Shown here: piece by piece, positions 1-64,000 of the stretch
How the letters are laid out: the number at the start of each line of letters is the position of its first letter
Position numbering within the stretch: the stretch's first letter is position 1
Assembly: GCA_027451945.1 (NCBI GenBank)
Contig: DAIDHT010000014.1
Location: 29,628-93,627 of the forward strand
DNA length: 64,000 nucleotides
Reading direction: 5' to 3'
Origin: Spirochaetales bacterium
Lineage (GTDB): Bacteria > Spirochaetota > Spirochaetia > JABEVK01
Translations under genes and position numbers: made by a program
The notes under the pieces: model-generated
Seen by the model: only the letters and a program-made list of their open reading frames with translations
Databases searched by the model: none
Told to the model about the DNA's origin: nothing

Positions 1-1715
1 TCTGTTAACAGGTGAATCTTGGCGACCATCTGCTGGAGCAACTCCTGTTGGTGATCTGAGAACGTCCATTCCGGCAGGGGGCCTTGCCGAAATGCCCCGG
101 CGGGCATCGGTCCATCGTAGAAACGGCGTGCCAGCGCCTCGATAGGAGCTGTGTTGCGAAAGTTGGTGTGCAGAACTTTGCTCTTGCCCAAGAAATCTAA
201 CCCTGCCCGCACAAAGGGCGAACGGCTTTGGTTTAAGTTCTGGCCTTCATCGGCAGCCAAAACAAAACCCCGTTTGGCAAGACTCCGTAAAATCTTGAGA
301 CGGACAGGGGGGAGGTCTTGTGCCTCATCAACCAACACGTAATCCACCTTCTGACTTTCTAAGGCTTCGGGGTACGAGGCGAGCATTTGAGCGGCCAAAA
401 CGGACGACAGTTGCTTGGTGTCCCGCATCTTTTGCGCAACCTGCTCCTGCTGAAGCCAAACTTCGCGGCGTTGGCTCTCGGTTAGTCGTTTTTTGTGGCC
501 GGACCGCTCGATGACACGGTATTCGTCCCAGGTTAGCTCCCAACCCCAAAGCAAGTGTTCACACTCAAACTTGAACTCGTTTTTATCGAGCGGGCCAGAA
601 CCAAGAATTTCTGCCAGCCAGGCCTCAGATTCCCACCGGTAATTGATACTGGATGCTAAGACCTCTTTTACTGCGTCATTCAAAAGAGAATCCACCGTTT
701 GAAACTCCGTCGTGGTAACCGAGCCGCCCAAAAGGCCAGATAGATAGGTACCATACCGGGTCATGGCGTTCGTATACGTCAGGAGTTTGAGCGTGGGCGT
801 AGGAGTTCCAAAATCCAAGGCATCAACCGGCGGTTCTAAAATCCGTTGGGCAAGTTTAAGTAAAACCAAAGATTTTCCGGTACCTGCCCCACCGCGAATT
901 AACGTATCGCGATCAAGGGGTAAGCGTTCAACCAGTTGCGCCTGTTCGGGCGTCAGGCGCAAAATTTGCTCTTCAAAGGCGCGTCGGGTTCGGGTGAGGT
1001 ACGTGAGTCGGCTGACCTGCGAAACATAGTCTTCTAGGGCGGCGGCGGCCGGCAAAACGGGCATCTGCTTGAGCTTTTTTTCCAGCTCAAAAATCTGCTG
1101 ACGTTTTGCATCAAAAGCGGCATCTTTTTCGGTCATCTTGTGACGGAGTCTCTCTAGCTCCGCATGGAGAACCCCTAATTCCGCCCGCAATTGCTTTGTT
1201 TCAAGCTCGTGGTCGCGCAGCTCCTCGTATTTAACCAGGATCTCTTGACGCTCGGCCACGGCCTGCTTCGCTCGAACCTGCAAAGCCTCCCATTCGGCTT
1301 TGTCGATCACCACTAAGGTGCGGTTTTTCCAATCATTGAACAACTGGGGGATGTCTTTAAATTCGGGGTCATTCTGTTTAACGGCATAGCCAAGAAAATC
1401 CCAAAAGGTCGACGCCGCCGCCTTGGCCATCTCCTTATCAAAAAAGGCAAACTGATGCCTGACATCGTTGGTCAGCTCATGCTCGGTGGTCAGCCGTCGC
1501 TTATCAAAAAACTTCGGGCGAGCCCCCGCTTTATTCGAAGAAGATTTCTGCTCGGTGCGAAGTTGAAAGTATTCATAAACGATATCAGCAAAACTGGATT
1601 GCCGATTGACTCGGTTGCCCAGCTCTTTTCTCATCAACGCTTCAGCTTGGGCATGAAGAGCCAAGATAAAAAAGCCATGATCCGCTTGTGACAGTTTAAT
1701 AAGGCGCTCAGACAT
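1..1715 (-). CDS. SF1 (UvrD/Rep-like) helicase with N-terminal helical domain and coiled coil; 3' end runs off the window
   Basis: Absent from the ORF track because it has no stop in the window. Manual translation from ATG 1715 (SD GGGAG): MSERLIKLSQ..., LTPEQ, Walker A GGAGTGKS, motif Ia LLTYTN, Walker B VLVDEAQD, ADEGQ, TNFRNT. Confidence 0.9.
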   Translation of the reverse strand, partial: MSERLIKLSQADHGFFILALHAQAEALMRKELGNRVNRQSSFADIVYEYFQLRTEQKSSSNKAGARPKFFDKRRLTTEHELTNDVRHQFAFFDKEMAKAAASTFWDFLGYAVKQNDPEFKDIPQLFNDWKNRTLVVIDKAEWEALQVRAKQAVAERQEILVKYEELRDHELETKQLRAELGVLHAELERLRHKMTEKDAAFDAKRQQIFELEKKLKQMPVLPAAAALEDYVSQVSRLTYLTRTRRAFEEQILRLTPEQAQLVERLPLDRDTLIRGGAGTGKSLVLLKLAQRILEPPVDALDFGTPTPTLKLLTYTNAMTRYGTYLSGLLGGSVTTTEFQTVDSLLNDAVKEVLASSINYRWESEAWLAEILGSGPLDKNEFKFECEHLLWGWELTWDEYRVIERSGHKKRLTESQRREVWLQQEQVAQKMRDTKQLSSVLAAQMLASYPEALESQKVDYVLVDEAQDLPPVRLKILRSLAKRGFVLAADEGQNLNQSRSPFVRAGLDFLGKSKVLHTNFRNTAPIEALARRFYDGPMPAGAFRQGPLPEWTFSDHQQELLQQMVAKIHLLT

Positions 1716-1743
1716 ACTTGCTCCCACAACTCATATTTTTAAC

Positions 1744-1773
1744 TGAGATCTGGCATTATGAGATCTGGTATTA
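1744..1773. repeat. 15-bp tandem duplication TGAGATCTGG(C/T)ATTA x2
   Basis: Read directly in the divergent intergenic region; 1 mismatch. Confidence 0.85.
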
Positions 1774-1825
1774 GTATAGATGAAAGACAAAATATTTGTC
1801 ATGCTTTGCCCCCAAAGAGGTCATC

Positions 1826-3112
1826 ATGTCCACCACCATATCTGACAAGCGTCCTTCGACGGGACGTATCCTGTTCGCCAGCTTGATTGGCACGACGATT
1901 GAGTTCTTTGACTTTTATATCTACGCCACGGCCGCCGTTCTGGTGTTTCCAAAGCTTTTCTTTCCCATGTCCGACCCCACCTCTGCCGTTCTCGAGTCGT
2001 TCGCGACCTTCGCTCTGGCCTTTTTCGCGCGGCCGATTGGCTCGGCCATTTTTGGCCACTTCGGCGATCGCATTGGTCGAAAGGCAACTTTAGTGGCGGC
2101 TTTGATGACTATGGGCCTGTCGACCGTGTTCATTGGCCTTTTACCAACCTATGCCAGCATCGGTGTTGCCGCCCCCCTGTTGCTTGCCTTGTGCCGCTTC
2201 GGTCAAGGTTTGGGTCTAGGGGGAGAATGGGGCGGCGCGGTTCTTTTGGCCCGCGAGTATGCCCCAGCACACCGACGCGGCTGGTTTGGAATGTTCCCCC
2301 AGTTGGGGGCTCCGTTAGGTTTCATCTTATCGAGCTCGGTCTTTTTGCTCCTCACCAACCTCTTGGGTGATCACGGTTTTTTTGCTTGGGGTTGGAGACT
2401 CCCCTTTATCATCAGTGCCCTACTCGTGCTTGTGGGGTTGTGGGTGCGCCTGAGGTTAGAAGAAACCCCCGAGTTTGCCGCATCAATGAAAGCCAACGAA
2501 AGGGTCAAGGTTCCCCTTGCAAGAGTGTTTTCACACCATTCACTCCCCCTGGTGCTCGGTATTTTGGCCGCTGTGGCAACTTTTGTTTTGTTTTACTTAA
2601 TGACTGTTTTTGCTCTGAGCTGGGGCACAACAGCCTTACACTTCCCCAGGTCAGGGTTTTTAACCGCACAAATGATTGGCGTGGCTTTCTTTGGTCTAGG
2701 CATTCCCATCGCCGCCTGGGCCGCAGACCGCTTTGGAGCCAAGCGCATCTTGGTCATAGCAACGGTCCTTATCTTGGTTTTTGGGTTAGTCTTTGCGCCG
2801 TTATTCGCCTGGCGCGCTGGCGACGCTGTCGTATTTCTGGTAATCGGGCTCTTTTTGATGGGGCTGACGTACGGTCCTTTAGGAACAGGTCTAGCCGAGC
2901 TATTCCCAACCCCAATCCGTTATACGGGGATTTCGTTGGCTTTCAATTTTGCTGGCATTCTCGGTGCCTCGGTCGCCCCCTATATTGCCACTTCGCTTGC
3001 CAAAAGCTACGGTCTGGCGGCTGTCGGCTACTATTTGTCGGGAGCAGCCCTGTTAACCTTGCTCGCTTTGTTGGCTATGAGGAAGACTCCTGAAAAGCCT
3101 GTTCACTCATAA
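1826..3112 (+). CDS. MFS metabolite:H+ symporter (MHS family, ShiA-like)
   Basis: GTTIEFFDFYIY, GHFGDRIGRK, GLGGEWGGA, WGWRLPF, ETPEF; about 12 TM segments. Start moved to ATG 1826 after AAGAGG. Confidence 0.92.
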   Translation: MSTTISDKRPSTGRILFASLIGTTIEFFDFYIYATAAVLVFPKLFFPMSDPTSAVLESFATFALAFFARPIGSAIFGHFGDRIGRKATLVAALMTMGLSTVFIGLLPTYASIGVAAPLLLALCRFGQGLGLGGEWGGAVLLAREYAPAHRRGWFGMFPQLGAPLGFILSSSVFLLLTNLLGDHGFFAWGWRLPFIISALLVLVGLWVRLRLEETPEFAASMKANERVKVPLARVFSHHSLPLVLGILAAVATFVLFYLMTVFALSWGTTALHFPRSGFLTAQMIGVAFFGLGIPIAAWAADRFGAKRILVIATVLILVFGLVFAPLFAWRAGDAVVFLVIGLFLMGLTYGPLGTGLAELFPTPIRYTGISLAFNFAGILGASVAPYIATSLAKSYGLAAVGYYLSGAALLTLLALLAMRKTPEKPVHS

Positions 3113-3124
3113 GCCTGTTCACTC
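3095..3124. repeat. 14-bp direct repeat AAGCCTGTTCACTC x2 (16-bp period)
   Basis: Read directly; spans the convergent stops of the MFS gene and kdpE. Confidence 0.9.
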
Positions 3125-3799
3125 GTAGAAACGGTACCCCACCCCCACTTCCGTGTGAATGAACTGGGTATGGGTGGGATGCCGTTCCAGCTTCTTTTGC
3201 AAGCCCGCCATTAAAATTTTCACGTAGTGCCGTTGGTCGAGCGACTCCTGGCCCCAAACCTCTTTTAACAAAAAAGCGGTGGTCAGGATCTTTCCGGGGT
3301 GGCGGGCCATGACCATTAACAGCTTCCATTCGAGGGCTGTCACATGGATCTCGTTTTGCGCCAAGAAGACCCGACGGGCCGAGATGTCCAAGACGAGGTC
3401 AGCAAAGGTTTTTTGAGGTTCGGTAGCGGAAGGGGTCACGCGCCTTAACGACGCTTTGATCCGCGCTTTGAGTTCCGCAAGGCCCAAGGGCTTAGTCACG
3501 TAGTCATCGGCCCCCGCCTCCAAGGCTCGTACCTTTTCGGTTTCTTGATCGCGGGCCGAGATGACAATCAAAGGAGCACTACTTATCGCTTTGAATTGTG
3601 GAATCAACAGGGTTCCATCGGCATCGGGCAACCCCAAATCGAGAAGGACCACGTCAGGTTTGAGGCTTGCCGCCAACGCCAAACCGGCATCTCCCCGGGC
3701 GGTTTCTTCGCAAAGCCACCCGACTTCTTTGAGATGAACTCGCAACAGCCGCCGAATTGGTTCATCATCTTCAATGATGAGAATGCGCCCTGATTCCAT
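3119..3799 (-). CDS. kdpE: Response regulator KdpE
   Basis: Receiver domain (IEDD, LDLGLPD, YVTKP) plus OmpR winged helix (TEVGVGYRF); follows kdpD. Start ATG 3799 (SD GAGGA) preferred over GTG 3820. Confidence 0.93.
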   Translation of the reverse strand: MESGRILIIEDDEPIRRLLRVHLKEVGWLCEETARGDAGLALAASLKPDVVLLDLGLPDADGTLLIPQFKAISSAPLIVISARDQETEKVRALEAGADDYVTKPLGLAELKARIKASLRRVTPSATEPQKTFADLVLDISARRVFLAQNEIHVTALEWKLLMVMARHPGKILTTAFLLKEVWGQESLDQRHYVKILMAGLQKKLERHPTHTQFIHTEVGVGYRFYE

Positions 3800-3809
3800 A
3801 CCATCCTCT

Positions 3810-3842
3810 TTTTTATCCACGCCAGATTTTTATCCACGCCAG
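3810..3842. repeat. 16-bp direct repeat TTTTTATCCACGCCAG x2 (17-bp period)
   Basis: Read directly at the kdpD-kdpE junction. Confidence 0.9.
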
Positions 3843-3843
3843 G

Positions 3844-6534
3844 TTATCCAAGGGAAGGAGCCGCCGTGAGGGGCAGCTCAAACCAAAACTCGGCGCCCCC
3901 ACCACCACGGTCACTCACGCCCGAAGTGCCCCCGTGCAGATCAACGGCCGCCGCCACGATGGCCAAGCCTAACCCCGTCCCGCGAACCGCACTGGCTTTT
4001 TGGCTCGCTGACCCACGAACGAACTTTTGAAACACAAGGTGCTTTTCTGCCTCGGGAACACCGGGTCCCCGATCTTGCACCGAAAATCGTACCACCTGTT
4101 GTCGGGTTTCTAACACTAAATCAATAACCTGTTCCCCGCTATAGAGCGCCGCGTTCTCAAGCAGGTTAAACAACGAACGTTCAATAAGCAGAGGGTCGAC
4201 AAAAACCAACGGTAAGTCCGAAGGCAAGTGAAGCCGAACTTCGGGCTGGGGAAAGAATTCCCTAAAGCGGGCGAGCGCCGAGTACATCAGGTCTTCGGCG
4301 GGAACTTGCTCCTTGCGGGGGGACAAGACGCCGTCCGACAACCGGGTCAGGTCAAGCAAGTTATCGACTTGACGGGCCAGCCAATGGGACTCTTGCTCTA
4401 CCGAGGCTAAGGCCGCTTTATCTTCCTTCGACAAACGTTGCTCACTCGACGCCAGCAAGTCCGACAGGGTCCCGATCATCACCGTTAACGGGGTTCTCAG
4501 GTCATGTGAAAGGCCGTGCAGTAATGCATTACGGCTCTTTTCGGTAGCCACCGCCAGCGCATTCTTTTGGTTTTCTTGGTCCAGGAGCACCCGTTCCAGC
4601 GCCAGGGTGATCGCTCCCGCCAGGGCTTCGGCCAGAACACTGCGCTCGGAGGCCCAGGACTGTTCGGCCTGGCGTTCGACGGCCAGGACACCCACAACAC
4701 CCCTCGTGCCCTGGAGGGGCAGAACCAGCTTGTCGGCTTGGGCCAAGGTCCCCGTTCCCCACCCCGCTTTTTGACCGTTTTGAAACACCCAGGTAAAAAC
4801 AGCCGTGTCTTTCGCGCCAAAAAGCGTTGGAACACCTTCAACCAGGGACTCCCAGAGACGTTCAGAGTTGGCCCCTTCGTGTGGCAGTAAGACATGCACC
4901 CTTGTTTCTAAAATTTGCGACAGCATCGTCTCGGCTTCCCTGACCACTTCTTCACGGCCCGCGCATTTTGACAGGTTGCGGCTCAGGCGGTACAAAGCCT
5001 CCATGCGTTGTTCGCGCGCTCGCGAAGACTTAATCTGGGCCTTGAGCCGTTCGGCCAAAGTCCCAATCACCGTGCCGACAATCAACAAGAACAAGAACAC
5101 CAAGTAGTACTGCGGGTCGTACACCATAAACGAATACAGAGGTAGAGTAAAAAAGTAGTTGAACGTCAGCACCATGAGGAGCGAAGCAAAAACACTGGCG
5201 GCCAAACCAAACAGCCCGGCCGTCAAGACGACGCCTAATAAAAGGGTTAAGACGATGTTGGCTTCGACCATTCCCAGGTGCCGAAAAACAACGGCCGCGC
5301 CTGTAAACCCCGCACAGATGGCGATTGTCCACCACGCGCTCCGCCACGTCAGTCCCACTGTTGTTCGTTGCTTTAGCTTTCGCTCTTCGGAGCGCCCTCC
5401 CATCACGTACAAATCGATATCACCACTCAGGCGCAACAGCTCGTCGCCAATCGTTCGCTTGAACACCCGCACCCAGCCGGGGTCACGGTTTTTTCCCAGC
5501 ACCATCTTGGTAACGTTGCGGAGCCGGGCATAGGCCACAAGATCGCGAGCGACCTCCTCCCCCTGCAAGATGACGGTTTCAGCTCCCAGATTTTCGGCGA
5601 CCGCCAGGTTATGTTCTAACTGATCTTTAGAACGCTGGTCTAAAACGCGAGTACGCGGGGTCTCGATGTATACTGCCAAAAGGTCGGCACCCCACCGGGC
5701 CGCCATTCGCGAGGCCGCGCGTAAAAGATCCTCTGACGTGGGGCTGGGGCTGACCGACACCATCAAGCGTTCTCGTACAGGCCACACCGCTTCGACGCGC
5801 CCCCGAGAACGGGCCGTATCGACATCCTGCCCTACCCGATCAGCCGCCCTCCGGAGCGTGATTTCCCGCAGGGCCAAAAGGTTGTCACGACGAAAGAAAC
5901 CGCGCAAGGCTCGTTCTGCCTGTTCTGGGGAATAAATCTTACCCTGCTTGAGGCGCTCTAAAAGTTCTTCGGGGGCCAGGTCCACGACCTCAACTTCGTC
6001 GGACCGATCAAAGACAGCATCAGGAATGGTTTCACGAACCTGAATGCCCGTGATTCTGGCCACAATATCATTCATGGAATCCAGGTGCTGAATGTTGAGG
6101 GTTGTCCAAACTTCAACCCCCTGGCGCAACAGTTCCTCGACGTCCTGCCAGCGCTTTTCATGGCGAAGGCCCGGGGCATTCGTATGGGCCAGTTCATCCA
6201 AAAGGACGACCCGAGGATGGCGAGCCAAACACGCATCCAAATCAAACTCTCGCAGCGTCAGCCCTCGGTGAAGGATCTGCTTCGCGGGTAAGGCTTCTAA
6301 GCCCTCGGTCAACTCTGCCGTTTCGGGCCGAGCGTGAGGTTCCACCCAACCAATAACGACGTCAGACTCAGCCGACCGAGCAGCCTGCGCGGCCTGAAGC
6401 ATCGCAAAGGTTTTGCCCACACCAGCGGCATACCCTAAAAAGATTTTGAGTCGTCCCCGGGGGGAATCCTGTGGACTCAGTGAGGCTAACAATTGATCCG
6501 GATCGGGACGGTCGAACGAAGAAGAATCCGCCAT
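3844..6534 (-). CDS. kdpD: Sensor histidine kinase KdpD
   Basis: RGRLKIFLGYAAGVGKTFAML, LDELAHTN, USP domain, 4 TM, GAF, SHDLRTPL H-box, HATPase GTGLGL. Confidence 0.97.
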   Translation of the reverse strand: MADSSSFDRPDPDQLLASLSPQDSPRGRLKIFLGYAAGVGKTFAMLQAAQAARSAESDVVIGWVEPHARPETAELTEGLEALPAKQILHRGLTLREFDLDACLARHPRVVLLDELAHTNAPGLRHEKRWQDVEELLRQGVEVWTTLNIQHLDSMNDIVARITGIQVRETIPDAVFDRSDEVEVVDLAPEELLERLKQGKIYSPEQAERALRGFFRRDNLLALREITLRRAADRVGQDVDTARSRGRVEAVWPVRERLMVSVSPSPTSEDLLRAASRMAARWGADLLAVYIETPRTRVLDQRSKDQLEHNLAVAENLGAETVILQGEEVARDLVAYARLRNVTKMVLGKNRDPGWVRVFKRTIGDELLRLSGDIDLYVMGGRSEERKLKQRTTVGLTWRSAWWTIAICAGFTGAAVVFRHLGMVEANIVLTLLLGVVLTAGLFGLAASVFASLLMVLTFNYFFTLPLYSFMVYDPQYYLVFLFLLIVGTVIGTLAERLKAQIKSSRAREQRMEALYRLSRNLSKCAGREEVVREAETMLSQILETRVHVLLPHEGANSERLWESLVEGVPTLFGAKDTAVFTWVFQNGQKAGWGTGTLAQADKLVLPLQGTRGVVGVLAVERQAEQSWASERSVLAEALAGAITLALERVLLDQENQKNALAVATEKSRNALLHGLSHDLRTPLTVMIGTLSDLLASSEQRLSKEDKAALASVEQESHWLARQVDNLLDLTRLSDGVLSPRKEQVPAEDLMYSALARFREFFPQPEVRLHLPSDLPLVFVDPLLIERSLFNLLENAALYSGEQVIDLVLETRQQVVRFSVQDRGPGVPEAEKHLVFQKFVRGSASQKASAVRGTGLGLAIVAAAVDLHGGTSGVSDRGGGGAEFWFELPLTAAPSLG

Positions 6535-6535
6535 G

Positions 6536-6573
6536 ATACTCTCTGTGTTCCCTTATACTCTCTTTGTTACCTT
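6536..6573. repeat. 19-bp tandem duplication ATACTCTCT(G/T)TGTT(C/A)CCTT x2
   Basis: Read directly at the kdpC-kdpD junction; 2 mismatches. Confidence 0.8.
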
Positions 6574-7154
6574 GACGGTGCCCTTCTGTCGAGGGCCAGG
6601 TTCAACTCCAGAACATTGACAAAAGCGGGCGGGTCCCAAGGAAACACTGGCCTCACGGCGTGTGACTCGACCAAAGCCCGCAGGGTGGCTGGATCAAGGT
6701 GGCGTTCGTGGGCCACAAGGGGCACCTGCCACAGAGCAGCGCCCAGGTCGAGGTCGGGGTCAAGGCCGCTGGCCGAGGCTGTCACGAGGGCTTCGGGCAC
6801 TGCGGTGGTCACGCCAACGGAAGCCGCTCTGTCCGCCCAGGCGTCCCGCAACTTGGCAACGTTGTCCTGAAAGGCTTTGCCGACGACCGTGAGGTTCGAG
6901 CCACCAGACGCTAAAGGGTTGTAAGGATGGTCGCCCGTCGCCGAGGGTCTACCAACAAAATAGCCGGGTATCGTGGAAAAATCCTGACCTAGGAGGCTCG
7001 AACCGACGATGCGACCTTGGAACGAGACAAGTGAACCGTTGGCCTGCACGGGAAACAACACCTGCGCGAGCCCTGTCACGACCAAAGGGTAGGCGATACC
7101 AAGCACGATGGTAGTCCAGAGGACCAAACGTAGACTAATTCCAAGAGTTTTCAT
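6567..7154 (-). CDS. kdpC: K+-transporting ATPase subunit C
   Basis: YPLVVTG, GSSLLGQ, ASGGSN, SASGLDP, VNVLELNLALD. Confidence 0.96.
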   Translation of the reverse strand: MKTLGISLRLVLWTTIVLGIAYPLVVTGLAQVLFPVQANGSLVSFQGRIVGSSLLGQDFSTIPGYFVGRPSATGDHPYNPLASGGSNLTVVGKAFQDNVAKLRDAWADRAASVGVTTAVPEALVTASASGLDPDLDLGAALWQVPLVAHERHLDPATLRALVESHAVRPVFPWDPPAFVNVLELNLALDRRAPSR

Positions 7155-7155
7155 G

Positions 7156-9216
7156 TTAGACCTTTCCTGTCAAAAGGATGTCAATGAGCTTGATGCCCAC
7201 AAAGGGCAGAGCTAATCCCCCCAAGCCGTAGACGAGGAGGTTTTTTCGCAGAAGATGGATAGCCGACTGGGCTTTGTAGGCAACCCCTTTCAGAGCGAGT
7301 GGAATGAGCGCGGGGATGACTAGGGCGTTAAAGATAACCGCCGAAAGAATCGCCGACGCTGGCGAGCTCAGGTGCATGATATTCAAGGCCGCTAACCCCG
7401 GGTAGGTCACCAGAAACATCGCGGGAAGAATGGCAAAGTACTTGGCGATGTCGTTGGCAATACTGAAGGTCGTTAACGACCCCCGGGTGATAAGCATCTG
7501 TTTGCCCACGAGGACGACCTCGGTCAGCTTGGTAGGGTTCGAGTCAAGGTCGACCATGTTGCCGGCTTCTTTGGCCGCTTGGGTACCCGAGTTCATCGCG
7601 ACCGCAACGTCGGCCTGAGCCAGCGCCGGTGCGTCGTTGGTTCCGTCGCCCGTCATGGCGACCATGTGCCCCTCGGCCTGGTACTTGCGAATCAGGGCCA
7701 GCTTGTCTTCGGGCTTGGCCTCGGCCAAGAAGTCGTCCACCCCGGCCTCGGCCGCAATGGTGGCAGCCGTCATAGGGTTGTCCCCCGTGATCATAATGGT
7801 TTTGATTCCCATCTCGCGCAAGTCCGCAAAACGATCTTTTATCCCTTGCTTAACAATGTCCTTGAGGACGACGACACCCAGCACCTGAGCATCACGCGCC
7901 ACCACGAGCGGGGTGGCCCCGGCCCGAGCGGCAGCGTCAGCCAGACCCCGCACCTGCTCGGGGAAGCGTCCGCCTAGGGATGCGACCCAGGCTTCGATGG
8001 CACTAAGGGCCCCTTTGCGGTACGCCGAGCCGTTCCAATCCAGCCCGCTCATCCGAGTCTGTGCCGAAAAGGGAATCGCTTTATGCTCCTTGCCAGCGAA
8101 CGAGGGCGAGGGAATATGGAACTGCCGTTTAGCCAACGTCACGATACTGCGGCCCTCGGGGGTCTCGTCGGCCCACGACGCTAGGTACGCTGCCTGTGCC
8201 AACTCGGACGGTTCCACCTGAGGAGCGCCAAGAAACTCGTGGGCCATCCGGTTGCCGAGCGTGATGGTACCGGTTTTGTCCAACAGGAGCACATCAACAT
8301 CGCCGGCCGCCTCTACAGCCCGTCCGGAGGTAGCTAAGACGTTGACCGCCGACAACCGGTTCATCCCGGCAATCCCGATGGTCGACAACAGCGCACCAAT
8401 CGTTGTGGGCGCAAGACACACAAAGAGCGCCACCAGCGAGGTCAGGCTCACCACTTTTCCCGAACCTGACTGGGCAACCGCGTACTGGCTGAACGGCAAG
8501 AGCGTGGCTGTTACCACCAAAAAGATGAGCGTCAACGCGACCAACAAGATCGTCAAGGCGATTTCGTTGGGTGTCTTTTTACGCGCCGAGCCCTCGACGA
8601 GTGCGATCATGCGGTCCAAAAAGCCCTGACCAGGGTCGGCGCTCACGCGGACAATCAGCCGGTCCGACAGCACCTTGGTACCGCCAGTGACCGAACTACG
8701 GTCGCCTCCGGCTTCGCGGATCACAGGGGCACTTTCGCCGGTCACCGCACTTTCGTCCACGCTGGCCGCGCCCAACACGATCTCGCCGTCGGCGGGAACC
8801 AGCGTCCCGGCCTCGACGAGAATTAGGTCCCCCCTGTGCAGAGCTGACGAGCCCACGGTTTCGCCCGCGGACGCCCAGTCGGCCGTCTTGAGGCGGAGCG
8901 ATTGAACTTCACCGCGCGTTTTTCGCAGCTCGCTAGCCTGGGCCTTGCCTCGACCTTCGGCCAGAGCTTCAGAAAAGTTCGAGAACAAAACGGTGAACCA
9001 CAGCCACAGTGCCACGGCGAGGATAAAACCACTCCCCATCCCAGAATCGCTTACCCCGAAGAACGAGGCAACCCAAAACCCCGTGGTCAAAAGCGAGCCT
9101 ACCCAAACGGTGAACATCACAGGGTTCTTGATTTGCACGTTAGGTTTGAGTTTAACAAACGTCTGAGCTAACGCATCCCAGAACAGTTCCTTGGTCAAAA
9201 CAGCTTTTGCTTTCAT
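7156..9216 (-). CDS. kdpB: K+-transporting P-type ATPase subunit B
   Basis: [30 protein letters not shown]. Confidence 0.98.
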
Positions 9217-9239
9217 ACGTACTCCTTACGAAACATTCC

Positions 9240-10943
9240 TTATTGGAAAAACTCGGCGATCGGACCCAACGCCAAACCCGGGATGAAGTTCAGTGCCGCG
9301 ACAAGGAAGACGAAGAAAATTAACAGGAGGGCAAACGTGACGCCGTGTGTCGGCAAGGTGCCCAGGCTGGGGGCGTTCACCTTCTTGCCAGCGAGGTTCC
9401 CAGCAAGGAGGAGGACCGGCACGATGACCCCGAACCTGCCAACAAACATGGTGAAGGCGCCGGTGAGGTTCCAAAAGTGCGTGTTGCCGTTCAAGCCGGC
9501 GAACGCGCTGCCGTTGTTGTTGGCCATCGACGAAAACGCGTAGAAGATTTCGGTAAAACCGTGGGGAACAGGGTTGTTCATGTCGCTGGGCACCCAGTGC
9601 CACATTGTTGCGACTGCCGTTCCGCTGAGGATCAAGAATGGCGTGATCGTCACGGCAATCACAATCATCTTCATGTCGAAGCTTTCGATCTTCTTGCCCA
9701 GGTATTCGGGCGTTCGACCTACCATGAGGCCGCCGACAAAGACGGTCAGTAGGATCATGGCGATCATGCCGTACATCCCGCTACCCACCCCGCCGAACAC
9801 CACCTCGCCGACCTGCATCAGCAAGAGGGGCATCATCCCTCCCAGCGGCGTAAAGCTGTCGTTCATCGCATCGACAGCGCCGCACGAGGTTGCCGTGGTG
9901 ACGAGGTTGAACAACACCGACGGGCCGACACCGAAGCGTGTTTCCTTGCCTTCGAGGTTGCCCGCGCTCCAGTCGACGCCAGAAACGGCATGTGCCGGGG
10001 GCGAGGTTTCGGCAAGGTACGTGGGGACAACGAAACAGGTAAACAACGCCACCATGACGCCGTAGATCGCCCAACTCTGCCGCAGGTCGCCCACGAGGCG
10101 GCCAAACGCAAAGACAAACGACGCGGGCAACAGCAAAATCGAGAACGTCTGTAAAAAGTTCGTGAAGGCCGTGGGGTTTTCAAAAGGGTGTGCCGAATTG
10201 GCGTTGAAGAACCCGCCGCCATTGGTGCCGAAGTTCTTGATCCATTCCTGGCTCGCCACAGGCCCGAAGGGCAACACCTCTTTGGCGCCGTTCAACGTCG
10301 AAAACGTCAGGTAAGGCGCAAAGTTCTGAATAACCCCCTGCGAGGCCAGCACCAACGCACCGATGATCGACAGCGGCAGCAAGATATAGAGATTGATGCG
10401 GACCAAGTCGACCCAAAAGTTGCCCAGGGCGCGAGTCTCACGGCGGGCGAGACCACGGAACAACGCCGCCATCACCGCAATCCCAACCGCGGCCGAAAGA
10501 AAGTTCTGGACTGCCAGAACGGCCATCTGCGAAAAGTAGCTCATCGTCGACTCGCCCCCGTAGTTCTGCCAGTTGGTATTGGTGACGAAGCTGACAGCGG
10601 TGTTGAGCGCGAGGTCCCAGGGGACACCGGGAAAGTGTTGGGGGTTGATAAGGTTCTGGAACGGAAGCCTGTCCTGGAAGAACAAGAGCAAAAAGACGAC
10701 ACCGATTTTGACGACCGAAAGAATCATCACTCCACCGATCCACTGCTTGGCGTCCATCTCTTGGGGGTGGAGGCTGGACTGGCGGACCCCGGTGCACCGG
10801 ATCAGAAAGTGCTCGACGGGCCGCAAAGCCTTCAGAACACCCTCGGGGCCGGCCTCAAAAACATGGGCGACCCACCGTCCCAAGGGCCAGGCGGCGGCCG
10901 TCAGGACGACGAAGAAAACAAGATAATACAACAGATCGTTCAT
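9240..10943 (-). CDS. kdpA: K+-transporting ATPase subunit A
   Basis: FVTNTNWQ, GTNGGGFF, NSAHPFENP, GRTPEYLGKK, NNNGSAFAG. Start ATG 10943 with GGAGG SD; the ORF-track extension runs through the promoter. Confidence 0.97.
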   Translation of the reverse strand: MNDLLYYLVFFVVLTAAAWPLGRWVAHVFEAGPEGVLKALRPVEHFLIRCTGVRQSSLHPQEMDAKQWIGGVMILSVVKIGVVFLLLFFQDRLPFQNLINPQHFPGVPWDLALNTAVSFVTNTNWQNYGGESTMSYFSQMAVLAVQNFLSAAVGIAVMAALFRGLARRETRALGNFWVDLVRINLYILLPLSIIGALVLASQGVIQNFAPYLTFSTLNGAKEVLPFGPVASQEWIKNFGTNGGGFFNANSAHPFENPTAFTNFLQTFSILLLPASFVFAFGRLVGDLRQSWAIYGVMVALFTCFVVPTYLAETSPPAHAVSGVDWSAGNLEGKETRFGVGPSVLFNLVTTATSCGAVDAMNDSFTPLGGMMPLLLMQVGEVVFGGVGSGMYGMIAMILLTVFVGGLMVGRTPEYLGKKIESFDMKMIVIAVTITPFLILSGTAVATMWHWVPSDMNNPVPHGFTEIFYAFSSMANNNGSAFAGLNGNTHFWNLTGAFTMFVGRFGVIVPVLLLAGNLAGKKVNAPSLGTLPTHGVTFALLLIFFVFLVAALNFIPGLALGPIAEFFQ

Positions 10944-10994
10944 AGTGCCTCCGCGCGAAGCCGAAGCTTCTGGGTACAAGCTACGCGAGAAGTC

Positions 10995-11043
10995 CGTAAA
11001 AAGGGGGTAAAAGTCTGTTGATAGGTGGTAAAATTGCGGTAAA
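10995..11043 (-). promoter_or_regulatory. Putative KdpE binding boxes: four TTTAC(C/G) hexamers
   Basis: Hexamers at 11038-43, 11027-32, 11006-11 and 10995-11000 (periods 11, 21, 11 bp); resembles the E. coli TTTATA-N5-TTTACA KdpE site. Confidence 0.65.
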
Positions 11044-11069
11044 ATAAGGTTTAACAGCCTGGAGGAACG

Positions 11070-12173
11070 ATGCTGAAACCTCTTGCCCCCGCCGAACTGC
11101 TTCTGTTTAAGCAAGAACGGTCGGCTTACAACTCGCGCCTGATGCTCTTCGCTTCTCTGTTGTTGTTTGCCACCGTCCTATTCTTCTTTATACAGAACTT
11201 GGTTTTTCCTGGCTTTGCCCCCGAGAACTATTTTACAACCCTGTACTCTCGTCTCTACCTTTCACAGCTTATTTTTACAGGAATTATGGCCTTAAGCATG
11301 GTCATAGTCCGAAAATGGGGGAGCCTTGTCATTGCGGAACGGCTCAGCTTGGTGTATGCGGCGATTTTTTTGTGTTGGGAAGCGGTTGTAGCGTGTACCG
11401 ATGTTAAATGCGGCGCTATTAGCTCCTTCTATGGCGTGGCGATGATCGGCGCTGCGATTTCGTTGCGGTATCACATGGGCTATTACGTCGGGGTTTTCTT
11501 GCTGTCGATCCTCACCAATTTAGTTTCGACCTTTTTTATTCCCGGAACCTACCCCGTGATCTACTTGGTCTATATGATCGCCTACTTCATCCTTTCGCTG
11601 TTTTTTGCGTTCATCCTCAACCGGTTATTTTTTGAGAACCTGATCAACAAGCAAAAATTAGTGAAGTACAACGAAGAGCTACGCCAAATTTCCTTTTTTG
11701 ACTTTTTGACAGGTTGTTACAACCGACGGTATTTTCAAGAGGTCTTAAGTCGCCAACTTTTGCTCGCACAGCGAAAACATCAGACCATTGCTCTGCTGAT
11801 GATCGACATTGATCATTTTAAACAGATCAACGATACCTACGGTCACCCTGTCGGCGACTCGGTTTTGGCCTCGGTGGGGGAGACTCTTCGTCTGTCGGTG
11901 CGTAGTTGTGATATCGTCTCACGCTATGGCGGAGAAGAATTCACGGTCATCCTCCTCTTGGAACCCACTCTGGACACCATGGCCTTGGTCGCCGAAAGGA
12001 TCCGGCAGGCTATAGCCGAAAAACCAATCGCCCCCCTCTCTGCCCCGGTAACCGTCAGTATTGGGGCGGCCCTGCTTGTACCCGGCGACACCGAAGAACT
12101 ACTGATCAACCGTGCGGACAATTTGCTATACCAGGCAAAGCAAGACGGTCGAAATCGCAGTAAAGTAAGCTAA
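11070..12173 (+). CDS. Membrane-bound diguanylate cyclase
   Basis: About 6 N-terminal TM segments; DFLTGCYNRR, DIDHFKQINDTYGH, I-site RSCD, RYGGEEF. Confidence 0.93.
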   Translation: MLKPLAPAELLLFKQERSAYNSRLMLFASLLLFATVLFFFIQNLVFPGFAPENYFTTLYSRLYLSQLIFTGIMALSMVIVRKWGSLVIAERLSLVYAAIFLCWEAVVACTDVKCGAISSFYGVAMIGAAISLRYHMGYYVGVFLLSILTNLVSTFFIPGTYPVIYLVYMIAYFILSLFFAFILNRLFFENLINKQKLVKYNEELRQISFFDFLTGCYNRRYFQEVLSRQLLLAQRKHQTIALLMIDIDHFKQINDTYGHPVGDSVLASVGETLRLSVRSCDIVSRYGGEEFTVILLLEPTLDTMALVAERIRQAIAEKPIAPLSAPVTVSIGAALLVPGDTEELLINRADNLLYQAKQDGRNRSKVS

Positions 12174-12176
12174 GCC

Positions 12177-13796
12177 ATGTTTGTATCAAGAGCCGGAGTT
12201 ACCGGATTAACGATTGTTTTCATCCTCCTTTTGACAAGTTGTACGACGCCGTGGACTTCTTCAACGCCACCCAGCGTCAGTGGTGCGTCGTATGCGGTGC
12301 TGGGGGGTTACCTTTACCGCGTTGGCGGCCAGACTGCGGAGGGAAGCTGGAGCGCTCAAACCTGGTTTGCGCCGCTCACGTCAGGTACGGTAGGGGCTTG
12401 GGTCCGGGGGCCTGACCTTCCTGTAGGTCGAGCCTGGGCCGCAGTGGCCGCCGCCGATGGCTACCTTAACATTGCTGGTGGCGAAAATGCTTCTGGTCCC
12501 CTAAGCGACGTGTATTCGGGTTACGTGAGTCCCGGGCAAGGAATGCCAGGCTTTCTCAACGCGGCAGGCCAACCCGCCTGGAACCGCGCCGCCTATAACC
12601 TTCCGTACCCGGTCAGCCGTGCGGCTTCGGTGGTAGCTGACGGCCGCTGGTTTTTGCTCGGGGGCCAAAGCACTTCGGCGGCACCAACCGCAAACGCACT
12701 CTCGGCGGCCATCCTTATGGATGGATCGCTGGGAGGTTGGCACCTGCACTCGCAGTTCCTTGCCGTGCCAACCTGGGGAGCGACAGCCTTTTCGTGGAAT
12801 TCCTTGCTGGTTAGCGCGGGTGGCGAAACTTCCGCTGGCTTTGCCCCTACCCAGGTTTGGCAGTGGACCGGCACTTGGCAGGCCTGGGCACCACTGGTTT
12901 CAACCAACACTCTGCGCCCGCTTTTTTACGACGCTGGGACTTCGCTCAATTTTGGAAGCGGTTATACAGGAACCAAGGCGACCACAACCTGGTGGGGCCT
13001 GAGTGCTCAAGGCCTTACCACCTCGGTCTTTTCTGGCTCGCAGACTTCCTATTCTCAGCCCATTCCCACTGGTCAGCAGATCCTTGCGCGTACCAGTCAA
13101 GCGCTGATTTCTCCAGACGTCCAGGATCAGCTTCAAACCGTGGTCTGGCTACCGACAGCCTGCCCCGCTCCGGTAATTTTTCCTGTAAGTGGGCAAATCA
13201 CCGTTCCCAACACGCCCCGGCTTGACCCGTTACCCGATTGTCAAATTCACTACACCTGGACACCTTTAGGACAGCCTTTTCAAACACCCACTGTTGCCTC
13301 ACCGGTCTGGGATCCGTTGCACCCGCTCGTTCTCACGGGAAGTGGGCGCCTAGCCGCCATTCAGACCTTGCTTGATGGGAGCGAGGCTTCGAGCGAAGCT
13401 GATGCCGACTACACAGCGCAGTCGTTGGGGTTCACCTTGACGATCAACCAGAACCTCGCCTCTTCCCCCAACTATACGGCACAGACCATCGCCGCTGACT
13501 CTGTGGGAACGCCAGGTCTCGACACCTGGTTTCAGCTAACGCTGTATGTTCCCGTTCTTGGCCACCTGGGGCTTCAAGATGCTACTAACGGCCCTTGGAC
13601 AGCCCGCCTGACGTGGTCACTTTTAGAACAAGACACAGTCACCCCGGTTTTAGACGGCCAAGACCACCCGCTCAGCGACCAAGCCCCCGGCGATTACCCC
13701 GGGTTAGCCCTTTCGCCTGGCCGGTACCTTCTGCACGTTCACAGTACTGATGGTCAGGCTGGCGAAAGCTTTGGCTTGCTGTGGGAATACCAATAA
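12177..13796 (+). CDS. Lipoprotein with Kelch-like repeats, a chitobiase-C/Fn3-associated-like domain and a C-terminal beta domain
   Basis: Lipobox LLTSC; repeats LYRVGG, LNIAGG, WFLLGG, LVSAGG each followed by Trp; APVIFPVSG...IHYT...PT..SP pattern. Confidence 0.7.
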   Translation: MFVSRAGVTGLTIVFILLLTSCTTPWTSSTPPSVSGASYAVLGGYLYRVGGQTAEGSWSAQTWFAPLTSGTVGAWVRGPDLPVGRAWAAVAAADGYLNIAGGENASGPLSDVYSGYVSPGQGMPGFLNAAGQPAWNRAAYNLPYPVSRAASVVADGRWFLLGGQSTSAAPTANALSAAILMDGSLGGWHLHSQFLAVPTWGATAFSWNSLLVSAGGETSAGFAPTQVWQWTGTWQAWAPLVSTNTLRPLFYDAGTSLNFGSGYTGTKATTTWWGLSAQGLTTSVFSGSQTSYSQPIPTGQQILARTSQALISPDVQDQLQTVVWLPTACPAPVIFPVSGQITVPNTPRLDPLPDCQIHYTWTPLGQPFQTPTVASPVWDPLHPLVLTGSGRLAAIQTLLDGSEASSEADADYTAQSLGFTLTINQNLASSPNYTAQTIAADSVGTPGLDTWFQLTLYVPVLGHLGLQDATNGPWTARLTWSLLEQDTVTPVLDGQDHPLSDQAPGDYPGLALSPGRYLLHVHSTDGQAGESFGLLWEYQ

Positions 13797-13818
13797 AAAA
13801 GCCGACCCGAAGGTCGGC
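13795..13818 (-). terminator. Intrinsic terminator of the peptide-lipoprotein transcript
   Basis: Minus strand GCCGACC-TTCG-GGTCGGC-TTTTTT. Confidence 0.9.
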
Positions 13819-13851
13819 CACACTTTACCAGTTCCGAATCACTTCAGAAAC

Positions 13852-14865
13852 TTAGTTAAGAGTAACTGGTGTAGGAGCGGTATCTAAGGTTGTCAACGAA
13901 TTTGCTGAAGTTACAGCCGACATGGCTGTCTGAGCGGGGAAGGTTGAGTGAATTCCACCGCTCGACCCTGACTGCCCAAAGAAAACGTACACTTTAACAT
14001 TTTGTCCCATCGCCGCACCGGGACCAATATCCGAGTAAGGGATTTTCCATTTGTAGGTAGCCACATCGGTATTTGTTGTGCCTGTAGAATACTGAACAAA
14101 AGTTGCGGGCGTGCCCACGGCGGACTCTGCACCACCGCTAACAGACTTTTCAGCACCGACGGTGATGGTAGCCCCTGCTGTAGACCCACGATAAGCAACC
14201 CAACCATAATCAAAGTTGGTGCCTACATTGTCGGTAGTGATGCCCAAAGTCCCCCAACCCAAGAGGTTGGCCGTAACAGCCTCGCCCCCTGTCAAGGAAC
14301 CATCATCCACTAAAACGTAAATGTTGTTGCCAGCATTCTGGGGATTCATGACCGTTGACACATACAGGTTTGTGCCATCAGAGGTTACATAGGTGCTGGT
14401 AATAGCGCCACCCCAAGAACTTCCCGAGCCAGTTCCCAACATAGTGCCCCACCCTGTTACCGCAGCCGTGGCAGTCATATCGGGAGCCGGAGGTGCCGCC
14501 GCTGTAATCGTCACGGACGTAGCGCCGGTAATGTTTTGTGACACATTACCAACTGCCACGACGCTTGTGCCACTCAAGCCCTGGACGGCAAAGGTATAGG
14601 TACCGTTGGTAGAAATGGGGACGCTGAACTTATAAGGCGAGGTCGACGAAGTTTGGGTAGAGCCGACTTGCACGCCCGAAGAGTTAAATACATTCAGCTT
14701 GACTGTTGTGGCGCCATTGAGGTTCCGGGCACCAGCCCCCGTACCGTTGACGGTAACGGTTACGCCACTTGAGGTTGTCGAACTAGACGCCGTCGAACTT
14801 ACGGGGTTCTGGCACGCCATAAACACTAAAAATGTCGCCGAAAGAATGGAAAGAATCTTTTTCAT
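13852..14865 (-). CDS. Surface lipoprotein: Ser/Thr tether, beta-sandwich N-domain, DOMON/CBM9-like C-domain
   Basis: Signal peptide ending FMA-C-QNP; SD AAGGAG; YVTSDGTNLYV...WKIPYSDIG resembles DOMON-like sugar-binding domains (domain call is inference). Confidence 0.7.
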   Translation of the reverse strand: MKKILSILSATFLVFMACQNPVSSTASSSTTSSGVTVTVNGTGAGARNLNGATTVKLNVFNSSGVQVGSTQTSSTSPYKFSVPISTNGTYTFAVQGLSGTSVVAVGNVSQNITGATSVTITAAAPPAPDMTATAAVTGWGTMLGTGSGSSWGGAITSTYVTSDGTNLYVSTVMNPQNAGNNIYVLVDDGSLTGGEAVTANLLGWGTLGITTDNVGTNFDYGWVAYRGSTAGATITVGAEKSVSGGAESAVGTPATFVQYSTGTTNTDVATYKWKIPYSDIGPGAAMGQNVKVYVFFGQSGSSGGIHSTFPAQTAMSAVTSANSLTTLDTAPTPVTLN

Positions 14866-14886
14866 GTACTTCTCCTTTATAGATTT

Positions 14887-15000
14887 TTATTGTGCTGTAA
14901 CACTGACCGTGTAGTTAGTCAGCTCAGTAACGCTCCCTAACTCCACCAAGTTGGGTGCTTCATAAGTCAATTTTGACTCACTTTCAGCAAAAACTTTCAT
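14887..15000 (-). CDS. 37-aa peptide with lasso-type RiPP leader: MKVFAESESKLTYEAPNLVELGSVTELTNYTVSVTAQ
   Basis: Below the ORF-track size cutoff. SD AGGAGG (15009-15014), ATG 15000, TAA 14887-14889; exact YxxPxLxxxGxxxxxT match. Confidence 0.88.
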   Translation of the reverse strand: MKVFAESESKLTYEAPNLVELGSVTELTNYTVSVTAQ

Positions 15001-15029
15001 AAACCAGACCTCCTAGTCTTAGTTTAAAA

Positions 15030-15059
15030 ATGATAAATCCATCGTTAAAATTCTGTCAA
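15030..15059 (-). promoter_or_regulatory. Sigma70-type promoter TTGACA-N18-TATCAT
   Basis: Consensus -35 at 15054-15059, -10 at 15030-15035, A/T tract upstream; points into the peptide gene. Confidence 0.75.
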
Positions 15060-15067
15060 GAAAAAAA

Positions 15068-15081
15068 TAATCACGTGTGCA
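15068..15081. promoter_or_regulatory. Candidate LacI-family operator (minus strand TGCACACGTGATTA)
   Basis: Central CG with TGCA half-site; similar site at 24528-24541. Confidence 0.4.
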
Positions 15082-15157
15082 ATCAAGATTTGCAATTAAG
15101 ATTTTTTTAAGCTCCTCAACGCAGTTTTGTGGCATAGTAACGTTTGTGGCATATTAA
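15078..15157. repeat. Two short duplications: TGCAAT(C/T)AAGATT x2 (15078-15103) and TTTGTGGCATA(G/T)TAA x2 (15126-15157)
   Basis: Read directly; 1 mismatch each. Confidence 0.8.
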
Positions 15158-15188
15158 AGAGTATTCACCTATCCGCCGGAGGTTCACG

Positions 15189-16616
15189 ATTAAAGTCGCC
15201 GTCGTCAATACCAATGATCTTAAGGGAGGGGCTGCAAAAGCCGCCTACCGCCTCCACCAAGGGTTTCTCGAACTCGGGTTGGAGTCCTTCATGGTGGTGC
15301 AAGATAAAAAGTCGGACGACCCCACAGTGCTTGGCCCCCGCAATGCCGGCGAAAAAGCCGTTACACGACTTCGGACTTTCCTTGACCAACTGCCCCTGGC
15401 GGCCTACCCCCACCGGAGCGGTGCCATGTTTTCGCCGGCCTGGGTCCCTTTTAGCCCAGTGCTGGGACGGTTACGGCGACTGGCCCCCGATATTATTCAC
15501 TTGCATTGGGTTCAAAAGGGCATGCTTAGCATTAACGATTGGAAAAAGCTCCCCGGCCCCATCGTTTGGACCCTTCATGATATGTGGGCCTTTACCGGCG
15601 GCGACCACTATGCTTGCGATCAACAGTGTTTTACCCAACAGTGTGGTCATTGCACCGCCCTGGGTTCGCAACGCAAGTATGATCTTTCTCGGCGCATTTG
15701 GCGGCAAAAAGCAGCCGCTTGGGAACAGGTTCCCCTCACCTTGGTAACCCCCAGCCGCTGGCTCGGTGAACAAGCCCAGCGAAGCTCTCTTTTAGGAAAT
15801 CGCCCCCTTCACGTGATTCCCAACGGTATCGATACCGAGCTGTACCGCCCCCTGCCCAAAGACCAGGCCCGTTCATTGCTCAAGCTTTCGTCCGACCGAA
15901 AGTGGTTACTTTTGAGCGGTTTAGACCTCAACGAAGATCCGCGAAAGGGCCTCGACCTGTTGACCGAGACGGTAAACCAGCTGGCTTCGCGACTTCCCAA
16001 CCTCGGACTTCTCATTGCGGGCGCCTCTTGGTCACCCCGGCAATTTCCCCAGGGTCTTGAGTGCCGGTTTTTAGGCAAACTCGAAGACGACCTGAGCCTG
16101 GTTGTGGCCTACAATGCCGCAGACTTGGTGCTCCTCCCCTCCCGTCAAGAAAACTTTTCGAACGCTATGGTTGAGGCGATGGCTTGCGGGGTTCCGGTCG
16201 CGGGTTTTCACATCGGCGGCAATCCTGATATGATCATTCCGGGCGAGACAGGGGTCTTGGCACCTCCGTTTGATACCAAAGCACTGGCGAACGGGATAGA
16301 ACAGCTTTTAAGCCGTCCCGAAGCACTCAGGCAATGCTCGCTCCAAGCCCGGAAGCGAGCCATCGAGCTTTGCTCGCTCCCCCAGGTGGCCCAGCGCTAC
16401 TATGAACTTTTTGCGTCGTTGGAGGATTTGCATGCCTCAGGGCACACCCAGAAGGTTTCTCACCACCCTCGCACCACTTCTTATGCTCGGTCTGGGTTGC
16501 GCGCCGCCTCGTCCCTTGCCGTTGAGGGTAGTTCTTCAGCAGTGGGTTCCGGGCAGTCCCCAAACCGTTCTGATGTCCAGCTTGACCAAACAGGCCATAA
16601 CCTTCACGCAAACTAA
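15189..16616 (+). CDS. GT4 glycosyltransferase (WcaC-like); probable ATT start, extended C-terminus
   Basis: KVAVVNT..GGAAKAAYRLH, HLHW, WTLHDMWAFTG, IPNGID, ENFSNAMVEAMACG. GGAGG lies 6 nt before ATT 15189; alternative start TTG 15144. Confidence 0.88.
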   Translation: MKVAVVNTNDLKGGAAKAAYRLHQGFLELGLESFMVVQDKKSDDPTVLGPRNAGEKAVTRLRTFLDQLPLAAYPHRSGAMFSPAWVPFSPVLGRLRRLAPDIIHLHWVQKGMLSINDWKKLPGPIVWTLHDMWAFTGGDHYACDQQCFTQQCGHCTALGSQRKYDLSRRIWRQKAAAWEQVPLTLVTPSRWLGEQAQRSSLLGNRPLHVIPNGIDTELYRPLPKDQARSLLKLSSDRKWLLLSGLDLNEDPRKGLDLLTETVNQLASRLPNLGLLIAGASWSPRQFPQGLECRFLGKLEDDLSLVVAYNAADLVLLPSRQENFSNAMVEAMACGVPVAGFHIGGNPDMIIPGETGVLAPPFDTKALANGIEQLLSRPEALRQCSLQARKRAIELCSLPQVAQRYYELFASLEDLHASGHTQKVSHHPRTTSYARSGLRAASSLAVEGSSSAVGSGQSPNRSDVQLDQTGHNLHAN

Positions 16617-16953
16617 ATCACCCACGCAAGGAACTCTTTTGGTTTCCACGCCTGCCGTAGCGGTTAAAAACGCCTGGCTGGACGTTCTCTTTGCGCAAAA
16701 GCGCCTGGTCAGTGTTAGTTTAATGTTCAACGCCAGCCCGGCTGAGACGGCCCAGCTGTTTAACCTTCTTGCGCCCCGCATCGCCAAGGCCCAAACCTTA
16801 GAACTGGGTCATTTTTGGTACATCCCTCCCACCCCCGAGTCCTCGGGACAATACGTTTTTTGGGGTCCGTTCGACCACGGGTGGCGCTACCGTGATTGGC
16901 AAGGCCCCCCACCACAGCCACAAGGAGCCAAGCTTGCCAACCCCCGTCGATAA
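16432..16953 (+). CDS. Hypothetical lipoprotein
   Basis: GGAGG SD before ATG 16432; lipobox LGLGC; its stop overlaps the start of the next gene. Confidence 0.65.
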   Translation: MPQGTPRRFLTTLAPLLMLGLGCAPPRPLPLRVVLQQWVPGSPQTVLMSSLTKQAITFTQTKSPTQGTLLVSTPAVAVKNAWLDVLFAQKRLVSVSLMFNASPAETAQLFNLLAPRIAKAQTLELGHFWYIPPTPESSGQYVFWGPFDHGWRYRDWQGPPPQPQGAKLANPRR

Positions 16954-18169
16954 ATCTTCGCCCAGCTACCGCCGAGCCCTCATTTTAATCGTGATGTTCG
17001 GAGTCATTAGCTTTTTTAGCGACCTGACCTACCAAGCAGGCCGTAGCCTCAACGGCCCCTTTTTAGCCCTGTTGGGGGCCGACGCCGCCGTGGTAGGCTT
17101 AGTAGCCGGTTTAGCCGAGTTCCTAGGGTATGCCGTCCGGCTCCTTACCGGCAGCTTGGTCGACAGGAGCAAGGCTTACTGGGCGTTTACCCTAGGCGGC
17201 TATGCCATGGTGGCCTCAGTTCCCCTGCTCGCCTTAAGCGGCACCTGGCAGATGGCGGCCCTTTTTATTGTTTTGGAGCGACTGTCAAAGGCGGTCCGTG
17301 CCCCGGCAAAAGATACGATCTTGTCGATGGCGGCCCGTCGGGTCGGCACTGGCTACGGCTTTGCCCTGCACAAAATCATGGACCAGGCCGGGGCTATTCT
17401 GGGACCGCTTTTGATGGCCCTGCTTTTGTCAGGCTTCCTGGGCCACTCGCTTCACAGCGCGGATAGCTACCGGCAGGCGCTCACCTGGCTGTGGATTCCC
17501 TTTGCCATAATGATCGCGGCAGTGCTGTTTGGCCAGTCTCGGGCCCCTAACCCCCAAGCCCTTGAGGTTGAACTTTCGGGACCCACCGCTTCTGTTGAAG
17601 CGCCCGAAAAGCTGTCGCGAACCTTTTGGATTTATAGCGTTTTCACCCTTTTGGCCGGGATGGGGTTTATCAACTTTGCGCTTTTAGCCTTTCACGCCAA
17701 GACCACAGGACTTTTACCCGATGCGGCGATTCCTTTTTGGTATGCGGCGGCTATGGCAACCAACGGCGTGGCGGCTTTTTTTGTAGGCCGTTGGTACGAC
17801 AAGAAAGGTCTCAAAGTGCTGTACGCCGTTCCTCTTTTGTCCCTTCCGCTCCCCTTTTTGGGGTTTTTAGGGTCCAACTCGGGGCTTTTGATCGCGGCCA
17901 TCCTCTTATTTGGCTTTAGCCTGGGCATCCAAGAGACGGTTATCAAGGCAGGCATTGCCGACCTCACCCCCCTCAAAAAACGCGGAACGGGGTATGGCAT
18001 CTTTAATACGATGAACGGGGTCGGGCTGTTAGCCTCGGGGGCTGTCATGGGCCTCTTGTACGATGTTTCGCCCCTGGCGGTCTGCGCCTTTTCGGCAACC
18101 GCCGAAATTGCCGGTCTGGTGGTGCTCGTCGTCCTTCTTAAGGGAAAAAAATCGGCTACCCAGGCGTAA
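16934..18169 (+). CDS. MFS transporter
   Basis: About 12 TM segments; GSLVDRS, ERLSKAVRAPAKD, GRWYDKKG; TTG 16934 after AAGGAG. Confidence 0.88.
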   Translation: MPTPVDKSSPSYRRALILIVMFGVISFFSDLTYQAGRSLNGPFLALLGADAAVVGLVAGLAEFLGYAVRLLTGSLVDRSKAYWAFTLGGYAMVASVPLLALSGTWQMAALFIVLERLSKAVRAPAKDTILSMAARRVGTGYGFALHKIMDQAGAILGPLLMALLLSGFLGHSLHSADSYRQALTWLWIPFAIMIAAVLFGQSRAPNPQALEVELSGPTASVEAPEKLSRTFWIYSVFTLLAGMGFINFALLAFHAKTTGLLPDAAIPFWYAAAMATNGVAAFFVGRWYDKKGLKVLYAVPLLSLPLPFLGFLGSNSGLLIAAILLFGFSLGIQETVIKAGIADLTPLKKRGTGYGIFNTMNGVGLLASGAVMGLLYDVSPLAVCAFSATAEIAGLVVLVVLLKGKKSATQA

Positions 18170-18181
18170 AATTCCCAGCGT

Positions 18182-18256
18182 GGAAATTTTTGGTTTCCCG
18201 ACGAGGAATTTTTGGTTTCCCGACGGGAAACTTTTCGTTTCCTGAGCGGGAATTTT
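18182..18256. repeat. Degenerate ~22-bp tandem repeat GGAA(A)TTTTTGGTTTCCCGACG, about 3.3 copies
   Basis: Units begin at 18182, 18205, 18226 and 18249; no spacers. Confidence 0.85.
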
Positions 18257-18347
18257 TTTAAAAAAAAATTGAAGCAAACCTGCGTTCCTTCCTGTTCTCT
18301 GCTTTGTGGGCTTCGTTGAAGACCCCAAGCAAACACAGGAGGTTTGT

Positions 18348-19028
18348 ATGTTACAAGTTTCATTTCAGGAAGACCCCTTCCGGAAAAACGGGAAAACGAT
18401 ATCCCGTGTCGTCCAAAGGGAGACGGTACCCTTTAGCGACGTCGTCGCTTATATGTCCCGAGGCACCTCGGCAACGGCAAATGACATGACTTCAGTCATG
18501 AATCATTTTAAGGACGCCCTGGTGTACTTCATTTCGGCTGGCCGGAATGTCCAAACGCCGTGGGGAACGTTCAACCTTTCTCCTCGTCGTCAGGATAGCA
18601 CCGTCCGAAACGTCGATAAAACCAACTTCGTGATCCGCCTGCGGCCCAACACAGCGGTGGCCGACGAGATCCGAAGCCGCCTGCAAGTGGAAGTGGTCGA
18701 TACCCCACCGTTGCGCCTCCCCCTGATCTATGGTGTGCACAACGCGGATTCTGGCGAGGACAGCGGTACAGGCAAGCCCGGCGATATGCTCCGTTTAACC
18801 GGGAGCCGTCTGACCTTTAAAAGCGTCAACGTAGACGAAGGGGTTTTTTGGCTAAACAGCGCTGGCGAAGCGGTTCGCAGTAGTATTTATGGCAAGCTGG
18901 GAAGCTCCTCGGTGGTCTGTAAAATACCCGAGCTTGCCCCCGGTTCTTATCAGCTAGCCGTCCGAACGATTCCCAGTAAGACAAGCCGCGAAGGTCTGTG
19001 GGAAAAACCATTTCTGATCCAAGCTTAA
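18348..19028 (+). CDS. HU-like DNA-binding domain plus DUF4469-like Ig domain protein
   Basis: AGGAGG SD before ATG 18348; GRNVQTPWGTF (HU-like); PLIYGV..GDMLRLTGSRL..EGVF..IPELAPGSYQLAVRT (DUF4469-like). Confidence 0.8.
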   Translation: MLQVSFQEDPFRKNGKTISRVVQRETVPFSDVVAYMSRGTSATANDMTSVMNHFKDALVYFISAGRNVQTPWGTFNLSPRRQDSTVRNVDKTNFVIRLRPNTAVADEIRSRLQVEVVDTPPLRLPLIYGVHNADSGEDSGTGKPGDMLRLTGSRLTFKSVNVDEGVFWLNSAGEAVRSSIYGKLGSSSVVCKIPELAPGSYQLAVRTIPSKTSREGLWEKPFLIQA

Positions 19029-19045
19029 CGCCGGATTGTTTTTCG

Positions 19046-19072
19046 GGGGCCCTTCGGGGCCCCTTTTTTTTT
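19046..19072 (+). terminator. Intrinsic terminator
   Basis: GGGGCCC-TTCG-GGGCCCC followed by 9 T. Confidence 0.93.
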
Positions 19073-19165
19073 AATATTTGCCAAATTTCTTACATCGTCT
19101 TGACGGGAAATTCACGATAACCGAGAATAATGAACGGAGGGTGCCGTATATTTAATCCTGACTGC

Positions 19166-19194
19166 TTTACACAGACTTAACGCGGCATTACATT
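19166..19194 (+). promoter_or_regulatory. Promoter TTTACA-N17-TACATT, probably leaderless
   Basis: -10 ends 6 nt before ATG 19201; no SD. Confidence 0.6.
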
Positions 19195-19200
19195 GACACT

Positions 19201-19452
19201 ATGAAAACCGAAGATGACGAAAAAAAGGGACCCGGCGCGTTTATCCTTTTGGACATGGACGGGGCTACCTGCACCAACTGCGTCCGAGCTGTCGAACACG
19301 TCGGCCGCAAACTCAAAGGGGTTCAAGAGCTTTCGGTGAACCGGGATAACTCTCAGATCAACCTCACCTACGATCCGAATTCAACAGCGGTCGAGGCGGT
19401 GGTCAACCTGGTTTCGAAACTCGGCTATACAGCCGTGCCCCATCGGGAATAA
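19201..19452 (+). CDS. Heavy-metal-associated (HMA/CopZ-like) domain protein
   Basis: MDGATCTNC metal loop; C-terminal LGY. Confidence 0.85.
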   Translation: MKTEDDEKKGPGAFILLDMDGATCTNCVRAVEHVGRKLKGVQELSVNRDNSQINLTYDPNSTAVEAVVNLVSKLGYTAVPHRE

Positions 19453-19495
19453 ATCCCGCGTCAGACTTTCAACTCACAGCAAGCGAGGAGGAACT

Positions 19496-20773
19496 GTGCC
19501 CAAAAATTCGAGTTTCTTTATCAAACAGGACCCGATGCGGAGGGTGCTTTATGCCCTGACCCCCATCTTTTTGTGGTCAACCTACTTATACGGGTGGCGA
19601 GTGCCTCTTCTCTTGGCTTTCGTTGTCTTGTTAGCCAGCGCGGCAGAATTTGTCTTTGAGAAAAGCCGAGGCAAAAAAGTCACCGAAGCGGTTTGGGTAA
19701 CCGGCGGCTTATTCGCCCTCTCGCTCCCACCGGCTGTACCGTTTTGGGTGGCCGGCGTGGGCATTTTCTTTGCTGTCATCATCGGCAAAGAGGTCTTTGG
19801 CGGCTTTGGACGCAACCTCTACAACCCCGCCATCACGGGGCGAACCTTTGTCTACATCTCGTTTCCCCTGATGATGCAGACGACCTGGATGATTCCCGGC
19901 AATTTCGCCATCGGCGGTTCTATGAACTTGCTGATTCAAGGCTCAACCTTTCCTGAAGCGGCGTTTATGACTCTCCTAGCCGCCGGGTTATATTGGTGGT
20001 TTGTCAAAAGTGAGGGAAAAACTGGCCCGGTTATCCGAGGATCAATCGTGGCGGTCGTCCTGACGGTGGCGTTCTATGTCACGACCGCCTACCTGTTCCC
20101 CTATACCAAAGGGCACGCCAACGCCCTAAGCGATCTGGACGCCGTAGCCATGGCAACGCCCCTCGAGGTTTATCGAGGGTTAGCGCAGGCTCATGACTGG
20201 CACCGCACCGTCTCGCTTTTTGGCATGACCTTTCCGCTGGACGCCAACAATCCCCTGGCCCTGTTTTTAGGGTTGAGGGTTGGTTCCATTGGCGAAGGAC
20301 CGATTTTCCTCATCATTTTGGCGGGCCTGTACCTGATGATCACGAAAACCGCCAACTGGCGCCCCCTGATTTGGACCCTTGTGAGCGCCCTTGGCTTCAC
20401 CCTGCTGTTTTATTTTTCGGGCATGATGGACAGTCGCTTCCCCGTCTTTGCCGCGCACCGTAGTGTTGGGGGTCTGGCCACGCTGGGCGACCTTGCGGGC
20501 TTTTTAATGTCGGGCTCTTTGATGTTTGCCGCAGTCTTTATGGCCACCGACCCTGTTTCGGCCCCCAAAAAGCCCCTCTCGCAGGCGATCTACGGCATCA
20601 TCATTGGTAGTCTTACCATAACGATCCGTGTTTTCGCCGGCTTTCCCGAAGGGGTCAGCTTTGCAATTTTAACGGCCAATACCTTTGCGATGCTCCTGGA
20701 TGAAATTCTCCCCCCCAAAAAGAAAGAAGCCGTGGCTCCTAAAGTAGCCGCCAAGGCGGGAGGTGAGTCATGA
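19496..20773 (+). CDS. NqrB/RnfD-family membrane subunit
   Basis: KEVFGGFGRNLYNPA, FMN site DAVAMATPL, GSIGE, FMATDPVSAP, PEGV. Confidence 0.92.
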   Translation: MPKNSSFFIKQDPMRRVLYALTPIFLWSTYLYGWRVPLLLAFVVLLASAAEFVFEKSRGKKVTEAVWVTGGLFALSLPPAVPFWVAGVGIFFAVIIGKEVFGGFGRNLYNPAITGRTFVYISFPLMMQTTWMIPGNFAIGGSMNLLIQGSTFPEAAFMTLLAAGLYWWFVKSEGKTGPVIRGSIVAVVLTVAFYVTTAYLFPYTKGHANALSDLDAVAMATPLEVYRGLAQAHDWHRTVSLFGMTFPLDANNPLALFLGLRVGSIGEGPIFLIILAGLYLMITKTANWRPLIWTLVSALGFTLLFYFSGMMDSRFPVFAAHRSVGGLATLGDLAGFLMSGSLMFAAVFMATDPVSAPKKPLSQAIYGIIIGSLTITIRVFAGFPEGVSFAILTANTFAMLLDEILPPKKKEAVAPKVAAKAGGES

Positions 20774-21498
20774 GAATCAATAAAGACAGTCACGTCTTTA
20801 CCATATTTTTTACCTTTGCTGTCACCTTGGTGCTGGTGTTCCCCCTCACCTTAGCCTTTGTTACGACTAAACCCATTGCCGACAACTACTGGCGGCTTCA
20901 ACACTGGGTCAAAACCCTCAGGTCAATGGGCATTTCTGCTGACGCTGCACACCCCCATCAAGCCGAACGAGCCTACCAAGCCCTTAAGAAATATACCGTG
21001 AAAGGCACCGTCAATTACGACGCCGTAAAAGCGAACCCCCACTCACTTGCCATCACTCGGGTGAACGATGAGGTGATCAACAAGGCCCTTCAGGATACTA
21101 GCTATACCGGAAACCTTCCGATTTTCTTTTACTCTACCGTGGTTGATGGTCAAAAACGCTGGGCAGGCGACTTTACAGGGCCCGGTCTGTGGGGCAATGT
21201 CTCGTTGGCCGTAGGGGTCAATGCGGACGGTTCCCAGATCACCGGCGTTCAGGTTTTGTTTGACGTAGAAACCCCTGGCTTGGGGGGGCGAATCGGGGAG
21301 CCCTGGTTCACAGGGCAATTTAAGGGCCTTGAAACCTCCCAGGGAGTAGTCTTTAACCCCAGCGGCCAAAAACTACCCAATGGCATGGATGCCATCGCGG
21401 GTGCCACCATAACCAGTACAGCTGTCAGGGATATTTTGAATAACCGGGCGTTGATTCTTTTGAAAGCCTTTATCGCCCAGAAAGGGGGACAATCATGA
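20770..21498 (+). CDS. NqrC/RnfG-family FMN-binding subunit
   Basis: N-terminal TM; GPGLWG, ETPGLGGRI, DAIAGATITS. Confidence 0.92.
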   Translation: MRINKDSHVFTIFFTFAVTLVLVFPLTLAFVTTKPIADNYWRLQHWVKTLRSMGISADAAHPHQAERAYQALKKYTVKGTVNYDAVKANPHSLAITRVNDEVINKALQDTSYTGNLPIFFYSTVVDGQKRWAGDFTGPGLWGNVSLAVGVNADGSQITGVQVLFDVETPGLGGRIGEPWFTGQFKGLETSQGVVFNPSGQKLPNGMDAIAGATITSTAVRDILNNRALILLKAFIAQKGGQS

Positions 21499-22157
21499 GC
21501 ATGCCGACCTTCCGCCAGGTCACCAAAGAAAACCTCAGCGTTAACAATCCCGTCCTGGTTCAGGTTCTGGGAATCTGCTCGACGCTGGCAGTCACCAACA
21601 AGGTGGTGAATACCTTAATCATGACGGTGGGGGTGTCCTTAGTGACCGCCTTCGCTAGCTTTACGTTGAGCTGGATTCGGCACCTGATTGCCCGCCGGGT
21701 ACGCATGATTTTTCAAGTTTTGGCAATTACCTTTTACGTCGTTCTGTTTCAGCTGATTCTTAACGCCTTTGCTCCCGAAGTCGCCCGGTCACTAGGGCCC
21801 TACGTGGGGCTGATCATCACCAACTGTATCGTAATGGGTCGTACCGAAACCTTCGCCCCTGCGAATCCACCCCTCATTTCGTGGTGGGACGGGTTCACCA
21901 GCGGTATCGGCTACATGGCCGTTTTGGTTCTTTTGTCTGTAATCCGAGAACCACTGGCCTTTGGAACGATCGCCGATTTTCCGATTTTTCCCCCTCAGTA
22001 TGTTTCTGACGGCTACAACTGGACGATCGCCATCATGGCTCCCAGCGCGTTCTTTCTGGTCGCCATCATCATGTGGGTGTTCAAGACCAACGGTCTAAAA
22101 AAAGAAGAGGCTTTGAAAGCCGCTAAAACCGCTAATGCTATGGGAGGGGCAGCATGA
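21495..22157 (+). CDS. nqrD: NqrD/RnfE-family subunit
   Basis: NNPVLVQVLGICSTLAVT, YVGLIITNCIVMGR, APSAFF. Confidence 0.9.
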   Translation: MSMPTFRQVTKENLSVNNPVLVQVLGICSTLAVTNKVVNTLIMTVGVSLVTAFASFTLSWIRHLIARRVRMIFQVLAITFYVVLFQLILNAFAPEVARSLGPYVGLIITNCIVMGRTETFAPANPPLISWWDGFTSGIGYMAVLVLLSVIREPLAFGTIADFPIFPPQYVSDGYNWTIAIMAPSAFFLVAIIMWVFKTNGLKKEEALKAAKTANAMGGAA

Positions 22158-22744
22158 GTTACGTTGATCCTATAACGCTACTTTTTGCGTCGATCTTTAC
22201 GTCAAATATTATTTTGGCCAACTTTCTGGGTACCTGCTCGTTCATCGCGATTTCTAAAGACCTTGGTTCTTCGAATGGTTTGGGTATTGCCGTTATTGTG
22301 GTTCTCGTGCTTTCAAGCGCCATCAGTTGGCCCATTCTGCACTACATTCTGATCCCGTGGAATATGATCTACCTCGACCTCTTTGCCTACATCATCGTGG
22401 TGGCGGCAGTGGTTCAAGCCCTCGAGATGATCATTGAACGCGTTAGCCCTGCGTTGTACATGAGTCTGGGGATCTACCTGCCCTTGATCGTAGCCAACTG
22501 CGCGATTTTGGGTGTGGTGTTGTTTATGGAAATCCGCAATTACGATTACGTTCAGGCCCTGATCTTTGGTTTTGGTTCAGGAATCGGCTGGTGGCTGGCC
22601 ATCATTTTGGCGGCGGCTATGCGGAAAAAAATCGATAAGTCCAACGTTCCGGCGGGCCTTAAGGGGCCCGGCATTACCCTCATTACCATGGGCCTGATGG
22701 CTATGGCTTTTGTGGGCTTTTCAGGTATTCTTCGGGTGCAATAA
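22154..22744 (+). CDS. nqrE: NqrE/RnfA-family subunit
   Basis: FLGTCSFIA, LGIYLPLIVANCAILG, GLMAMAFVGFSG. Confidence 0.9.
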   Translation: MSYVDPITLLFASIFTSNIILANFLGTCSFIAISKDLGSSNGLGIAVIVVLVLSSAISWPILHYILIPWNMIYLDLFAYIIVVAAVVQALEMIIERVSPALYMSLGIYLPLIVANCAILGVVLFMEIRNYDYVQALIFGFGSGIGWWLAIILAAAMRKKIDKSNVPAGLKGPGITLITMGLMAMAFVGFSGILRVQ

Positions 22745-22755
22745 GGAGTCTGCTC

Positions 22756-23883
22756 ATGTTTCCTCTATCGACTTTGGCAGCGCAGGCCCTGCTGATTGGC
22801 GGCGTCAGCGTCCTCATGGCCGTCATGATTTCGGTGATTGACAGCATTGTCAACAACTATGGTGATGTTCAGTTGGACATCAACGGCAAAAAGCAGGTTA
22901 CGGTCAAAGGAGGCTCAAAACTCCTGGGGACCCTAGCCGACCAAGGAATCTTTCTTCCCTCCGCTTGCGGAGGACGCGGTTCGTGCGGGGCTTGTAAATG
23001 TCAGGTCAAATCGGACGTAGGCCCCCACTTACCGACCGAAGTGCCCTACTTAACTCAGCAGGAGCTTCGTGAAAATGTTCGCCTGGCCTGTCAAGTTAAG
23101 GTGAAAGCGGATATTGGAATTGAAATACCAGAAGATCTGTTTAATATTAAAAAGCTCAGCTGTACCGTGGAATCAATGACGAACCTGACCTACGACATTA
23201 AAGAAGTTCGACTTAAGCTTCCCGAAGGGTCTGATTTAACCTACACAGCCGGTCAGTACGGCCAGATAGAAGTTCCCGCCTACGGTGGCATTCGCGAACC
23301 GTCAGCTCGGGCCTACTCGTTTGCCAGCGCCCCTCAAGAAAAAGACACCTTAGAATTTTTGATTCGTCTGGTGCCGGGGGGTACCGTCACCACCTATGTG
23401 CACAAATTCCTCAAGGTGGGCGACAAGATTAACGTCGTGGCTCCTGTCGGAGATTTTCGTGTCCACGACACCCAAGCCGCCATGATCTGCGTCGGCGGTG
23501 GTTCGGGAATGGCTCCCTTTCGTTCCATCTTTCGGGATATGGAGGCTCGCGGTGTGCTCGGGGAACGAGACATTTGGTATTTCTTTGGCGGACACTCAGT
23601 AAAAGACCTCTACTTCATGGATTGGTTAAAAGAGTTAGAAGCCAAATACGAGCGCTTCCACTTTATTCCTGCCGTTTCAGAGCCTGGCCCCGGTGAAGTG
23701 TGGGAAGGTAAACCGGCTCGCTTAATTGACGTTCTGGCCGAAAAGTTTAAAACAGAAATTCCTCGTGAGCTTATCAAAGAAGGCTATTTGTGCGGGTCTC
23801 CTGGAATGCTAGATGCTTGTATGGACATTATGCGCAAGAATGGAATGACTGACGACAAGATTTACTTCGACAAATTTGCCTAA
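22756..23883 (+). CDS. nqrF: NqrF-like subunit (TM, 2Fe-2S, FAD/NAD domains)
   Basis: SACGGRGSCGAC, RLAC, RAYSF, GGGSGMAP, YLCGSP, FDKF. Confidence 0.9.
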   Translation: MFPLSTLAAQALLIGGVSVLMAVMISVIDSIVNNYGDVQLDINGKKQVTVKGGSKLLGTLADQGIFLPSACGGRGSCGACKCQVKSDVGPHLPTEVPYLTQQELRENVRLACQVKVKADIGIEIPEDLFNIKKLSCTVESMTNLTYDIKEVRLKLPEGSDLTYTAGQYGQIEVPAYGGIREPSARAYSFASAPQEKDTLEFLIRLVPGGTVTTYVHKFLKVGDKINVVAPVGDFRVHDTQAAMICVGGGSGMAPFRSIFRDMEARGVLGERDIWYFFGGHSVKDLYFMDWLKELEAKYERFHFIPAVSEPGPGEVWEGKPARLIDVLAEKFKTEIPRELIKEGYLCGSPGMLDACMDIMRKNGMTDDKIYFDKFA

Positions 23884-23895
23884 GGAGGGTCTGCC

Positions 23896-24360
23896 ATGAA
23901 GATGACGGAAGAGCTCAAGAAGGCCCAGGCCAACCTGGTGCCCGGCGCGATTGTAGAAGAAGGGTTTCTGGGGCATGACCGCCGTCCCTTGGCGGATATC
24001 ATCCAGCATGACGAAGAGGCTTTTGCCGAACACGGACTGTCGTGGGACGCTGTTGCCGAGCGACTTAAGTACCTGCTTGCGGAAGGCGAAAAGGGCTTAG
24101 GCGAGCCCGTCACGGTCGAAGGTAAGTGGCGGGTCTTTGTCTACGAAGCCCGAGGCCAATTCGCCTGCCCCTGGGAAGACGGTCTGTTTCACAAAGATTC
24201 GGTTACCGTCCAGCGCCTCGAGAACGGCCATCCGGTCGGAGACCGCCTCGTTTTTAACCAGCTTTGCATTCACATGCTTGAAAAACATCACTTCTTAGAG
24301 GGCTTGGGGTCATCGTTCCGCTTGCACCCCGCCGCTCTGCGCAACGTCTTGAACCTGTAA
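23896..24360 (+). CDS. Hypothetical soluble protein with Cys/His motifs
   Basis: AAGGAGG SD, 12 nt after the nqrF stop; RGQFACPW and CIHMLEKHHFLEG. Confidence 0.85.
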   Translation: MKMTEELKKAQANLVPGAIVEEGFLGHDRRPLADIIQHDEEAFAEHGLSWDAVAERLKYLLAEGEKGLGEPVTVEGKWRVFVYEARGQFACPWEDGLFHKDSVTVQRLENGHPVGDRLVFNQLCIHMLEKHHFLEGLGSSFRLHPAALRNVLNL

Positions 24361-24390
24361 ACACTGCGCTTTGAACCGCTAAACGCCGGG

Positions 24391-24418
24391 GGCCAGGGGC
24401 CCCTGGCCAATTCTTTTT
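24391..24418 (+). terminator. Probable terminator of the nqr-like operon
   Basis: 18-bp palindrome GGCCAGGGGCCCCTGGCC followed by AATTCTTTTT. Confidence 0.6.
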
Positions 24419-24527
24419 AAACTCCAATTTATTCTCATACATGACAAAAATTTTAGTTGCGTGATTTTGAGACTGGGTCTACTGTAAACCATCTGGACAG
24501 CGCCTTACACCTTTTTGTCACCTTTTT

Positions 24528-24541
24528 TGCAAACGTGTGAT
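24528..24541. promoter_or_regulatory. Candidate LacI-family operator TGCAAACGTGTGAT
   Basis: TGCAAACG half-site upstream of an alpha-glucan hydrolase; lies downstream of TTGCGT-N17-TACTGT (24457-24485). Confidence 0.5.
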
Positions 24542-24606
24542 TTTCAAACAGTACATATAAAAGTCGCGGGGAACGTTTGTTCTCATATTCTTTTTAGGAG
24601 GTCATT

Positions 24607-27525
24607 ATGACTATCCTCACTCAAGGAAGGCTCCAGAAGGGCCTAGGTTCCTTGCTTTTTGCAGGACTTTTGGTTTTTAGTTCCTGCCAGAATCCGACCG
24701 CGCTGACCACTTCGACACCAGCGGCGGCCCGAAATGTGGCACCTACGGGGACCACCATTGGTTACTCGCACCCCTCTTCTGGGGCCTTTTCACCGGTGAA
24801 TCAAGCTGGTTGGGCCACAGCTTCTTGGGGTCTGGGGGCAACCTTCCCCAATGGCGCCGGGGGAACACTGGATGTTGGCGTCTATTCGGCTGACGCAACG
24901 CAGATTTTGCTAGAAATCTACACCCAGGATACAGGGGCTTCGGCTACCTACGACTACTGGATGTCCCAGGGGTCCGACAACGTCTGGAGGGCGGCAATTG
25001 CCTCGGTTCCCAACGGTACCCTTTACGCTTTTCGGGCTTGGGGTCCAAACTGGCCCTTTAGCACCTCCTGGACCAGGGGCAATAGTTCCGCTGGTTACAT
25101 CACGGACTGTGATTCTAGCGGCAACCGCTTCAATCCTAACAAGGTGTTGTACGACCCCTATGCCAAAGAAATCAGCCATGATATTGACAGCCCCGCTTTG
25201 GTGGCCTCCGGCAACTCTGATGTCATCTTTGCGTCGGGCGGAGCCAATGTTAGTGCTTCTCAGACCTATAGTGGCCCCATTACCGGCAACGTCACCATGG
25301 ATCTGCGTAACATTGATACGGGACCCTACGCTCCCAAGGCGGTCGCGTTTGTCGATACAACGCCAACAGGAACCAAGCCCAATATTCCCGAGTCCAATAC
25401 CATTGTCTATGAAACACACCTCAAAGGTCTGACCGCTCACCCGTCCAGTGTTAGCCTGACAACTTTATTGTCACCCTATTCTGGGTTCGCCGATGCGGCC
25501 AATGTGCCCTCAAACTTGGTAGGGACCTATGCGGGAGCCGCGTACATGGCCGGCTACTTAAAAGACCTCGGCATCAACACCGTGGAATTTCTGCCCGTCA
25601 TGGAGACCAACAACCAAGAAAATCCCTCCACCCATTCTGGCGGCAACTACTGGGGTTACATGACCTACGGCTTCTTTGCCCCCGATCGTCAATACGCTCA
25701 TGATCAGAGCTTTGGTGGGCCGACGAAAGAATTCAAGCAAATGGTTGACGCCTTTCACAATGCGGGAATTCAGGTGTACCTGGATGTCGTGTACAACCAC
25801 ACTGGCGAGGGTGGAACTTGGGACGGTACCGGGATGGAAGCTCAGATCGTCAGCTTCCGAGGACTCGACAACCGTGCCTATTACACCCTTGCGGGCACCA
25901 ATAATAATTTTTACTGGGACTCAACCGGGTGTGGGAACAATTTCAACGCCGGTTCAACACCCGAGGAAAACTTGATTCTCGCCTCGCTCAATTATTGGTC
26001 GCAAACCATGGGGGTAGACGGGTTCCGCTTCGACCTTGCCGTTGAACTGGGTAGAAACGGCAGTTCAGCGTTCTCGAGCACAGCCCCTTTGTTAACCAAC
26101 ATTGCTTCGTTAGCCTCGACCGATGGCTTTAAGATCATTGCCGAGCCCTGGGATACCCAAGATGGCGGTGAAATTGGTAATTTTCCCGCTGGTTGGGCGA
26201 ACTGGAACGGCAATTACCGCGATACAGTACGTGAGTTCATGACAGGAAACCTGGCTGGAGAAAACGGCCTAGGGTGGGCTGATGCCTTCTATGGCGATTA
26301 CAGCAAGTTCGCCGGTGAGGGTGGCCCGCAAAAATCTATTAACATGATTGACGTTCATGACGGCTTTACCTTAACCGACCTGGTCAGCTATGGTACCCAG
26401 ACCAACTCAAGCTTGAGTTGGCCTTTCGGCCCCTCGGATGGCGGTACGAGCAACAACCTGAGTTCAGCCTGGGGTGGCAACCAGACCATGCGGCGCCAGA
26501 TCATCCGCGATTTCTGGACCTTCCAGGTCTTGAGCCGCGGTATTCCCATGGTAGAATGGGGCGATGAATTTGGACGTACAGTGGACGGCAACAATAACGC
26601 GTACGATGTTGACTCGGTGGCCACCTGGAACAACTACAACATGATTGGTAGTTCAGCCCCTGACACCGTGGCAACTGGGGATACCACCGGGGGAAGTGCA
26701 ACCTACAACAACAACCTTGGCACCTTTGCGACAGCTTCCAGCGGCGGACCGAACACCAACTTTGCCTTCCTTCAGGCCCTCTTGAAGCTCCGCGCCGCTC
26801 ACCCAGCCTTCAATCAGGCAAACTATAACGAGGCGATTTCGTTCCTCACTCCGGCCGGTTCCAGCTCTGGGTTCAATGAGTGGACTCAAGCCGATGGCGA
26901 AGTTTACGTCTCGGGTAGTCAAGTCGGCGATAACGATTTCCTGGTCCTCGTCAACATGACAGGCAGTAACGTAGGCTTTACCGTTCCCACGGCCCCCTCT
27001 GGCACAGCATGGGTACGCCGTATTGACACAAATAACTGGGCTGAGTCCGTTGATAACAATTGGAGTCAGTCAGCTGGTGCACAAATCAGCGGCAGTTACA
27101 CCGTCGATAACCAGTCCATCGTCGTTTTGCAAGCTGTACCTCAGTCAACCGGGACGTTTACCATCAAGTTTATCAACAACGGTTCGTCACAAAGCGTGAC
27201 GTTCCCCGGAGACGACAACAGCTGGAGCTTAACAGCCAACACGCTGTCGGCAGCCCCGAACACCACCTACACGGTAACGGGTCCCAACCCCATTACCAGC
27301 GCCGTGCTGGCACAAGGCAACAACACCTCTACGTTGGAACTGCAGGTTTGTAACACCTCATCGGGATGGAATGGCGCCTGGGGCTTTGGCTCGTGGAGCA
27401 AGTCGAGTAACATTAGCTTCTCGAACTCGGCCGATACTCAGCTGAGTATCGCTTGCAACCCGGGGCAAAATGTTACCCTGACCATTAACGTCGCGACGAC
27501 GACGCTTTCGGCTACCGTTCAGTAG
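24607..27525 (+). CDS. Lipoprotein GH13 isoamylase (GlgX/TreX-like) with extra C-terminal beta domain
   Basis: Lipobox FSS-C-QNP; LYDPYA, NYWGY, DVVYNH, DGFRFDLA, IAEPW, VHDGF, GNNNAY. Confidence 0.93.
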   Translation: MTILTQGRLQKGLGSLLFAGLLVFSSCQNPTALTTSTPAAARNVAPTGTTIGYSHPSSGAFSPVNQAGWATASWGLGATFPNGAGGTLDVGVYSADATQILLEIYTQDTGASATYDYWMSQGSDNVWRAAIASVPNGTLYAFRAWGPNWPFSTSWTRGNSSAGYITDCDSSGNRFNPNKVLYDPYAKEISHDIDSPALVASGNSDVIFASGGANVSASQTYSGPITGNVTMDLRNIDTGPYAPKAVAFVDTTPTGTKPNIPESNTIVYETHLKGLTAHPSSVSLTTLLSPYSGFADAANVPSNLVGTYAGAAYMAGYLKDLGINTVEFLPVMETNNQENPSTHSGGNYWGYMTYGFFAPDRQYAHDQSFGGPTKEFKQMVDAFHNAGIQVYLDVVYNHTGEGGTWDGTGMEAQIVSFRGLDNRAYYTLAGTNNNFYWDSTGCGNNFNAGSTPEENLILASLNYWSQTMGVDGFRFDLAVELGRNGSSAFSSTAPLLTNIASLASTDGFKIIAEPWDTQDGGEIGNFPAGWANWNGNYRDTVREFMTGNLAGENGLGWADAFYGDYSKFAGEGGPQKSINMIDVHDGFTLTDLVSYGTQTNSSLSWPFGPSDGGTSNNLSSAWGGNQTMRRQIIRDFWTFQVLSRGIPMVEWGDEFGRTVDGNNNAYDVDSVATWNNYNMIGSSAPDTVATGDTTGGSATYNNNLGTFATASSGGPNTNFAFLQALLKLRAAHPAFNQANYNEAISFLTPAGSSSGFNEWTQADGEVYVSGSQVGDNDFLVLVNMTGSNVGFTVPTAPSGTAWVRRIDTNNWAESVDNNWSQSAGAQISGSYTVDNQSIVVLQAVPQSTGTFTIKFINNGSSQSVTFPGDDNSWSLTANTLSAAPNTTYTVTGPNPITSAVLAQGNNTSTLELQVCNTSSGWNGAWGFGSWSKSSNISFSNSADTQLSIACNPGQNVTLTINVATTTLSATVQ

Positions 27526-27540
27526 CACCTTCGACAAATA

Positions 27541-27566
27541 AAAAAGCCCGCTTCGGCGGGCTTTTT
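27541..27566. terminator. Bidirectional intrinsic terminator
   Basis: AAAAAGCCCGC-TTCG-GCGGGCTTTTT between convergent genes. Confidence 0.93.
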
Positions 27567-27583
27567 TATCGACGATTCTGGGG

Positions 27584-28468
27584 CTACCGTGAGTTAAAGG
27601 CTTCGACCAGCGCTGACATTTCTGTCTGAACTCCCGAGGTTTCCCAAACCAACTGGCCGCCAGACTTCCAGATCAGTCTAAACTCGCCTTTGTCTCGCCC
27701 ACCCTTACCATTGTGAGTCTCCCAGGTCAAAGACTGAACCTGTGCTAAGGGCGCAAACGAGAAAACACCTCCGTAAAGGCCCTGGCGGCCTCGCCGAAGA
27801 TGTTCGGGGTCGCGGATGGTCAGGAACTCTTTCTCGGTAAGAATCATCAAAAACGGAGTGGCTGATTTTCTCCACCCGACTCGTCGTTCCTCCTGGTAGG
27901 CCACAGCACGCACACAGTCACCACGGCGCAGTAGCCGACGACCATAGCTCATAAACTTAAAGTGGAGGGGGCCCACTCGGTCCAGACTATCACGGGAATG
28001 TTCCCAGGTCTCTTCATCACATTCCCCCGAGGGGGCGACAGCCTGTCGTAAGCGAAGAAGAAAAGGATCGATGAGAATTTCATTGACGCTGGCAAACGGC
28101 AGACGGGCCGCGTCGGAGCCACTCGCAACCTCAAGCCAAGACGACAACAACACAACCCCTCGCTGAAGCCAACGAATCTCGGCGAGCGGAAACCTTCGCT
28201 TTTCAATCTGACGGCCCCGCTCCTCCCACAACGTTAAAGCATGCTGGTCTAACCCCAACAAACGAGACCGAAACGCGCTGTCTTGGGGGCGTAAAGTCTT
28301 GTCGCCCGGCAAAAAGACCGCATCGGTGGGAAACATTTCTGAAGAAGCCGAAGAAAAGAGCGTGGCAAAGGCTTCAGGCAACTCCCCAGGCGATTCAGGA
28401 CGCTTCGCCCAGGTTTTCATGGTCTGAACAGAAGACGTTTTGGCGTACCAGTCGTTGTTTTCCTGCAT
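27584..28468 (-). CDS. Hypothetical protein
   Basis: 294-aa ORF fills the gap; TAGGCT -10 lies 6 nt before the ATG. Confidence 0.75.
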   Translation of the reverse strand: MQENNDWYAKTSSVQTMKTWAKRPESPGELPEAFATLFSSASSEMFPTDAVFLPGDKTLRPQDSAFRSRLLGLDQHALTLWEERGRQIEKRRFPLAEIRWLQRGVVLLSSWLEVASGSDAARLPFASVNEILIDPFLLRLRQAVAPSGECDEETWEHSRDSLDRVGPLHFKFMSYGRRLLRRGDCVRAVAYQEERRVGWRKSATPFLMILTEKEFLTIRDPEHLRRGRQGLYGGVFSFAPLAQVQSLTWETHNGKGGRDKGEFRLIWKSGGQLVWETSGVQTEMSALVEAFNSR

Positions 28469-28532
28469 AGGTTCAGCCTAACGCATCCCACTCCCCTTGA
28501 AAAGCTAAAATCTGGTTAATGTCCCTTGATCG

Positions 28533-29522
28533 TTAGTGTCCCGCAATAACTTCCATTTCCAGGTCGTTAATCATTGCCAGGTCTTTTTCTGCGCCTTGAC
28601 CCGGTTGCGTCAGGTAGCCGTCTAAAAAGAGGCTGTTAGCCGGAAAAAGCGCTAGGTTTTGCAGGCTTCTCAGGTGCAGTTCCCGACCCGCGCTGGCGCG
28701 AATTTCGGCCGACGGATTGGCGAGGCGAAACAGACACAGGTAGCGTAGGGCTTTCCAGGGACGAAGCTCCATTTTTGTCCTTTCAGCAAGTTTTGTTCCC
28801 TCGACGGCAATCAAAAAGTTCACAGGAATACTGTCGACCTTTTCACGGCGAAAGGTCAAAGCCAACTCGGCAATTTGTTCTTCCGATTCGCCCATGCCGA
28901 TGATCAGCCCAGAACACAGGGAAAAGCCTGCCTGCTGGGCGTTATGCAGGGTTTCCAGACGGTCTTGGTAGGTGTGCGTCGAACAGATTTGCGGATAAAT
29001 CTCTTCGTGGGTATTGAGGTTGTGGTTGTAGGCGTCGACCCCAGCCTCTTTCAAGAACTTCAATTTTGCCTTACCGGTATCGCCGGTCATCAACCCCATA
29101 CAGGCGCAGACCTCCATGCCGAGCTCTGCCTTGATCTGTTTGGTCGCATCAGCCAAGGTTTCTACCGCACTCCAACTCGCCGACCGCACCGCCATCGTCA
29201 CACAAAACCGGCTTCCTCCCGTTTCTTGAGCCTCTTTTGCTTGACGCACCAGCTCATCCTTGGTTAAAAATCCGTGCTTGGCGGAAACATCTTGGGCATG
29301 CTGTGATTGACCACAGTAATGACAATCTTCTGAACACAAACCTCGTTTGGCATTCGAAAGGACATTCGCTTTGACAAGATTTCCAAAATACTGCCGCCGA
29401 ACCGTCCAAGCCGCGTCTAAAATCTGCAAATGTTCGGTATCCGGTGCCCGAAGAATTGCCAGGGCATCGTCGTGGGTCAGCTCATAACCAGATAAAATGC
29501 GCTGAGCAAGCTCTTTCCACAT
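28533..29522 (-). CDS. bioB: Biotin synthase
   Basis: Radical SAM CSEDCHYC, YNHNLNT, CSGLIIGMGE, SIPVNFL, AGRE. Confidence 0.97.
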   Translation of the reverse strand: MWKELAQRILSGYELTHDDALAILRAPDTEHLQILDAAWTVRRQYFGNLVKANVLSNAKRGLCSEDCHYCGQSQHAQDVSAKHGFLTKDELVRQAKEAQETGGSRFCVTMAVRSASWSAVETLADATKQIKAELGMEVCACMGLMTGDTGKAKLKFLKEAGVDAYNHNLNTHEEIYPQICSTHTYQDRLETLHNAQQAGFSLCSGLIIGMGESEEQIAELALTFRREKVDSIPVNFLIAVEGTKLAERTKMELRPWKALRYLCLFRLANPSAEIRASAGRELHLRSLQNLALFPANSLFLDGYLTQPGQGAEKDLAMINDLEMEVIAGH

Positions 29523-29545
29523 AGGGTCACTCCTTGTGCAGGGAA

Positions 29546-29574
29546 TTGACGTCGGACAGACAGCGACGTATTAT
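29546..29574 (+). promoter_or_regulatory. bioA promoter TTGACG-N17-TATTAT overlapped by inverted repeat ACGTCG-N9-CGACGT
   Basis: Read directly in the bioB/bioA divergent gap. Confidence 0.65.
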
Positions 29575-29597
29575 CGCCGTACTCCTATCTTTTTCAG

Positions 29598-31049
29598 GTG
29601 GATTGGTCAAGGTTGAAGCGCGATAAACTGAAGAAAATCGATCAGAAACTGCTTTGGCACCCCTTTACCCAGCGCCAAGGGCTGGCAGAACCGCCTTTGA
29701 TCGTGCGGGGACGCGGCGTCAAACTCTACGACGATCAGGGCCGTTCCTATTACGATACCATAAGCTCGTGGTGGACCAATTTACACGGGCACGGACACCC
29801 TGCCCTCGTGCGTGCTGTAAAAAATCAAGCAAAACGCCTAGATCATGTCAATTTCTCGGGCTTTACGCATCCGGCTGCGCTTGAACTGACGGCGGCACTC
29901 TCCTCACGTCTCCCTGCAACACTAAACCGTTTTTTTTATTCGGACGACGGGTCGACGGCTGTTGAAGCGGCACTCAAAATGGCCTTTCAGTACCAGGTCA
30001 ACCGTGGCTTTTTGAACAAGACGCAGTTCGCCTATCTCGACGAGGGGTACCACGGCGACACCCTGGGGGCTGTGGGGGTCAGCGGCGTTGACGATTTTCA
30101 TGGAGTTTTTCGCCCCCTACGATTCTCGTCGTACCGCTTACCAGCGCCCCGAGCCCAAGCTTTGGGCAACAAAACCGGTAACCCTGTCACACTCACCTGC
30201 CCTGAAGACCTTTGGCAAACCACCGAAGCCTTGTTACGGCGGCAGGCAGCTGTCACAGCGGCGGTTATCGTCGAGCCGCTGATTCAGTGTGTTGCAGGGA
30301 TGCAACCCTACCCGGCCGATTACCTGCGCCGTCTAGGCCGTCTGTGTCGTGAACTGGACATTTTGGTCATCTACGACGAAGTGGCCACAGGCTTTGGTCG
30401 CACCGGCACGTTTTTCGCCCTCGATCAGGCGGGAACCGTCCCTGACTTTCTTTGCCTGGCCAAGGGCCTGTCCGGGGGAGTTTTGCCCTTGGCACTCACG
30501 ATAACGACAGCTGAAATTGAGCAGGCCTTCGAAGGCCCTGGCAAAACCTTTTTGCACGGCCACAGCTTTACCGCCAACCCCATAGCCTGTGCCTCGGCTC
30601 TGGCCAGCCTAAAGCTCTTTGACCCAGGATTCTGGCGTTTAGGGGCGCTTGAAAGGGCCGCTCCGGTCAGCCAAGCCTTTCATGAGTCCTTAAAGAGCTG
30701 GCAACAACGCCCCGAGCTGGGGGATATTCGCTTTTTGGGGCATATTGGCGCCGTCGACCTGGTGAACCCTGAAACCGGAAAGCCCTGGCCGGCACCCCTC
30801 AAGGCCGGGCAACGAGCCTACCAATTATCCCTTGCGAAAGGGCTGGTTCTGCGCCCCTTGGGTGACACCCTGTATTGGTTCCTTCCCCTCTGCCTTACCC
30901 CGCGCGACCTCAAAGTAATCCTCAAACTCAGCGATGAAGTTCTTACCCAGACGACCCAACTCCTCGTGCAAGAACACCGTTTGCTACCTAGGGACGAGCT
31001 TTTACCAGACGGGCTTTTGCCAGGCAAACCCACCCCGAGAGATGTATGA
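29598..31049 (+). CDS. bioA: DAPA aminotransferase
   Basis: LWHPFTQ, SSWW, YHGDT, DEVATGFGRTG, AKGLSGG, HGHS. Start GTG 29598 or TTG 29613. Confidence 0.96.
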   Translation: MDWSRLKRDKLKKIDQKLLWHPFTQRQGLAEPPLIVRGRGVKLYDDQGRSYYDTISSWWTNLHGHGHPALVRAVKNQAKRLDHVNFSGFTHPAALELTAALSSRLPATLNRFFYSDDGSTAVEAALKMAFQYQVNRGFLNKTQFAYLDEGYHGDTLGAVGVSGVDDFHGVFRPLRFSSYRLPAPRAQALGNKTGNPVTLTCPEDLWQTTEALLRRQAAVTAAVIVEPLIQCVAGMQPYPADYLRRLGRLCRELDILVIYDEVATGFGRTGTFFALDQAGTVPDFLCLAKGLSGGVLPLALTITTAEIEQAFEGPGKTFLHGHSFTANPIACASALASLKLFDPGFWRLGALERAAPVSQAFHESLKSWQQRPELGDIRFLGHIGAVDLVNPETGKPWPAPLKAGQRAYQLSLAKGLVLRPLGDTLYWFLPLCLTPRDLKVILKLSDEVLTQTTQLLVQEHRLLPRDELLPDGLLPGKPTPRDV

Positions 31050-32248
31050 CCCCCGGCCTTTTTACCGTCCGTGACGCCCTGACGGACTGGCAAGCCGACC
31101 TAAGGCGGTTAAAAGACCAAGCCCGTTGGAGGCAGGTCCGCACACCGAGCGCCGCTCAAGGACCGTTTCTTTGGCAGGACGGACGCCGTTTGGTGAACTT
31201 TTCGGGTAACGACTACTTAGGCTTGGCAGGTGACACCCAGATTGCCCAACAGCTGTCGCGTCACCTTGATACTCTGGTTCAAAACCAAAGCCTGCCACTG
31301 TGGGGGTCAACGGCCAGCCGTCTGATGGCTGGGGCTTCTCCATGGCATGCCGAGCTCGAGTCCGCCCTAGCTACCCTGTACCCTGGACGTCAAACCTTGC
31401 TGTTCAACAGCGGCTGGCATGCCAATACGGCGCTGTTGGCAGCCCTTGCGGCCCCAGGGGATGCCATTTTTGCCGACCGGTTGATTCACGCCAGTCTGGT
31501 CGACGGTTGGCGCTTATCGGGGGCCCGTTTGCACCGCTACCATCACGGGGATGCCTCGCACCTCGAGAACCTGCTCAAACGCCACCGAGGTCAGTACAAA
31601 CGGGCGTTTGTGGTCACTGAATCGCTGTTTTCAATGGACGGCGACGAAGCCGACCTCGCCGCCCTTGTTGAGCTAAAAAATCGGTACGAGGCCTTTTTAG
31701 TCGTAGATGAGGCCCATGCCTTTGGCGTGCTGGGACCTGGGGGAGCCGGGGTGGCCGCCCGGGACGGTCTGAGCGGTCAAGTAGACCTTGTGGTGGGAAC
31801 CTTTGGCAAAGCTCTTGCCTCGGTGGGGGCGTTTGTCGCGGCAGACCCGGTTGTGATCGAAGTTTTGCTTCAAAAAAGCCGCCCGCTCATTTTTAGCACA
31901 GCCCTGCCCCCGGCCTGTGCCGTTGTGACGTTGTTTCACCTTTCGCTCGAACCCGAGCTGGCCAGCCGCCGCGCTGTGCTGGCAAGCCTCGCCCGAGAGT
32001 TTCATGCCCAAGCACAGACCCATGGGTGGACGATTCCAGGGCACAGCTGGATTGCCCCCATAGTTCTGGGCATCGACGCGCGTGCCGTGCAGGCGGCAAA
32101 CCGTTGTGTCGAAGCGGGTCTGAGCGTTCTACCTATCCGCCCCCCCACCGTTCCCGAGGGCAGTGCGCGCCTGCGACTTTCGCTTCGTGCAGACATGACA
32201 CCCGACCTGTGGGCGCCCTTGTGGGCAACTCTGGAAGGTTTGTCATGA
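31046..32248 (+). CDS. bioF: 8-amino-7-oxononanoate synthase
   Basis: NDYLGL, HASL, FSMDG, DEAH, TFGKA, IRPPTVP. Confidence 0.96.
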   Translation: MTPGLFTVRDALTDWQADLRRLKDQARWRQVRTPSAAQGPFLWQDGRRLVNFSGNDYLGLAGDTQIAQQLSRHLDTLVQNQSLPLWGSTASRLMAGASPWHAELESALATLYPGRQTLLFNSGWHANTALLAALAAPGDAIFADRLIHASLVDGWRLSGARLHRYHHGDASHLENLLKRHRGQYKRAFVVTESLFSMDGDEADLAALVELKNRYEAFLVVDEAHAFGVLGPGGAGVAARDGLSGQVDLVVGTFGKALASVGAFVAADPVVIEVLLQKSRPLIFSTALPPACAVVTLFHLSLEPELASRRAVLASLAREFHAQAQTHGWTIPGHSWIAPIVLGIDARAVQAANRCVEAGLSVLPIRPPTVPEGSARLRLSLRADMTPDLWAPLWATLEGLS

Positions 32249-32955
32249 ACCTGCAATGGGTCGTTTCAGGCCCCCCCGGGGGAAGGCTTATTCTGGTGTT
32301 CAACGGTTTTGCGATGGATGAAAACCCCTGGCACCTTTGGCCAGAGCCCCAGGCGAGTTCTTTAGCCTTCGTCAGCGGGTACCAAAAGCTTTTCGAGCCC
32401 CTCGAAGCCGCCGAGCTAGCCCGACTAAGGTCCTTCAGCCGCGTGGATGTGATAGCCTGGTCGTTGGGGGTCTGGGTTTATAGCACCGTAGCCTCTGCGT
32501 GGGCCTTACCCCCAGGACAGCGCGTGGCTGTCAACGGAACCCTCAATCCTCTCCACGCCCAGTGGGGCATTCCCCCGGCGATCTTCGCGCTCACCCGCAA
32601 AACTTTTAGCGCCGAAACCCGTGAAACGTTTTATCGCCGTGTTTGTGGGTCGGACGAGGTTTGGGCTCTGTTTCAGCGGCATGCCCCCCAGCGTTTGGCC
32701 GAAGACCAAGCGGTCGAACTCGCTGTTTTACACGAGGCTCTTCAAAACACAGCGTCCTTTGTTCCACCTGAACAGTCGAGACAGCTTTTTTCGTCGGTAG
32801 TCATCGGCACCAAAGACCTCATCATGCCCCCCGCCGCTCAACGACGGTTCTGGCAAGGGGGCCGAGAAGTCGATGCTGGGCATTTTGTTTTTCACCTTTG
32901 GCCGACTTGGGAGGCTTTTTTGGCCGTCCCCGAGGATTCTGTTCATGCCGTATGA
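32245..32955 (+). CDS. bioG: Pimeloyl-ACP methyl ester esterase, BioG/DUF452 family
   Basis: ATGA overlap with bioF; LILVFNGFAMD, nucleophile AWSLG, VNGT, GIP; sits between bioF and bioC. Confidence 0.82.
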   Translation: MNLQWVVSGPPGGRLILVFNGFAMDENPWHLWPEPQASSLAFVSGYQKLFEPLEAAELARLRSFSRVDVIAWSLGVWVYSTVASAWALPPGQRVAVNGTLNPLHAQWGIPPAIFALTRKTFSAETRETFYRRVCGSDEVWALFQRHAPQRLAEDQAVELAVLHEALQNTASFVPPEQSRQLFSSVVIGTKDLIMPPAAQRRFWQGGREVDAGHFVFHLWPTWEAFLAVPEDSVHAV

Positions 32956-33691
32956 TGCGGCCTGGCATTTTCGGCGGGCCCAGGACAGCTACGAACAAGC
33001 GGCGCAGATTCAGGTCTCGATGGCGACGAGGTTGGTCAGTGCCCTCCGGCAGGTTGCTGGGCACCAGCGCTGGGCCAAAGTTTTCGAAATCGGTTGTGGA
33101 GCCTTAACCCTCACCAAGCGCCTTAAAGCCGAGTTTGAGCTTGATCAGCTGTGGTTGAACGATCTATGGCGCCCCGAGGCCCAACTCCTTGACCTACTTT
33201 CCGTCCCCGAGCTGCACTTTCTTGAGGGTGACGCCGAGCATCTGCCCTGGCCCAACAATTGCTCCTTGATCGCCGGCAACGCCGTCGTTCAGTGGTTTCA
33301 ACAACCAACCGGTGTGCTCGAAAAAGCTCATGCCTCGTTGAGCCCTTCGGGGGTGCTCGCCTTGGGGCTGTTTTTACCGGGGACCTTTGCCGAGTTCCAG
33401 CAGGCCAGCGGGCGTGGCTTGCCCTACCCGTCGCCCGAAGCGTGGCAGGCTGCCCTAGCGCCGGGCCACTGGCACGAACTTTACAGCCACGTTGAGTCAA
33501 CCACCCTGGTCTTTTCTAGCGCCCGTCAGTTATGGCGACACCTGCGCGAAACCGGCGTCGGAGGCACAACCCGTGAGGTCTGGACGCGTACTCGCTGGGA
33601 ACACTTTTTGCAAACCTACCCCCGCGACGCCGAAGGTCAGTGGCCGCTAACCTATCGTTCTTGGCTCTGGCTTCTAAGGAGGAATCCATGA
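32945..33691 (+). CDS. bioC: Malonyl-ACP O-methyltransferase
   Basis: FRRAQDSYEQAAQIQ, EIGCG, GDAE, VQW, HLRETGV, LTY. Confidence 0.92.
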   Translation: MPYDAAWHFRRAQDSYEQAAQIQVSMATRLVSALRQVAGHQRWAKVFEIGCGALTLTKRLKAEFELDQLWLNDLWRPEAQLLDLLSVPELHFLEGDAEHLPWPNNCSLIAGNAVVQWFQQPTGVLEKAHASLSPSGVLALGLFLPGTFAEFQQASGRGLPYPSPEAWQAALAPGHWHELYSHVESTTLVFSSARQLWRHLRETGVGGTTREVWTRTRWEHFLQTYPRDAEGQWPLTYRSWLWLLRRNP

Positions 33692-34440
33692 TCGTTTTTG
33701 TCACAGGTATAGACACTGACGTGGGCAAAACTTGGATCACCGGAAAACTGTTAGGAACGCTTCGTCACACGGTGAACGCCGGTTCTATGAAGCTCGTACA
33801 AACCGGACAAGAACGTGGCCCCGGCCCCGAGGGGGTTTCGCAGGATCTTCGTGAGCACCGCCGCCTGGCGGGCATGAACTTGCTGTCTGAAGACCTCGAG
33901 GGCCTTACTTGCCCGTGGATTTTTCGGGAACCAGCCTCACCCCACTGGGCCGCTCAAAAAGAAGGGCACCTCTTAAAAGAAGAGACGCTAGCAAATGCGG
34001 CCTCCTTGCTCGAAGAACGCTTTCCGTTGGTGCTCTGCGAAGGAGCCGGTGGCATCCTGGTCCCCTTGGCGCCAGGGTTGTCTACCTTAGATTTTGTGGC
34101 ACGACGAGGTTGGCCTGTCCTGGTCGTCACCACGCCCCGGCTGGGTAGTATCAACCATACCTTGCTGACCATCGAAGCGGTCAAAGCCCGAGGGCTGGCC
34201 TTGGCGGTGATTGTGAACCGCTGTGACGCCTGGGGCGAGAGCCTGAGAGCCAGCCTGCTGAGCACCTTGGCAGAACTTCAAAGCCAGGGTCGTGTGATTG
34301 AAATTCCTGAGTCGGCACCCGGTGAAGCGGGCCCTCGTGATTCGGACACCAACGAGGGGTTCTCCGCTCTAGCCCAAGTCGTGCTAAACCTCTGCTCAAG
34401 ACCAGGCGGCCTTGACTCGCGCCGAAAAGGCCTCTTGTAA
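33688..34440 (+). CDS. bioD: Dethiobiotin synthase
   Basis: FVTGIDTDVGKT, KLVQTG, PASPH, EGAGG, LGSINHT; AGGAGG SD. Confidence 0.95.
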   Translation: MIVFVTGIDTDVGKTWITGKLLGTLRHTVNAGSMKLVQTGQERGPGPEGVSQDLREHRRLAGMNLLSEDLEGLTCPWIFREPASPHWAAQKEGHLLKEETLANAASLLEERFPLVLCEGAGGILVPLAPGLSTLDFVARRGWPVLVVTTPRLGSINHTLLTIEAVKARGLALAVIVNRCDAWGESLRASLLSTLAELQSQGRVIEIPESAPGEAGPRDSDTNEGFSALAQVVLNLCSRPGGLDSRRKGLL

Positions 34441-34860
34441 AGCCTTGAGCTGTGTTTTCTCGGTAGCCGAGGGTAGTGTAAGGTTTCCTTCTAAGTGCCC
34501 CTGAGCTAAGGTTTGCCCACTAGAGGTCATCACCCGGTAGACCAACGAAGTCAAGGTCAGGTCTTTGTCTCCCGCTTTCCAAATAAGGTGGAACCAAACC
34601 ACCCGGTCAGCCCCATAGGTTTTAGCCAACCCTTTGAGACGAACAGTATCGCCTTGAGAGTCCGTCGCATCGTCCAGCAAATCAAAGGCCACCTCACCTT
34701 GATTGAATAAATCGTCAAACACTGTTTCTACCAAAGCACTCTCGACCTGAGGGTGAAGGTCTGTGGCAGGCAACTCTTGCGAGTGGCAGACCAACACGGT
34801 TTCGGCGGAGACGGCGCCTCCCAAAACCCCCAAAAATACCAGTACAGCCCAAAAACGCAT
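34396..34860 (-). CDS. Hypothetical exported protein
   Basis: AGGAGG SD before ATG 34860; signal peptide ending AVSA. Confidence 0.75.
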   Translation of the reverse strand: MRFWAVLVFLGVLGGAVSAETVLVCHSQELPATDLHPQVESALVETVFDDLFNQGEVAFDLLDDATDSQGDTVRLKGLAKTYGADRVVWFHLIWKAGDKDLTLTSLVYRVMTSSGQTLAQGHLEGNLTLPSATEKTQLKALQEAFSARVKAAWS

Positions 34861-34916
34861 AAGCACCTCCTTTGTCAGTTTCGGCACCCTCACCCGCCAA
34901 ACTGAATTTTCCTTGA

Positions 34917-34945
34917 TTGAAGCAGAAATCGAATCATGGTAGACT
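34917..34945 (+). promoter_or_regulatory. Promoter TTGAAG-N17-TAGACT with extended TG, probably leaderless
   Basis: -10 ends 6 nt before GTG 34952; no SD. Confidence 0.65.
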
Positions 34946-34951
34946 TTAGGC

Positions 34952-35542
34952 GTGAACTTTTACGTGATTAGGGTTAAACCCCGTGGTGAAAAATCTTTTG
35001 CCCAGCTTTGTCAAAAGCTCATCCCCGATGAACTTAAGGTTCACTTCCCCCGGCGGCGGTTAACAGAACGAAAACAAGGGGTCGTTAAAAAAGTCGAGTC
35101 ACCTCTGTTTCCCGGGTATGTTTTTGTAGAGATGCAAGACGCGATTACCCCAGAGATGTACTACCGCCTCAAAAAGGTTCCTGGGTTCTTTCACATTTTG
35201 AAACCCAGCGGTGAGTTACAAGAACTCAAGGGTCACGACCTAGAACTGGTGAAACACTTTTTGAAGTTCGGACAGGTCATGGAGGCCTCAAAGGTCATTT
35301 TTGACGAAAACCAACGTATCCGGGTCTTAAGTGGTCCCATGTCGGGCCTGGAAGGAAAAATCGTTTCGGTCGATCGCCGCAAGGGTCGCGCCAAGATAGT
35401 TCTCGATTTCGATCGCAATCAATTTACCATTAACCTGGCTTTTGAAGTTCTCGAAGCCGCGGCTGAGGCTCCTGTTGGCCCCTCCGGCCCTGTTGGCCAA
35501 TCAGCTTCTACCGCACCGACCCCTCAGGGAAATGCGTCATGA
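34952..35542 (+). CDS. loaP: NusG paralogue antiterminator (LoaP/UpxY type)
   Basis: NGN domain (FPRRRL..., PLFPGYVFV) and KOW domain (VLSGPMSGLEGKIVSVDRRKGRAKI); first gene of an operon. Confidence 0.82.
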   Translation: MNFYVIRVKPRGEKSFAQLCQKLIPDELKVHFPRRRLTERKQGVVKKVESPLFPGYVFVEMQDAITPEMYYRLKKVPGFFHILKPSGELQELKGHDLELVKHFLKFGQVMEASKVIFDENQRIRVLSGPMSGLEGKIVSVDRRKGRAKIVLDFDRNQFTINLAFEVLEAAAEAPVGPSGPVGQSASTAPTPQGNAS

Positions 35543-37011
35543 GCTCCCGTCGGTTGGTAATCATAGGCGCAGGCTTTGCGGGGCGGGCGCTAGCACGCGA
35601 AATCCGTGAGCGCTTTCCCGACCGAAGTCTCGAAGCGTTTTGGGACGATGACCCGGCAAAGATCGGTTCCTTGTTGGACGGTGTTCCTGTTTTTGGTCCT
35701 ATTTCAGCCCTGCAAACCCGTGAACCGGTCCCTGACGAAGCCATTCTCGCCATCCCCAGTGCCACCAAAGGCCAACTCAAACAAATTTACAACGCTGTTG
35801 TGCAGACAGGCATCCCTCGTATTCGAATTTTACCAGCTATCAGTCAAATCGTGGACGGCGAGGCGCATTTTGTTCTGACTCGAGATATCGATCCCCAAGA
35901 CCTTTTAGGTCGCAATCCGGTGCAGATTTCGCTTCGTCAAAGTCTGCGCTACCTTAGGGGCAAGCGGGTCTTGATTACCGGCGCTGGCGGCAGTATCGGA
36001 AGCGAGCTAGCCCGTCAGCTTTTGTCAGGGGGGGCCGAACGCCTCTACCTCTTGGGACACGGTGAAAACGCCATCTACCAAATCGATAAAGAACTGCGTC
36101 TTCTTCAAGCGGGGGGAGTTGGCGAGAAAGCCACCATCGTCCCCATCGTCGCCGATCTTAAGGACGCCCACCACCTGCAGTTTCTTTTGTCACGCCTCAA
36201 GGCTGATGTGGTGTTTCACGCGGCCGCCCACAAACACGTTCCCATGATGGAAGCCAACCCTGTAGAGGCCTGCGCCAATAACGTCTTGGGAACAAAAAAC
36301 CTCTTGGAGGCTTGCCTTGAGCATCAGGTGAAAAAGTTTGTGCTGATTTCTACCGATAAAGCGGTGCTGCCGCACTCAGTCTATGGGGTGACGAAAAAGA
36401 TCAGCGAAGATTTGGTGCTTGAGGCCGGTCTGCGAGGGCAAGGTCAGTATATGACTGTCCGCTTTGGCAATGTGCTCGGTTCCCGAGGGAGTATTGTTCC
36501 TCTCTTTCGTGAACAAATTCTGGCTGGCGGACCTGTCACCATAACCGACCCAGCCGCCTCCCGGTACTTCATGACCATTCCTGAGGCTGTGAGCTTGGTG
36601 CTCCAAACAGGAGGAATGGGCCAGGCGGGTCAGCTCTACCTTTTAGACATGGGTGAGCCCATTCTGATCGAAGATCTAGCGGCGCAAATTATACGATTTT
36701 ATGGCAACGAACCGGGCAAAGATATTGCTATTCAGTACATTGGCCTGCGCCCCGGCGAACGGCTCGAAGAACGGCTTTTTGCCCCCGACGAAGAACCTGT
36801 CCCCACGGCGTATGCAAGGATCAACCGTTTGGTTCGTGCACCCGGCTCGGAGATCTCACCACACCGGCTTGACGAGTTGCTACTCAAGCTAAAACCGGTT
36901 TGTGTTTACCACCCCGACACGGCAGGACAATACCGAAACAGGCGGGTTTTACGCGAGATTCTCCGCGAGTTTTACCCTACCCTGGAGGCCAAGAATGAAC
37001 CCGAGTTCTAA
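35539..37011 (+). CDS. NDP-sugar 4,6-dehydratase (CapD/PglF-like, no TM domain)
   Basis: IIGAG, DLLGR, TGAGGSIG, HAAAHKHVP, STDKAV, VRFGNVLGSRGS, RYFMTI, GLRPGE. Confidence 0.93.
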   Translation: MSSRRLVIIGAGFAGRALAREIRERFPDRSLEAFWDDDPAKIGSLLDGVPVFGPISALQTREPVPDEAILAIPSATKGQLKQIYNAVVQTGIPRIRILPAISQIVDGEAHFVLTRDIDPQDLLGRNPVQISLRQSLRYLRGKRVLITGAGGSIGSELARQLLSGGAERLYLLGHGENAIYQIDKELRLLQAGGVGEKATIVPIVADLKDAHHLQFLLSRLKADVVFHAAAHKHVPMMEANPVEACANNVLGTKNLLEACLEHQVKKFVLISTDKAVLPHSVYGVTKKISEDLVLEAGLRGQGQYMTVRFGNVLGSRGSIVPLFREQILAGGPVTITDPAASRYFMTIPEAVSLVLQTGGMGQAGQLYLLDMGEPILIEDLAAQIIRFYGNEPGKDIAIQYIGLRPGERLEERLFAPDEEPVPTAYARINRLVRAPGSEISPHRLDELLLKLKPVCVYHPDTAGQYRNRRVLREILREFYPTLEAKNEPEF

Positions 37012-38191
37012 GGTCACCAGCGTTCCCTTCTCGCGTCCTGTTCTTGGTCCCGAAGAGGAACAAGCGGTCGTAGAGGTTTTGAGGTCCGGTTGGCTTACCA
37101 CGGGCCCGCAGGCTCAGGCCTTTGAAACTGAGTTTGCCGACTACGCCGGAACCAAGTTTGCGCTTGCCGTCAACAGCGCGACGGCAGGCCTGCATTTAGC
37201 CCTCGAAGCGCTTGGAGTTGGCCCCGGGGATGTCTGTGCTGTTCCCGATTACACCTTTACAGCAACAGCAGAAGTTGTCCGGTACCAGGGCGCCGACCCG
37301 GCATTTTTAGATTGTTCGCCCGAAAGCCCGAATTTTGACCCCCAACGACTCGAAGATCTTTTAAAAAAACAGCGCGTTAAGGTGGTGCTTCCCGTGCATT
37401 TGACAGGTGAGCCCTTTGACAGCGAGGCCTTGTCTTTTCTTCAAAACCGTTACGGTTTTGCCGTTGTTGAAGATGCCGCACACATGATTCCCTCGCGACG
37501 TCCCGACGGCCGTTTGTGGGGAGCCGGAAGTGAGGTTGGTGTGTTTTCTTTTTATGCTAACAAGAATATGACCACCGGCGAAGGGGGGATGATTGTCACG
37601 GACAACGAAGCCTGGGCCCACCGTATGCGCCGTATGCGACTCCATGGCATCGACCGGGATGCCTTTGACCGCTTTACCTCGCGGCGGGGCTCTTGGGAGT
37701 ATCAAATTGTCGCTCCCGGCTTTAAGTACAACATGACTGATGTTGCGGCGGCGATTGGCCGTGTCCAGTTGACCAAAGCCCAAGCTTTTTGGACGGCACG
37801 CCAACGATTGGTTCAACGCTACCGCGAAGGTTTGGCGTCCTGCCACTCTTTAGAGTTACCAAGCTGGCGCGAGGATCATGCCTGGCATGTCTTCAGTCCG
37901 TTGCTGGCACCCGCCGTGTCCGCTTGGCGGGACCGCTTTGTTCAAGAATTAACGCAACGAGGCGTTGGCATCTCGGTGCACTACACTCCCCTTCATCGCA
38001 TGCAATATTGGCGCGAAACTTATGGGCTTAGCTCTGAGGCGTTTCCCCACTCAGCATCACGCGGCGAAAGAACATTTTCGCTTCCCCTTTTCCCTTCGAT
38101 GACCGAAGCCCAGCAAGAGTTTGTCCTTGATGCGGTTATACAAGTTCATCAGCAGATGAGCCAGGAGGTCGACTCTGGCCACTCGCCGTAA
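36995..38191 (+). CDS. DegT/DnrJ/EryC1/StrS sugar aminotransferase
   Basis: SGWLTTGP, NSATAGLH, EDAAH, SFYANKNMTTGEGG, GFKYNM; GGAGG SD before ATG 36995. Confidence 0.95.
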   Translation: MNPSSKVTSVPFSRPVLGPEEEQAVVEVLRSGWLTTGPQAQAFETEFADYAGTKFALAVNSATAGLHLALEALGVGPGDVCAVPDYTFTATAEVVRYQGADPAFLDCSPESPNFDPQRLEDLLKKQRVKVVLPVHLTGEPFDSEALSFLQNRYGFAVVEDAAHMIPSRRPDGRLWGAGSEVGVFSFYANKNMTTGEGGMIVTDNEAWAHRMRRMRLHGIDRDAFDRFTSRRGSWEYQIVAPGFKYNMTDVAAAIGRVQLTKAQAFWTARQRLVQRYREGLASCHSLELPSWREDHAWHVFSPLLAPAVSAWRDRFVQELTQRGVGISVHYTPLHRMQYWRETYGLSSEAFPHSASRGERTFSLPLFPSMTEAQQEFVLDAVIQVHQQMSQEVDSGHSP

Positions 38192-40301
38192 GACGTCATC
38201 AGACCCCATTCGCGACCCTCTCTTTCACCCCGATCCCCGGCTTTTCGAGACTCCACCGGGAATGCTTTTTGGCTTAACCCTTCGTTCGCCGGTCGCGCAT
38301 GGCAAGCTTTTGGCTATGGTTCACCCCCCGCTTCCCGAGGGCTTTACGCTTTTGCGGGCTGAAGATCTTCCGGGAAGCGATGTTCTACACGTGCTAAAAA
38401 GCCGTCTGCCTCTGCTCAACGGTGATCTCATACGCTATGTTGGTGAACCGATTGCTTTGGTGTCAGGACCAAATGAAACTTTGGTGCGCTCCTGGGCCAA
38501 AAAGGTACGCTTTTTATTTCAGAAACCGACTCTGGACCAATATAGCCAGGGTATACGGCTCAAATCGCGGTCGCTGGCAGGGGGGCACTACATCCCTGAT
38601 GACCAAAACGTGCGCCTCATCGAGGGGGTCTACTCGACAGGGGCTCAAGATGCCGGGGTATTTGATGCCTGCGAAGCTACTGCCCTTGTTCAGAACGACG
38701 AGGCCTGGCTGAGCGTCAAAAGCCAATGGCCAGGAAATGTGGTTCACAGTGTCGCCCGCGCCTTGGGGCTCGAAGCGAACAAGGTGAAGGTCAAAGCGCG
38801 GCCGTCGTCAGCCCACCTCAATAGTCAAGTTTGGTTTCCGACAGTGCTTGCCGTCCACGCCGCCCTGTTGTCGCAAGCTAGTGGGCATCCGGTCAGAATG
38901 ACGCTGAGCAAGGACGAAGAGTTTTTCTATTCGCCCAAGCGACCAGAGTCCCGAATTCTCCTCCGCTCAACCGTTGACGCCCAAGGCCGCATTCTCGACT
39001 TCTCGGCAGACGCCGTGCTCAATGTTGGTGCTTATGGTGTCCTCGAAGAGGAATTGCTTGATCGCTGTATCCTGGGCCTCTTGACGCCTTACCGTTTTGG
39101 GGCGTTCCAAGCCAATGCTCATGCCGAGCTGAGCCACACTCCTCCTCGTGGTCCCGTAGGGGGCATGGGAGAAAACCTAGGAACGTTTGCGCTGGAAAGC
39201 CACGTTCAAGATATCTGCGAGGCTCTCGAGCTGGACCCCCTTGCCTGGCGAAAGGATAACGCACTGGGCCGTGATCAAATCGCTTTTACGGGCGAAGCGT
39301 GGAAAGCAGATGCCCCCTTAACAGCGCTCGTTTCTGAGCTAGGCAAAGCGTCAGATTTTGGGCGCAAATATGCTAGCTTTCATCAACTGAATTCGCGAAC
39401 GCAAGAATGGCGAGATGAAGCTCTCCCCTTAAGAGGCATAGGGCTGGCTACGGGTTTTCAAGGAAACGGCTTTTTAGCCGGGGGAACTTCTACGGTGAAT
39501 CTCGAGATACGGCTTGAGACAGATTCCAGCTTGAGTATCTTCTCCCCCTTGGTAACCGCCAACGAACACTTAGAAGCTCTTTGGAAACACGCGCTTGGCG
39601 ACCCCCTTGGTATTCCCCCTGAACAGGTTCGCATTTGTCCTGTTCTGACCGGGGAACATCCTACCGGCGGCCCGTCGCTGGCATCACGCTCTTTCGAAAT
39701 CTTACCGAAATTATTAGCCAAAGCTGGACATACGCTGGCTCAGCGACGAGCTCATCAGCCCTTGCCTTTGCATCTTCATACCCTCTTCAGGCGCAAGGCC
39801 AACCCGGCCTGGGACCCAGAGAACTTTACCGGTCAGCCCTTCTTATCGTTGTCGTGGGTCGGGGCGGTAGCCGAAGTGGAAGTTCTTCCCCTACTTTCAG
39901 AAATTCGTATTAAAAAAATCACAGTGATGGCGGATGCCGGGCCCCTGATGGACGAAACCTCTGCCCGAGATGCGATTACTGAGGGTGTTTTGTCAGCGGT
40001 GGGCTGGGTGTTTTCTGAGAACATCTTTTGGGAGAAACTCACCATCCCTCGGTCGATCTTTCAAAAATATCGACTACCCAGTGTGCGTGAGGTTCCTCGC
40101 CTAGAAATTCTATTTTTTCAGAATCCTAAGGGGAGCTCACCACGCGGCTTAGGGTCCCTAGGAAGCAGTGCAACAGCTCCAGCGCTCTTATCAGCGATTC
40201 GACAGGCTCTGGCACCCAGCTGGAGGCATTTACCAGTGACGAGAAAAATGTTAGACGAGGCTTTGAGAAAACATGAAGCAGAACTTGATCCTGAACGGTG
40301 A
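38175..40301 (+). CDS. Degenerate xanthine-dehydrogenase-family large (molybdopterin) subunit
   Basis: GML..LRSPVAHG, IRYVGEPIALV, GHPVRM, FALES, LDPLAWR; Moco and catalytic motifs altered. Probable CTG start 38175 (AGGAGG); ORF-track start ATG 38262. Confidence 0.85.
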   Translation: MATRRKTSSDPIRDPLFHPDPRLFETPPGMLFGLTLRSPVAHGKLLAMVHPPLPEGFTLLRAEDLPGSDVLHVLKSRLPLLNGDLIRYVGEPIALVSGPNETLVRSWAKKVRFLFQKPTLDQYSQGIRLKSRSLAGGHYIPDDQNVRLIEGVYSTGAQDAGVFDACEATALVQNDEAWLSVKSQWPGNVVHSVARALGLEANKVKVKARPSSAHLNSQVWFPTVLAVHAALLSQASGHPVRMTLSKDEEFFYSPKRPESRILLRSTVDAQGRILDFSADAVLNVGAYGVLEEELLDRCILGLLTPYRFGAFQANAHAELSHTPPRGPVGGMGENLGTFALESHVQDICEALELDPLAWRKDNALGRDQIAFTGEAWKADAPLTALVSELGKASDFGRKYASFHQLNSRTQEWRDEALPLRGIGLATGFQGNGFLAGGTSTVNLEIRLETDSSLSIFSPLVTANEHLEALWKHALGDPLGIPPEQVRICPVLTGEHPTGGPSLASRSFEILPKLLAKAGHTLAQRRAHQPLPLHLHTLFRRKANPAWDPENFTGQPFLSLSWVGAVAEVEVLPLLSEIRIKKITVMADAGPLMDETSARDAITEGVLSAVGWVFSENIFWEKLTIPRSIFQKYRLPSVREVPRLEILFFQNPKGSSPRGLGSLGSSATAPALLSAIRQALAPSWRHLPVTRKMLDEALRKHEAELDPER

Positions 40302-40755
40302 GGACGTAAGCCTCAAGGGCGAAGATGAAGACTCTCTTTTTGCCGTTCTAAAAGCAGAAACCAAACTTTTTTCGGGCATCATCTGTTGTCAGAAGGGTTT
40401 CTGCGGCCGCTGTCATGTACTCTTAGAGGGCCGCGAAGTTCCCTCGTGTTTGGTGCCATTTTATCAGGCTCGCCAGCGAGAAGTCGTGACCCCCGAAGGC
40501 TTCGCTGCCACCGAGGAACACCGGATTTTTCGCCAGCTTCTCGATGAGGAGGGGCTGGTGTTTTGCCACCAATGTACCGAAGCTCAAATCTTTCACCTGA
40601 GTGCCTACCTCGAACAGTTCCCCGCCCCCGAAGAAGAAGAATTGCGAACCGCGATTTCTGAGATACCCTGCCGTTGTGGTAGCCGTCCTGTTCTCGAACG
40701 TGCCGTACGCCGACTGGCCGCCCTCAAGGAGTCCGACCGTGCCGGACGAAGATAA
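40273..40755 (+). CDS. CoxS/XdhC-like 2x[2Fe-2S] subunit
   Basis: CQKGFCGRC..SC and CHQC..CRC. Confidence 0.88.
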   Translation: MKQNLILNGEDVSLKGEDEDSLFAVLKAETKLFSGIICCQKGFCGRCHVLLEGREVPSCLVPFYQARQREVVTPEGFAATEEHRIFRQLLDEEGLVFCHQCTEAQIFHLSAYLEQFPAPEEEELRTAISEIPCRCGSRPVLERAVRRLAALKESDRAGRR

Positions 40756-41599
40756 CCTCCCACCCCTGGTTCATACGCCAAAAACTCTAACTGAAGCTTT
40801 GGCGCTACTTAACGCCTATCCGAAAGCCCAGCTGTGGGCAGGCGGCACTGCCAGTCCCGAACAAGATTTTAGTTCACCGATCCGTCTACCGACTACCGTG
40901 GTGTCGTTGCACCTTGTCGAAGACCTGAAGCGGGTGCAGTACGGAGACAGGTTTGTTGATTTAGGGGCGGGAATGACGCTGAACCAAGTTTTGCATGTCA
41001 TGAAAGCCTTTCTCAACCCGGCGCTCCGTCAAGCGATTTTAGCTACTGGCTACACGGCGTTGCGAAACTTAGCAACCTTAGGGGGGAACCTCTGTCAAAA
41101 AGGATTCTTTGGCGATCTGTTCCCTGTCCTGCACCTCATTGGTGCGCAATTTGAGTTTCGTGGTCTTAGGTCAGCAAGGTGGCTCACCTCGACACAGGTT
41201 TCTGATGAAGGTAGGCTTACCCCCCTTGCCGGAGAAATCCTCACACGAGTCCGCATTCCCCAAGAGGATTGGCCGCATTTCTTTTATCAAAAAATTGGGA
41301 ACTTTCGCACGCCTTGGGATGAGCGTCTTTCGATGACAGCGTTGGCGCGTACAAAACATGGCCTCGTGGAAGCACTCCGCTTAATTTTTTACCTTCCCCA
41401 CACCGGTCTTTTGCGCCATCGAGGTCTCGAAGCTGAATTCGTTGGCCAACGGGTACCTTTTGCCCCCCGTTTACGTCAAGAAGCCTTAAAAAGCATTCAG
41501 GAGGCGATGCAGGAACTATCGTTACCTCCCAGCCTTTTTCAAAAGGATCGTGTCCTTCACATGACCCGTTGGGTGCTTTCGCAAATTCAAGACGATTAA
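40739..41599 (+). CDS. CoxM/XdhB-like FAD-binding subunit
   Basis: PKTLTEAL, AGGT, RNLATLGGNL, GEILTRVRIP; GTG 40739 after AAGGAG. Confidence 0.88.
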   Translation: MPDEDNLPPLVHTPKTLTEALALLNAYPKAQLWAGGTASPEQDFSSPIRLPTTVVSLHLVEDLKRVQYGDRFVDLGAGMTLNQVLHVMKAFLNPALRQAILATGYTALRNLATLGGNLCQKGFFGDLFPVLHLIGAQFEFRGLRSARWLTSTQVSDEGRLTPLAGEILTRVRIPQEDWPHFFYQKIGNFRTPWDERLSMTALARTKHGLVEALRLIFYLPHTGLLRHRGLEAEFVGQRVPFAPRLRQEALKSIQEAMQELSLPPSLFQKDRVLHMTRWVLSQIQDD

Positions 41600-41632
41600 G
41601 CCTCAAACGGACAAAATTTGCTCGAAGAGAGT

Positions 41633-42583
41633 TCAGGTTTTGAAGGGGCCGCCAGGTCGCCCCGAGCCTAGGCGAGACCGGGCTTCGGCTATCGCTTGCT
41701 TCCACAGTCGCGACACCATCACATTCAACTTTTCTTGCCTCTGTACAAAAAACGACAGCGACCGGTGAAAAATGCGCAGGGCGGCCAAAACATCGGGTTT
41801 AAGAGTATTTCTTGAGGCGCCATAACCAAAGTTTTCGATGGGACGCAGGAACTTCCAGTGACCAGCGTTATGGATAATAGGAATAACTTGTCCAGAATCT
41901 TGCAGATAAAAAACGCCCTCGCGGAGGTTAAAGGCCCTTTCAGCCGAGGCCAAAACAAAATTGTATTCGGGTGGCAAAGGATCATACCCACGCTCATGCG
42001 CATACAAGTTCACCACCACTTGGTCAGGACCAAATTTGGTTTTATTGATGATCAGGTTGTCCATCCAGGACGCCAGCTCATGAAAGACCGCGGGGGGCCC
42101 TGCCAGAACTCCCGCATTGAGCAGTGGTTTTAACGCTGTACTTTCACGGATACGTCGAAGAACGGGGCGGCTAAAAAACTCCTCTGCTAAGAAAAACTCT
42201 GATCCCGATTTTGCGTCTTCGGCCGCTGCACGGAGCCTGAGCCCCGGCGTCAACAACTCAGAAAAGTCCGACTGAAAAATAAGATCCCCAGAATCACATA
42301 AAACTGCCAGCTCGGCTTTTTGCCGGGCTAAATCCGTCGACAGGTCACGAAACCGAGCCTGGGTGACATGGATATCTTTACGGCAAGGGATTACCCCTAC
42401 CCCTTTATGTTCAAGATAAAATCGCTGGGCTAAGGACAACCCGTAGTCTAAAACCCGAACAGAAAGTCCTTCAGGTCGATGATCCAGCAAAGACGGCAAC
42501 CAATGTTCAATAAGAAAATCTCCGTACTTACGATCAGAGGCGGTATATAAAAGCCTTTGTCCTCGTTCCACTGCCCCGCTCAC
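41633..42583 (-). CDS. GT-A fold (GT8-like) glycosyltransferase
   Basis: CDSGDLIFQ, LNAGVLAG, DQVVVN, YNF, IIHNAG; GTGA overlap with the NUDIX stop. Confidence 0.7.
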   Translation of the reverse strand: MSGAVERGQRLLYTASDRKYGDFLIEHWLPSLLDHRPEGLSVRVLDYGLSLAQRFYLEHKGVGVIPCRKDIHVTQARFRDLSTDLARQKAELAVLCDSGDLIFQSDFSELLTPGLRLRAAAEDAKSGSEFFLAEEFFSRPVLRRIRESTALKPLLNAGVLAGPPAVFHELASWMDNLIINKTKFGPDQVVVNLYAHERGYDPLPPEYNFVLASAERAFNLREGVFYLQDSGQVIPIIHNAGHWKFLRPIENFGYGASRNTLKPDVLAALRIFHRSLSFFVQRQEKLNVMVSRLWKQAIAEARSRLGSGRPGGPFKT

Positions 42584-43143
42584 TTCAAACCGTATGTGTA
42601 CCGCTCCCACCAGAAAAGAGCCAGGCTCATGATACCGTGACTTTCGTTTCCGCTAAGACTACGGCGAACCTCTGGTATTGGGATGATTCCCACCGTCAGA
42701 TGCTCGTTCGGATCAAGTTCTAACTCCTGATGGACGTGATGAGCGCCACGGGCCAAAAACGTCCACACACGGTTTGTTAAAAAAGCGGGATTAGAATTGC
42801 AATTCCCTAACAGGACAAGCTCGTCAGCCTCAAAGCCAGTTTCTTCGCGGAGTTCTCGTTGCGCCGCTTGCCACGGTTCTTCGTTGGCGTCGACCATACC
42901 CCCTGGAAATTCCCAATACAGTTGGCCATCGCCGTGACGAAATTGCCGTACCATCAAAAAACAGTCGTTGTCTTTGTCGCGTACTTCGGTTATCACATTG
43001 ACCCAATCGGGAGCCTTGGCTACCACAAACGACGCTTGATGGCCGTCAGGCGTCGTACTATGCCTTCTCACCAAATCAAAAATGGGTGTTTTGATCAGGG
43101 TTTCTTCGGACTTAACGTGAAAAATTAGGTGTTCATCATTCAT
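42580..43143 (-). CDS. NUDIX hydrolase (ADP-ribose pyrophosphatase-like)
   Basis: VRQFR, EFPGG, Nudix box GMVDANEEPWQAAQRELREETG. Confidence 0.93.
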   Translation of the reverse strand: MNDEHLIFHVKSEETLIKTPIFDLVRRHSTTPDGHQASFVVAKAPDWVNVITEVRDKDNDCFLMVRQFRHGDGQLYWEFPGGMVDANEEPWQAAQRELREETGFEADELVLLGNCNSNPAFLTNRVWTFLARGAHHVHQELELDPNEHLTVGIIPIPEVRRSLSGNESHGIMSLALFWWERYTYGLK

Positions 43144-43150
43144 GGCTTAC

Positions 43151-44155
43151 CTACTTTGGCGTTGTTACGGGACCAGGGGGTGCCGGTTGTGGAACAACAC
43201 GAACCAGGGGGATATTATCGCGATCGGGAAGGGGTGCAGGAGGCCCTTCTTGCGGTGCTTCTAGGTATTTGGGTATACCCCAGAGAATCAAAAGGCGCCC
43301 TTCTCTCAGAAGACGACGATTGGCAGGCAATGAAAGAATGCGGTCCCAGTCCGAGTCAGCTAAAATAAGGTCATTCGGTCGTTCACCCCAAACTCCTCGG
43401 GCTACAATCCGCAAAGGATCAAGACCGATACGGTCCTGAAAACGTCGTTCATTAAATCGGCTCTGTTGAAAGGCGGCGGTACCCCATTTTGCCAAATACG
43501 AAGGATCCATTTGGCTTCGATCAAAAAGCGTCTGCCCCTCTTCATCCATAAAACGGGGCGATAAGGAAGGTTCCCAGCGAATTGAGGTTCCTGTACCGCG
43601 CCAGGGCAAGGGGCTCATGGCATAAATCACTATGCCAGAAAAGGGTCGACTGGGGTTCCACCCCAAAAGTCTTTTAAGAGGATTGGGTTGTTCGACAGGG
43701 GGTAAAAGCTGGGCCAAGTCCTTCCATAGGCCTAAAGACCAACGCATGGTCAAGACCTGACCTGAAGCGTCCAAGCGTGAAAAAACAAATTTAAGTTCGC
43801 TATTCAGCTGATCGACTACTGATCCCAGTTCCGGATTTTGTTTCAAGGCCTCGGCCACGGACTCGGTTGAGTTGAGCCGAACAGGCATCAAGCGCCTCAG
43901 GAGTTCCTGACGACGATGATCTTCAAGATACTGCTCGGCTTGATACTGCTGACGCGGCGCGACCGCGTCGGGATCGGTGGTGGGCACCACCGACAAAGGG
44001 CAACTGAGGGTCAACTCCCAACGGCCTTCTCCCCAGAGAAACTTCGCCGAAGAGGAAATTTGATCCGACTGTGCCCACGCCCCCGCGGGGATTCCACCCA
44101 GCAGGAGCACCGACAACGCCAGCTGAACCAGCCGACGCCAGGCATCACCGAGCAA
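43151..44155 (-). CDS. Hypothetical exported protein
   Basis: Signal peptide ending AWA; overlaps the upstream gene stop. Confidence 0.75.
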   Translation of the reverse strand: MLGDAWRRLVQLALSVLLLGGIPAGAWAQSDQISSSAKFLWGEGRWELTLSCPLSVVPTTDPDAVAPRQQYQAEQYLEDHRRQELLRRLMPVRLNSTESVAEALKQNPELGSVVDQLNSELKFVFSRLDASGQVLTMRWSLGLWKDLAQLLPPVEQPNPLKRLLGWNPSRPFSGIVIYAMSPLPWRGTGTSIRWEPSLSPRFMDEEGQTLFDRSQMDPSYLAKWGTAAFQQSRFNERRFQDRIGLDPLRIVARGVWGERPNDLILADSDWDRILSLPANRRLLREGRLLILWGIPKYLEAPQEGPPAPLPDRDNIPLVRVVPQPAPPGPVTTPK

Positions 44156-45503
44156 CAGAAGCCCCTTCTGGTAGAAGGAGTGTTCGACCGATGCTCAAAA
44201 TTGAATCAGGATTCATGCTATTAACCGACGCCAACAGTTCAGGGGTGGTACCGTTACGGCGAGCAATGGCATAGAGCGTGTCGCCTTTTCGGACCGTGTA
44301 CGAAACTCCCGGTATCGGGGCCACTTTAGGCAATGCGGCATATTCCTCGCGGTGAACTCCCCGATATGGCCCGACATCTTTTAAGGCTGGTATGATCAAC
44401 GTTTGGCCAATTTGTAGATACCGGGGATGAAGATGCGGATTGTTCCTTTCGATGACCGAATAGTCGACCCCATACCATTGGGCAATCTGCGATAGAGTGT
44501 CGCCCGGGCGAACCTTATAGAAGTAATACCGAATCAGCTTGAGGCGGGGGTCATCGAGCGCCTTTCGAACCGAATCCGTCCAGGAGGCGGGAACCTTAAG
44601 ACGGTAATCTGGCATCCCCGCTGGCGTGATGGGGTAACGAAGTTCGGGGTTGGCTTCTTCGAGCACCCGCGATGATACCCCAGCCGCATCGGCTAGCAAT
44701 CGTAAATCCACGGGACGAGAAACACGGATCCGGCTCCAGGGTTCTGAGGGTGACCACTCAAGAGGAAAGCCATATTTGAGTTTTTGCGAAAGAATGTTGG
44801 CGATGGCAAGGATTTGTGGCACGTAAGACGCTGTCTCCCGGGGGAGAAAATGCCTTTTGCAGAGGTTCCAGTAGTTTCGATCATGGCCACGGCGGATGGC
44901 CCAATCGACCCGAGGAATCCCTGCATTATAGGAGGCTAAAGCGAGGTACCAATCCCCATAGTAGTCGTAGCTCCCGCGAATGAGCCGCACCGCACCAATT
45001 GTGGCTTTCCAAAAATCTCGACGCTCATCAATATACGGGGTGACGCGGATATTGAAACCGTCAATGGTATTGAGCATGAACTGCCACATTCCCACAGCGC
45101 CAGAATTAGACACCGCAGTATTCGAAAACCCGGACTCCAAGGCTGCCAACCAGAAAATCTCGTCGGGCACATGATACTTGGTGAGCTGTTCATGAATAAA
45201 ATCCCGGTAGGGAAGGCTTCTCTTCTGCCAGCGCCTAAGGTACATCAGCCCCTCGGCGGAAGAATAAAATGCCAAATCGCGGCGATAACCGGTGCCATCA
45301 ACAGGAGTAAGATCCATGGCTGGTGGAGGCACGATGGGTAAAATGGGGGGAGCCGCTTGAGGAGTATAGGTCGTTGTCTTAGGCTCACCCAACGACCAAA
45401 TTGCCGGCAAAGGCAAGGGAGCCTCTGACATTTTTACTGCAGAGGCAAAGCCCGCTGTCGAGGCCGCCCCGAAAAGGACGGCCAAAATCAAAAGACGTTT
45501 CAC
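44145..45503 (-). CDS. mltD: MltD-like lytic transglycosylase (SLT plus 2 LysM)
   Basis: LES, GAVGMWQFM, DERRD, ASYNAG, ETASYVP; LysM YKVRPGDTL and YTVRKGDTL; GTG 45503. Confidence 0.9.
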   Translation of the reverse strand: MKRLLILAVLFGAASTAGFASAVKMSEAPLPLPAIWSLGEPKTTTYTPQAAPPILPIVPPPAMDLTPVDGTGYRRDLAFYSSAEGLMYLRRWQKRSLPYRDFIHEQLTKYHVPDEIFWLAALESGFSNTAVSNSGAVGMWQFMLNTIDGFNIRVTPYIDERRDFWKATIGAVRLIRGSYDYYGDWYLALASYNAGIPRVDWAIRRGHDRNYWNLCKRHFLPRETASYVPQILAIANILSQKLKYGFPLEWSPSEPWSRIRVSRPVDLRLLADAAGVSSRVLEEANPELRYPITPAGMPDYRLKVPASWTDSVRKALDDPRLKLIRYYFYKVRPGDTLSQIAQWYGVDYSVIERNNPHLHPRYLQIGQTLIIPALKDVGPYRGVHREEYAALPKVAPIPGVSYTVRKGDTLYAIARRNGTTPELLASVNSMNPDSILSIGRTLLLPEGASVAR

Positions 45504-46579
45504 ATCTTGTCTCCGAAAAACACCCCGGCCCACTCCCATGAGCCGTTAATCTCAGGATCGGGCGGATAATCAATTCGCTTAAAGTAGAAGTACCAAGTCG
45601 GAATACGATAAGTCCACCCTGTAGACTTCAAGTACGCCTCAGAGTCATTCGAGGCATCGTCCAATTTCGAGGCAAAGTAAACGGTACCACCGCCGTAGTG
45701 GGCTTGGTGGACCAGATCTCGCAAAAAGGTCCGAATGTCAAAAGTCTCGGCGAGCGCATCATTGGGGTCGGTATCGTCCCACGACAGAGCAAAAAACCCG
45801 ACTTTTGCTCTAAGCTGTTCCATTTTGGTGGTGTTATTGTCCCGGATCGCCTGTTCCAGATTGGCAATCAGGGTACTGAGGCTTGGCGACACCCACGAAC
45901 GATCAGACTTTGAAAGGTCAACCAGGGACCTAACACGGTTATAGGCTTGAGGATCACCAGGAACAGTGGGATCAGGAAACATCAAAAACGTGCTATAGGC
46001 ATGAATGGCCTGTTTCCACAGGCCCAGCTGCTCATAGGCGTGGCCCCAGTCATAGAACTGAGCCGGCGAAGTCAATTTGTAGGGGAACTGATCGTGCAAG
46101 TCTTCATAATACTTTCGTTTCAGTGAAGGAGTTGTCACAAGATGTGTCAATTGATTCAAACAGCGATAATGTAGCGATTGCCCCTCTTTATACAAATCGG
46201 GATAGTCCTTGTAAATTCTTTCGTAATAAAATTTCGCTAGGGGTATAGCCTGCTGCTGTTGATAGTTTTGCGCGACCGTAAACAGGTAATCGGCGTCAAA
46301 AGGATCATGGGGGTGTTGCTCCACGTAGGTCGTGAGAAGCAAATTGATTTTGTCGTAAGCTTTTTCGGCCTGTAGGCGACTGGTGATCAGACGAATAAGC
46401 GAATAACGAGCGGCAGTTGGTTCCTTGTTTTCATCCAACAAGTAAAAAAGGCGGTGAAGCTCGGTGTTGATGGTGAGCGATTTTCCGTAGAAAATATCTT
46501 CGCGCGTCCCGGACTGAACCACAAGGAACGCCGCGGCTACGGCTAACAGCGGAAATATCAGACTCAGGTAGCGTTTCAT
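45500..46579 (-). CDS. TPR-containing membrane-anchored protein
   Basis: N-terminal TM; TPR-like helices (YLFTVAQNY..., YDWGHAYEQLG). Confidence 0.8.
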   Translation of the reverse strand: MKRYLSLIFPLLAVAAAFLVVQSGTREDIFYGKSLTINTELHRLFYLLDENKEPTAARYSLIRLITSRLQAEKAYDKINLLLTTYVEQHPHDPFDADYLFTVAQNYQQQQAIPLAKFYYERIYKDYPDLYKEGQSLHYRCLNQLTHLVTTPSLKRKYYEDLHDQFPYKLTSPAQFYDWGHAYEQLGLWKQAIHAYSTFLMFPDPTVPGDPQAYNRVRSLVDLSKSDRSWVSPSLSTLIANLEQAIRDNNTTKMEQLRAKVGFFALSWDDTDPNDALAETFDIRTFLRDLVHQAHYGGGTVYFASKLDDASNDSEAYLKSTGWTYRIPTWYFYFKRIDYPPDPEINGSWEWAGVFFGDKM

Positions 46580-46610
46580 GAATACCGGATTTTAGCACAG
46601 CACTTCCTAC

Positions 46611-46647
46611 GTTGTCCACGCTTGCCGATGTTGTCCACGCTTGCCGA
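46611..46647. repeat. Exact 18-bp repeat GTTGTCCACGCTTGCCGA x2
   Basis: Read directly in the divergent TPR/icd promoter region (19-bp period). Confidence 0.92.
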
Positions 46648-46706
46648 AGCCTGGGGGTTTTCCGTACAATAAGCCCACGCTTTTCCTATTGTTTTGGAGG
46701 TAACTC

Positions 46707-48020
46707 ATGTCCAGCCCTTCCGCGTTGCGCAAAACTGCTCAGGGTCTACAGGTCCCCGATCAGGTCATCATCCCCTATATCGAAGGAGACGGAACGGGTC
46801 CCGACATCTGGAAAGCCTCGGTTCGTGTTTTTGACACAGCAGTTCGCCAAGCTTATGGTGGAAAACGCCAAATTCACTGGAAAGAAGTGCTGGCCGGCGA
46901 AAAAGCCTTCAAACAAACGGGAAGTTGGCTTCCTGACGAAACCCTGACCGTATTTAAAGAATACCTGGTGGGCATAAAAGGCCCGTTAACCACCCCGGTT
47001 GGAGGGGGCATCCGCTCGCTCAATGTCGCTTTGCGTCAACTTCTCGACCTGTACGTTTGTTTACGCCCTGTGAAATACTACGAAGGGGTTCCCAGCCCTG
47101 TCAAACGGCCCGAACTGGTTGACATGGTCATTTTTCGCGAAAACACCGAAGACATCTACGCCGGGATTGAATTTGCCGGAGGAACGCCCGAGGCACAGAA
47201 GATCCTCGATTTCTTTGCCCAAAACTTTCCTAAAGAATTTGGAAAAATACGTTTTGCCACCGAAAAGGCCAACCAGGACTGGAGGTCAGCTCAGAGCGCA
47301 ATAGGCCTCAACCTGCCCTCGTCAGAAGTACTGACCGGAGTGGGCCTCAAACCTGTCAGTTATCTTGGTACGGAACGTCTGGTTAGTTCTGCCATTTCGT
47401 ATGCCATCGAGCAAGGCCGTCGTTCCGTGACCCTGGTTCATAAGGGCAATATCATGAAATTTACCGAGGGTTCTTTCCGCGATTGGGGCTATAAAGTGGC
47501 AAAAGAGCACTTTGGTGCTCAAGAAATTGATGGCGGCCCGTGGTGTCGCATTCCCGAGGGCAAACCCGGTGCAGGCTTGGTCATCAAAGATTCCATCGCT
47601 GATATTACGCTTCAACAAGTGTTAACACGCCCCGAGGATTTTGATGTGATCGCTACTCTCAATCTGAACGGTGACTACCTTTCGGACGCTTTAGCCGCCC
47701 AGGTCGGTGGCATAGGTATCGCTCCGGGGGCTAACATCAACTACGTTACTGGGCATGCGATTTTTGAAGCAACCCATGGAACGGCTCCCAAATACGCTAA
47801 CCTCGACAAGGTGAATCCTTCCTCGGTTCTTTTATCAGGCGTAATGATGTTAGAATACCTGGGTTGGAACGAAGCTGCAGCTTTGGTTGAAAATGGTATC
47901 CGCAACGCCATTGCTGAAAAGGTCGTAACCTATGACTTCGCTCGTCTGATGGAGGGGGCAACAGAGACCTCCTGCAGCGGATTTGCTGATCAAATCATTG
48001 CCTCACTGTCAAGAAAGTGA
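46707..48020 (+). CDS. icd: NADP-dependent isocitrate dehydrogenase
   Basis: [58 protein letters not shown]. Confidence 0.97.
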
Positions 48021-48044
48021 GAAAATGAAGAGCGAGGCACGATC

Positions 48045-48584
48045 ATGAAAAACTCCAAAGCAGGGCGGAAGACCCTGATTGCGGGCCTAATTCTCACTGT
48101 ATTGGGTTTAGTTTTGTTGTTTTGGACCCAACATTTTGTCCAACAACTGGTACGGTGGTGGCCCTCAGTCTTTATGATTTGTGGAGTCGCGTTTCTCTAC
48201 CACTATGTGGCCCATAAGGCTCGGCCGGTTTTTCTTTTGTTGGGCCTCTTACTCTTTTTGACCGGAACGTTTATCTTGCTTCTCAACACGCTTTTGGCAA
48301 GGTATTTCGAACTCAAGCAACTTTGGCCGGTCTTTATGGGGATTGTCGGAACCTCGATCATCCCCTACAGTCGCGGGTTTAAACGAAGTCTACGAATTTC
48401 TTTTTTCATCCCCGGCATATTTTTGATCATTTTTATGATTGTACTACTGGTCTTTACGCTTCCGGTGGTACACATCACCTTTACAGATTTTGTATTGGCT
48501 TGGTGGCCAATTTTGCTGGTCATCATGGGGATTACTCTCATTGCCAGCTACTATTTTCGTGATCGGGGACAGTCAGAACAGTGA
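48045..48584 (+). CDS. Membrane protein with repeated WP helices (LiaF-TM/DUF5668-like)
   Basis: About 6 TM segments; WWPS, LWPV, WWPI. Confidence 0.75.
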   Translation: MKNSKAGRKTLIAGLILTVLGLVLLFWTQHFVQQLVRWWPSVFMICGVAFLYHYVAHKARPVFLLLGLLLFLTGTFILLLNTLLARYFELKQLWPVFMGIVGTSIIPYSRGFKRSLRISFFIPGIFLIIFMIVLLVFTLPVVHITFTDFVLAWWPILLVIMGITLIASYYFRDRGQSEQ

Positions 48585-49075
48585 AAAAGCCTTTTTTTCT
48601 CATGAGCATCCTTTTTCTTCTCGAGCTTTTTGCCTTTGCAGTACCGCTGTCTGCCACAACGACAGCCGATTCCACACCGGTCGCTAACCTGCCCCAAACG
48701 TGGTTGGGGATGAAACCCGAAGAAGCCTATCGTCTTTTGGGCGCACCTGCCGAGATTTCTGCGGTAGCCGATGATACAGGCCATCTGCATGTCATTCACT
48801 ACTACCCTAATTACACCTACCTCTTTTGGTACGATAATCACGTCTGGCAGGTGCGGCTGGATAAACGCTACACCGGGCAATTCCTCGGTCTCACCATGGG
48901 TATGGCCCAGGCGGATGTCACCGCGGCGATGAATAAACAGCTAGGCCCGGAACTTGCCTCAGGACCAGATTGGGCAGTCTGGGGTTTACCCTACCAAATT
49001 TTCTCTCGGCGGCTTAAACTGGTATTTGAAGGCGGAAAGCTGGTGGATGCGTTCTTTTATCGGGGAGACTTATAA
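48581..49075 (+). CDS. Hypothetical exported protein
   Basis: GTGA overlap; signal peptide; repeated GM.PEEA..LLGAP and GMAQADV...LGP. Confidence 0.75.
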   Translation: MKKPFFLMSILFLLELFAFAVPLSATTTADSTPVANLPQTWLGMKPEEAYRLLGAPAEISAVADDTGHLHVIHYYPNYTYLFWYDNHVWQVRLDKRYTGQFLGLTMGMAQADVTAAMNKQLGPELASGPDWAVWGLPYQIFSRRLKLVFEGGKLVDAFFYRGDL

Positions 49076-50533
49076 ATGAGCCGTCTTTGTCTGGTTCTCA
49101 CGGGAAAAACTCTCAACGAAAACCGGCAACAGCTTATTCAATACCGTAAATGGATCGATATGGCCGAGGTGCGGGCCGATTTGCTCGACCGTAACGAATG
49201 GTCAGCGCTCAATGCGTTTTCCACCGAGTTTGACTTAGATTTCATTCTGACTTTGCGCAAAGTTGCCGACGGCGGCAATTGGGCCGGTGACGAGCAAGAG
49301 CGAGAAAGCTTTTTTCGCATGGCCCTTAACGGTCGTTGGGCCTACTGGGATCTTGAAGACAACGCTAGACTGCCCCAGTTAGAACGTGAGTGGCTGAGTA
49401 AGGGCGGCCGCCTTGTCGTATCCTTTCACGATTTTCACGGAGTTCCTCCCGATCTAGCGGAGCGCCTTAGTCGTGCCCAAGGCCCAGCGACCATTGTCAA
49501 AGCGGCCGTAACTGTTCATGGTTCAGCCGATTTCGCTCGCTTCCTTAACCTGACCGACTTGCTATCACCTGGTGATCATGTTGTTCTCGCCATGGGACCT
49601 TATGGCACACCGAGCCGTGTTTTGGCCGAAAAGCTAGGAAACCTTTGGACGTATGCTTCGGTTTCGGGGTTATCACCTTCGCTGGGGCATTACGACCCCG
49701 TTACCCTGTCTACACTCTATCGCTTTAACCGCCTAACGCCTCAGACCAAGCTCTTGGGAATCATTGGCAACCCTGTTCATCATTCCAAGTCCCCCGCTAT
49801 TCACAATGCGGGAATGGAAGCCACCGCTTACGACGGCGTGTACGTACCTTTCCTCACCGATGACCTAGAATCGTTTTTTCTCATTGCAAAAAAACTCGGT
49901 ATTCAGGGATTTTCGGTAACCATACCTTTCAAAGAAAAGATCCTCCCCTACCTGGCCCAAATCACTCCGGCGGTTAAGGCGATAGGCGCTTGCAATACTG
50001 TTTGGAAAGAAGCCGACGGTTGGCATGGCGACAACACTGATGCTCAAGGCTTTCTCGCCCCCCTTCAGGAATTGTGGGGCACCGACCTGACCGGAAAGTG
50101 CGCGACCGTTGTGGGTACCGGCGGAGCGGCAAGGAGCATCGTCTGGGCACTAAGAAATTCCGGCGCAGAGGTTCTCGTGTTAGGTCGAAACGCCTCGAAA
50201 GCCGAAGTTTTGGCCACCGAGTTGGGGGCTAGTTGGGGGCCTTTGACCCCGGACAGTCTTGCCCTCATCAGTACGCATGATGATTTGATTGTCCAAACCA
50301 CCAATGTTGGCATGGGCGATTTGGAGGGGCAAAACCCCCTCGACTGGTACGAATTTCACGGTGGAGAAGTTGCTTACGACATCATCTATGTTCCCGAACG
50401 AACAGCGTTTATCCAGGCGGCCGAAGCCTCAGGTTGCCGAATTCTCTTGGGTAAAGATATGCTTTTGCATCAGGCCGTCGCGCAGTTTTTGCGTTTTACG
50501 GGTATGCCCTACCCTGAAACACTTCCGTTCTAA
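49076..50533 (+). CDS. aroE: Fused type I 3-dehydroquinate dehydratase / shikimate dehydrogenase
   Basis: AroD: EVRAD, SFHDF, IVK, AMG, SR. AroE: GNPVHHSKSP, SVTIPFK, ACNT, NTD, GTGGAA. Confidence 0.93.
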   Translation: MSRLCLVLTGKTLNENRQQLIQYRKWIDMAEVRADLLDRNEWSALNAFSTEFDLDFILTLRKVADGGNWAGDEQERESFFRMALNGRWAYWDLEDNARLPQLEREWLSKGGRLVVSFHDFHGVPPDLAERLSRAQGPATIVKAAVTVHGSADFARFLNLTDLLSPGDHVVLAMGPYGTPSRVLAEKLGNLWTYASVSGLSPSLGHYDPVTLSTLYRFNRLTPQTKLLGIIGNPVHHSKSPAIHNAGMEATAYDGVYVPFLTDDLESFFLIAKKLGIQGFSVTIPFKEKILPYLAQITPAVKAIGACNTVWKEADGWHGDNTDAQGFLAPLQELWGTDLTGKCATVVGTGGAARSIVWALRNSGAEVLVLGRNASKAEVLATELGASWGPLTPDSLALISTHDDLIVQTTNVGMGDLEGQNPLDWYEFHGGEVAYDIIYVPERTAFIQAAEASGCRILLGKDMLLHQAVAQFLRFTGMPYPETLPF

Positions 50534-50596
50534 TCCTGACTAGGGCTTAACAGCCTTGGGCTTAAGCACAACCCCTTTGACGCCGATATCGGGAGT

Positions 50597-50980
50597 ATGT
50601 TGCGAAAAGCGGTTCCTTTTTTGTGTCTGCTGTGGTTCACGGCTGTCCCTGTCTCAGGAACAATATTTTCCTACACGCCAAGGCGTGATCACCCCCCATT
50701 GGTAGATATCTGGTTGACCGAATACCCTACCAAAGAGACTTATCAACTGCCACGAGATGCTCAACAGGTGCAAATCCACGTTGAAAGGACGCTCTTTCCT
50801 GCCCATGAATTTGTTTTTGTCTGGAAAAGGGATGGGGTGCCCTGGTACACCGAAATCAAAAGGATTCCCGCTGACAGTTCCTTTCAACGCTATTGGGTTG
50901 AGGGAGGGCGTGACTGGACCCTCGAAATTCAAACTCTCAGCGGGAAGGTTTACGCTACGGTTGTCTTACGACACCCGTAA
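50597..50980 (+). CDS. Hypothetical exported protein
   Basis: GGGAG SD; signal-like N-terminus; beta-rich body. Confidence 0.65.
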   Translation: MLRKAVPFLCLLWFTAVPVSGTIFSYTPRRDHPPLVDIWLTEYPTKETYQLPRDAQQVQIHVERTLFPAHEFVFVWKRDGVPWYTEIKRIPADSSFQRYWVEGGRDWTLEIQTLSGKVYATVVLRHP

Positions 50981-51001
50981 CTTAGCCCGATATACGCCCG
51001 A

Positions 51002-51033
51002 GAAACAGAAAAGCTAACTCCGAAGAATAGCTT
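51002..51033 (-). terminator. Probable terminator after the small basic protein gene
   Basis: Minus strand AAGCTATTC-TTCG-GAGTTAGCTT then TTCTGTTTC. Confidence 0.6.
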
Positions 51034-51145
51034 ACTCCGAGCTGGGCCGAGAAGCTTTTTTCTCTTGCTTCTCTTTGCGCTTTTCCTCCAAAGTTTTCTG
51101 CGGAGGCTTTCGCGTCTCTTTCTTCTGCTTTGATTTTTCACCCAT
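51032..51145 (-). CDS. 37-aa Lys/Glu-rich small protein MGEKSKQKKETRKPPQKTLEEKRKEKQEKKASRPSSE
   Basis: Not in the ORF track; AAGGAGGT SD 5 nt before the ATG; hairpin immediately after the stop. Confidence 0.8.
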   Translation of the reverse strand: MGEKSKQKKETRKPPQKTLEEKRKEKQEKKASRPSSE

Positions 51146-51225
51146 GGTTGACCTCCTTCTTCGGTCCCATCTCTTGAAAAACAACGCGGGACAACGCCCG
51201 TTACCTTAGCTTCGTAAACCATTCT

Positions 51226-51792
51226 CTAGGTTCGAAACAAACGACGTCCTCGTTGAAAAAATTGCCAACCTAAAAGAAAGACCACAAAAAGTCCTGAAAT
51301 TGCCCATAAAACCCAGCTGGTCGACAAGAAAACGGCGCCCGGATAATACAAGAAATCACTAGATGGCTGAAAGAGAGCGAGCAAAAGTTCGCTCAAGATT
51401 TGCAAAAGGCTAGCGGCGCCCGCCGCTAATGGAAGAAACGGGCTTAGGTACCAACCGCTCGCGCGAGGGTTAATCTTTTTTAAAAAGTACAAGAAAGTAA
51501 TTAGGAATAATCCCGCTGCCGTCAGTGGTAGCAAGGCCGACAGCCAGACCCCCGTCGTCAAATACCATTCCACACCTGGTTTTCCCCACGCGGTAAAGAT
51601 CTGTCGTGCCTGTGAAGGGTTAAACCAAAAGTGGTCTTCCAGAAGCCCGTGTCCCGCTGAGACTTGGCGCAAATGGGCCATCCCCTCGGGAAAGTTTGTC
51701 AAAATACTGTCCGCGGCCACGAACAAAAGAAGCGCAATGATAATCCCGACAAAGCGGGACTTTAGGGCAAGTTTTTGAAAAAAGAGTATCAT
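51226..51792 (-). CDS. Hypothetical membrane protein
   Basis: About 4 TM segments; overlaps the argH stop. Confidence 0.75.
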   Translation of the reverse strand: MILFFQKLALKSRFVGIIIALLLFVAADSILTNFPEGMAHLRQVSAGHGLLEDHFWFNPSQARQIFTAWGKPGVEWYLTTGVWLSALLPLTAAGLFLITFLYFLKKINPRASGWYLSPFLPLAAGAASLLQILSELLLALFQPSSDFLYYPGAVFLSTSWVLWAISGLFVVFLLGWQFFQRGRRLFRT

Positions 51793-53162
51793 AGACCTGA
51801 TGCCTCCCAGGCCTCTGGGCCCACCAATTCCTTTAAGGACGTCTCGACACGCTTTCTCTGTTGCGCAAAATGCTCAAGATATTCCTGGTGATGCGCCCAA
51901 GCCTTCTCTAACCCGAGATTTCCCGCCGCTCCCACATGTGTCCGATTTTCGATGGCAGAAGTTGGATCCCGTGAGTCTAGGCGCTCTAAATGCAAACCCA
52001 CTTCTCGGTAGGCATCCCGAAAGGTTAACCCCGACTTTACCAATTCATAAGCGGCATCTGTGGCAAAGATGTCCGGTGTAAACCCGCGCCGCAACGAGGC
52101 TTCATCGACTTCGAGCTCTTTTACCGTCAACCGCATCACCGCCAGACAGTCTCGAGCCAAGGTTAAGCCACGAAAAAAAGGCTCTTTTGTTTCTTGAAAG
52201 TCACGGTTATAACCCGAGGGTAGCGAACGCAAAATCCCTTTGACCTGCATTGCCCAAGCCGACAGGCTGGCGCTCTTGGCCCTCATCAGTTCCAGACCGT
52301 CGGGATTTTTTTTCTGTGGCATGATGCTCGAACCTGAACATAAGGCCGCCGGCAAGTGAAAGTAGCCAAATTCAGGCAGCGAAAACAAAATTAGATCCTG
52401 CGCCATTTTGCTGAGAGAAAGGCCCATCATGTCCAAGGCATCCAAAACAACTGCTTCAATTTTACCCCGGGAGTTATTGGCCCCCAACACGTTGTTTTGT
52501 ACGCGGGCAAAACCTAACAGACGGGCAGAATATTCCCGATCAAGGGGGAGCGGCACGCCATAACTGGCCGCTGACCCCAAAGGGCTCTGATCAACGAGCA
52601 AGTAGGCGGCCTTGAGTAGTTCAAGATCATCCAAAAGCCCTTCTGCCCAGGCCCCAGCCCACAAGCCTACCGAAGAAGGCATGCCTGTCTGCAGGTGTGT
52701 TCGGCCCGGCATCGGAGTCAGCCGGTGACGTTCAGCGAAAGCTAACCAATCGGCCACAAGTCCTAAAGCTTCCTCGACCACCCTATCGATCGCCGAGCGT
52801 GCCCAGACCCTGAGTGCTGTCAAAACCTGATCGTTTCGCGAGCGTCCGGTGTGGATCTTCTTGCCAACTTCGCCGCAGAGTTGAACTAATCGGTTTTCGA
52901 TCGCCGTGTGGCAGTCTTCGTCTTCACGATTGACAGTCAACGTACCCGCTCTCCATTCCCCGATAATCTGACGAAGAGCGGTCGACAGTTCTGTTTCTTC
53001 CTGAACCGTTAACAGACCAATGGCCGCCAGTTGGCGAGCTTGCGCCACCGAAGCCACCGCGTCCGCCGGTAACAAATCCCTATCAATGAGATAATCTTGT
53101 CCTACAGTAAAGGCTTCTATTAACTCATTCAGGGTGTAATTTTTTTGCCAAAGTTTGGCCAA
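51789..53162 (-). CDS. argH: Argininosuccinate lyase
   Basis: KLW, EDCH, HTGRSRNDQ, PGRTH, SPLGS, GSSIMPQKKNPD, GYNRD. Confidence 0.96.
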   Translation of the reverse strand: MAKLWQKNYTLNELIEAFTVGQDYLIDRDLLPADAVASVAQARQLAAIGLLTVQEETELSTALRQIIGEWRAGTLTVNREDEDCHTAIENRLVQLCGEVGKKIHTGRSRNDQVLTALRVWARSAIDRVVEEALGLVADWLAFAERHRLTPMPGRTHLQTGMPSSVGLWAGAWAEGLLDDLELLKAAYLLVDQSPLGSAASYGVPLPLDREYSARLLGFARVQNNVLGANNSRGKIEAVVLDALDMMGLSLSKMAQDLILFSLPEFGYFHLPAALCSGSSIMPQKKNPDGLELMRAKSASLSAWAMQVKGILRSLPSGYNRDFQETKEPFFRGLTLARDCLAVMRLTVKELEVDEASLRRGFTPDIFATDAAYELVKSGLTFRDAYREVGLHLERLDSRDPTSAIENRTHVGAAGNLGLEKAWAHHQEYLEHFAQQRKRVETSLKELVGPEAWEASGL

Positions 53163-53183
53163 GATATTCTCCGTTGAAGTTTT

Positions 53184-53834
53184 TTAGGTATCCATTGAAA
53201 GGGGCAAAATTAACCGCGCGACTGTCTCCTTCTCGTGCGTATAGACACGGAAGAAATCGCCGTCGAAACCGAGTTTCTTGAGCATAAGAACCAGAACCAA
53301 AATGCCCAACCCCGCGCCTTCTGACTCGTCCAACATATCAGAAAAGGCATCTTCCAGGGTATTGTAGCTCATCGCTTTTGTAATTTTGTCCCGTATTCGT
53401 CCTTCTTCGGCTGGTAGAAGGGCAACATTGTTGCGAACAGCCACCGAAACCATGTCCTTACGGTAGAGAAACTCGACCTTCACATACAGATCTTTTTCTT
53501 TTAATAACTTTAAGTAATGGGCCTGATTCTGAAGCATATCCGCTTTAAAGTCCTTCATCCCTTCGCGGTATTGGTCTTCATCGGAGGGGTCCCAGTTTTT
53601 TTCCTGAAAATACAACCGCTTGGTGTTGGCCTTTTTCGCATTAACAACCATTTCTTTCAAACAATAAGACACCTGTTCTAAGATAAAGGGTACACCAATT
53701 TCTTCTAAAAAGACTTTCAGCATGGCATCAATGTATTGTTGAGCTTTTGGTAAAAACGTATACGTTTTTATGGTTAAAGGCTTTCCTTCTTTGAGAGCTC
53801 GGATCACCTTTTTGTGACTTGTGTCGTCAGTCAT
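53184..53834 (-). CDS. Stand-alone GHKL/HATPase-like protein (anti-sigma kinase-like)
   Basis: N-box KEMVVNAKKAN, VRNN, G-box EGAGLGI; no H-box. Confidence 0.7.
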   Translation of the reverse strand: MTDDTSHKKVIRALKEGKPLTIKTYTFLPKAQQYIDAMLKVFLEEIGVPFILEQVSYCLKEMVVNAKKANTKRLYFQEKNWDPSDEDQYREGMKDFKADMLQNQAHYLKLLKEKDLYVKVEFLYRKDMVSVAVRNNVALLPAEEGRIRDKITKAMSYNTLEDAFSDMLDESEGAGLGILVLVLMLKKLGFDGDFFRVYTHEKETVARLILPLSMDT

Positions 53835-53912
53835 TTTTTCTTCACCCAGTTCCGTACTTATTTTAGGCTAAAGGACTGGAAAATAGCAAGCTTATTGAAA
53901 CTTTCCTCCCTC

Positions 53913-53941
53913 TTGGAATCCCCTAACAGCTTTGCTATGAT
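53913..53941 (+). promoter_or_regulatory. Promoter TTGGAA-N17-TATGAT with extended TG, probably leaderless
   Basis: -10 ends 6 nt before ATG 53948; no SD. Confidence 0.65.
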
Positions 53942-53947
53942 AAGCTC

Positions 53948-55297
53948 ATGAAAAGAAACCCCTCCTTTAGACGAATCCTTTTTTCCTTGGTAGTCCTTTT
54001 GGCACTGCTTTCCTCGTGTGGAATGGGGCGCGTCGGCACAGGCGTCGTGGTCTGGTCCGACTCTGAATCCCTTGCCAATGGCTCTGTGGTCTGGATTTGG
54101 GATCAAAGCTCTCTTCAAAAGACCTTTACCATCCAAAAAACCGATGGTGGTAGTCGAGTTACTATTGCCAATTGGCGCATACGCTTTTTTAACAGCCCCG
54201 AAAAAGCAAAAGCGTTCGCCGCTGAATTTGCTCCGTGGAAAAACATCTGGGGCGTTACTCAAAAACCCGGCATGGCCGTCTACGATCAACCCAATTCCAC
54301 CTCCACCATGATTTATCGCCTAGGGGATAAAGAAGATGTGAAGATTCTGGGACAACAGGCACAACCTTCAACAGAAGGAGGTTTTACCGGACACTGGGAC
54401 AAAGTCATGACATCCTCGGGCTATACCGGTTGGTGCTTTGATTATTTCCTCAGCCTTTACAAGGTGGTCAACAACCAAAAGGTTGTCCTCAAGCAAGGTG
54501 GGCCCGAAGACTTTTATCTTCGTACCGTCGAAACCAATTCTTGGTATCCCGAGGAGTTTAGGTTTGAGGTTGCCCAAAAGCGTATCAATTTGAATTATTT
54601 CCGCCCCGACTATGACTTCCACTTTGATGGAGACAAAACTTTCGCGTTGACCATTCCCCCTCCGTTGGGTTCTACCGCACCTGCAGCATCGTATTCGTTT
54701 GCCTTTAGCGATGTTCGAAAAATCAACTCGGGAACCTTCCTCTTTATCTGCCCTGAAAATTTGATGGTACGCATTCTCAACCCTGAGGTAACAAAGATTG
54801 AAGTTTCTTTTACTGAGGGATCCCAAACCCACCGTTACCTTTACGTGCGTTTAGATCAGGATATTGGTACCTACATATCCCAAGAAACTGCCTCTCGTGT
54901 CGACCAACTGAATGCCATCTTGGCCTATGGCACCAAACTAACCAGCCCGATTTACGGCAATATGACCTTAGCCAGCGACGGGTCCGTGACTTGGACGGGC
55001 TTTCAGGCCCTGCAACCGCCTCAAGGCATAGCGTTTCCACAAGGTTTAGCGAACACCGCTCACATTTATTTTGACTGGTTTAAGGATTCGCAATTCGCTG
55101 GGGATTGGAAAGTCTTTCGTCTGCAGTTTGACCCAACCGCGCAGGTCCCCGAATTTTCGCAGGTCTTTTTGTACCGCTTTTTAAAAGGCGGTATGCAGAT
55201 GATTCCCGTTTCACCGTCGGACTTAGACCCAGTCAAGCAAACCGTCTTACGCGAAAGCCGGATCGGTTATACGATTTTTATGACCTTCGAGAAGTAG
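53948..55297 (+). CDS. SH3b-domain lipoprotein
   Basis: Lipobox LLSSC; VYDQP..IYRL..GHWDKVMT..GYTGWCF. Confidence 0.8.
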   Translation: MKRNPSFRRILFSLVVLLALLSSCGMGRVGTGVVVWSDSESLANGSVVWIWDQSSLQKTFTIQKTDGGSRVTIANWRIRFFNSPEKAKAFAAEFAPWKNIWGVTQKPGMAVYDQPNSTSTMIYRLGDKEDVKILGQQAQPSTEGGFTGHWDKVMTSSGYTGWCFDYFLSLYKVVNNQKVVLKQGGPEDFYLRTVETNSWYPEEFRFEVAQKRINLNYFRPDYDFHFDGDKTFALTIPPPLGSTAPAASYSFAFSDVRKINSGTFLFICPENLMVRILNPEVTKIEVSFTEGSQTHRYLYVRLDQDIGTYISQETASRVDQLNAILAYGTKLTSPIYGNMTLASDGSVTWTGFQALQPPQGIAFPQGLANTAHIYFDWFKDSQFAGDWKVFRLQFDPTAQVPEFSQVFLYRFLKGGMQMIPVSPSDLDPVKQTVLRESRIGYTIFMTFEK

Positions 55298-57208
55298 ATG
55301 TCGTTTGTTCAGCTCAATAACGTTTCGCTAGCCTTTGGCGACCGAGACATTCTTTTAGAATCTGATCTGACCCTCCGAGCTGAAAAAAAAACGGCCTTGG
55401 TGGGTATCAACGGTTCAGGAAAATCCACCTTATTAAAGGTCTTGGCGAGAGAGCTTTCACCCGACGGTGGCCAGGTCATCGCACCCGAGGGTGTTCGCGT
55501 CGGCTACCTACCCCAAACCTGCCTTGTTACCGGGGGATCAGTTTTTGAAGAAGCGGAACGTGCCTTTGAAAACCTCCGCCAAAAAGAAGCTCAAGCTCAG
55601 CAGTTGGCCGAGGCGGCGGCAGGGGCCGAAACTCAACAGGCTCTCAAACTTCTAGAAAAGAGTCATGAAATTCTTGAATTTCTTGAGGTCGCTGGGTGGT
55701 ACCGGCGTCAAGAAACCATCGAGCAAACCTTGAGGGGGCTGGGGTTTACGACGAAGACTCTTCACAGTCAAGTTACCGTGCTGTCTGGCGGTTGGCAAAT
55801 GCGAGTCGCCTTAGCCCGTCAGTTGCTCGCAGCTCCTGACATCCTTTTGCTGGACGAACCCACAAACTACCTCGATTTAGAAGCCAAAGAGTGGTTAGAA
55901 AACTTCTTAAAACGGCGCCAGCAGGGTTTTTGTTTGGTTTCACACGACCGCGCCTTTCTCGATGAAGTTGTCGATCAAGTCATTGAAATTGCCAACGGTC
56001 AGCTGTCAGTTTTTTCTGGAAACTATTCGGCTTTCGAGCAGCGCCGCGCCGAAGAAAAGCTTCGGCTTCAAGAAGCCTTTAAGCGTCAGCAAGCCGAGCT
56101 TGCCAAACAAGAGGCGTACATTCAACGGTTTCGTGCACAAGCAACCAAGGCCTCGGGGGTTCAAAGCCGAATCAAGCAATTAGAAAAGCTCGACCGAATT
56201 GAACTAACAAGTGACACCCCAACGCTAAGGTTTCGCTTTCCCCCTGTGCCACACTCCGGCCATGATGTGTTAACTGTGCGCGCTCTCAAGAAGGCCTGGG
56301 GTGATAATCCCGTCTTTTCAAACTTAGATTGGGATGTCAGCAAAGGTTCCAAAGTCGCGATTACAGGCCCGAATGGCGTTGGAAAATCCACGCTGATGAG
56401 GATTTTAGCCGGCCGCGACCCCTACTTTTCAGGAACCCTACGCTGGGGAAGTGGAGTTCAAACTGCCTATTTTTCGCAAGATCATGAAAATGACCTTGAC
56501 CCCCAAAAAACGGTTCTCGAAGAACTCGAAGCTGACGCTCCCACCGCTATGTTCCCCCGTCTTCGTGATTTGTTAGGGGCATTCCTCTTTCCAGGTGATG
56601 ATGTCGAAAAAAAGACCGCCGTTTTGAGCGGCGGTGAAAAGAATCGCCTCACTTTGGTTAAGATGCTGATTCAACCTTCGAATGTTTTACTTTTGGATGA
56701 GCCGACAAACCACCTCGATCTAGCTTCGAAAGACGTCCTCTTGGACGCCTTAAAATCCTACGAGGGTACCATTTTTGTGGTTTCGCACGACAAATACTTT
56801 TTGTCTCACCTCGTCGACCAAGTTCTCGAACTTGCCACCGACGCTCCGACAAGGCATTGGGGTGGTTGGCAAGATTTTGCCCGCAAACTCGAAGAACGCG
56901 TCAATGTACTTTCTCCGGGCGTTGTTTCGGCAAAAACGGAATCGCAACTTTCGCGGGATGAAGCCAAAAAACGCCAATCCCAAGAACGTCGCCTTCAACG
57001 CGAAGAAGAAGCTCTTTTGATGCAGTTGGATGAACTTGAGTCTAAACTTAAACAACAGCTTGAACAAATGTCTGACCCTCAAAACTACAAAGACGGAGCG
57101 TTTATGCGCCGGCTTCAGCAGGAAAGGGAGGGGTTGGAACGTCAACACGCCGAAACTCAAACTCGCTGGGAAGCTACAGCCCGTGAGTTAGAAGCTCTTA
57201 AAGCGTGA
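55298..57208 (+). CDS. ABC-F family ATPase
   Basis: Two NBDs (GINGSGKS/LSGGW/DEPTN and GPNGVGKS/LSGGE/DEPTN), linker, C-terminal coiled coil, no TM. Confidence 0.95.
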   Translation: MSFVQLNNVSLAFGDRDILLESDLTLRAEKKTALVGINGSGKSTLLKVLARELSPDGGQVIAPEGVRVGYLPQTCLVTGGSVFEEAERAFENLRQKEAQAQQLAEAAAGAETQQALKLLEKSHEILEFLEVAGWYRRQETIEQTLRGLGFTTKTLHSQVTVLSGGWQMRVALARQLLAAPDILLLDEPTNYLDLEAKEWLENFLKRRQQGFCLVSHDRAFLDEVVDQVIEIANGQLSVFSGNYSAFEQRRAEEKLRLQEAFKRQQAELAKQEAYIQRFRAQATKASGVQSRIKQLEKLDRIELTSDTPTLRFRFPPVPHSGHDVLTVRALKKAWGDNPVFSNLDWDVSKGSKVAITGPNGVGKSTLMRILAGRDPYFSGTLRWGSGVQTAYFSQDHENDLDPQKTVLEELEADAPTAMFPRLRDLLGAFLFPGDDVEKKTAVLSGGEKNRLTLVKMLIQPSNVLLLDEPTNHLDLASKDVLLDALKSYEGTIFVVSHDKYFLSHLVDQVLELATDAPTRHWGGWQDFARKLEERVNVLSPGVVSAKTESQLSRDEAKKRQSQERRLQREEEALLMQLDELESKLKQQLEQMSDPQNYKDGAFMRRLQQEREGLERQHAETQTRWEATARELEALKA

Positions 57209-58235
57209 CAACCTGACCTTCACGAGCACTTCGACGACAGGCTTCGAGTAAACGGACAACCGCTTGTCCTTCTTGCGCGGTAAACGCTAGGGGTTCTTCG
57301 TTCCTTAAAGCTTTGGCAAAATTCTGGTAGAACGCCAGGTATCGTCCTTTTTGCGTGGGAAGCGGCCGAGAGTTCCCTTCCCCATCGGTCAAAACACCCC
57401 AAAGTTGTTCGGGTTCAGCCCCGAACGTTTCGTCCTGGGGGTTCAGACCTTTTTGCAACTGCTCTTCTTGCGGGTCCATGCCAGATTTGAGAAACGTCCC
57501 CTTTGTTCCCTGCAAGGCCCAATGAAAGGGGCTGCGGCGAACAACCATGCTGGACGACAAATCGACCCACAACCCCGAGTAGTCCAGGCTGATTCGAAAA
57601 GCGTCCACCACAGAACTTGCATCCCGCTGAACACCTAACCGACAAGAAAGCGCCCGAGGTTTTCCAAAAAGGTGCAACGCCTGATCGAGCAAATGGCTAC
57701 CCAGATCCTCGAGCAGGCTATCGCCTTCTTGACCCGTTTCCTTCCATGCTTTTTTGCGTAGCGTATTCGACCACCGATCATAGCGCACTTCGACATGAAC
57801 CAGCCTACCCAACGATTCGGTTCGTATCAGGTCTGCCACCGTTAAATAGTCTCCGTCGAGTCTGCGGCTTTGGAACACCGACAAGAGTCGACTTGATGCC
57901 ACCGCCTGTTGGATCAAGGCCTCGGTTTCACGGGTTGTGTTGGCCATGGGCTTTTCAACAATGACGTGTTTGCCCGCCTTCAAAAATCGAGTGGACACCT
58001 CGGCATGCAAGCCGTTAGGAAGACAGATCACGGCAACATCAATAAGTGGCGATTCCACCAAAGCTTCCCAGGACGAAAAAACAGTAGCTTCGGGTACAAG
58101 CTTTCGCGAATCTTCGCCCTTGCGGTCTACCACTGCGGTGATTGTAAAATCTTGGTTTAAAACCTTTAACAAGGGCAAATGAAACGTCTTCGCGGACGAA
58201 CCAAACCCAACAAGTCCAACTCGAAACGGTTTCAT
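57198..58235 (-). CDS. Gfo/Idh/MocA oxidoreductase (YdgJ/IolW-like)
   Basis: VGFG, GKHVIVEKP, FQSRRLDGD, DLGSH, GMDPQE. Confidence 0.92.
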   Translation of the reverse strand: MKPFRVGLVGFGSSAKTFHLPLLKVLNQDFTITAVVDRKGEDSRKLVPEATVFSSWEALVESPLIDVAVICLPNGLHAEVSTRFLKAGKHVIVEKPMANTTRETEALIQQAVASSRLLSVFQSRRLDGDYLTVADLIRTESLGRLVHVEVRYDRWSNTLRKKAWKETGQEGDSLLEDLGSHLLDQALHLFGKPRALSCRLGVQRDASSVVDAFRISLDYSGLWVDLSSSMVVRRSPFHWALQGTKGTFLKSGMDPQEEQLQKGLNPQDETFGAEPEQLWGVLTDGEGNSRPLPTQKGRYLAFYQNFAKALRNEEPLAFTAQEGQAVVRLLEACRRSAREGQVVTL

Positions 58236-60184
58236 GAGTGTTTCCTTTTAATAAGAAGCATGGTCAAATCGTCGGCTAAGTGCCCTTGATGGAGTCTAAC
58301 ATCTCCGTTTTGTGCAAACCGATACAGCTCATTGCGTAAAGAGGTTAAAATTGACTCGGGGTCCTGGCGACAATTTTGTTTCAGCCATTGTTTTGTTCGT
58401 TCAAGCCCAAATTGTTCTGACTGGGCATCTTTGGCTTCAATGAGCCCATCGGTGTAAAGGAGGAGAAAATCCCCTTCAGCCATCGTAAAGGACCCCAAAG
58501 ATGTCGAAGAATCCACCAACTCCGAGAGCCCTAAAAAGGCCGTTTGGTCAATCATTTCGGCAAGTTCTATGATCGCATCCTGTTTGCTATCGTAGTACAA
58601 GCCGATTTCGTGGGTACCGGCATGAAAGAAGCGCCCCTCTTTTTCTATAAGCAGCAGTTTGGTCATAAACTTGTCACTGCCGATTCGGTCACGATTGATC
58701 TCGCATAGAACACGGTTCACCATATCGTAGATTTTGTCAGGTTGCGGTGGCGAACCAAAGGCAAGATGGCTTTGAACAATCCCGTGAAGCGCCGACATCT
58801 CGATTAACGCCATGATTCCCGACGGCAACCCGTGGCCAGACACATCACCGATACTGATAAAATTTCCTAGGGGCGTATTGAGCACATCATAAGAATCGCC
58901 CCCAACCTCGGAGGCTGTTTCCATGTGAGCTGCGATTTCATAGCCCGGCAAAACGGGGTTTTTAGGTAGGATTGAGCTTTGAATATTCCTGGCAATGTCC
59001 ATTTCTTGGGCAAGGCGAAACGACTTTAGCTCCAACTCTCTTGCCAATTTTTCTTGGAGCAGCTTTTCGCGTAGTGCCGCCAACGTCGAAGCCATTTCTT
59101 TTCGGATTTCACGAAAAGGAAAACCGGGATGCTCGGCAGCTTCTACGGCAAGAATGACTAGCTGACCAGCTGTAGCACTGAGCGCATACCAAAGGAACTT
59201 GTCCTCGGCGAGATTGAGGACGCCTAAGCGTTTTTCGAACGGTAGTGCCGAAAGAATTTTTGAGGCGTTTTTCTCTAAACCGTATTTTGTCGCCTTGTTC
59301 CAATATTTAGAAAACCGCACTGCCGACTCGCCGTTTTCGTCGTGAAAAAGGATAAACGCGTTGGGCAACCCACAAAAGTTCCCCACGACTTTCAGGGAGC
59401 GTTCAAAGAGAATTTCGGGACGTGTGATGTTATTGTGAAACTGATTGAACTTGTTCTCGATGGCTTGCCGTATCATATATTCCGAGTTGTTCAGAATGTT
59501 GTGAGCTTCTTCAATGTCAATTTCTGAAACACTGCCCGAATAAATGACTCTTCCTCGGCGCAGAAGTACCACGTCATCGCACAACTCAAAAAGCTGAGCG
59601 GGGGCTTCGGGTACCAGAAGTACGCCCTTACCGTTTTCTTTTAGATCTTTCAGCTTTTCTTGAAACTTTTTATATTGCTCTAACGAAACCGAAGTCAAAC
59701 AATCTCGCATTAAGAGGTAATTGGCTTCTTGCATAAAGAAGAGAATCACCGCTAAAAGCCGACGTTCCGCCACAGAAAGCTGGGCAACGGGCGTATCCAA
59801 AGAGCGCTTAAGACCAAAATATTCGATGGTGGGTCGTACCGCCTTAATCATCCGATCCTGATGAACCACTTTTTTTTTGCTACTCATTCCCACCAGCAGG
59901 TTGTCTAAAATACTCAAATTGGGAAACAACCGCCCGCTACCAGGTACGAGCTGTATGCCCTGGTCCCCCCAACCCTGACGGTCTTCGGTCAAAACCTGTT
60001 GGTTTAAGGTAATCTTTCCTGAATCAGCCTGATCCAAGCCCGCCAGAATATCCAACAAAGCGGAAGTTTCTGACTTATCGAGGCTTAACACCCCGGTGAC
60101 TTTTCCCGGCTCTAGGACCACCGAGACTTTTCGTAAAACAGCCGTATTATTTCGGACTTTAGAGATTTCAGCCGCTTGTAACAT
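58232..60184 (-). CDS. Degenerate ABC ATPase domain fused to PP2C/SpoIIE phosphatase
   Basis: N-terminal sugar-ABC NBD scaffold with altered catalytic motifs; C-terminal VGGDSYD, GDVSGHG, YTDGL, DDLT. Confidence 0.9.
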   Translation of the reverse strand: MLQAAEISKVRNNTAVLRKVSVVLEPGKVTGVLSLDKSETSALLDILAGLDQADSGKITLNQQVLTEDRQGWGDQGIQLVPGSGRLFPNLSILDNLLVGMSSKKKVVHQDRMIKAVRPTIEYFGLKRSLDTPVAQLSVAERRLLAVILFFMQEANYLLMRDCLTSVSLEQYKKFQEKLKDLKENGKGVLLVPEAPAQLFELCDDVVLLRRGRVIYSGSVSEIDIEEAHNILNNSEYMIRQAIENKFNQFHNNITRPEILFERSLKVVGNFCGLPNAFILFHDENGESAVRFSKYWNKATKYGLEKNASKILSALPFEKRLGVLNLAEDKFLWYALSATAGQLVILAVEAAEHPGFPFREIRKEMASTLAALREKLLQEKLARELELKSFRLAQEMDIARNIQSSILPKNPVLPGYEIAAHMETASEVGGDSYDVLNTPLGNFISIGDVSGHGLPSGIMALIEMSALHGIVQSHLAFGSPPQPDKIYDMVNRVLCEINRDRIGSDKFMTKLLLIEKEGRFFHAGTHEIGLYYDSKQDAIIELAEMIDQTAFLGLSELVDSSTSLGSFTMAEGDFLLLYTDGLIEAKDAQSEQFGLERTKQWLKQNCRQDPESILTSLRNELYRFAQNGDVRLHQGHLADDLTMLLIKRKHS

Positions 60185-60234
60185 CTGCCTTTCTCTCCCT
60201 CAAGGGAGGACCCCCAAGGATCCTCCCCCATGTT

Positions 60235-61440
60235 TTAGCGGCGCTTCTTTGATGTAATGTCAAACCAAACAGCAACGGTAAGAATGACACCTTTAATGAT
60301 GTACTGGTACTGAATATCCCAGTTCAACAGGTACATACCGTTATTGAGCGACCCCATGAACAAGGCACCGATAATGGCGCCAATGATCGTTCCTTCACCA
60401 CCTAGGGTCGAGGTACCACCCACGACAACCGCGGCGATGGTATCCAATTCCCAGAGGTTACCAGCGGCCGGAGAGGCACTGGCCATACGACCGGTAAAGA
60501 CTAACCCCGCCACTGAAGCCAGGGTTCCCATGATAATAAACACCCACATCGTTCGCGAGCGAATATTAATACCCGAGAGCTTGGCTGCTTCTTTGTTACC
60601 GCCAATGGCGTAGATATGCCGTCCAAACACCGTTTTGGTGGTGATAAAGACAAACAACAGCGCCAACAAAATCAGGAACAAGAAGGCGTAAGAAATTCCC
60701 ACATAGAAGGTTTGAATCGCAAAAATCCCAGCAATCAAAATTGATACCAGAATAATTTTGCCTAACTGCAGGGCCCAAGGCAGAACATCAAAACCGAACT
60801 TGAGACGGTTAGCTCGACTGCGGAACTCAAACACCCAGTAAAGGACGATGGCGAGCACCCCTAGCATCAACGAAAGGTCGTGGAAGGGTACGTCTTTACC
60901 CACCGTTCCTTTAAGGAACAACTGGGGCAAGAAGCCCGAGCCAAATTGATAAATAACACCTGACTGAACAGGAACCGTCTGTCCGTTGTGAACCGCCAAA
61001 AGGATGAACCCGTGGAACATCAAGAACGAACCCAAGGTAACAATGAAGGCGGGCACACCTCGGTAGGCCACCCAAAAGCCTTGCCACAGGCCGGTTAAGA
61101 TACCAACAGAGAGTGCCAAAGCGATGGCGGCCCAAATGTTCCAGTGCCACCCCGACCAAGCCATGGCCGCTACCGCACCAGAGGTACCACCTAACCACCC
61201 AACCGACAGGTCAATATGTCCTGCCACCATGATGAGCACCATGCCTACCGCGAGGATGGCGATATAAACGTTCTGTCCCAACAAGTTGGAAAGGTTTCTC
61301 GGAGTGATAAATTCGCCCCCCGAAAGCACCTGAAAGATCAACCAAACCACAATCAGGGCGATGAACATCGCATACTGATTAATATTTGTTTTAAAGCCAG
61401 AGATGATAATCTGGCTCATGCTCTTATTTCGGGTTTCCAT
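60235..61440 (-). CDS. xylH: Monosaccharide ABC permease (XylH/GguB-like)
   Basis: IDLSVG, VPAFIVTL, FGRHIYAIGGN, ELDTIAAVVVGG. Confidence 0.88.
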   Translation of the reverse strand: METRNKSMSQIIISGFKTNINQYAMFIALIVVWLIFQVLSGGEFITPRNLSNLLGQNVYIAILAVGMVLIMVAGHIDLSVGWLGGTSGAVAAMAWSGWHWNIWAAIALALSVGILTGLWQGFWVAYRGVPAFIVTLGSFLMFHGFILLAVHNGQTVPVQSGVIYQFGSGFLPQLFLKGTVGKDVPFHDLSLMLGVLAIVLYWVFEFRSRANRLKFGFDVLPWALQLGKIILVSILIAGIFAIQTFYVGISYAFLFLILLALLFVFITTKTVFGRHIYAIGGNKEAAKLSGINIRSRTMWVFIIMGTLASVAGLVFTGRMASASPAAGNLWELDTIAAVVVGGTSTLGGEGTIIGAIIGALFMGSLNNGMYLLNWDIQYQYIIKGVILTVAVWFDITSKKRR

Positions 61441-61442
61441 TC

Positions 61443-63011
61443 TTACTTACCTCCCGTGGCGTAATACATGCATTTTTCCTGCGTGGCTTCCTGCCACGGT
61501 AAATCACCGGTTATTCTGCCTTGGTGGATCACCAAAACCCGATCGCTCATACCCAACACTTCCGGCAATTCTGAACTGATCAGAACAATGGCCACCCCAT
61601 TGTCAATCAATTCATTCATGAGGTTGTAGATCTCAAATTTGGCGCCAACGTCGATTCCCCGTGTCGGTTCATCCAGCACGAGAATCTTGGGCTCGGTCAT
61701 GAGCCACTTTCCGATGACTACTTTTTGTTGGTTACCGCCCGAGAGATTTTTTACTTTCTGTTCTATAGAGGGGGTCTTAATTTGAAGCTGTTTCACATAA
61801 TGGTTGGTGATTCTGACTTCTTTGAGGTAATTGATCACACCTGCTTTAACAACTTGTTTATCAAAAGTCTCCATGACCCCATGATCTGAAACTTTCTCTA
61901 AACTCGACAGGGTGGTGTTGGACAATATGTCCATTCCTAAGACAAGACCTTTCTCTTTCCGGTCTTCGGAAAGGTAGGTAAATCCAGAGCGAATAGCATC
62001 TCGGGGTGAATGAAACGTTTGTTTTTTTCCGTCGATAAAAATCTCTCCCGAAATATCTCTACCGTAGCTCCTGCCAAACAAACTAAGAAATAACTCGGTG
62101 CGGCCCGCCCCCATTAAACCCGCGATTCCCAGGATTTCTCCTTTGCGAATCTGAAAACTCACGTTGTCGATGACTTTCTTTTCGATCAGTTCGGGGTGAT
62201 AAACCGTCCAGTTTTTCACCTCCATCACCACCTCACCAGCTTTGTGTTCCTTGCGGGGGAAGCGGCTGGTCAGTTTTCTTCCGACCATAAAGTTGATCAT
62301 CTTTTCTTCGGTCATTCCGCCGTCATCGTGGACGCCTTGAGAATGGATTGAGTGCCCATCCCGCAAGACCGTAATCGAGTCGGCGATTTCCAAAACCTCT
62401 TCCAGTTTATGTGAGATGTAGATGCAGGTGACCCCTTTACTCTTGAGTTCACGCAGAATCTTAAGAAGATTTTTACTATCTTCTTCGTTCAAAGCCGCCG
62501 TCGGTTCATCAAGAACCAGAATTTCGGCATTTTTCGAAAGCGCTTTGGCGATTTCGACCAGCTGTTGCTGACCAACACCGAGATTGATTAATCTTGTCTC
62601 CGGCGAAACATTCAGACCCACTTCTTTGAGGTATTGTTGGGTGCGAACGAAGGCCTCATGCCAATCGATGATGCCATTCTTCGACACTTCATTCCCTAAA
62701 AAAAGGTTTTCCATTATGTTCAGAAGCCTCACCAAGGCTAGCTCCTGATAAATCACCACGATCCCATGGTGCTCGCTATCACGGATGTTACGGAATTGCA
62801 CTTCCTCACCCTTGACGCGAATATGCCCCGTGTAGCTCCCAAAAGGGTGAACACCGCTCAGCACTTTCATCAAAGTGGATTTACCCGCCCCGTTCTCTCC
62901 GACCAAGGCGTGGATTTCCCCCTTTTTGACGCGGAAGCTGACGTTGTCGAGGGCTTTGACACCGGGGAACTCCTTGGAAATATTATCCATTTCGAATACG
63001 AATTCGCTCAT
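61443..63011 (-). CDS. xylG: Monosaccharide ABC ATPase (XylG/GguA-like)
   Basis: GENGAGKS, DEPT, EDRK, LSGGNQQK, DEPTRGIDVGAK. Confidence 0.9.
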   Translation of the reverse strand: MSEFVFEMDNISKEFPGVKALDNVSFRVKKGEIHALVGENGAGKSTLMKVLSGVHPFGSYTGHIRVKGEEVQFRNIRDSEHHGIVVIYQELALVRLLNIMENLFLGNEVSKNGIIDWHEAFVRTQQYLKEVGLNVSPETRLINLGVGQQQLVEIAKALSKNAEILVLDEPTAALNEEDSKNLLKILRELKSKGVTCIYISHKLEEVLEIADSITVLRDGHSIHSQGVHDDGGMTEEKMINFMVGRKLTSRFPRKEHKAGEVVMEVKNWTVYHPELIEKKVIDNVSFQIRKGEILGIAGLMGAGRTELFLSLFGRSYGRDISGEIFIDGKKQTFHSPRDAIRSGFTYLSEDRKEKGLVLGMDILSNTTLSSLEKVSDHGVMETFDKQVVKAGVINYLKEVRITNHYVKQLQIKTPSIEQKVKNLSGGNQQKVVIGKWLMTEPKILVLDEPTRGIDVGAKFEIYNLMNELIDNGVAIVLISSELPEVLGMSDRVLVIHQGRITGDLPWQEATQEKCMYYATGGK

Positions 63012-63050
63012 ATACCCCTCGTTCGTGCGACGGAGGAAACCTCCGGCTAC

Positions 63051-63079
63051 AAAAAAGCGGCGACCGAAGCCGCCGCTTT
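63051..63079 (-). terminator. Intra-operonic terminator-like hairpin after the binding-protein gene
   Basis: Minus strand GCGGCGGC-TTCG-GTCGCCGC-TTTTTT. Confidence 0.8.
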
Positions 63080-63118
63080 CACGACGTTAAATTGTCGGAA
63101 ATTCTTCCGGCAAAAACC

Positions 63119-64000
63119 TTATTTCGTCATTTTCAAGTCAGAAGCTTTGACGTAACCGCTGTTCACGACATCCATGACGTTAGCCTTGGTGATGACTTCA
63201 GGCGCCAGGAGCAGTGAGGGAACATCAACGCTACCGTTGTTGACAGTCTGGTTGGCCGAAACACCAGCGAAGGTGATGGCGGACACAGGTTGACCCTGAG
63301 CCAGAGCAATAGCGGCGGCGACAGAAGCTTCAGCTTCTTTGCGGTTATCCTTGAACACGGTCATGCCTTGGGTACCGTCAAGGATTCTCTGCAGACCAGC
63401 AACTTCAGCATCCTGACCGGTGACGGCCACTTTGCCTTCGAGTTTCTGAGCGGTAAGAGCCTGAATAGCACCACCAGCGGTACCATCGTTGGGAGCCAGG
63501 ATGGCGTTGATCTTGTTCTTGTTGGCAGTCAGAGCCTGCTCAACAATGGTCAAAGCGTTCGAGGGCAGCCAGTTCGCTACAGCCTGATCGCCAACGATCT
63601 TGATGTCGCCCTTCTTGACGAGAGGCTCGATCACGCTCATGGCGCCTTGCTTGAAGAGCTTGGCATTGTTGTCGCCGGGGTCGCCTGACATAATCAGGTA
63701 GTTTCCTTTCGGAACGGCTTTGGTCAGCCATTCACCCTGCAGTTCACCAACTTTCACGTTGTCGAAAGAAACGTAGAGGGCAATGTTCGGGGTGTCCAGG
63801 ATCAAGCGGTCATAAGAAACAACCGGCACTTTCTGAGCGGCAGCCTTGTTAGCCATCGCAGCAGCGGTGGTAGCATCGGCAGGAGCCAGAATCAGGGCCT
63901 GAATGCCCTGGCTGAGCAGAGAGTCAACTTGGGTAGCCTGCTGAGCGGCATCGGCGTCAGCGGACTGAACCTTAAGAATAACTCCAGCCGCTTCAGCGGC
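63119..64000 (-). CDS. xylF: Xylose-type ABC substrate-binding protein, 5' end beyond the window
   Basis: Frame open to 64000; SYDRLI, FDNVKVGELQ, DNNAKLF, NW, PNDGTAGG, TGQDA. Confidence 0.87.
   Translation of the reverse strand, partial: AAEAAGVILKVQSADADAAQQATQVDSLLSQGIQALILAPADATTAAAMANKAAAQKVPVVSYDRLILDTPNIALYVSFDNVKVGELQGEWLTKAVPKGNYLIMSGDPGDNNAKLFKQGAMSVIEPLVKKGDIKIVGDQAVANWLPSNALTIVEQALTANKNKINAILAPNDGTAGGAIQALTAQKLEGKVAVTGQDAEVAGLQRILDGTQGMTVFKDNRKEAEASVAAAIALAQGQPVSAITFAGVSANQTVNNGSVDVPSLLLAPEVITKANVMDVVNSGYVKASDLKMTK

Follow-up and report, generated by a model that had tools for sequence, protein, structure and literature searches.

Xanthine-oxidase-family enzymes are textbook molybdoenzymes. 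What, then, does a xanthine dehydrogenase (XDH)-like trimer do in a spirochaete operon of amino-sugar genes, and does it still use molybdenum? We addressed this question in a window of 64,000 nucleotides from a Spirochaetales bacterium (contig DAIDHT010000014.1), whose numbering is used throughout, and in the genomes of its relatives. With moderate confidence, we read the trimer as a FAD/Fe-S complex that is independent of the molybdenum cofactor (Moco) and serves a UDP-amino-sugar pathway.

A six-gene operon of sugar enzymes and XDH-like subunits

Open reading frame calls and Pfam and NCBIfam matches placed six tightly overlapping genes in a single operon on the forward strand at positions 34952-41599 (Table 1), in the order LoaP antiterminator, PglF-like UDP-HexNAc 4,6-dehydratase, DegT aminotransferase, and the XDH-family large subunit (L), 2Fe-2S subunit (S) and FAD subunit (M). 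Both the content and the order bear out a preliminary description of this locus, which had reported overlapping dehydratase, DegT and CoxL/S/M-like genes in one operon. The LoaP gene, whose last 4 nt are shared with the dehydratase gene, is the first gene of the operon and lies outside the 35539..41599 interval of that description.

Table 1. Genes of the operon, with positions in the window and supporting matches.
Feature	Position	Strand	Length	Support
LoaP-type NusG paralogue (processive antiterminator)	34952..35542	+		NF033641 antiterm_LoaP 148.1 bits (cut-off 125); Pfam NusG + KOW
PglF-like (long-form Polysacc_synt_2) nucleotide-sugar 4,6-dehydratase	35539..37011	+	490 aa	Pfam PF02719 2.7e-103, 345.6 bits
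DegT/DnrJ/EryC1-family PLP aminotransferase	36995..38191	+	398 aa	Pfam PF01041 1.2e-106, 357 bits; GGAGG before ATG 36995
L, XDH-family large subunit, Moco-contact motifs replaced	38175..40301	+	708 aa (CTG 38175) or 679 aa (ATG 38262)	MoCoBD_1 111.5 bits, MoCoBD_2 73.8 bits
S, putative ligands for two [2Fe-2S] clusters	40273..40755	+	160 aa	Pfam Fer2_2; 29-nt overlap with L
M, putative FAD-binding subunit (CoxM/XdhB type)	40739..41599	+	286 aa	Pfam FAD_binding_5 1.1e-27, 97 bits; 17-nt overlap with S

With revised starts, the successive junctions overlap by 4, 17, 17, 29 and 17 nt from 5' to 3', and a Shine-Dalgarno sequence was found at every junction. Translational coupling of the operon genes is likely on this arrangement, with DegT ATG 36995, L CTG 38175 and M GTG 40739 as the likely revised starts. 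AGGAGG stands 6 nt from the CTG of L, and the 29 codons before ATG 38262 are conserved both in L009, which starts with CTG, and in L008, which starts with GTG and has no internal ATG; AAGGAG stands 7 nt from the GTG of M. Downstream of M, genes on the opposite strand converge on the operon. An Rfam scan of 33500-42500 returned zero matches at E <= 0.1, and a promoter/terminator scan of 34300-42000 found no more sites than in shuffled sequences.

Among solved structures, the closest to the dehydratase is C. jejuni PglF/WlaL (5bjy, 242 bits) and the closest to DegT is ArnB (1mdo, 286 bits), a likeness to the PglF/PglE (bacillosamine) and ArnB systems. However, neither enzyme reaches an equivalog cut-off (dehydratase: PseB 161 versus 408 bits, FnlA 138 versus 730; DegT: PseC 336 versus 423.5 bits, ArnB 333 versus 631, RfbH 135 versus 423), and Pfam identified no acetyltransferase or glycosyltransferase gene in the operon. 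The N-terminal ~140 residues of the dehydratase fall outside the Polysacc_synt_2 match and give weak Rossmann-type Pfam matches only. FSFYANKN of DegT aligns with FSFHAIKN of ArnB, and the PLP Lys is thereby kept. The genome carries a single dehydratase gene of this type and a single DegT gene, which, judging from their families, should produce first UDP-4-keto- and next UDP-4-amino-4,6-dideoxy-HexNAc.

Cofactor sites of the three subunits

By its domains, L-S-M is a predicted heterotrimer of xanthine dehydrogenase/CO dehydrogenase architecture in which the FAD site and two [2Fe-2S] sites are kept. It resembles the XDH/molybdenum hydroxylase family, represented by Rhodobacter capsulatus XdhAB (1jro), in pairing a large subunit with a double-[2Fe-2S] subunit and a FAD subunit that share its Pfam domains, Cys ligands and FAD motifs; it differs in that L has lost the GGxFGGK loop, the FRGFG Arg, E(M)GQG, GQIEGG and the catalytic Glu, and in that the window's genome yielded no Moco-synthesis or XdhC genes. 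The best NCBIfam matches of L-S-M are the B. subtilis-type PucCDE models, at scores far under their cut-offs (e.g. pucD 153 versus 784 bits).

Relative to motif-intact references, L has other residues at five of six Moco-contact motifs and at the catalytic Glu. RPSSAHLNSQVW stands in place of xxxGGxFGGKE, GPVGGMGENLG in place of xAFRGFGxPQ, VTANEH in place of E(M/V)GQG and SARDAITEG in place of xxxGQIEGG; the catalytic-Glu motif KGxGE reads RGLGS, with GE still present in some clade members, and of the GGQEH motif the Gln alone is retained. In the alignment with R. capsulatus XdhB, PSSAHLNSQVW lies opposite RRMGGGFGGKE. The replacements extend well beyond this genome: GGxFGGK(E), FRGFG, E(M)GQG, SxxAS and GQIEGG are replaced in L and in 54 clade members and are all intact in canonical references. 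The same losses occur in 33 of the 33 closest database relatives (P0004-P0036), and 18 more distant relatives tabulated for these motifs (P0037-P0052, P0060, P0072) do not have them. Across 22 relatives at 42-95% identity, clade-specific L motifs are conserved.

An AF2 model of L (pLDDT 83, pTM 0.86) shows the full fold of an XDH large subunit, with its hammerhead and two MoCoBD domains; in Foldseek its entire length matched 1jro_B, which is XdhB of R. capsulatus (TMq 0.86). Its lowest-confidence blocks include three former Moco loops, and two further low blocks lie elsewhere; PF01315 is undetected in L and detected in relatives. A search of L for a new metal site or active site shared by the clade turned up none: where Moco was once held, polar or metal-binding residues form no set common to all members. 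Residues whose conservation is specific to the clade are W185, W220, E293, D394/R397/K398, W470, R525, P531 and E567. These motif data suggest that L can no longer hold the molybdenum cofactor.

In S, all eight putative Cys ligand columns are occupied, with FCHQC where QCGFC is expected, and M retains both FAD motifs, AGGT (AGGTAS) and RNLATLGGN. On all three subunits the preliminary description read the translations correctly. It had called the trimer apparently Moco-less and noted SSAHLNSQ at the GGGFGxK loop and RGLGS at KGxGE of L, both of which are present in the translation and confirmed by an alignment that shows loss at the Moco-contact residues; it had also credited S with the ligands of both clusters and FCHQC for QCGxC, and M with its FAD motifs. 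Carried over to the clade, retention of the Fe-S and FAD sites holds in large part, with all eight Cys in 43 of 50 degenerate-clade S subunits and xATxGGN in nearly all M subunits. However, T. pallidum S has HNSY where four N-terminal Cys stood, leaving one cluster without its ligands; in Spirochaeta africana S both clusters are without them, and departures at the second cluster are seen in five more S subunits (L047, L048, L079, L097 and L098). An intact relay from FAD to L is therefore not universal.

L-S-M is under strong purifying selection: dN/dS against L009 is 0.057 for L, 0.051 for S and 0.039 for M, at dS of 0.43-0.57, and 0.057 and 0.093 for the two sugar genes. These values bear on the possibility that the trimer is a non-redox pseudoenzyme, a scaffold, chaperone or regulator of the sugar enzymes or of another LoaP-controlled process, whose FAD and Fe-S sites serve mainly in folding. 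The genes of T. pallidum and Spirochaeta africana remain intact despite their ligand losses, the old active site of L lacks a conserved polar constellation, and L is very divergent within Treponema (just 22-30% identity), all of which would fit such a role. Yet eight Cys in most S subunits and a nearly invariant FAD motif would be costly to keep if redox were irrelevant, and dN/dS of S and M is as low as that of the enzymes. We regard the pseudoenzyme reading as unlikely, though worth keeping in view.

Distribution, gene neighbourhood and Moco genes

The degenerate L sequences are monophyletic (54/54, SH-like support 0.943), and in the tree they are sister to a canonical, motif-intact spirochaete clade. 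The degenerate clade is paralogous; it split off from motif-intact spirochaete XDH-like enzymes, and the two sugar genes have accompanied it since. The canonical operons (L057-L076) share the L-S-M order but keep every Moco motif and eight Cys in 18 of 18, occur with MoaC in 16 of 20 genomes, and have no dehydratase or DegT nearby in any of 20 loci, five of which lie on stretches under 11 kb. In contrast, dehydratase-DegT-L-S-M is the order in 40 of 49 other degenerate-clade loci (14/20 and 26/29 in two sets), so that linkage to the sugar genes, which the preliminary description had put forward for comparison across Spirochaetota, is conserved. The similar gene order that it named for Treponema pallidum, the syphilis agent, is likewise correct: the 1.14-Mb genome G102 carries dehydratase-DegT-L-S-M, with the protein records SpsC, AAC65074.1, O83119 'quinoline 2-oxidoreductase' and 'xanthine dehydrogenase family protein subunit M'.

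The nine remaining loci comprise four DegT-L-S-M, one dehydratase-L-S-M, three LoaP-L-S-M and one that adjoins another, divergent sugar cluster. In genomes of the T. denticola type, the dehydratase is 9-40 kb distant. A LoaP homologue lies directly 5' of the cassette in 8 of 20 degenerate-clade loci having long flanks. Surroundings outside the block vary between genomes, the block with its overlapping frames spans many families, and reading frames are intact in 50 of 50 degenerate loci. A related-locus search with a T. pallidum-type L as query returned no relative, and one with P0001 returned two close MAG loci only. NeuB co-occurrence was discarded as linkage evidence, being uninformative at 116 matches in 121 genomes of the class.

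Gene neighbourhood is association, not chemistry, and L-S-M may instead be a redox enzyme whose substrate is unrelated to the sugar pathway, tied to it by shared LoaP control or co-expression only. The three LoaP-L-S-M loci among 49 point this way. One of them belongs to G145 (99% complete), where no PglF-like or DegT gene was found at E <= 1e-30 and the NeuB match is weak; lacking these sugar enzymes, G145 indicates that the complex is able to exist without them. DegT is, moreover, an aminotransferase of the usual Lys-bearing kind, for which no reductase is required. Against this stand the 40 genomes in which the overlapping block persists across many families while its flanks differ, and the canonical sister clade, which is never linked to sugar genes. 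An unrelated substrate appears improbable to us, if not markedly so, and service to the sugar pathway remains our preferred reading.

As to Moco supply, the window's genome (96% complete) contains one MoCoBD_1 gene and no match to MoaC, MoaE, MoeA_N, XdhC_CoxI or PF00384; no MoaA was found above the cut-off, the best score for the MoaA model being 70 bits versus 284. The remark in the preliminary description that no xdhC-type maturation genes are nearby therefore extends to the entire genome. An association of the degenerate clade with missing Moco genes is only partly upheld, as it fits this genome but pathway absence holds for about half of the carriers: MoaC is present in 24 of 49 carrier genomes and absent from 25 (17/20 and 8/29 lack it), the latter including T. 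pallidum and T. denticola. G394, of the same genus and with an L 94% identical, carries a Moco gene island and a DMSO-reductase-family gene; the island has no match in the window's genome. Because only about half of the carriers lack the pathway, it is the protein clade as such that has lost Moco binding, and the loss is not a by-product of genome reduction.

Public records label L "molybdopterin-binding" or "molybdopterin-dependent oxidoreductase", implying a molybdenum (or tungsten) hydroxylase that oxidises purines or aldehydes, here with a scavenged or unusual pterin cofactor. The complete large-subunit fold, the Gln kept from GGQEH and MoaC in the 24 carriers are compatible with that assignment, but the other five contact motifs and the catalytic Glu are replaced, L proteins that are 94% identical occur whether or not the genome has the Moco island, no MoaC was seen in the other 25 carriers and XdhC was not found in this genome; we consider it very improbable. 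Decaying pseudogenes of an XDH operon following loss of Moco synthesis would account for the motif loss and the lineage-specific Fe-S ligand loss, but we rejected this reading as close to untenable on dN/dS of 0.04-0.06, intact frames in 50 loci, clade-specific motifs conserved among the 22 relatives, retention in the small T. pallidum genome and occurrence in Moco-proficient genomes.

A possible role in amino-sugar metabolism

Under the reading of L-S-M as a Moco-independent FAD/Fe-S complex, the six genes would form one LoaP-controlled, translationally coupled unit. Electrons from NAD(P)H or another donor would pass to FAD, on to the 2Fe-2S clusters and into the remodelled ex-Moco pocket of L, and the trimer would serve as a redox module acting on or for an amino-sugar intermediate supplied by its operon partners. 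FAD and Fe-S binding, electron transfer, a sugar nucleotide as substrate and the identity of the glycan are all points that we infer. The preliminary description had suggested a repurposed FAD/Fe-S electron-transfer complex that might feed electrons into sugar deoxygenation or reduction in a surface or flagellar glycan pathway. Its general outline agrees with our reading; its specific form is opposed by the Lys kept in DegT, by G145 with neither sugar gene found at E <= 1e-30, by the Fe-S ligand losses in T. pallidum and Spirochaeta africana, and by a Moco pathway missing from only about half of the carriers.

A precedent for a DegT-family sugar enzyme served by a FAD and [2Fe-2S] reductase is E1/E3 (AscC/AscD), which carries out 3-deoxygenation in 3,6-dideoxyhexose synthesis; E3 belongs to a different fold family from the XDH-like L-S-M, and in E1 a His replaces the PLP Lys and the enzyme has its own [2Fe-2S] cluster. 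E1/E3 is the nearest precedent for delivery of Fe-S/flavin electrons to a nucleotide-sugar step, but the operon's DegT differs in keeping the Lys. It is therefore not an E1-type PMP-dependent 3-dehydrase, a candidate that we ruled out together with E1/E3-type deoxygenation on the retained Lys and the RfbH score given above.

A bolder, speculative and rather improbable proposal is that the XDH fold has taken on a molybdenum-free role, such that the vestigial dinucleotide-cofactor pocket binds UDP-4-amino (or 4-keto)-4,6-dideoxy-HexNAc and FAD/2Fe-2S electrons drive an undescribed sugar redox step (e.g. reductive deamination, deoxygenation or C-N/C-O rearrangement), yielding a spirochaete-specific sugar for flagellar or envelope glycans, including those of T. 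pallidum.

A literature search covering Treponema, molybdenum utilisation and spirochaete LoaP found no paper on the dehydratase-DegT-L-S-M cassette. Peng, Xu and Zhang (2018; PMC6147048) gave the name 'orphan molybdoproteins' to XO-family homologues whose host organisms have an incomplete Moco pathway or none; in the portion of that paper drawn on here, Mo-independent forms are raised as an idea, distinguishing sequence features are reported not to have been found and gene context is unnamed. As compared with that portion, the spirochaete clade differs in being set by motif loss, monophyly and sugar-gene linkage, and in occurring in Moco-proficient genomes as well.

The degenerate clade offers a concrete, motif-defined answer to what "orphan molybdoproteins" are, and the molybdopterin labels on L mislead metabolic reconstructions of the organisms that carry it. 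An entire ancient clade, under selection, that has retained its fold, flavin and iron-sulfur wire while giving up the molybdenum site would be a plain example of redox-scaffold re-use. In the minimal genome of Treponema pallidum, few multi-gene blocks are both conserved and of unknown function, and the cassette is one of them.

Large-subunit motifs and their clade

We aligned the XDH-family large subunit (L) with motif-intact relatives from the protein search, and found replacements throughout the stretches that touch the molybdenum cofactor (Moco) in solved XDH-family structures. The canonical xxxGGxFGGKE is replaced by RPSSAHLNSQVW, AFRGFGxPQ by GPVGGMGENLG, E(M/V)GQG by VTANEH, SxTxAS by GGPSLASRS, GQIEGG by DAITEG and KGxGE by RGLGS; the Gln of GGQEH is the sole survivor. 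The phmmer alignment with R. capsulatus XdhB spans nearly the full length, and an AlphaFold2 model of L (19-sequence alignment, pLDDT 83, pTM 0.86) matches 1jro_B, the R. capsulatus XdhB structure, with a TMq of 0.86. The lowest-confidence blocks of this model lie at three Moco-contact loops (residues 211-220, 321-330 and 491-510), with two further low-confidence blocks elsewhere (121-130 and 431-440). Alignment and model indicate a protein that has in all probability lost the Moco site while retaining the XDH fold, supporting the preliminary description of L as Moco-less. In the [2Fe-2S] small subunit (S) all eight Cys columns are occupied, with FCHQC standing where QCGFC is expected, and the FAD subunit (M) retains AGGT and RNLATLGGN.

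The same motif losses occur in all 33 of the closest database relatives (P0004-P0036, E <= 1e-71), and every motif is retained in 18 more distant tabulated relatives (P0037-P0052, P0060 and P0072). A search of 301 genomes of the phylum gave matches in 85, from which we took 20-kb stretches of 40 genomes (30 other genera with a match, one each, and ten more); 20 were degenerate, with the Moco-contact motifs replaced, and 20 canonical, with the motifs intact (two of them partial). A second sample matched in 98 of 121 genomes of the class, and its best 29 loci, from 29 further genomes in many families, were all degenerate. FastTree (LG+gamma, 91 sequences, 696 columns) united the 54 degenerate sequences in a single clade (support 0.943), sister to a canonical spirochaete clade, and the replacement motifs are themselves conserved inside the window's subclade (e.g. 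SSGTANSQVW, GPVGGLGEGLG and RGLG(S/T)LG). As judged from these sequences, motif loss is a property of the clade and not an accident. Low dN/dS values against a 94%-identical relative, L009 (L 0.057, S 0.051 and M 0.039, with dS 0.43-0.57; dehydratase 0.057, DegT 0.093), show that the window's cassette consists of working genes.

Ligand retention in S is less uniform, with all eight Cys present in 43 of 50 sequences of the degenerate clade versus 18 of 18 of the canonical clade. In the T. pallidum S the four ligand positions of the N-terminal cluster are taken by H, N, S and Y, and in that of Spirochaeta africana neither cluster keeps its ligands, each in an intact gene; second-cluster deviations occur in five more degenerate-clade S subunits.

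Operon structure and linkage to sugar genes

The six genes of the block read as one unit because it is bounded upstream by a biotin operon and one opposite-strand ORF and downstream by convergent genes on the opposite strand. Mechanical ORF listing placed the DegT and M starts too early and the L start too late. For L, the 29 codons before ATG 38262 are conserved as protein in two close relatives (L008 and L009), L008 carries GTG at the upstream position and lacks the downstream ATG, and the window and L009 carry CTG there, 6-7 nt past AGGAGG; CTG is thus the most likely start, predicting a protein of 708 aa, the length of L's relatives. With revised starts all five junctions overlap (by 4, 17, 17, 29 and 17 nt), which fits the translational coupling proposed earlier. 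Six sequencing runs on record, from three studies and labelled as metagenomes of mine drainage, mine tailings and sediment, contain the block; all six are DNA and none is RNA, and two of them cover only a small share of it.

Coordinates of the six-gene block, its flanks and compared loci
Feature	Location	Strand	Detail
Biotin operon	Window 29598-34440	+	Directly upstream; overlapping frames: class-III aminotransferase (BioA-like), BioF-like, BioG esterase, BioC-like methyltransferase, dethiobiotin synthetase-like AAA_26
Six head-to-tail reading frames	Window 34952-41599	+	ORF listing
LoaP-type NusG paralogue		+	NF033641, 148 bits vs cut-off 125 (NCBIfam)
Long-form Polysacc_synt_2 4,6-dehydratase		+	Pfam, NCBIfam
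DegT/DnrJ/EryC1 aminotransferase	Start ATG 36995	+	Preceded by GGAGG; Pfam, NCBIfam
L, both XDH-family molybdopterin-cofactor-binding domains	Most likely start CTG 38175	+	Pfam, NCBIfam
S, [2Fe-2S] small subunit		+	Pfam, NCBIfam
M, FAD_binding_5 subunit	Start GTG 40739	+	Preceded by AAGGAG; Pfam, NCBIfam
Block matched to sequencing runs	Window 34900-41700
325-aa and 334-aa ORFs flanking a Nudix hydrolase gene	Window 41633-44155	-	Converge on operon end; neither ORF has a Pfam or NCBIfam match
Region of upstream L start, window	38163-38177		CTG
Region of upstream L start, L009	4852-4866		CTG
Region of upstream L start, L008	7902-7916		GTG
T. pallidum S	L040 11270-11737
Spirochaeta africana S	L052 11323-11802
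L-S-M and a further sugar cluster, arranged back to back	L056 (G296) 2204-8590	-	Early-branching degenerate genome; DUF6056, nucleotidyltransferase, GDP-mannose-dehydratase-like SDR, second-type DegT, TPP enzyme
Moco cluster of G394	L111, G394:C12 8427-14161		About 6 kb

The closest solved relatives of the sugar enzymes are C. jejuni PglF for the dehydratase (242 bits) and ArnB for the aminotransferase (286 bits), and both score below every NCBIfam equivalog cut-off. The DegT protein keeps the PLP Lys (FSFYANKN versus FSFHAIKN in ArnB), which makes it an ordinary aminotransferase and rules out an E1-type dehydrase. The window's genome has a single dehydratase/DegT pair and one isolated NeuB-family gene, so the pair could feed a nonulosonic-acid pathway. 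The cassette may serve a different sugar in a T. denticola-type genome, since a second PseB-like/DegT-like set lies elsewhere in it. One study reports an acylated nonulosonic acid on T. denticola flagellins that is required for filament assembly (PMC13439194).

Gene orders were read by tblastn with the window's proteins in 49 degenerate-clade genomes besides the window's own. The full dehydratase-DegT-L-S-M order was found at 40 loci (14 of 20 in the first sample and 26 of 29 in the second), DegT-L-S-M at four (two T. denticola-type and two whose upstream flank lies outside coverage), dehydratase-L-S-M at one, LoaP-L-S-M at three, and L-S-M adjoining a different, divergent sugar cluster at one. 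In contrast, none of the 20 canonical loci had either sugar gene in the examined stretch (five stretches being under 11 kb), supporting a linkage that is conserved in, and specific to, the degenerate clade; the lack of conservation that the preliminary description had named as a refutation thus did not materialise. A LoaP homologue lies immediately upstream in 8 of 20 long-flank degenerate loci, and neighbours outside the block vary by genome (RuvAB, QueA, DNA ligase, DnaE, transporters). The T. pallidum gene order given in the preliminary description proved right: the same five genes stand in the same order in a 1.14-Mb genome, whose proteins on record include T. pallidum SpsC, AAC65074.1 ("conserved hypothetical"), O83119 ("quinoline 2-oxidoreductase") and "xanthine dehydrogenase family protein subunit M".

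Moco synthesis among the carriers

In the window's genome, 2.86 Mb in 41 contigs and 96% complete, the cassette L is the sole MoCoBD_1 gene; searches of this genome for MoaC, MoaE, MoeA_N, XdhC_CoxI and PF00384 gave zero matches, and the MoaA model, whose cut-off is 284 bits, reached at best 70. MoaC was missing from 17 of 20 degenerate-clade genomes in the first sample and 8 of 29 in the second. G394, a genome of the same genus with a 94%-identical L, carries moaA, moaC, mobB-mobA, moeA, moaD, moaE and a ThiF-family gene in one cluster, after which comes a DMSO-reductase-family gene. The flank of this cluster aligns with contigs C34 and C40 of the window's genome at 86-89% identity, and in that alignment the cluster itself has no counterpart. 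In both G394 and another carrier, G374, the degenerate L is the sole MoCoBD_1 gene. Nearly the same L is thus maintained both with and without Moco synthesis, as a Moco-independent function predicts, so motif loss did not come about as a by-product of genome reduction.

Among canonical carriers, one family (f21, 38 genomes) has the L homologue and MoaC always together, in 24 genomes, the pattern expected of a true Moco enzyme. In another (f29; L060, L061 and L075) L has all Moco motifs intact and MoaC occurs in none of seven sampled genomes, making it another kind of 'orphan' than the degenerate clade. Peng et al., 2018 (PMC6147048) described orphan molybdoproteins, the majority from the DMSOR and XO families, whose host organisms lack the Moco pathway, and reported that no distinguishing sequence features were found.

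Possible roles of the L-S-M complex

The preliminary description had L-S-M possibly supplying electrons to the sugar pathway, and we infer that it may do so. Three observations argue against a simple electron supplier: the ligand losses in S; the absence, across the degenerate clade, of any polar or metal-binding constellation replacing the old active site; and G145 (1.5 Mb, 99% complete), a genome with LoaP-L-S-M and a weak NeuB match in which PglF-like and DegT genes were not found at E <= 1e-30. Because of the same observations we still consider two other roles, a redox enzyme acting on another substrate, which we regard as unlikely, and a non-redox scaffold or regulator, to which we give equally little weight.

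The gene content, motifs and arrangement first described were confirmed overall. Full-text searching, with most subscription journals outside its coverage, returned no paper on the cassette. The cassette presents an XDH architecture that has in all probability dispensed with molybdenum and is kept, across the Spirochaetia, within a conserved amino-sugar operon.

What the first reader, a model, noticed from the sequence alone, without database searches (positions are those of the whole stretch)
58232..64000. Pseudo-ATPase ABC domain fused to a PP2C phosphatase inside a xylose-type ABC operon
Seen: the N-terminal ~230 aa of 58232..60184 follow a sugar-ABC NBD (VLRKVSVVLEPGKV, DSGKITLN, LFPNLSILDNL, LSVAERRL, DDVVLLRRGR). 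Walker A GENGAGKS is replaced by SLDKSETS, Walker B LDEP by MRDC and the H-loop ISH by VPE. The SpoIIE metal-binding Asp motifs are intact. The gene lies 50 nt after xylH, and the operon already has an intact XylG. Inference: the dead NBD docks on the permease or XylG and couples transporter state to partner-switching dephosphorylation, i.e. a transporter-coupled sensor.
Basis: partly seen in the sequence, partly recalled or inferred. Interest (0 to 1): 0.75.

Follow-up and report, generated by a model that had tools for sequence, protein, structure and literature searches.

The report
Dead ABC domain fused to phosphatase
A signalling phosphatase in a few spirochaetes carries a catalytically dead copy of a sugar-transporter ATPase domain as its sensor and always sits right behind a sugar transporter operon, which suggests that it reads the transporter's state.

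Summary
Window 58232..60184(-) encodes a 650-aa protein made of an ABC nucleotide-binding fold (aa 1-222), a conserved helical linker, a GAF-like domain, a long helix and a SpoIIE/RsbU-type PP2C domain. Lys of Walker A, the Q-loop Gln, the signature, Walker B and the H-loop His are lost in all 14 family members compared. The fusion is not a chimera. Full-length relatives down to 30% identity occur in 7 genomes of two Spirochaetota families. In 7 of 7 the gene directly follows a CUT2 (xylFGH/ggu-like) ATPase and permease pair on the same strand. The dead NBD is under purifying selection (dN/dS 0.07). Its nearest relatives among 1.84 billion representatives are N-terminal halves of CUT2 sugar ATPases. 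One relative (P0122) joins the same dead-NBD plus GAF-like module to an Hpt/HATPase histidine kinase, so the module behaves as a portable input domain. A complex prediction with the XylH permease gave only weak support (0.54, best control 0.01). Docking on the transporter is therefore plausible but not shown. No substrate (STAS) gene lies nearby. Verdict: a real, undescribed sensor architecture, most likely a transporter-coupled phosphatase. It is a new variant of a known kind.

The parts
58232..60184 (-). Whole gene: dead-NBD / GAF-like / PP2C phosphatase, 650 aa
   Evidence: ORF; Pfam ABC_tran + SpoIIE; full-length relatives
59519..60184 (-). Pseudo-ATPase ABC nucleotide-binding fold, aa 1-222; Walker A Lys, Q-loop Gln, signature, Walker B and H-loop His all replaced
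   Evidence: AF2 pLDDT about 85-95 here; Foldseek LptB 4p33_A TM 0.85; dN/dS 0.069
59372..59518 (-). Post-NBD helices, aa 223-271. This is the most conserved stretch outside the PP2C domain (N229, N232, N233, Q240, E243, N244, K245, F246 invariant in 12 of 12). Its first part aligns with the inter-NBD linker of CUT2 ATPases.
   Evidence: NCBIfam matches to AlsA/RbsA/GguA run to aa 252-261; helices 224-231, 235-252, 256-271
59117..59371 (-). GAF-like alpha/beta core, aa 272-356 (the GAF-like fold also uses the flanking helices)
   Evidence: AF2 of aa 224-410, pLDDT 87; VIA-align top rows are GAF domains, Z 9.9-9.0; Foldseek 3cit_A E 1.5e-4 and 4g3k_A E 3.4e-4; no Pfam hit
58970..59116 (-). Long helix, aa 357-405, linking the GAF-like domain to the PP2C domain (candidate coiled-coil signalling linker)
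   Evidence: DSSP helix 357-405 in the model and 134-182 of the sub-model; mechanism by analogy to RsbU (PMC12143880, passages read)
58235..58969 (-). SpoIIE/RsbU-type PP2C (PPM) phosphatase domain, aa 406-650
   Evidence: Pfam PF07228, 86.3 bits; invariant Asp motifs; alignment to 6k4e and 3ke6
60185..60234 (-). 50-nt gap between xylH and the phosphatase gene; no promoter-like or terminator-like site found in it
   Evidence: equivalent gaps of 42-71 nt in family f1 and 162 nt in G115
60235..61440 (-). XylH/GguB-like CUT2 permease, 401 aa
   Evidence: BPD_transp_2 132.9 bits; GguB 395.7 bits, below its 450 cut-off
61443..63011 (-). XylG/GguA-like CUT2 ATPase, 522 aa, two intact NBDs
   Evidence: PRK13549 704.9 bits, above its cut-off of 699
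63056..63074 (-). Terminator-like GC hairpin followed by a T run, between xylF and xylG (possible attenuator)
   Evidence: consensus scan only
63119..64000 (-). XylF-like sugar-binding protein; the gene runs past the window end
   Evidence: Peripla_BP_4 204 bits; xylF TIGR02634 308 bits, below cut-off; continuation in L098
57198..58235 (-). GFO/IDH/MocA oxidoreductase; its start overlaps the phosphatase stop by 4 nt. Linked in genus g1 only.
   Evidence: other genes follow the phosphatase in G001 and G115

Best explanation
The gene encodes a signalling PP2C phosphatase. Its input module is a catalytically dead NBD that descends from the N-terminal half of a CUT2 sugar ATPase, followed by a GAF-like domain. 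The gene is co-transcribed with the xylFGH-like importer. The most likely mechanism is as follows. The dead NBD keeps the ABC fold so that it can dock on the transporter, either on the cytoplasmic coupling helix of XylH or against XylG. The conformational state or flux of the importer then passes through the conserved post-NBD helices, the GAF-like domain and the long linker helix to the PP2C dimer. This switches dephosphorylation of a phospho-Ser/Thr target, probably a STAS-type partner-switching protein encoded elsewhere. Shown here: the domain architecture, the loss of all ATPase motifs, purifying selection, conserved synteny, CUT2 ancestry and reuse of the module on a kinase. Inferred: docking, the direction of signalling and the substrate.
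For: Architecture and dead motifs: (14 of 14 family members lack the Walker A Lys, the Q-loop Gln and the H-loop His).

Selection: dN/dS for the NBD is 0.069 against 0.050 for the PP2C domain (G000 vs G005). New family-specific invariants sit where the ATP site and the H-loop were: S34, E39, G82, P192, Q197, C202, D203.

Synteny: in 7 of 7 genomes that carry the gene (G000, G005, G006, G004, G001, G002, G115) it directly follows a CUT2 ATPase and permease on the same strand, with gaps of 42-162 nt. A binding-protein gene is visible in 6 of 7; the G006 contig ends inside xylG. Protein identity falls to 30% across these genomes.

The adjoining permeases are not one clade. At least 3 label changes are forced by well-supported branches, and 0% of bootstrap trees give one clade. 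So the linkage is not just one frozen ancestral operon.

Origin: after 5 family clusters, the next 145 of the best 150 hits among 1.84e9 representatives are roughly 475-913-aa proteins, mostly about 500 aa, each matched in two stretches. The best stretch is in the N-terminal NBD in all but 3 of them.

Portability: P0122 (935 aa) shares aa 1-380 (39% identity to P0269) but ends in Hpt + HATPase_c. This matches the exchangeable sensor/coiled-coil-linker scheme for PPM phosphatases and kinases (PMC12143880, passages read).

No terminator-like or promoter-like site lies in the 50-nt gap.

Complex of XylH with aa 1-235: weak support. Score 0.54 (three runs 0.56, 0.53, 0.54), best of 3 controls 0.01. 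Runs agree in at least 95% of contacts and the partner pLDDT is at least 75. The mark was reached by 116 of 157 solved complexes and 2 of 215 mismatched pairs. At 0.60 or under, only 18 of those 157 solved complexes passed, as did both mismatches that passed.
Against: The complex result is weak by the tool's own calibration. NBD-permease complexes are solved, so the score may only reflect likeness. The controls were unrelated proteins, not real NBDs.

XylG is a fused double NBD. By recalled knowledge of RbsA/RbsC stoichiometry, it should occupy both docking sites of a permease dimer and leave no vacancy.

No STAS, anti-sigma kinase or other obvious substrate gene was found among the window ORFs scanned or on this contig, so the output is unknown.

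The GAF-like domain could be the true sensor.

The non-monophyly of the partner permeases also means there is no sign of a co-evolving specific interface.

The distribution is very narrow: 6 of 401 sampled genomes of the class and 2 of 401 of the phylum. Only 5 first-look candidates per genome were scored in those two calls.

The full-length model has pTM 0.48, so the arrangement of the domains is not defined.
Confidence: 0.55

Rival explanations
1. Cytoplasmic metabolite sensor. The dead NBD and the GAF-like domain form a soluble dimerisation and ligand-binding module, sensing for example an imported sugar or a sugar phosphate in the former nucleotide pocket or the GAF pocket. The operon link only provides co-expression with uptake, and there is no contact with the transporter.
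For: A GAF-like fold lies directly before the linker helix, as in known GAF-PP2C phosphatases (PMC12143880 passages). Other lineages fuse a cytoplasmic LacI-type sugar-binding domain to SpoIIE (P0050, Peripla_BP_3/4 + SpoIIE), so direct sugar sensing by PP2Cs exists. XylG should already fill the permease sites (recalled). Docking has weak support only.
Against: The beta-sheet core of the GAF-like domain is poorly conserved, whereas the NBD and the post-NBD helices are well conserved. The phosphate-binding loop now holds an invariant Glu and lacks Lys, which argues against nucleotide-like ligands. This view does not explain why the ABC fold in particular is kept, or why the gene stays next to permeases of different clades.
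Confidence: 0.25
2. Regulator of the transporter itself. The dead NBD competes with XylG for the permease, or pairs with a XylG NBD, and brakes uptake; or the PP2C domain dephosphorylates a transporter component. The output would then be transport rather than gene expression.
For: The same synteny and fold evidence applies as for the best explanation. A motif-less NBD on a permease would be an obvious competitive inhibitor. No separate substrate gene was found nearby.
Against: The same input module drives an Hpt/HATPase kinase in P0122, which points to a signalling output rather than a transport brake. The PP2C catalytic motifs are strictly conserved. The genome holds several small stand-alone STAS ORFs that could be substrates.
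Confidence: 0.12
3. Assembly chimera or decaying relic with no function for the NBD part.
For: The genome is a 41-contig assembly. The ABC_tran Pfam score is low at 38 bits.
Against: The same architecture occurs in independent assemblies and collections. There are no internal stops. dN/dS is 0.069. The fold is predicted with confidence.
Confidence: 0.02

Closest known systems
RsbU / RsbP / SpoIIE-type PPM (PP2C) partner-switching phosphatases, including GAF-PP2C forms such as C. difficile RsbZ
   Same: SpoIIE-family PP2C domain with conserved Asp motifs. An N-terminal sensor module is joined to it by a long helix. A GAF-like domain sits directly upstream of the linker (PMC12143880 passages).
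   Different: The outermost input domain is a dead ABC NBD. It is not among the sensor domains listed for PPMs in PMC12143880 (PAS, REC, GAF, HAMP), and ABC or transporter terms do not occur in the 2025 PP2C classification paper PMC12088040 (0 occurrences). No STAS or kinase partner gene is adjacent.
CUT2 sugar ABC ATPases (XylG, GguA, RbsA, AraG, LsrA), N-terminal NBD
   Same: These are the best sequence relatives of aa 1-260, including the start of the inter-NBD linker. The fold is the same. The gene lies in a CUT2 operon.
   Different: The Walker A Lys, Q-loop Gln, signature, Walker B and H-loop His are all absent. The second NBD is replaced by a GAF-like domain and a PP2C domain. Only 17% identity over 86 aa to the XylG of its own operon, so this is not a recent duplicate.
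Transporter-coupled sensing: BceAB-BceS flux sensing, MalK-MalT, PstSCAB-PhoU-PhoR
   Same: The proposed logic is the same: a signalling protein reads the activity or state of an ABC transporter encoded beside it (BceAB: PMC4513084, search listing and abstract start only; MalK-MalT and Pst-PhoU are recalled).
   Different: In those systems an active transporter contacts a separate kinase or regulator. Here the signalling protein itself carries a dead copy of the transporter's ATPase domain. The contact is not demonstrated.
XylFII-LytS-YesN three-component xylose sensor of clostridia
   Same: A like set is encoded just upstream in G000, beyond the window: a binding-protein-like gene (328 aa), a HAMP/His_kinase/HATPase kinase, a REC+AraC regulator and a second binding protein (L098). 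The system's name comes from the listing and from recall.
   Different: That system senses sugar outside the cell through a binding protein docked on a kinase, and it controls transcription. The phosphatase is a second, separate output. It persists where this system is not adjacent (G001).
NBD-LuxR(GerE) fusion P0268, found beside the G115 operon
   Same: This is another half CUT2 ATPase (NBD1-like) fused to a signalling output and encoded next to the same kind of transporter.
   Different: Its Walker A and Walker B are intact, and only the H-loop His is replaced. The output is a DNA-binding domain. It lacks the GAF-like domain and the PP2C domain.

Membership tests
ABC transporter ATPase (PF00005 ABC_tran) | ABC nucleotide-binding fold | tested here: met
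   Pfam 38.4 bits against a cut-off of 25; 124 solved NBDs at E<=1e-3; Foldseek 4p33_A TM 0.85, rmsd 2.3 A
ABC transporter ATPase (PF00005 ABC_tran) | Walker A with Gly-Lys-Ser/Thr | tested here: not met
   S34-L-D-K-S-E39-T40 aligns to the P-loop. Lys is replaced in 14 of 14 family members, by Thr in 13 and by Leu in 1
ABC transporter ATPase (PF00005 ABC_tran) | Walker B Asp followed by catalytic Glu | tested here: not met
   R160-D161 in the window; the positions vary across the family
ABC transporter ATPase (PF00005 ABC_tran) | Q-loop Gln, LSGGQ-type signature, H-loop His | tested here: not met
   Q replaced by G82 in 14 of 14; signature LSVAE; Ser-His replaced by P192-E193, with no His in 14 of 14
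SpoIIE/RsbU-type PPM phosphatase (PF07228) | Profile match over the whole catalytic domain | tested here: met
   86.3 bits, profile positions 7-191 of 192
SpoIIE/RsbU-type PPM phosphatase (PF07228) | Conserved Asp-bearing metal-site motifs | tested here: met
   D430, D447, D579, D638 and D639 invariant in 12 of 12. The motifs align with solved 6k4e and 3ke6. Their role as metal ligands is inferred from the family.
SpoIIE/RsbU-type PPM phosphatase (PF07228) | Phospho-STAS substrate and partner kinase | not testable with these tools
   7 STAS hits in the genome, none on this contig. No pairing can be assigned.
GAF domain | GAF fold | tested here: met
   VIA-align Z 9.9 (6bak_A, rmsd 3.9 A, 140 aligned), 9.6 (3mf0_A) and 9.1 (4g3k_A); Foldseek 3cit_A E 1.5e-4. 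This is fold level only, close to the tool's noise guide of Z 7-8.
GAF domain | Sequence-profile membership | tested here: inconclusive
   No Pfam hit at E<=10 for 3 family members. Atlas feature scores were at most 0.90, so they are leads only.
Transporter-coupled sensor | Physical contact with the transporter | tested here: inconclusive
   Weak support: 0.54 against a best control of 0.01
Transporter-coupled sensor | Conserved genetic linkage to the transporter | tested here: met
   7 of 7 genomes. The 10 informative xylH loci from other families lack the gene.

The most novel reading that the evidence does not exclude
Two dead NBDs of a phosphatase dimer take the place of XylG under a XylH permease dimer. 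This would form a non-transporting receptor complex of binding protein, permease and phosphatase. Docking of the sugar-loaded binding protein would then be passed mechanically through the coupling helices to the dead NBDs, the conserved post-NBD helices and the coiled-coil linker, and so to the PP2C dimer. The same dead-NBD/GAF cassette would be a general, exchangeable 'ABC-transporter reader' that also drives a histidine kinase (P0122) and has a counterpart in the NBD-LuxR fusion P0268.
Probability: 0.3. Interest if true: 0.85.

Novelty: new variant of a known kind. Interest (0 to 1): 0.66.

Why it matters
Sensor domains known for bacterial PP2C phosphatases are PAS, GAF, HAMP, receiver and RsbU-N domains. 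A dead ABC ATPase domain used as an input module would add a new class. It would also give a simple, testable route by which a cell measures the state of a sugar importer rather than the sugar itself. Because the module also occurs on a histidine kinase, it may be a general adaptor between ABC importers and signalling pathways. It is a clean natural example of a pseudoenzyme kept for its docking surface. The family is small and known only from uncultured spirochaetes, so its immediate reach is limited.

Tried and rejected
1. Chimera or relic: rejected.

2. Recent duplication of the operon's own xylG: rejected. Only 17% identity over 86 aa.

3. The closest PP2C paralogues (P0012-P0044, about 50% identical in the PP2C part only) do not carry a hidden NBD. 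Pfam at E<=1 found no ABC_tran in the 7 tested.

4. The metagenome scan for more loci returned only L099. It is identical to the G001 gene at all synonymous sites (pS 0.000, pN 0.001), so it was not counted.

5. The genome-contig scan used PP2C motifs and gave one full-length locus (L001, which is the same contig as G004) among 80 kept.

7. Sequencing runs: no RNA holder listed; 4 DNA holders from one study hold at least half of the words.

8. Earlier findings of this scan: nothing by place or by words.

9. Literature: searches returned no title or abstract start, among the papers listed, that describes an ABC-NBD/PP2C fusion. PMC12088040 has 0 occurrences of ABC, ATP-binding, transporter or P-loop. 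This covers only the held open-access library.

10. The 216-aa ORF at 53184..53834 looked like a small GHKL kinase by eye. Pfam gave nothing better than E 0.035 for an unrelated family, so no claim is made.

11. A tree of the permeases was built to test for one co-inherited cassette. The permeases next to the phosphatase are not one clade. Long branches were flagged, so the topology is provisional. L104 was added to the tree although it was left out of alignment A4.

Full report
**What is there**

The ORF at 58232..60184 on the minus strand is real and encodes 650 aa. Pfam finds ABC_tran at aa 18-159 (38.4 bits, cut-off 25) and SpoIIE at aa 443-647 (86.3 bits). The best NCBIfam matches for aa 2-230 are the N-terminal NBD halves of the CUT2 sugar ATPases LsrA, YtfR, AraG and AlsA. 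Some of these matches run on to aa 252-261, into what is the inter-NBD linker in those enzymes.

On the same strand upstream lie three genes:
- a XylH/GguB-like permease (60235..61440), separated from the phosphatase gene by a 50-nt gap;
- an intact double-NBD ATPase (61443..63011), which scores above the cut-off of the xylose ATPase model PRK13549;
- a XylF-like binding protein (63119 to beyond the window end).

A GFO/IDH/MocA oxidoreductase overlaps the stop codon by 4 nt. A consensus scan finds no terminator-like or promoter-like site in the 50-nt gap. It does find a terminator-like hairpin between xylF and xylG.

**The NBD is a pseudo-ATPase**

I used HMMER alignments to the solved NBDs LptB 6mjp and FbpC 3fvq, and a family alignment with XylG as reference. 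The replacements are:

| ABC motif | Replacement in the window | Across the family |
|---|---|---|
| Walker A | S34-L-D-K-S-E39-T40 | Lys lost in 14 of 14; an invariant Glu precedes it |
| Q-loop Gln | G82 | 14 of 14 |
| Signature | LSVAE | not tallied |
| Walker B Asp-Glu | R160-D161 | variable |
| H-loop Ser-His | P192-E193 | no His in 14 of 14 |

The position of the adenine-stacking aromatic residue also carries no aromatic residue in the family. Identifying that position is from my own knowledge of ABC ATPases.

The fold is nevertheless intact. AF2 gives pLDDT of about 85-95 over most of aa 1-220. Foldseek's best match is LptB 4p33_A, with TM 0.85 and rmsd 2.3 A over 223 columns.

**The rest of the protein**

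Between the NBD and the PP2C domain the model shows three helices (aa 224-271), a small alpha/beta domain, and a 49-residue helix (aa 357-405) that runs into the PP2C domain. I folded aa 224-410 alone (pLDDT 87). The middle part matches GAF domains by two methods:
- VIA-align: Z 9.9 for 6bak_A, 9.6 for PDE5 GAF 3mf0_A, 9.1 for Nlh1 GAF 4g3k_A;
- Foldseek: 3cit_A E 1.5e-4 and 4g3k_A E 3.4e-4.

Pfam sees nothing there, so this is a fold-level assignment only.

The most conserved stretch outside the catalytic domain is the post-NBD helices, not the GAF sheet. N229, N232, N233, Q240, E243, N244, K245 and F246 are invariant. The PP2C Asp motifs are invariant in 12 of 12 sequences and align with the solved PP2Cs 6k4e and 3ke6.

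**The fusion is neither an artefact nor decaying**

Eleven clusters of full-length relatives (39-98% identity, 649-668 aa) were found among 5.8 billion proteins. An exhaustive profile search of 1.84 billion representatives with the NBD-plus-linker profile found 5 family clusters. There is then a drop from 247 to 171 bits. The next 145 hits are roughly 475-913-aa proteins, mostly about 500 aa, each matched in two stretches. The best stretch is in the N-terminal NBD in all but 3 of them. So the domain descends from a CUT2 NBD1.

It is only 17% identical over 86 aa to the operon's own XylG, so the split is old.

Nei-Gojobori dN/dS between G000 and G005 is 0.069 for the NBD, 0.048 for the middle part and 0.050 for the PP2C domain. 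In the other pairs, synonymous sites are saturated.

**Synteny**

In the window's order (12 genomes), 6 carry the gene: 4 of 4 in genus g1, 1 of 1 in g2 and 1 of 2 in g3. It was not found in the 5 genomes of g4. A sample of 401 genomes of the class gave only these 6. A sample of 401 of the phylum gave G000 plus G115, which belongs to another family. None of the other 19 genomes of G115's order has it. In some searches only 5 first-look candidates per genome were scored, so some members may have been missed.

In all 7 genomes the gene directly follows a CUT2 ATPase and permease on the same strand, with gaps of 42-162 nt. The binding-protein gene is visible in 6; the G006 contig ends inside xylG. 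The G115 protein is 30% identical over its full length.

Of 13 xylH loci from 12 other Spirochaetota genomes, none has the gene in the flank held. Ten of these have about 1.5 kb of downstream sequence, and three have under 250 nt.

A maximum-likelihood tree of 20 permeases shows that the 7 permeases next to the phosphatase are not one clade. At least 3 changes are forced by well-supported branches, though long branches were flagged. Either the gene was lost many times, or it has been re-paired with different CUT2 transporters. In either case the linkage is more than one inherited operon. The tree gives no sign of a co-evolving, specific interface.

**A portable input module**

P0122 (935 aa, one Logan contig) shares aa 1-380 with the G115 protein at 39% identity. 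This stretch covers the dead NBD with the same degenerate P-loop, the conserved linker and the GAF-like part. P0122 then continues into Hpt and HATPase_c domains instead of a PP2C domain.

In G115, a second half-ATPase fusion lies just upstream of the operon. It is an NBD1-like domain with intact Walker A and B joined to a LuxR/GerE DNA-binding domain (P0268). About 13 clusters of this kind were found.

**Mechanism**

The best-supported reading is a transporter-coupled signalling phosphatase. The dead NBD keeps the ABC fold as a docking surface for the importer. Transporter state is relayed through the post-NBD helices, the GAF-like domain and the linker helix to the PP2C dimer.

The single complex prediction paired XylH (18-row alignment) with aa 1-235 (12-row alignment). 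It gave weak support:
- median score 0.54, best control 0.01;
- at least 95% contact agreement between runs;
- partner pLDDT of at least 75;
- the mark was reached by 116 of 157 solved complexes and 2 of 215 mismatched pairs;
- at 0.60 or under, only 18 of those 157 solved complexes passed, as did both mismatches that passed.

NBD-permease complexes are solved, so this may show likeness only.

Several points count against docking:
- XylG is a fused double NBD and should fill both sites of a permease dimer (recalled from the ribose system).
- The GAF-like domain could be the real sensor.
- The substrate is unknown. The genome has 11 SpoIIE-type matches, 7 STAS matches and several RsbW-like kinase matches, but none of the STAS matches is on this contig.
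- The other window ORFs scanned match ordinary housekeeping families or none; no STAS or anti-sigma kinase family appears among them.

**Context beyond the window**

Upstream of xylF in G000 lie four more genes: a second binding protein, a REC+AraC regulator, a HAMP/His_kinase/HATPase kinase and a further binding-protein-like gene (L098). This layout resembles the XylFII-LytS-YesN three-component xylose sensor. That name comes from the listing and from recall.

The set is also present in G004 and G002 by ORF sizes, but I did not run Pfam on those ORFs. It is not adjacent in G001, where a macroglobulin gene lies upstream. The conserved core is therefore the transporter plus the phosphatase.

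**Novelty**

NCBI names for members are 'SpoIIE family protein phosphatase' and 'hypothetical protein'. Four full-text searches returned no description of an ABC-NBD/PP2C fusion among the papers listed. A 2025 classification of bacterial PP2Cs does not mention ABC or transporter. These searches cover only the held open-access library, and I did not look at supplements.

I file this as a new variant of a known kind. It is a PPM partner-switching-type phosphatase with a new input domain, and the logic resembles known transporter-coupled sensing.

Noticed in passing
L116:5512-6462 (+), G115: A 316-aa protein directly upstream of the G115 sugar ABC operon. It is a CUT2 NBD1-like domain with intact Walker A and B (only the H-loop His is replaced) fused to a LuxR/GerE helix-turn-helix. 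About 13 clusters of this architecture exist, some named only 'ABC-type sugar transport system ATPase subunit'. It may be a second way of wiring a half-ATPase to a signalling output.
   Followed up: partly
P0122 (935 aa, Logan contig of 8759 nt; no locus held): The same dead-NBD + linker + GAF-like module is joined to Hpt and HATPase_c domains instead of a PP2C domain. Its genomic context could not be fetched.
   Followed up: partly
L098:983-5988 (-), that is G000 contig C14 just beyond window position 64000: A second binding protein (369 aa), a REC+AraC response regulator (497 aa), a HAMP/His_kinase/HATPase kinase (493 aa) and a binding-protein-like gene (328 aa). The layout resembles the XylFII-LytS-YesN three-component sugar sensor.
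   Followed up: partly
window 63056-63074 (-): A GC-rich hairpin followed by a T run, between xylF and xylG. It could be an attenuator that sets a high ratio of binding protein to transporter. This is a consensus match only.
   Followed up: no
window 53184-53834 (-): A 216-aa ORF with no family in Pfam or NCBIfam, conserved next to argH in G005 (94% identity). By eye it has short motifs that recall small GHKL kinases, but no search supports this.
   Followed up: partly
P0050 and P0111: In other lineages, SpoIIE phosphatases are fused to LacI-type periplasmic-binding-protein-like sugar-binding domains (P0050: Peripla_BP_3/4 + SpoIIE, 830 aa). So sugar-sensing PP2Cs exist with a direct ligand-binding input.
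   Followed up: partly
L116:241-1899 (+) and L116:12904-14133 (+), G115: The G115 locus is flanked by a PAS-GGDEF-EAL protein and an EAL-HDOD protein. This hints that c-di-GMP signalling may lie near the pathway in that organism.
   Followed up: no
window 55298-57208 (+): A 636-aa protein with two ABC cassettes and a charged C-terminal tail, on the opposite strand just downstream. By reading it looks like an ABC-F-type protein. It was used only as a BLAST marker and was not searched against families.
   Followed up: no
window 3119-11114 (-) and 19496-23883 (+): Ordinary kdpABC-kdpD/E and Nqr/Rnf-type operons, a biotin synthesis cluster and other housekeeping genes fill the rest of the window. 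No xylose isomerase or xylulokinase family appeared among the window ORFs scanned.
   Followed up: partly
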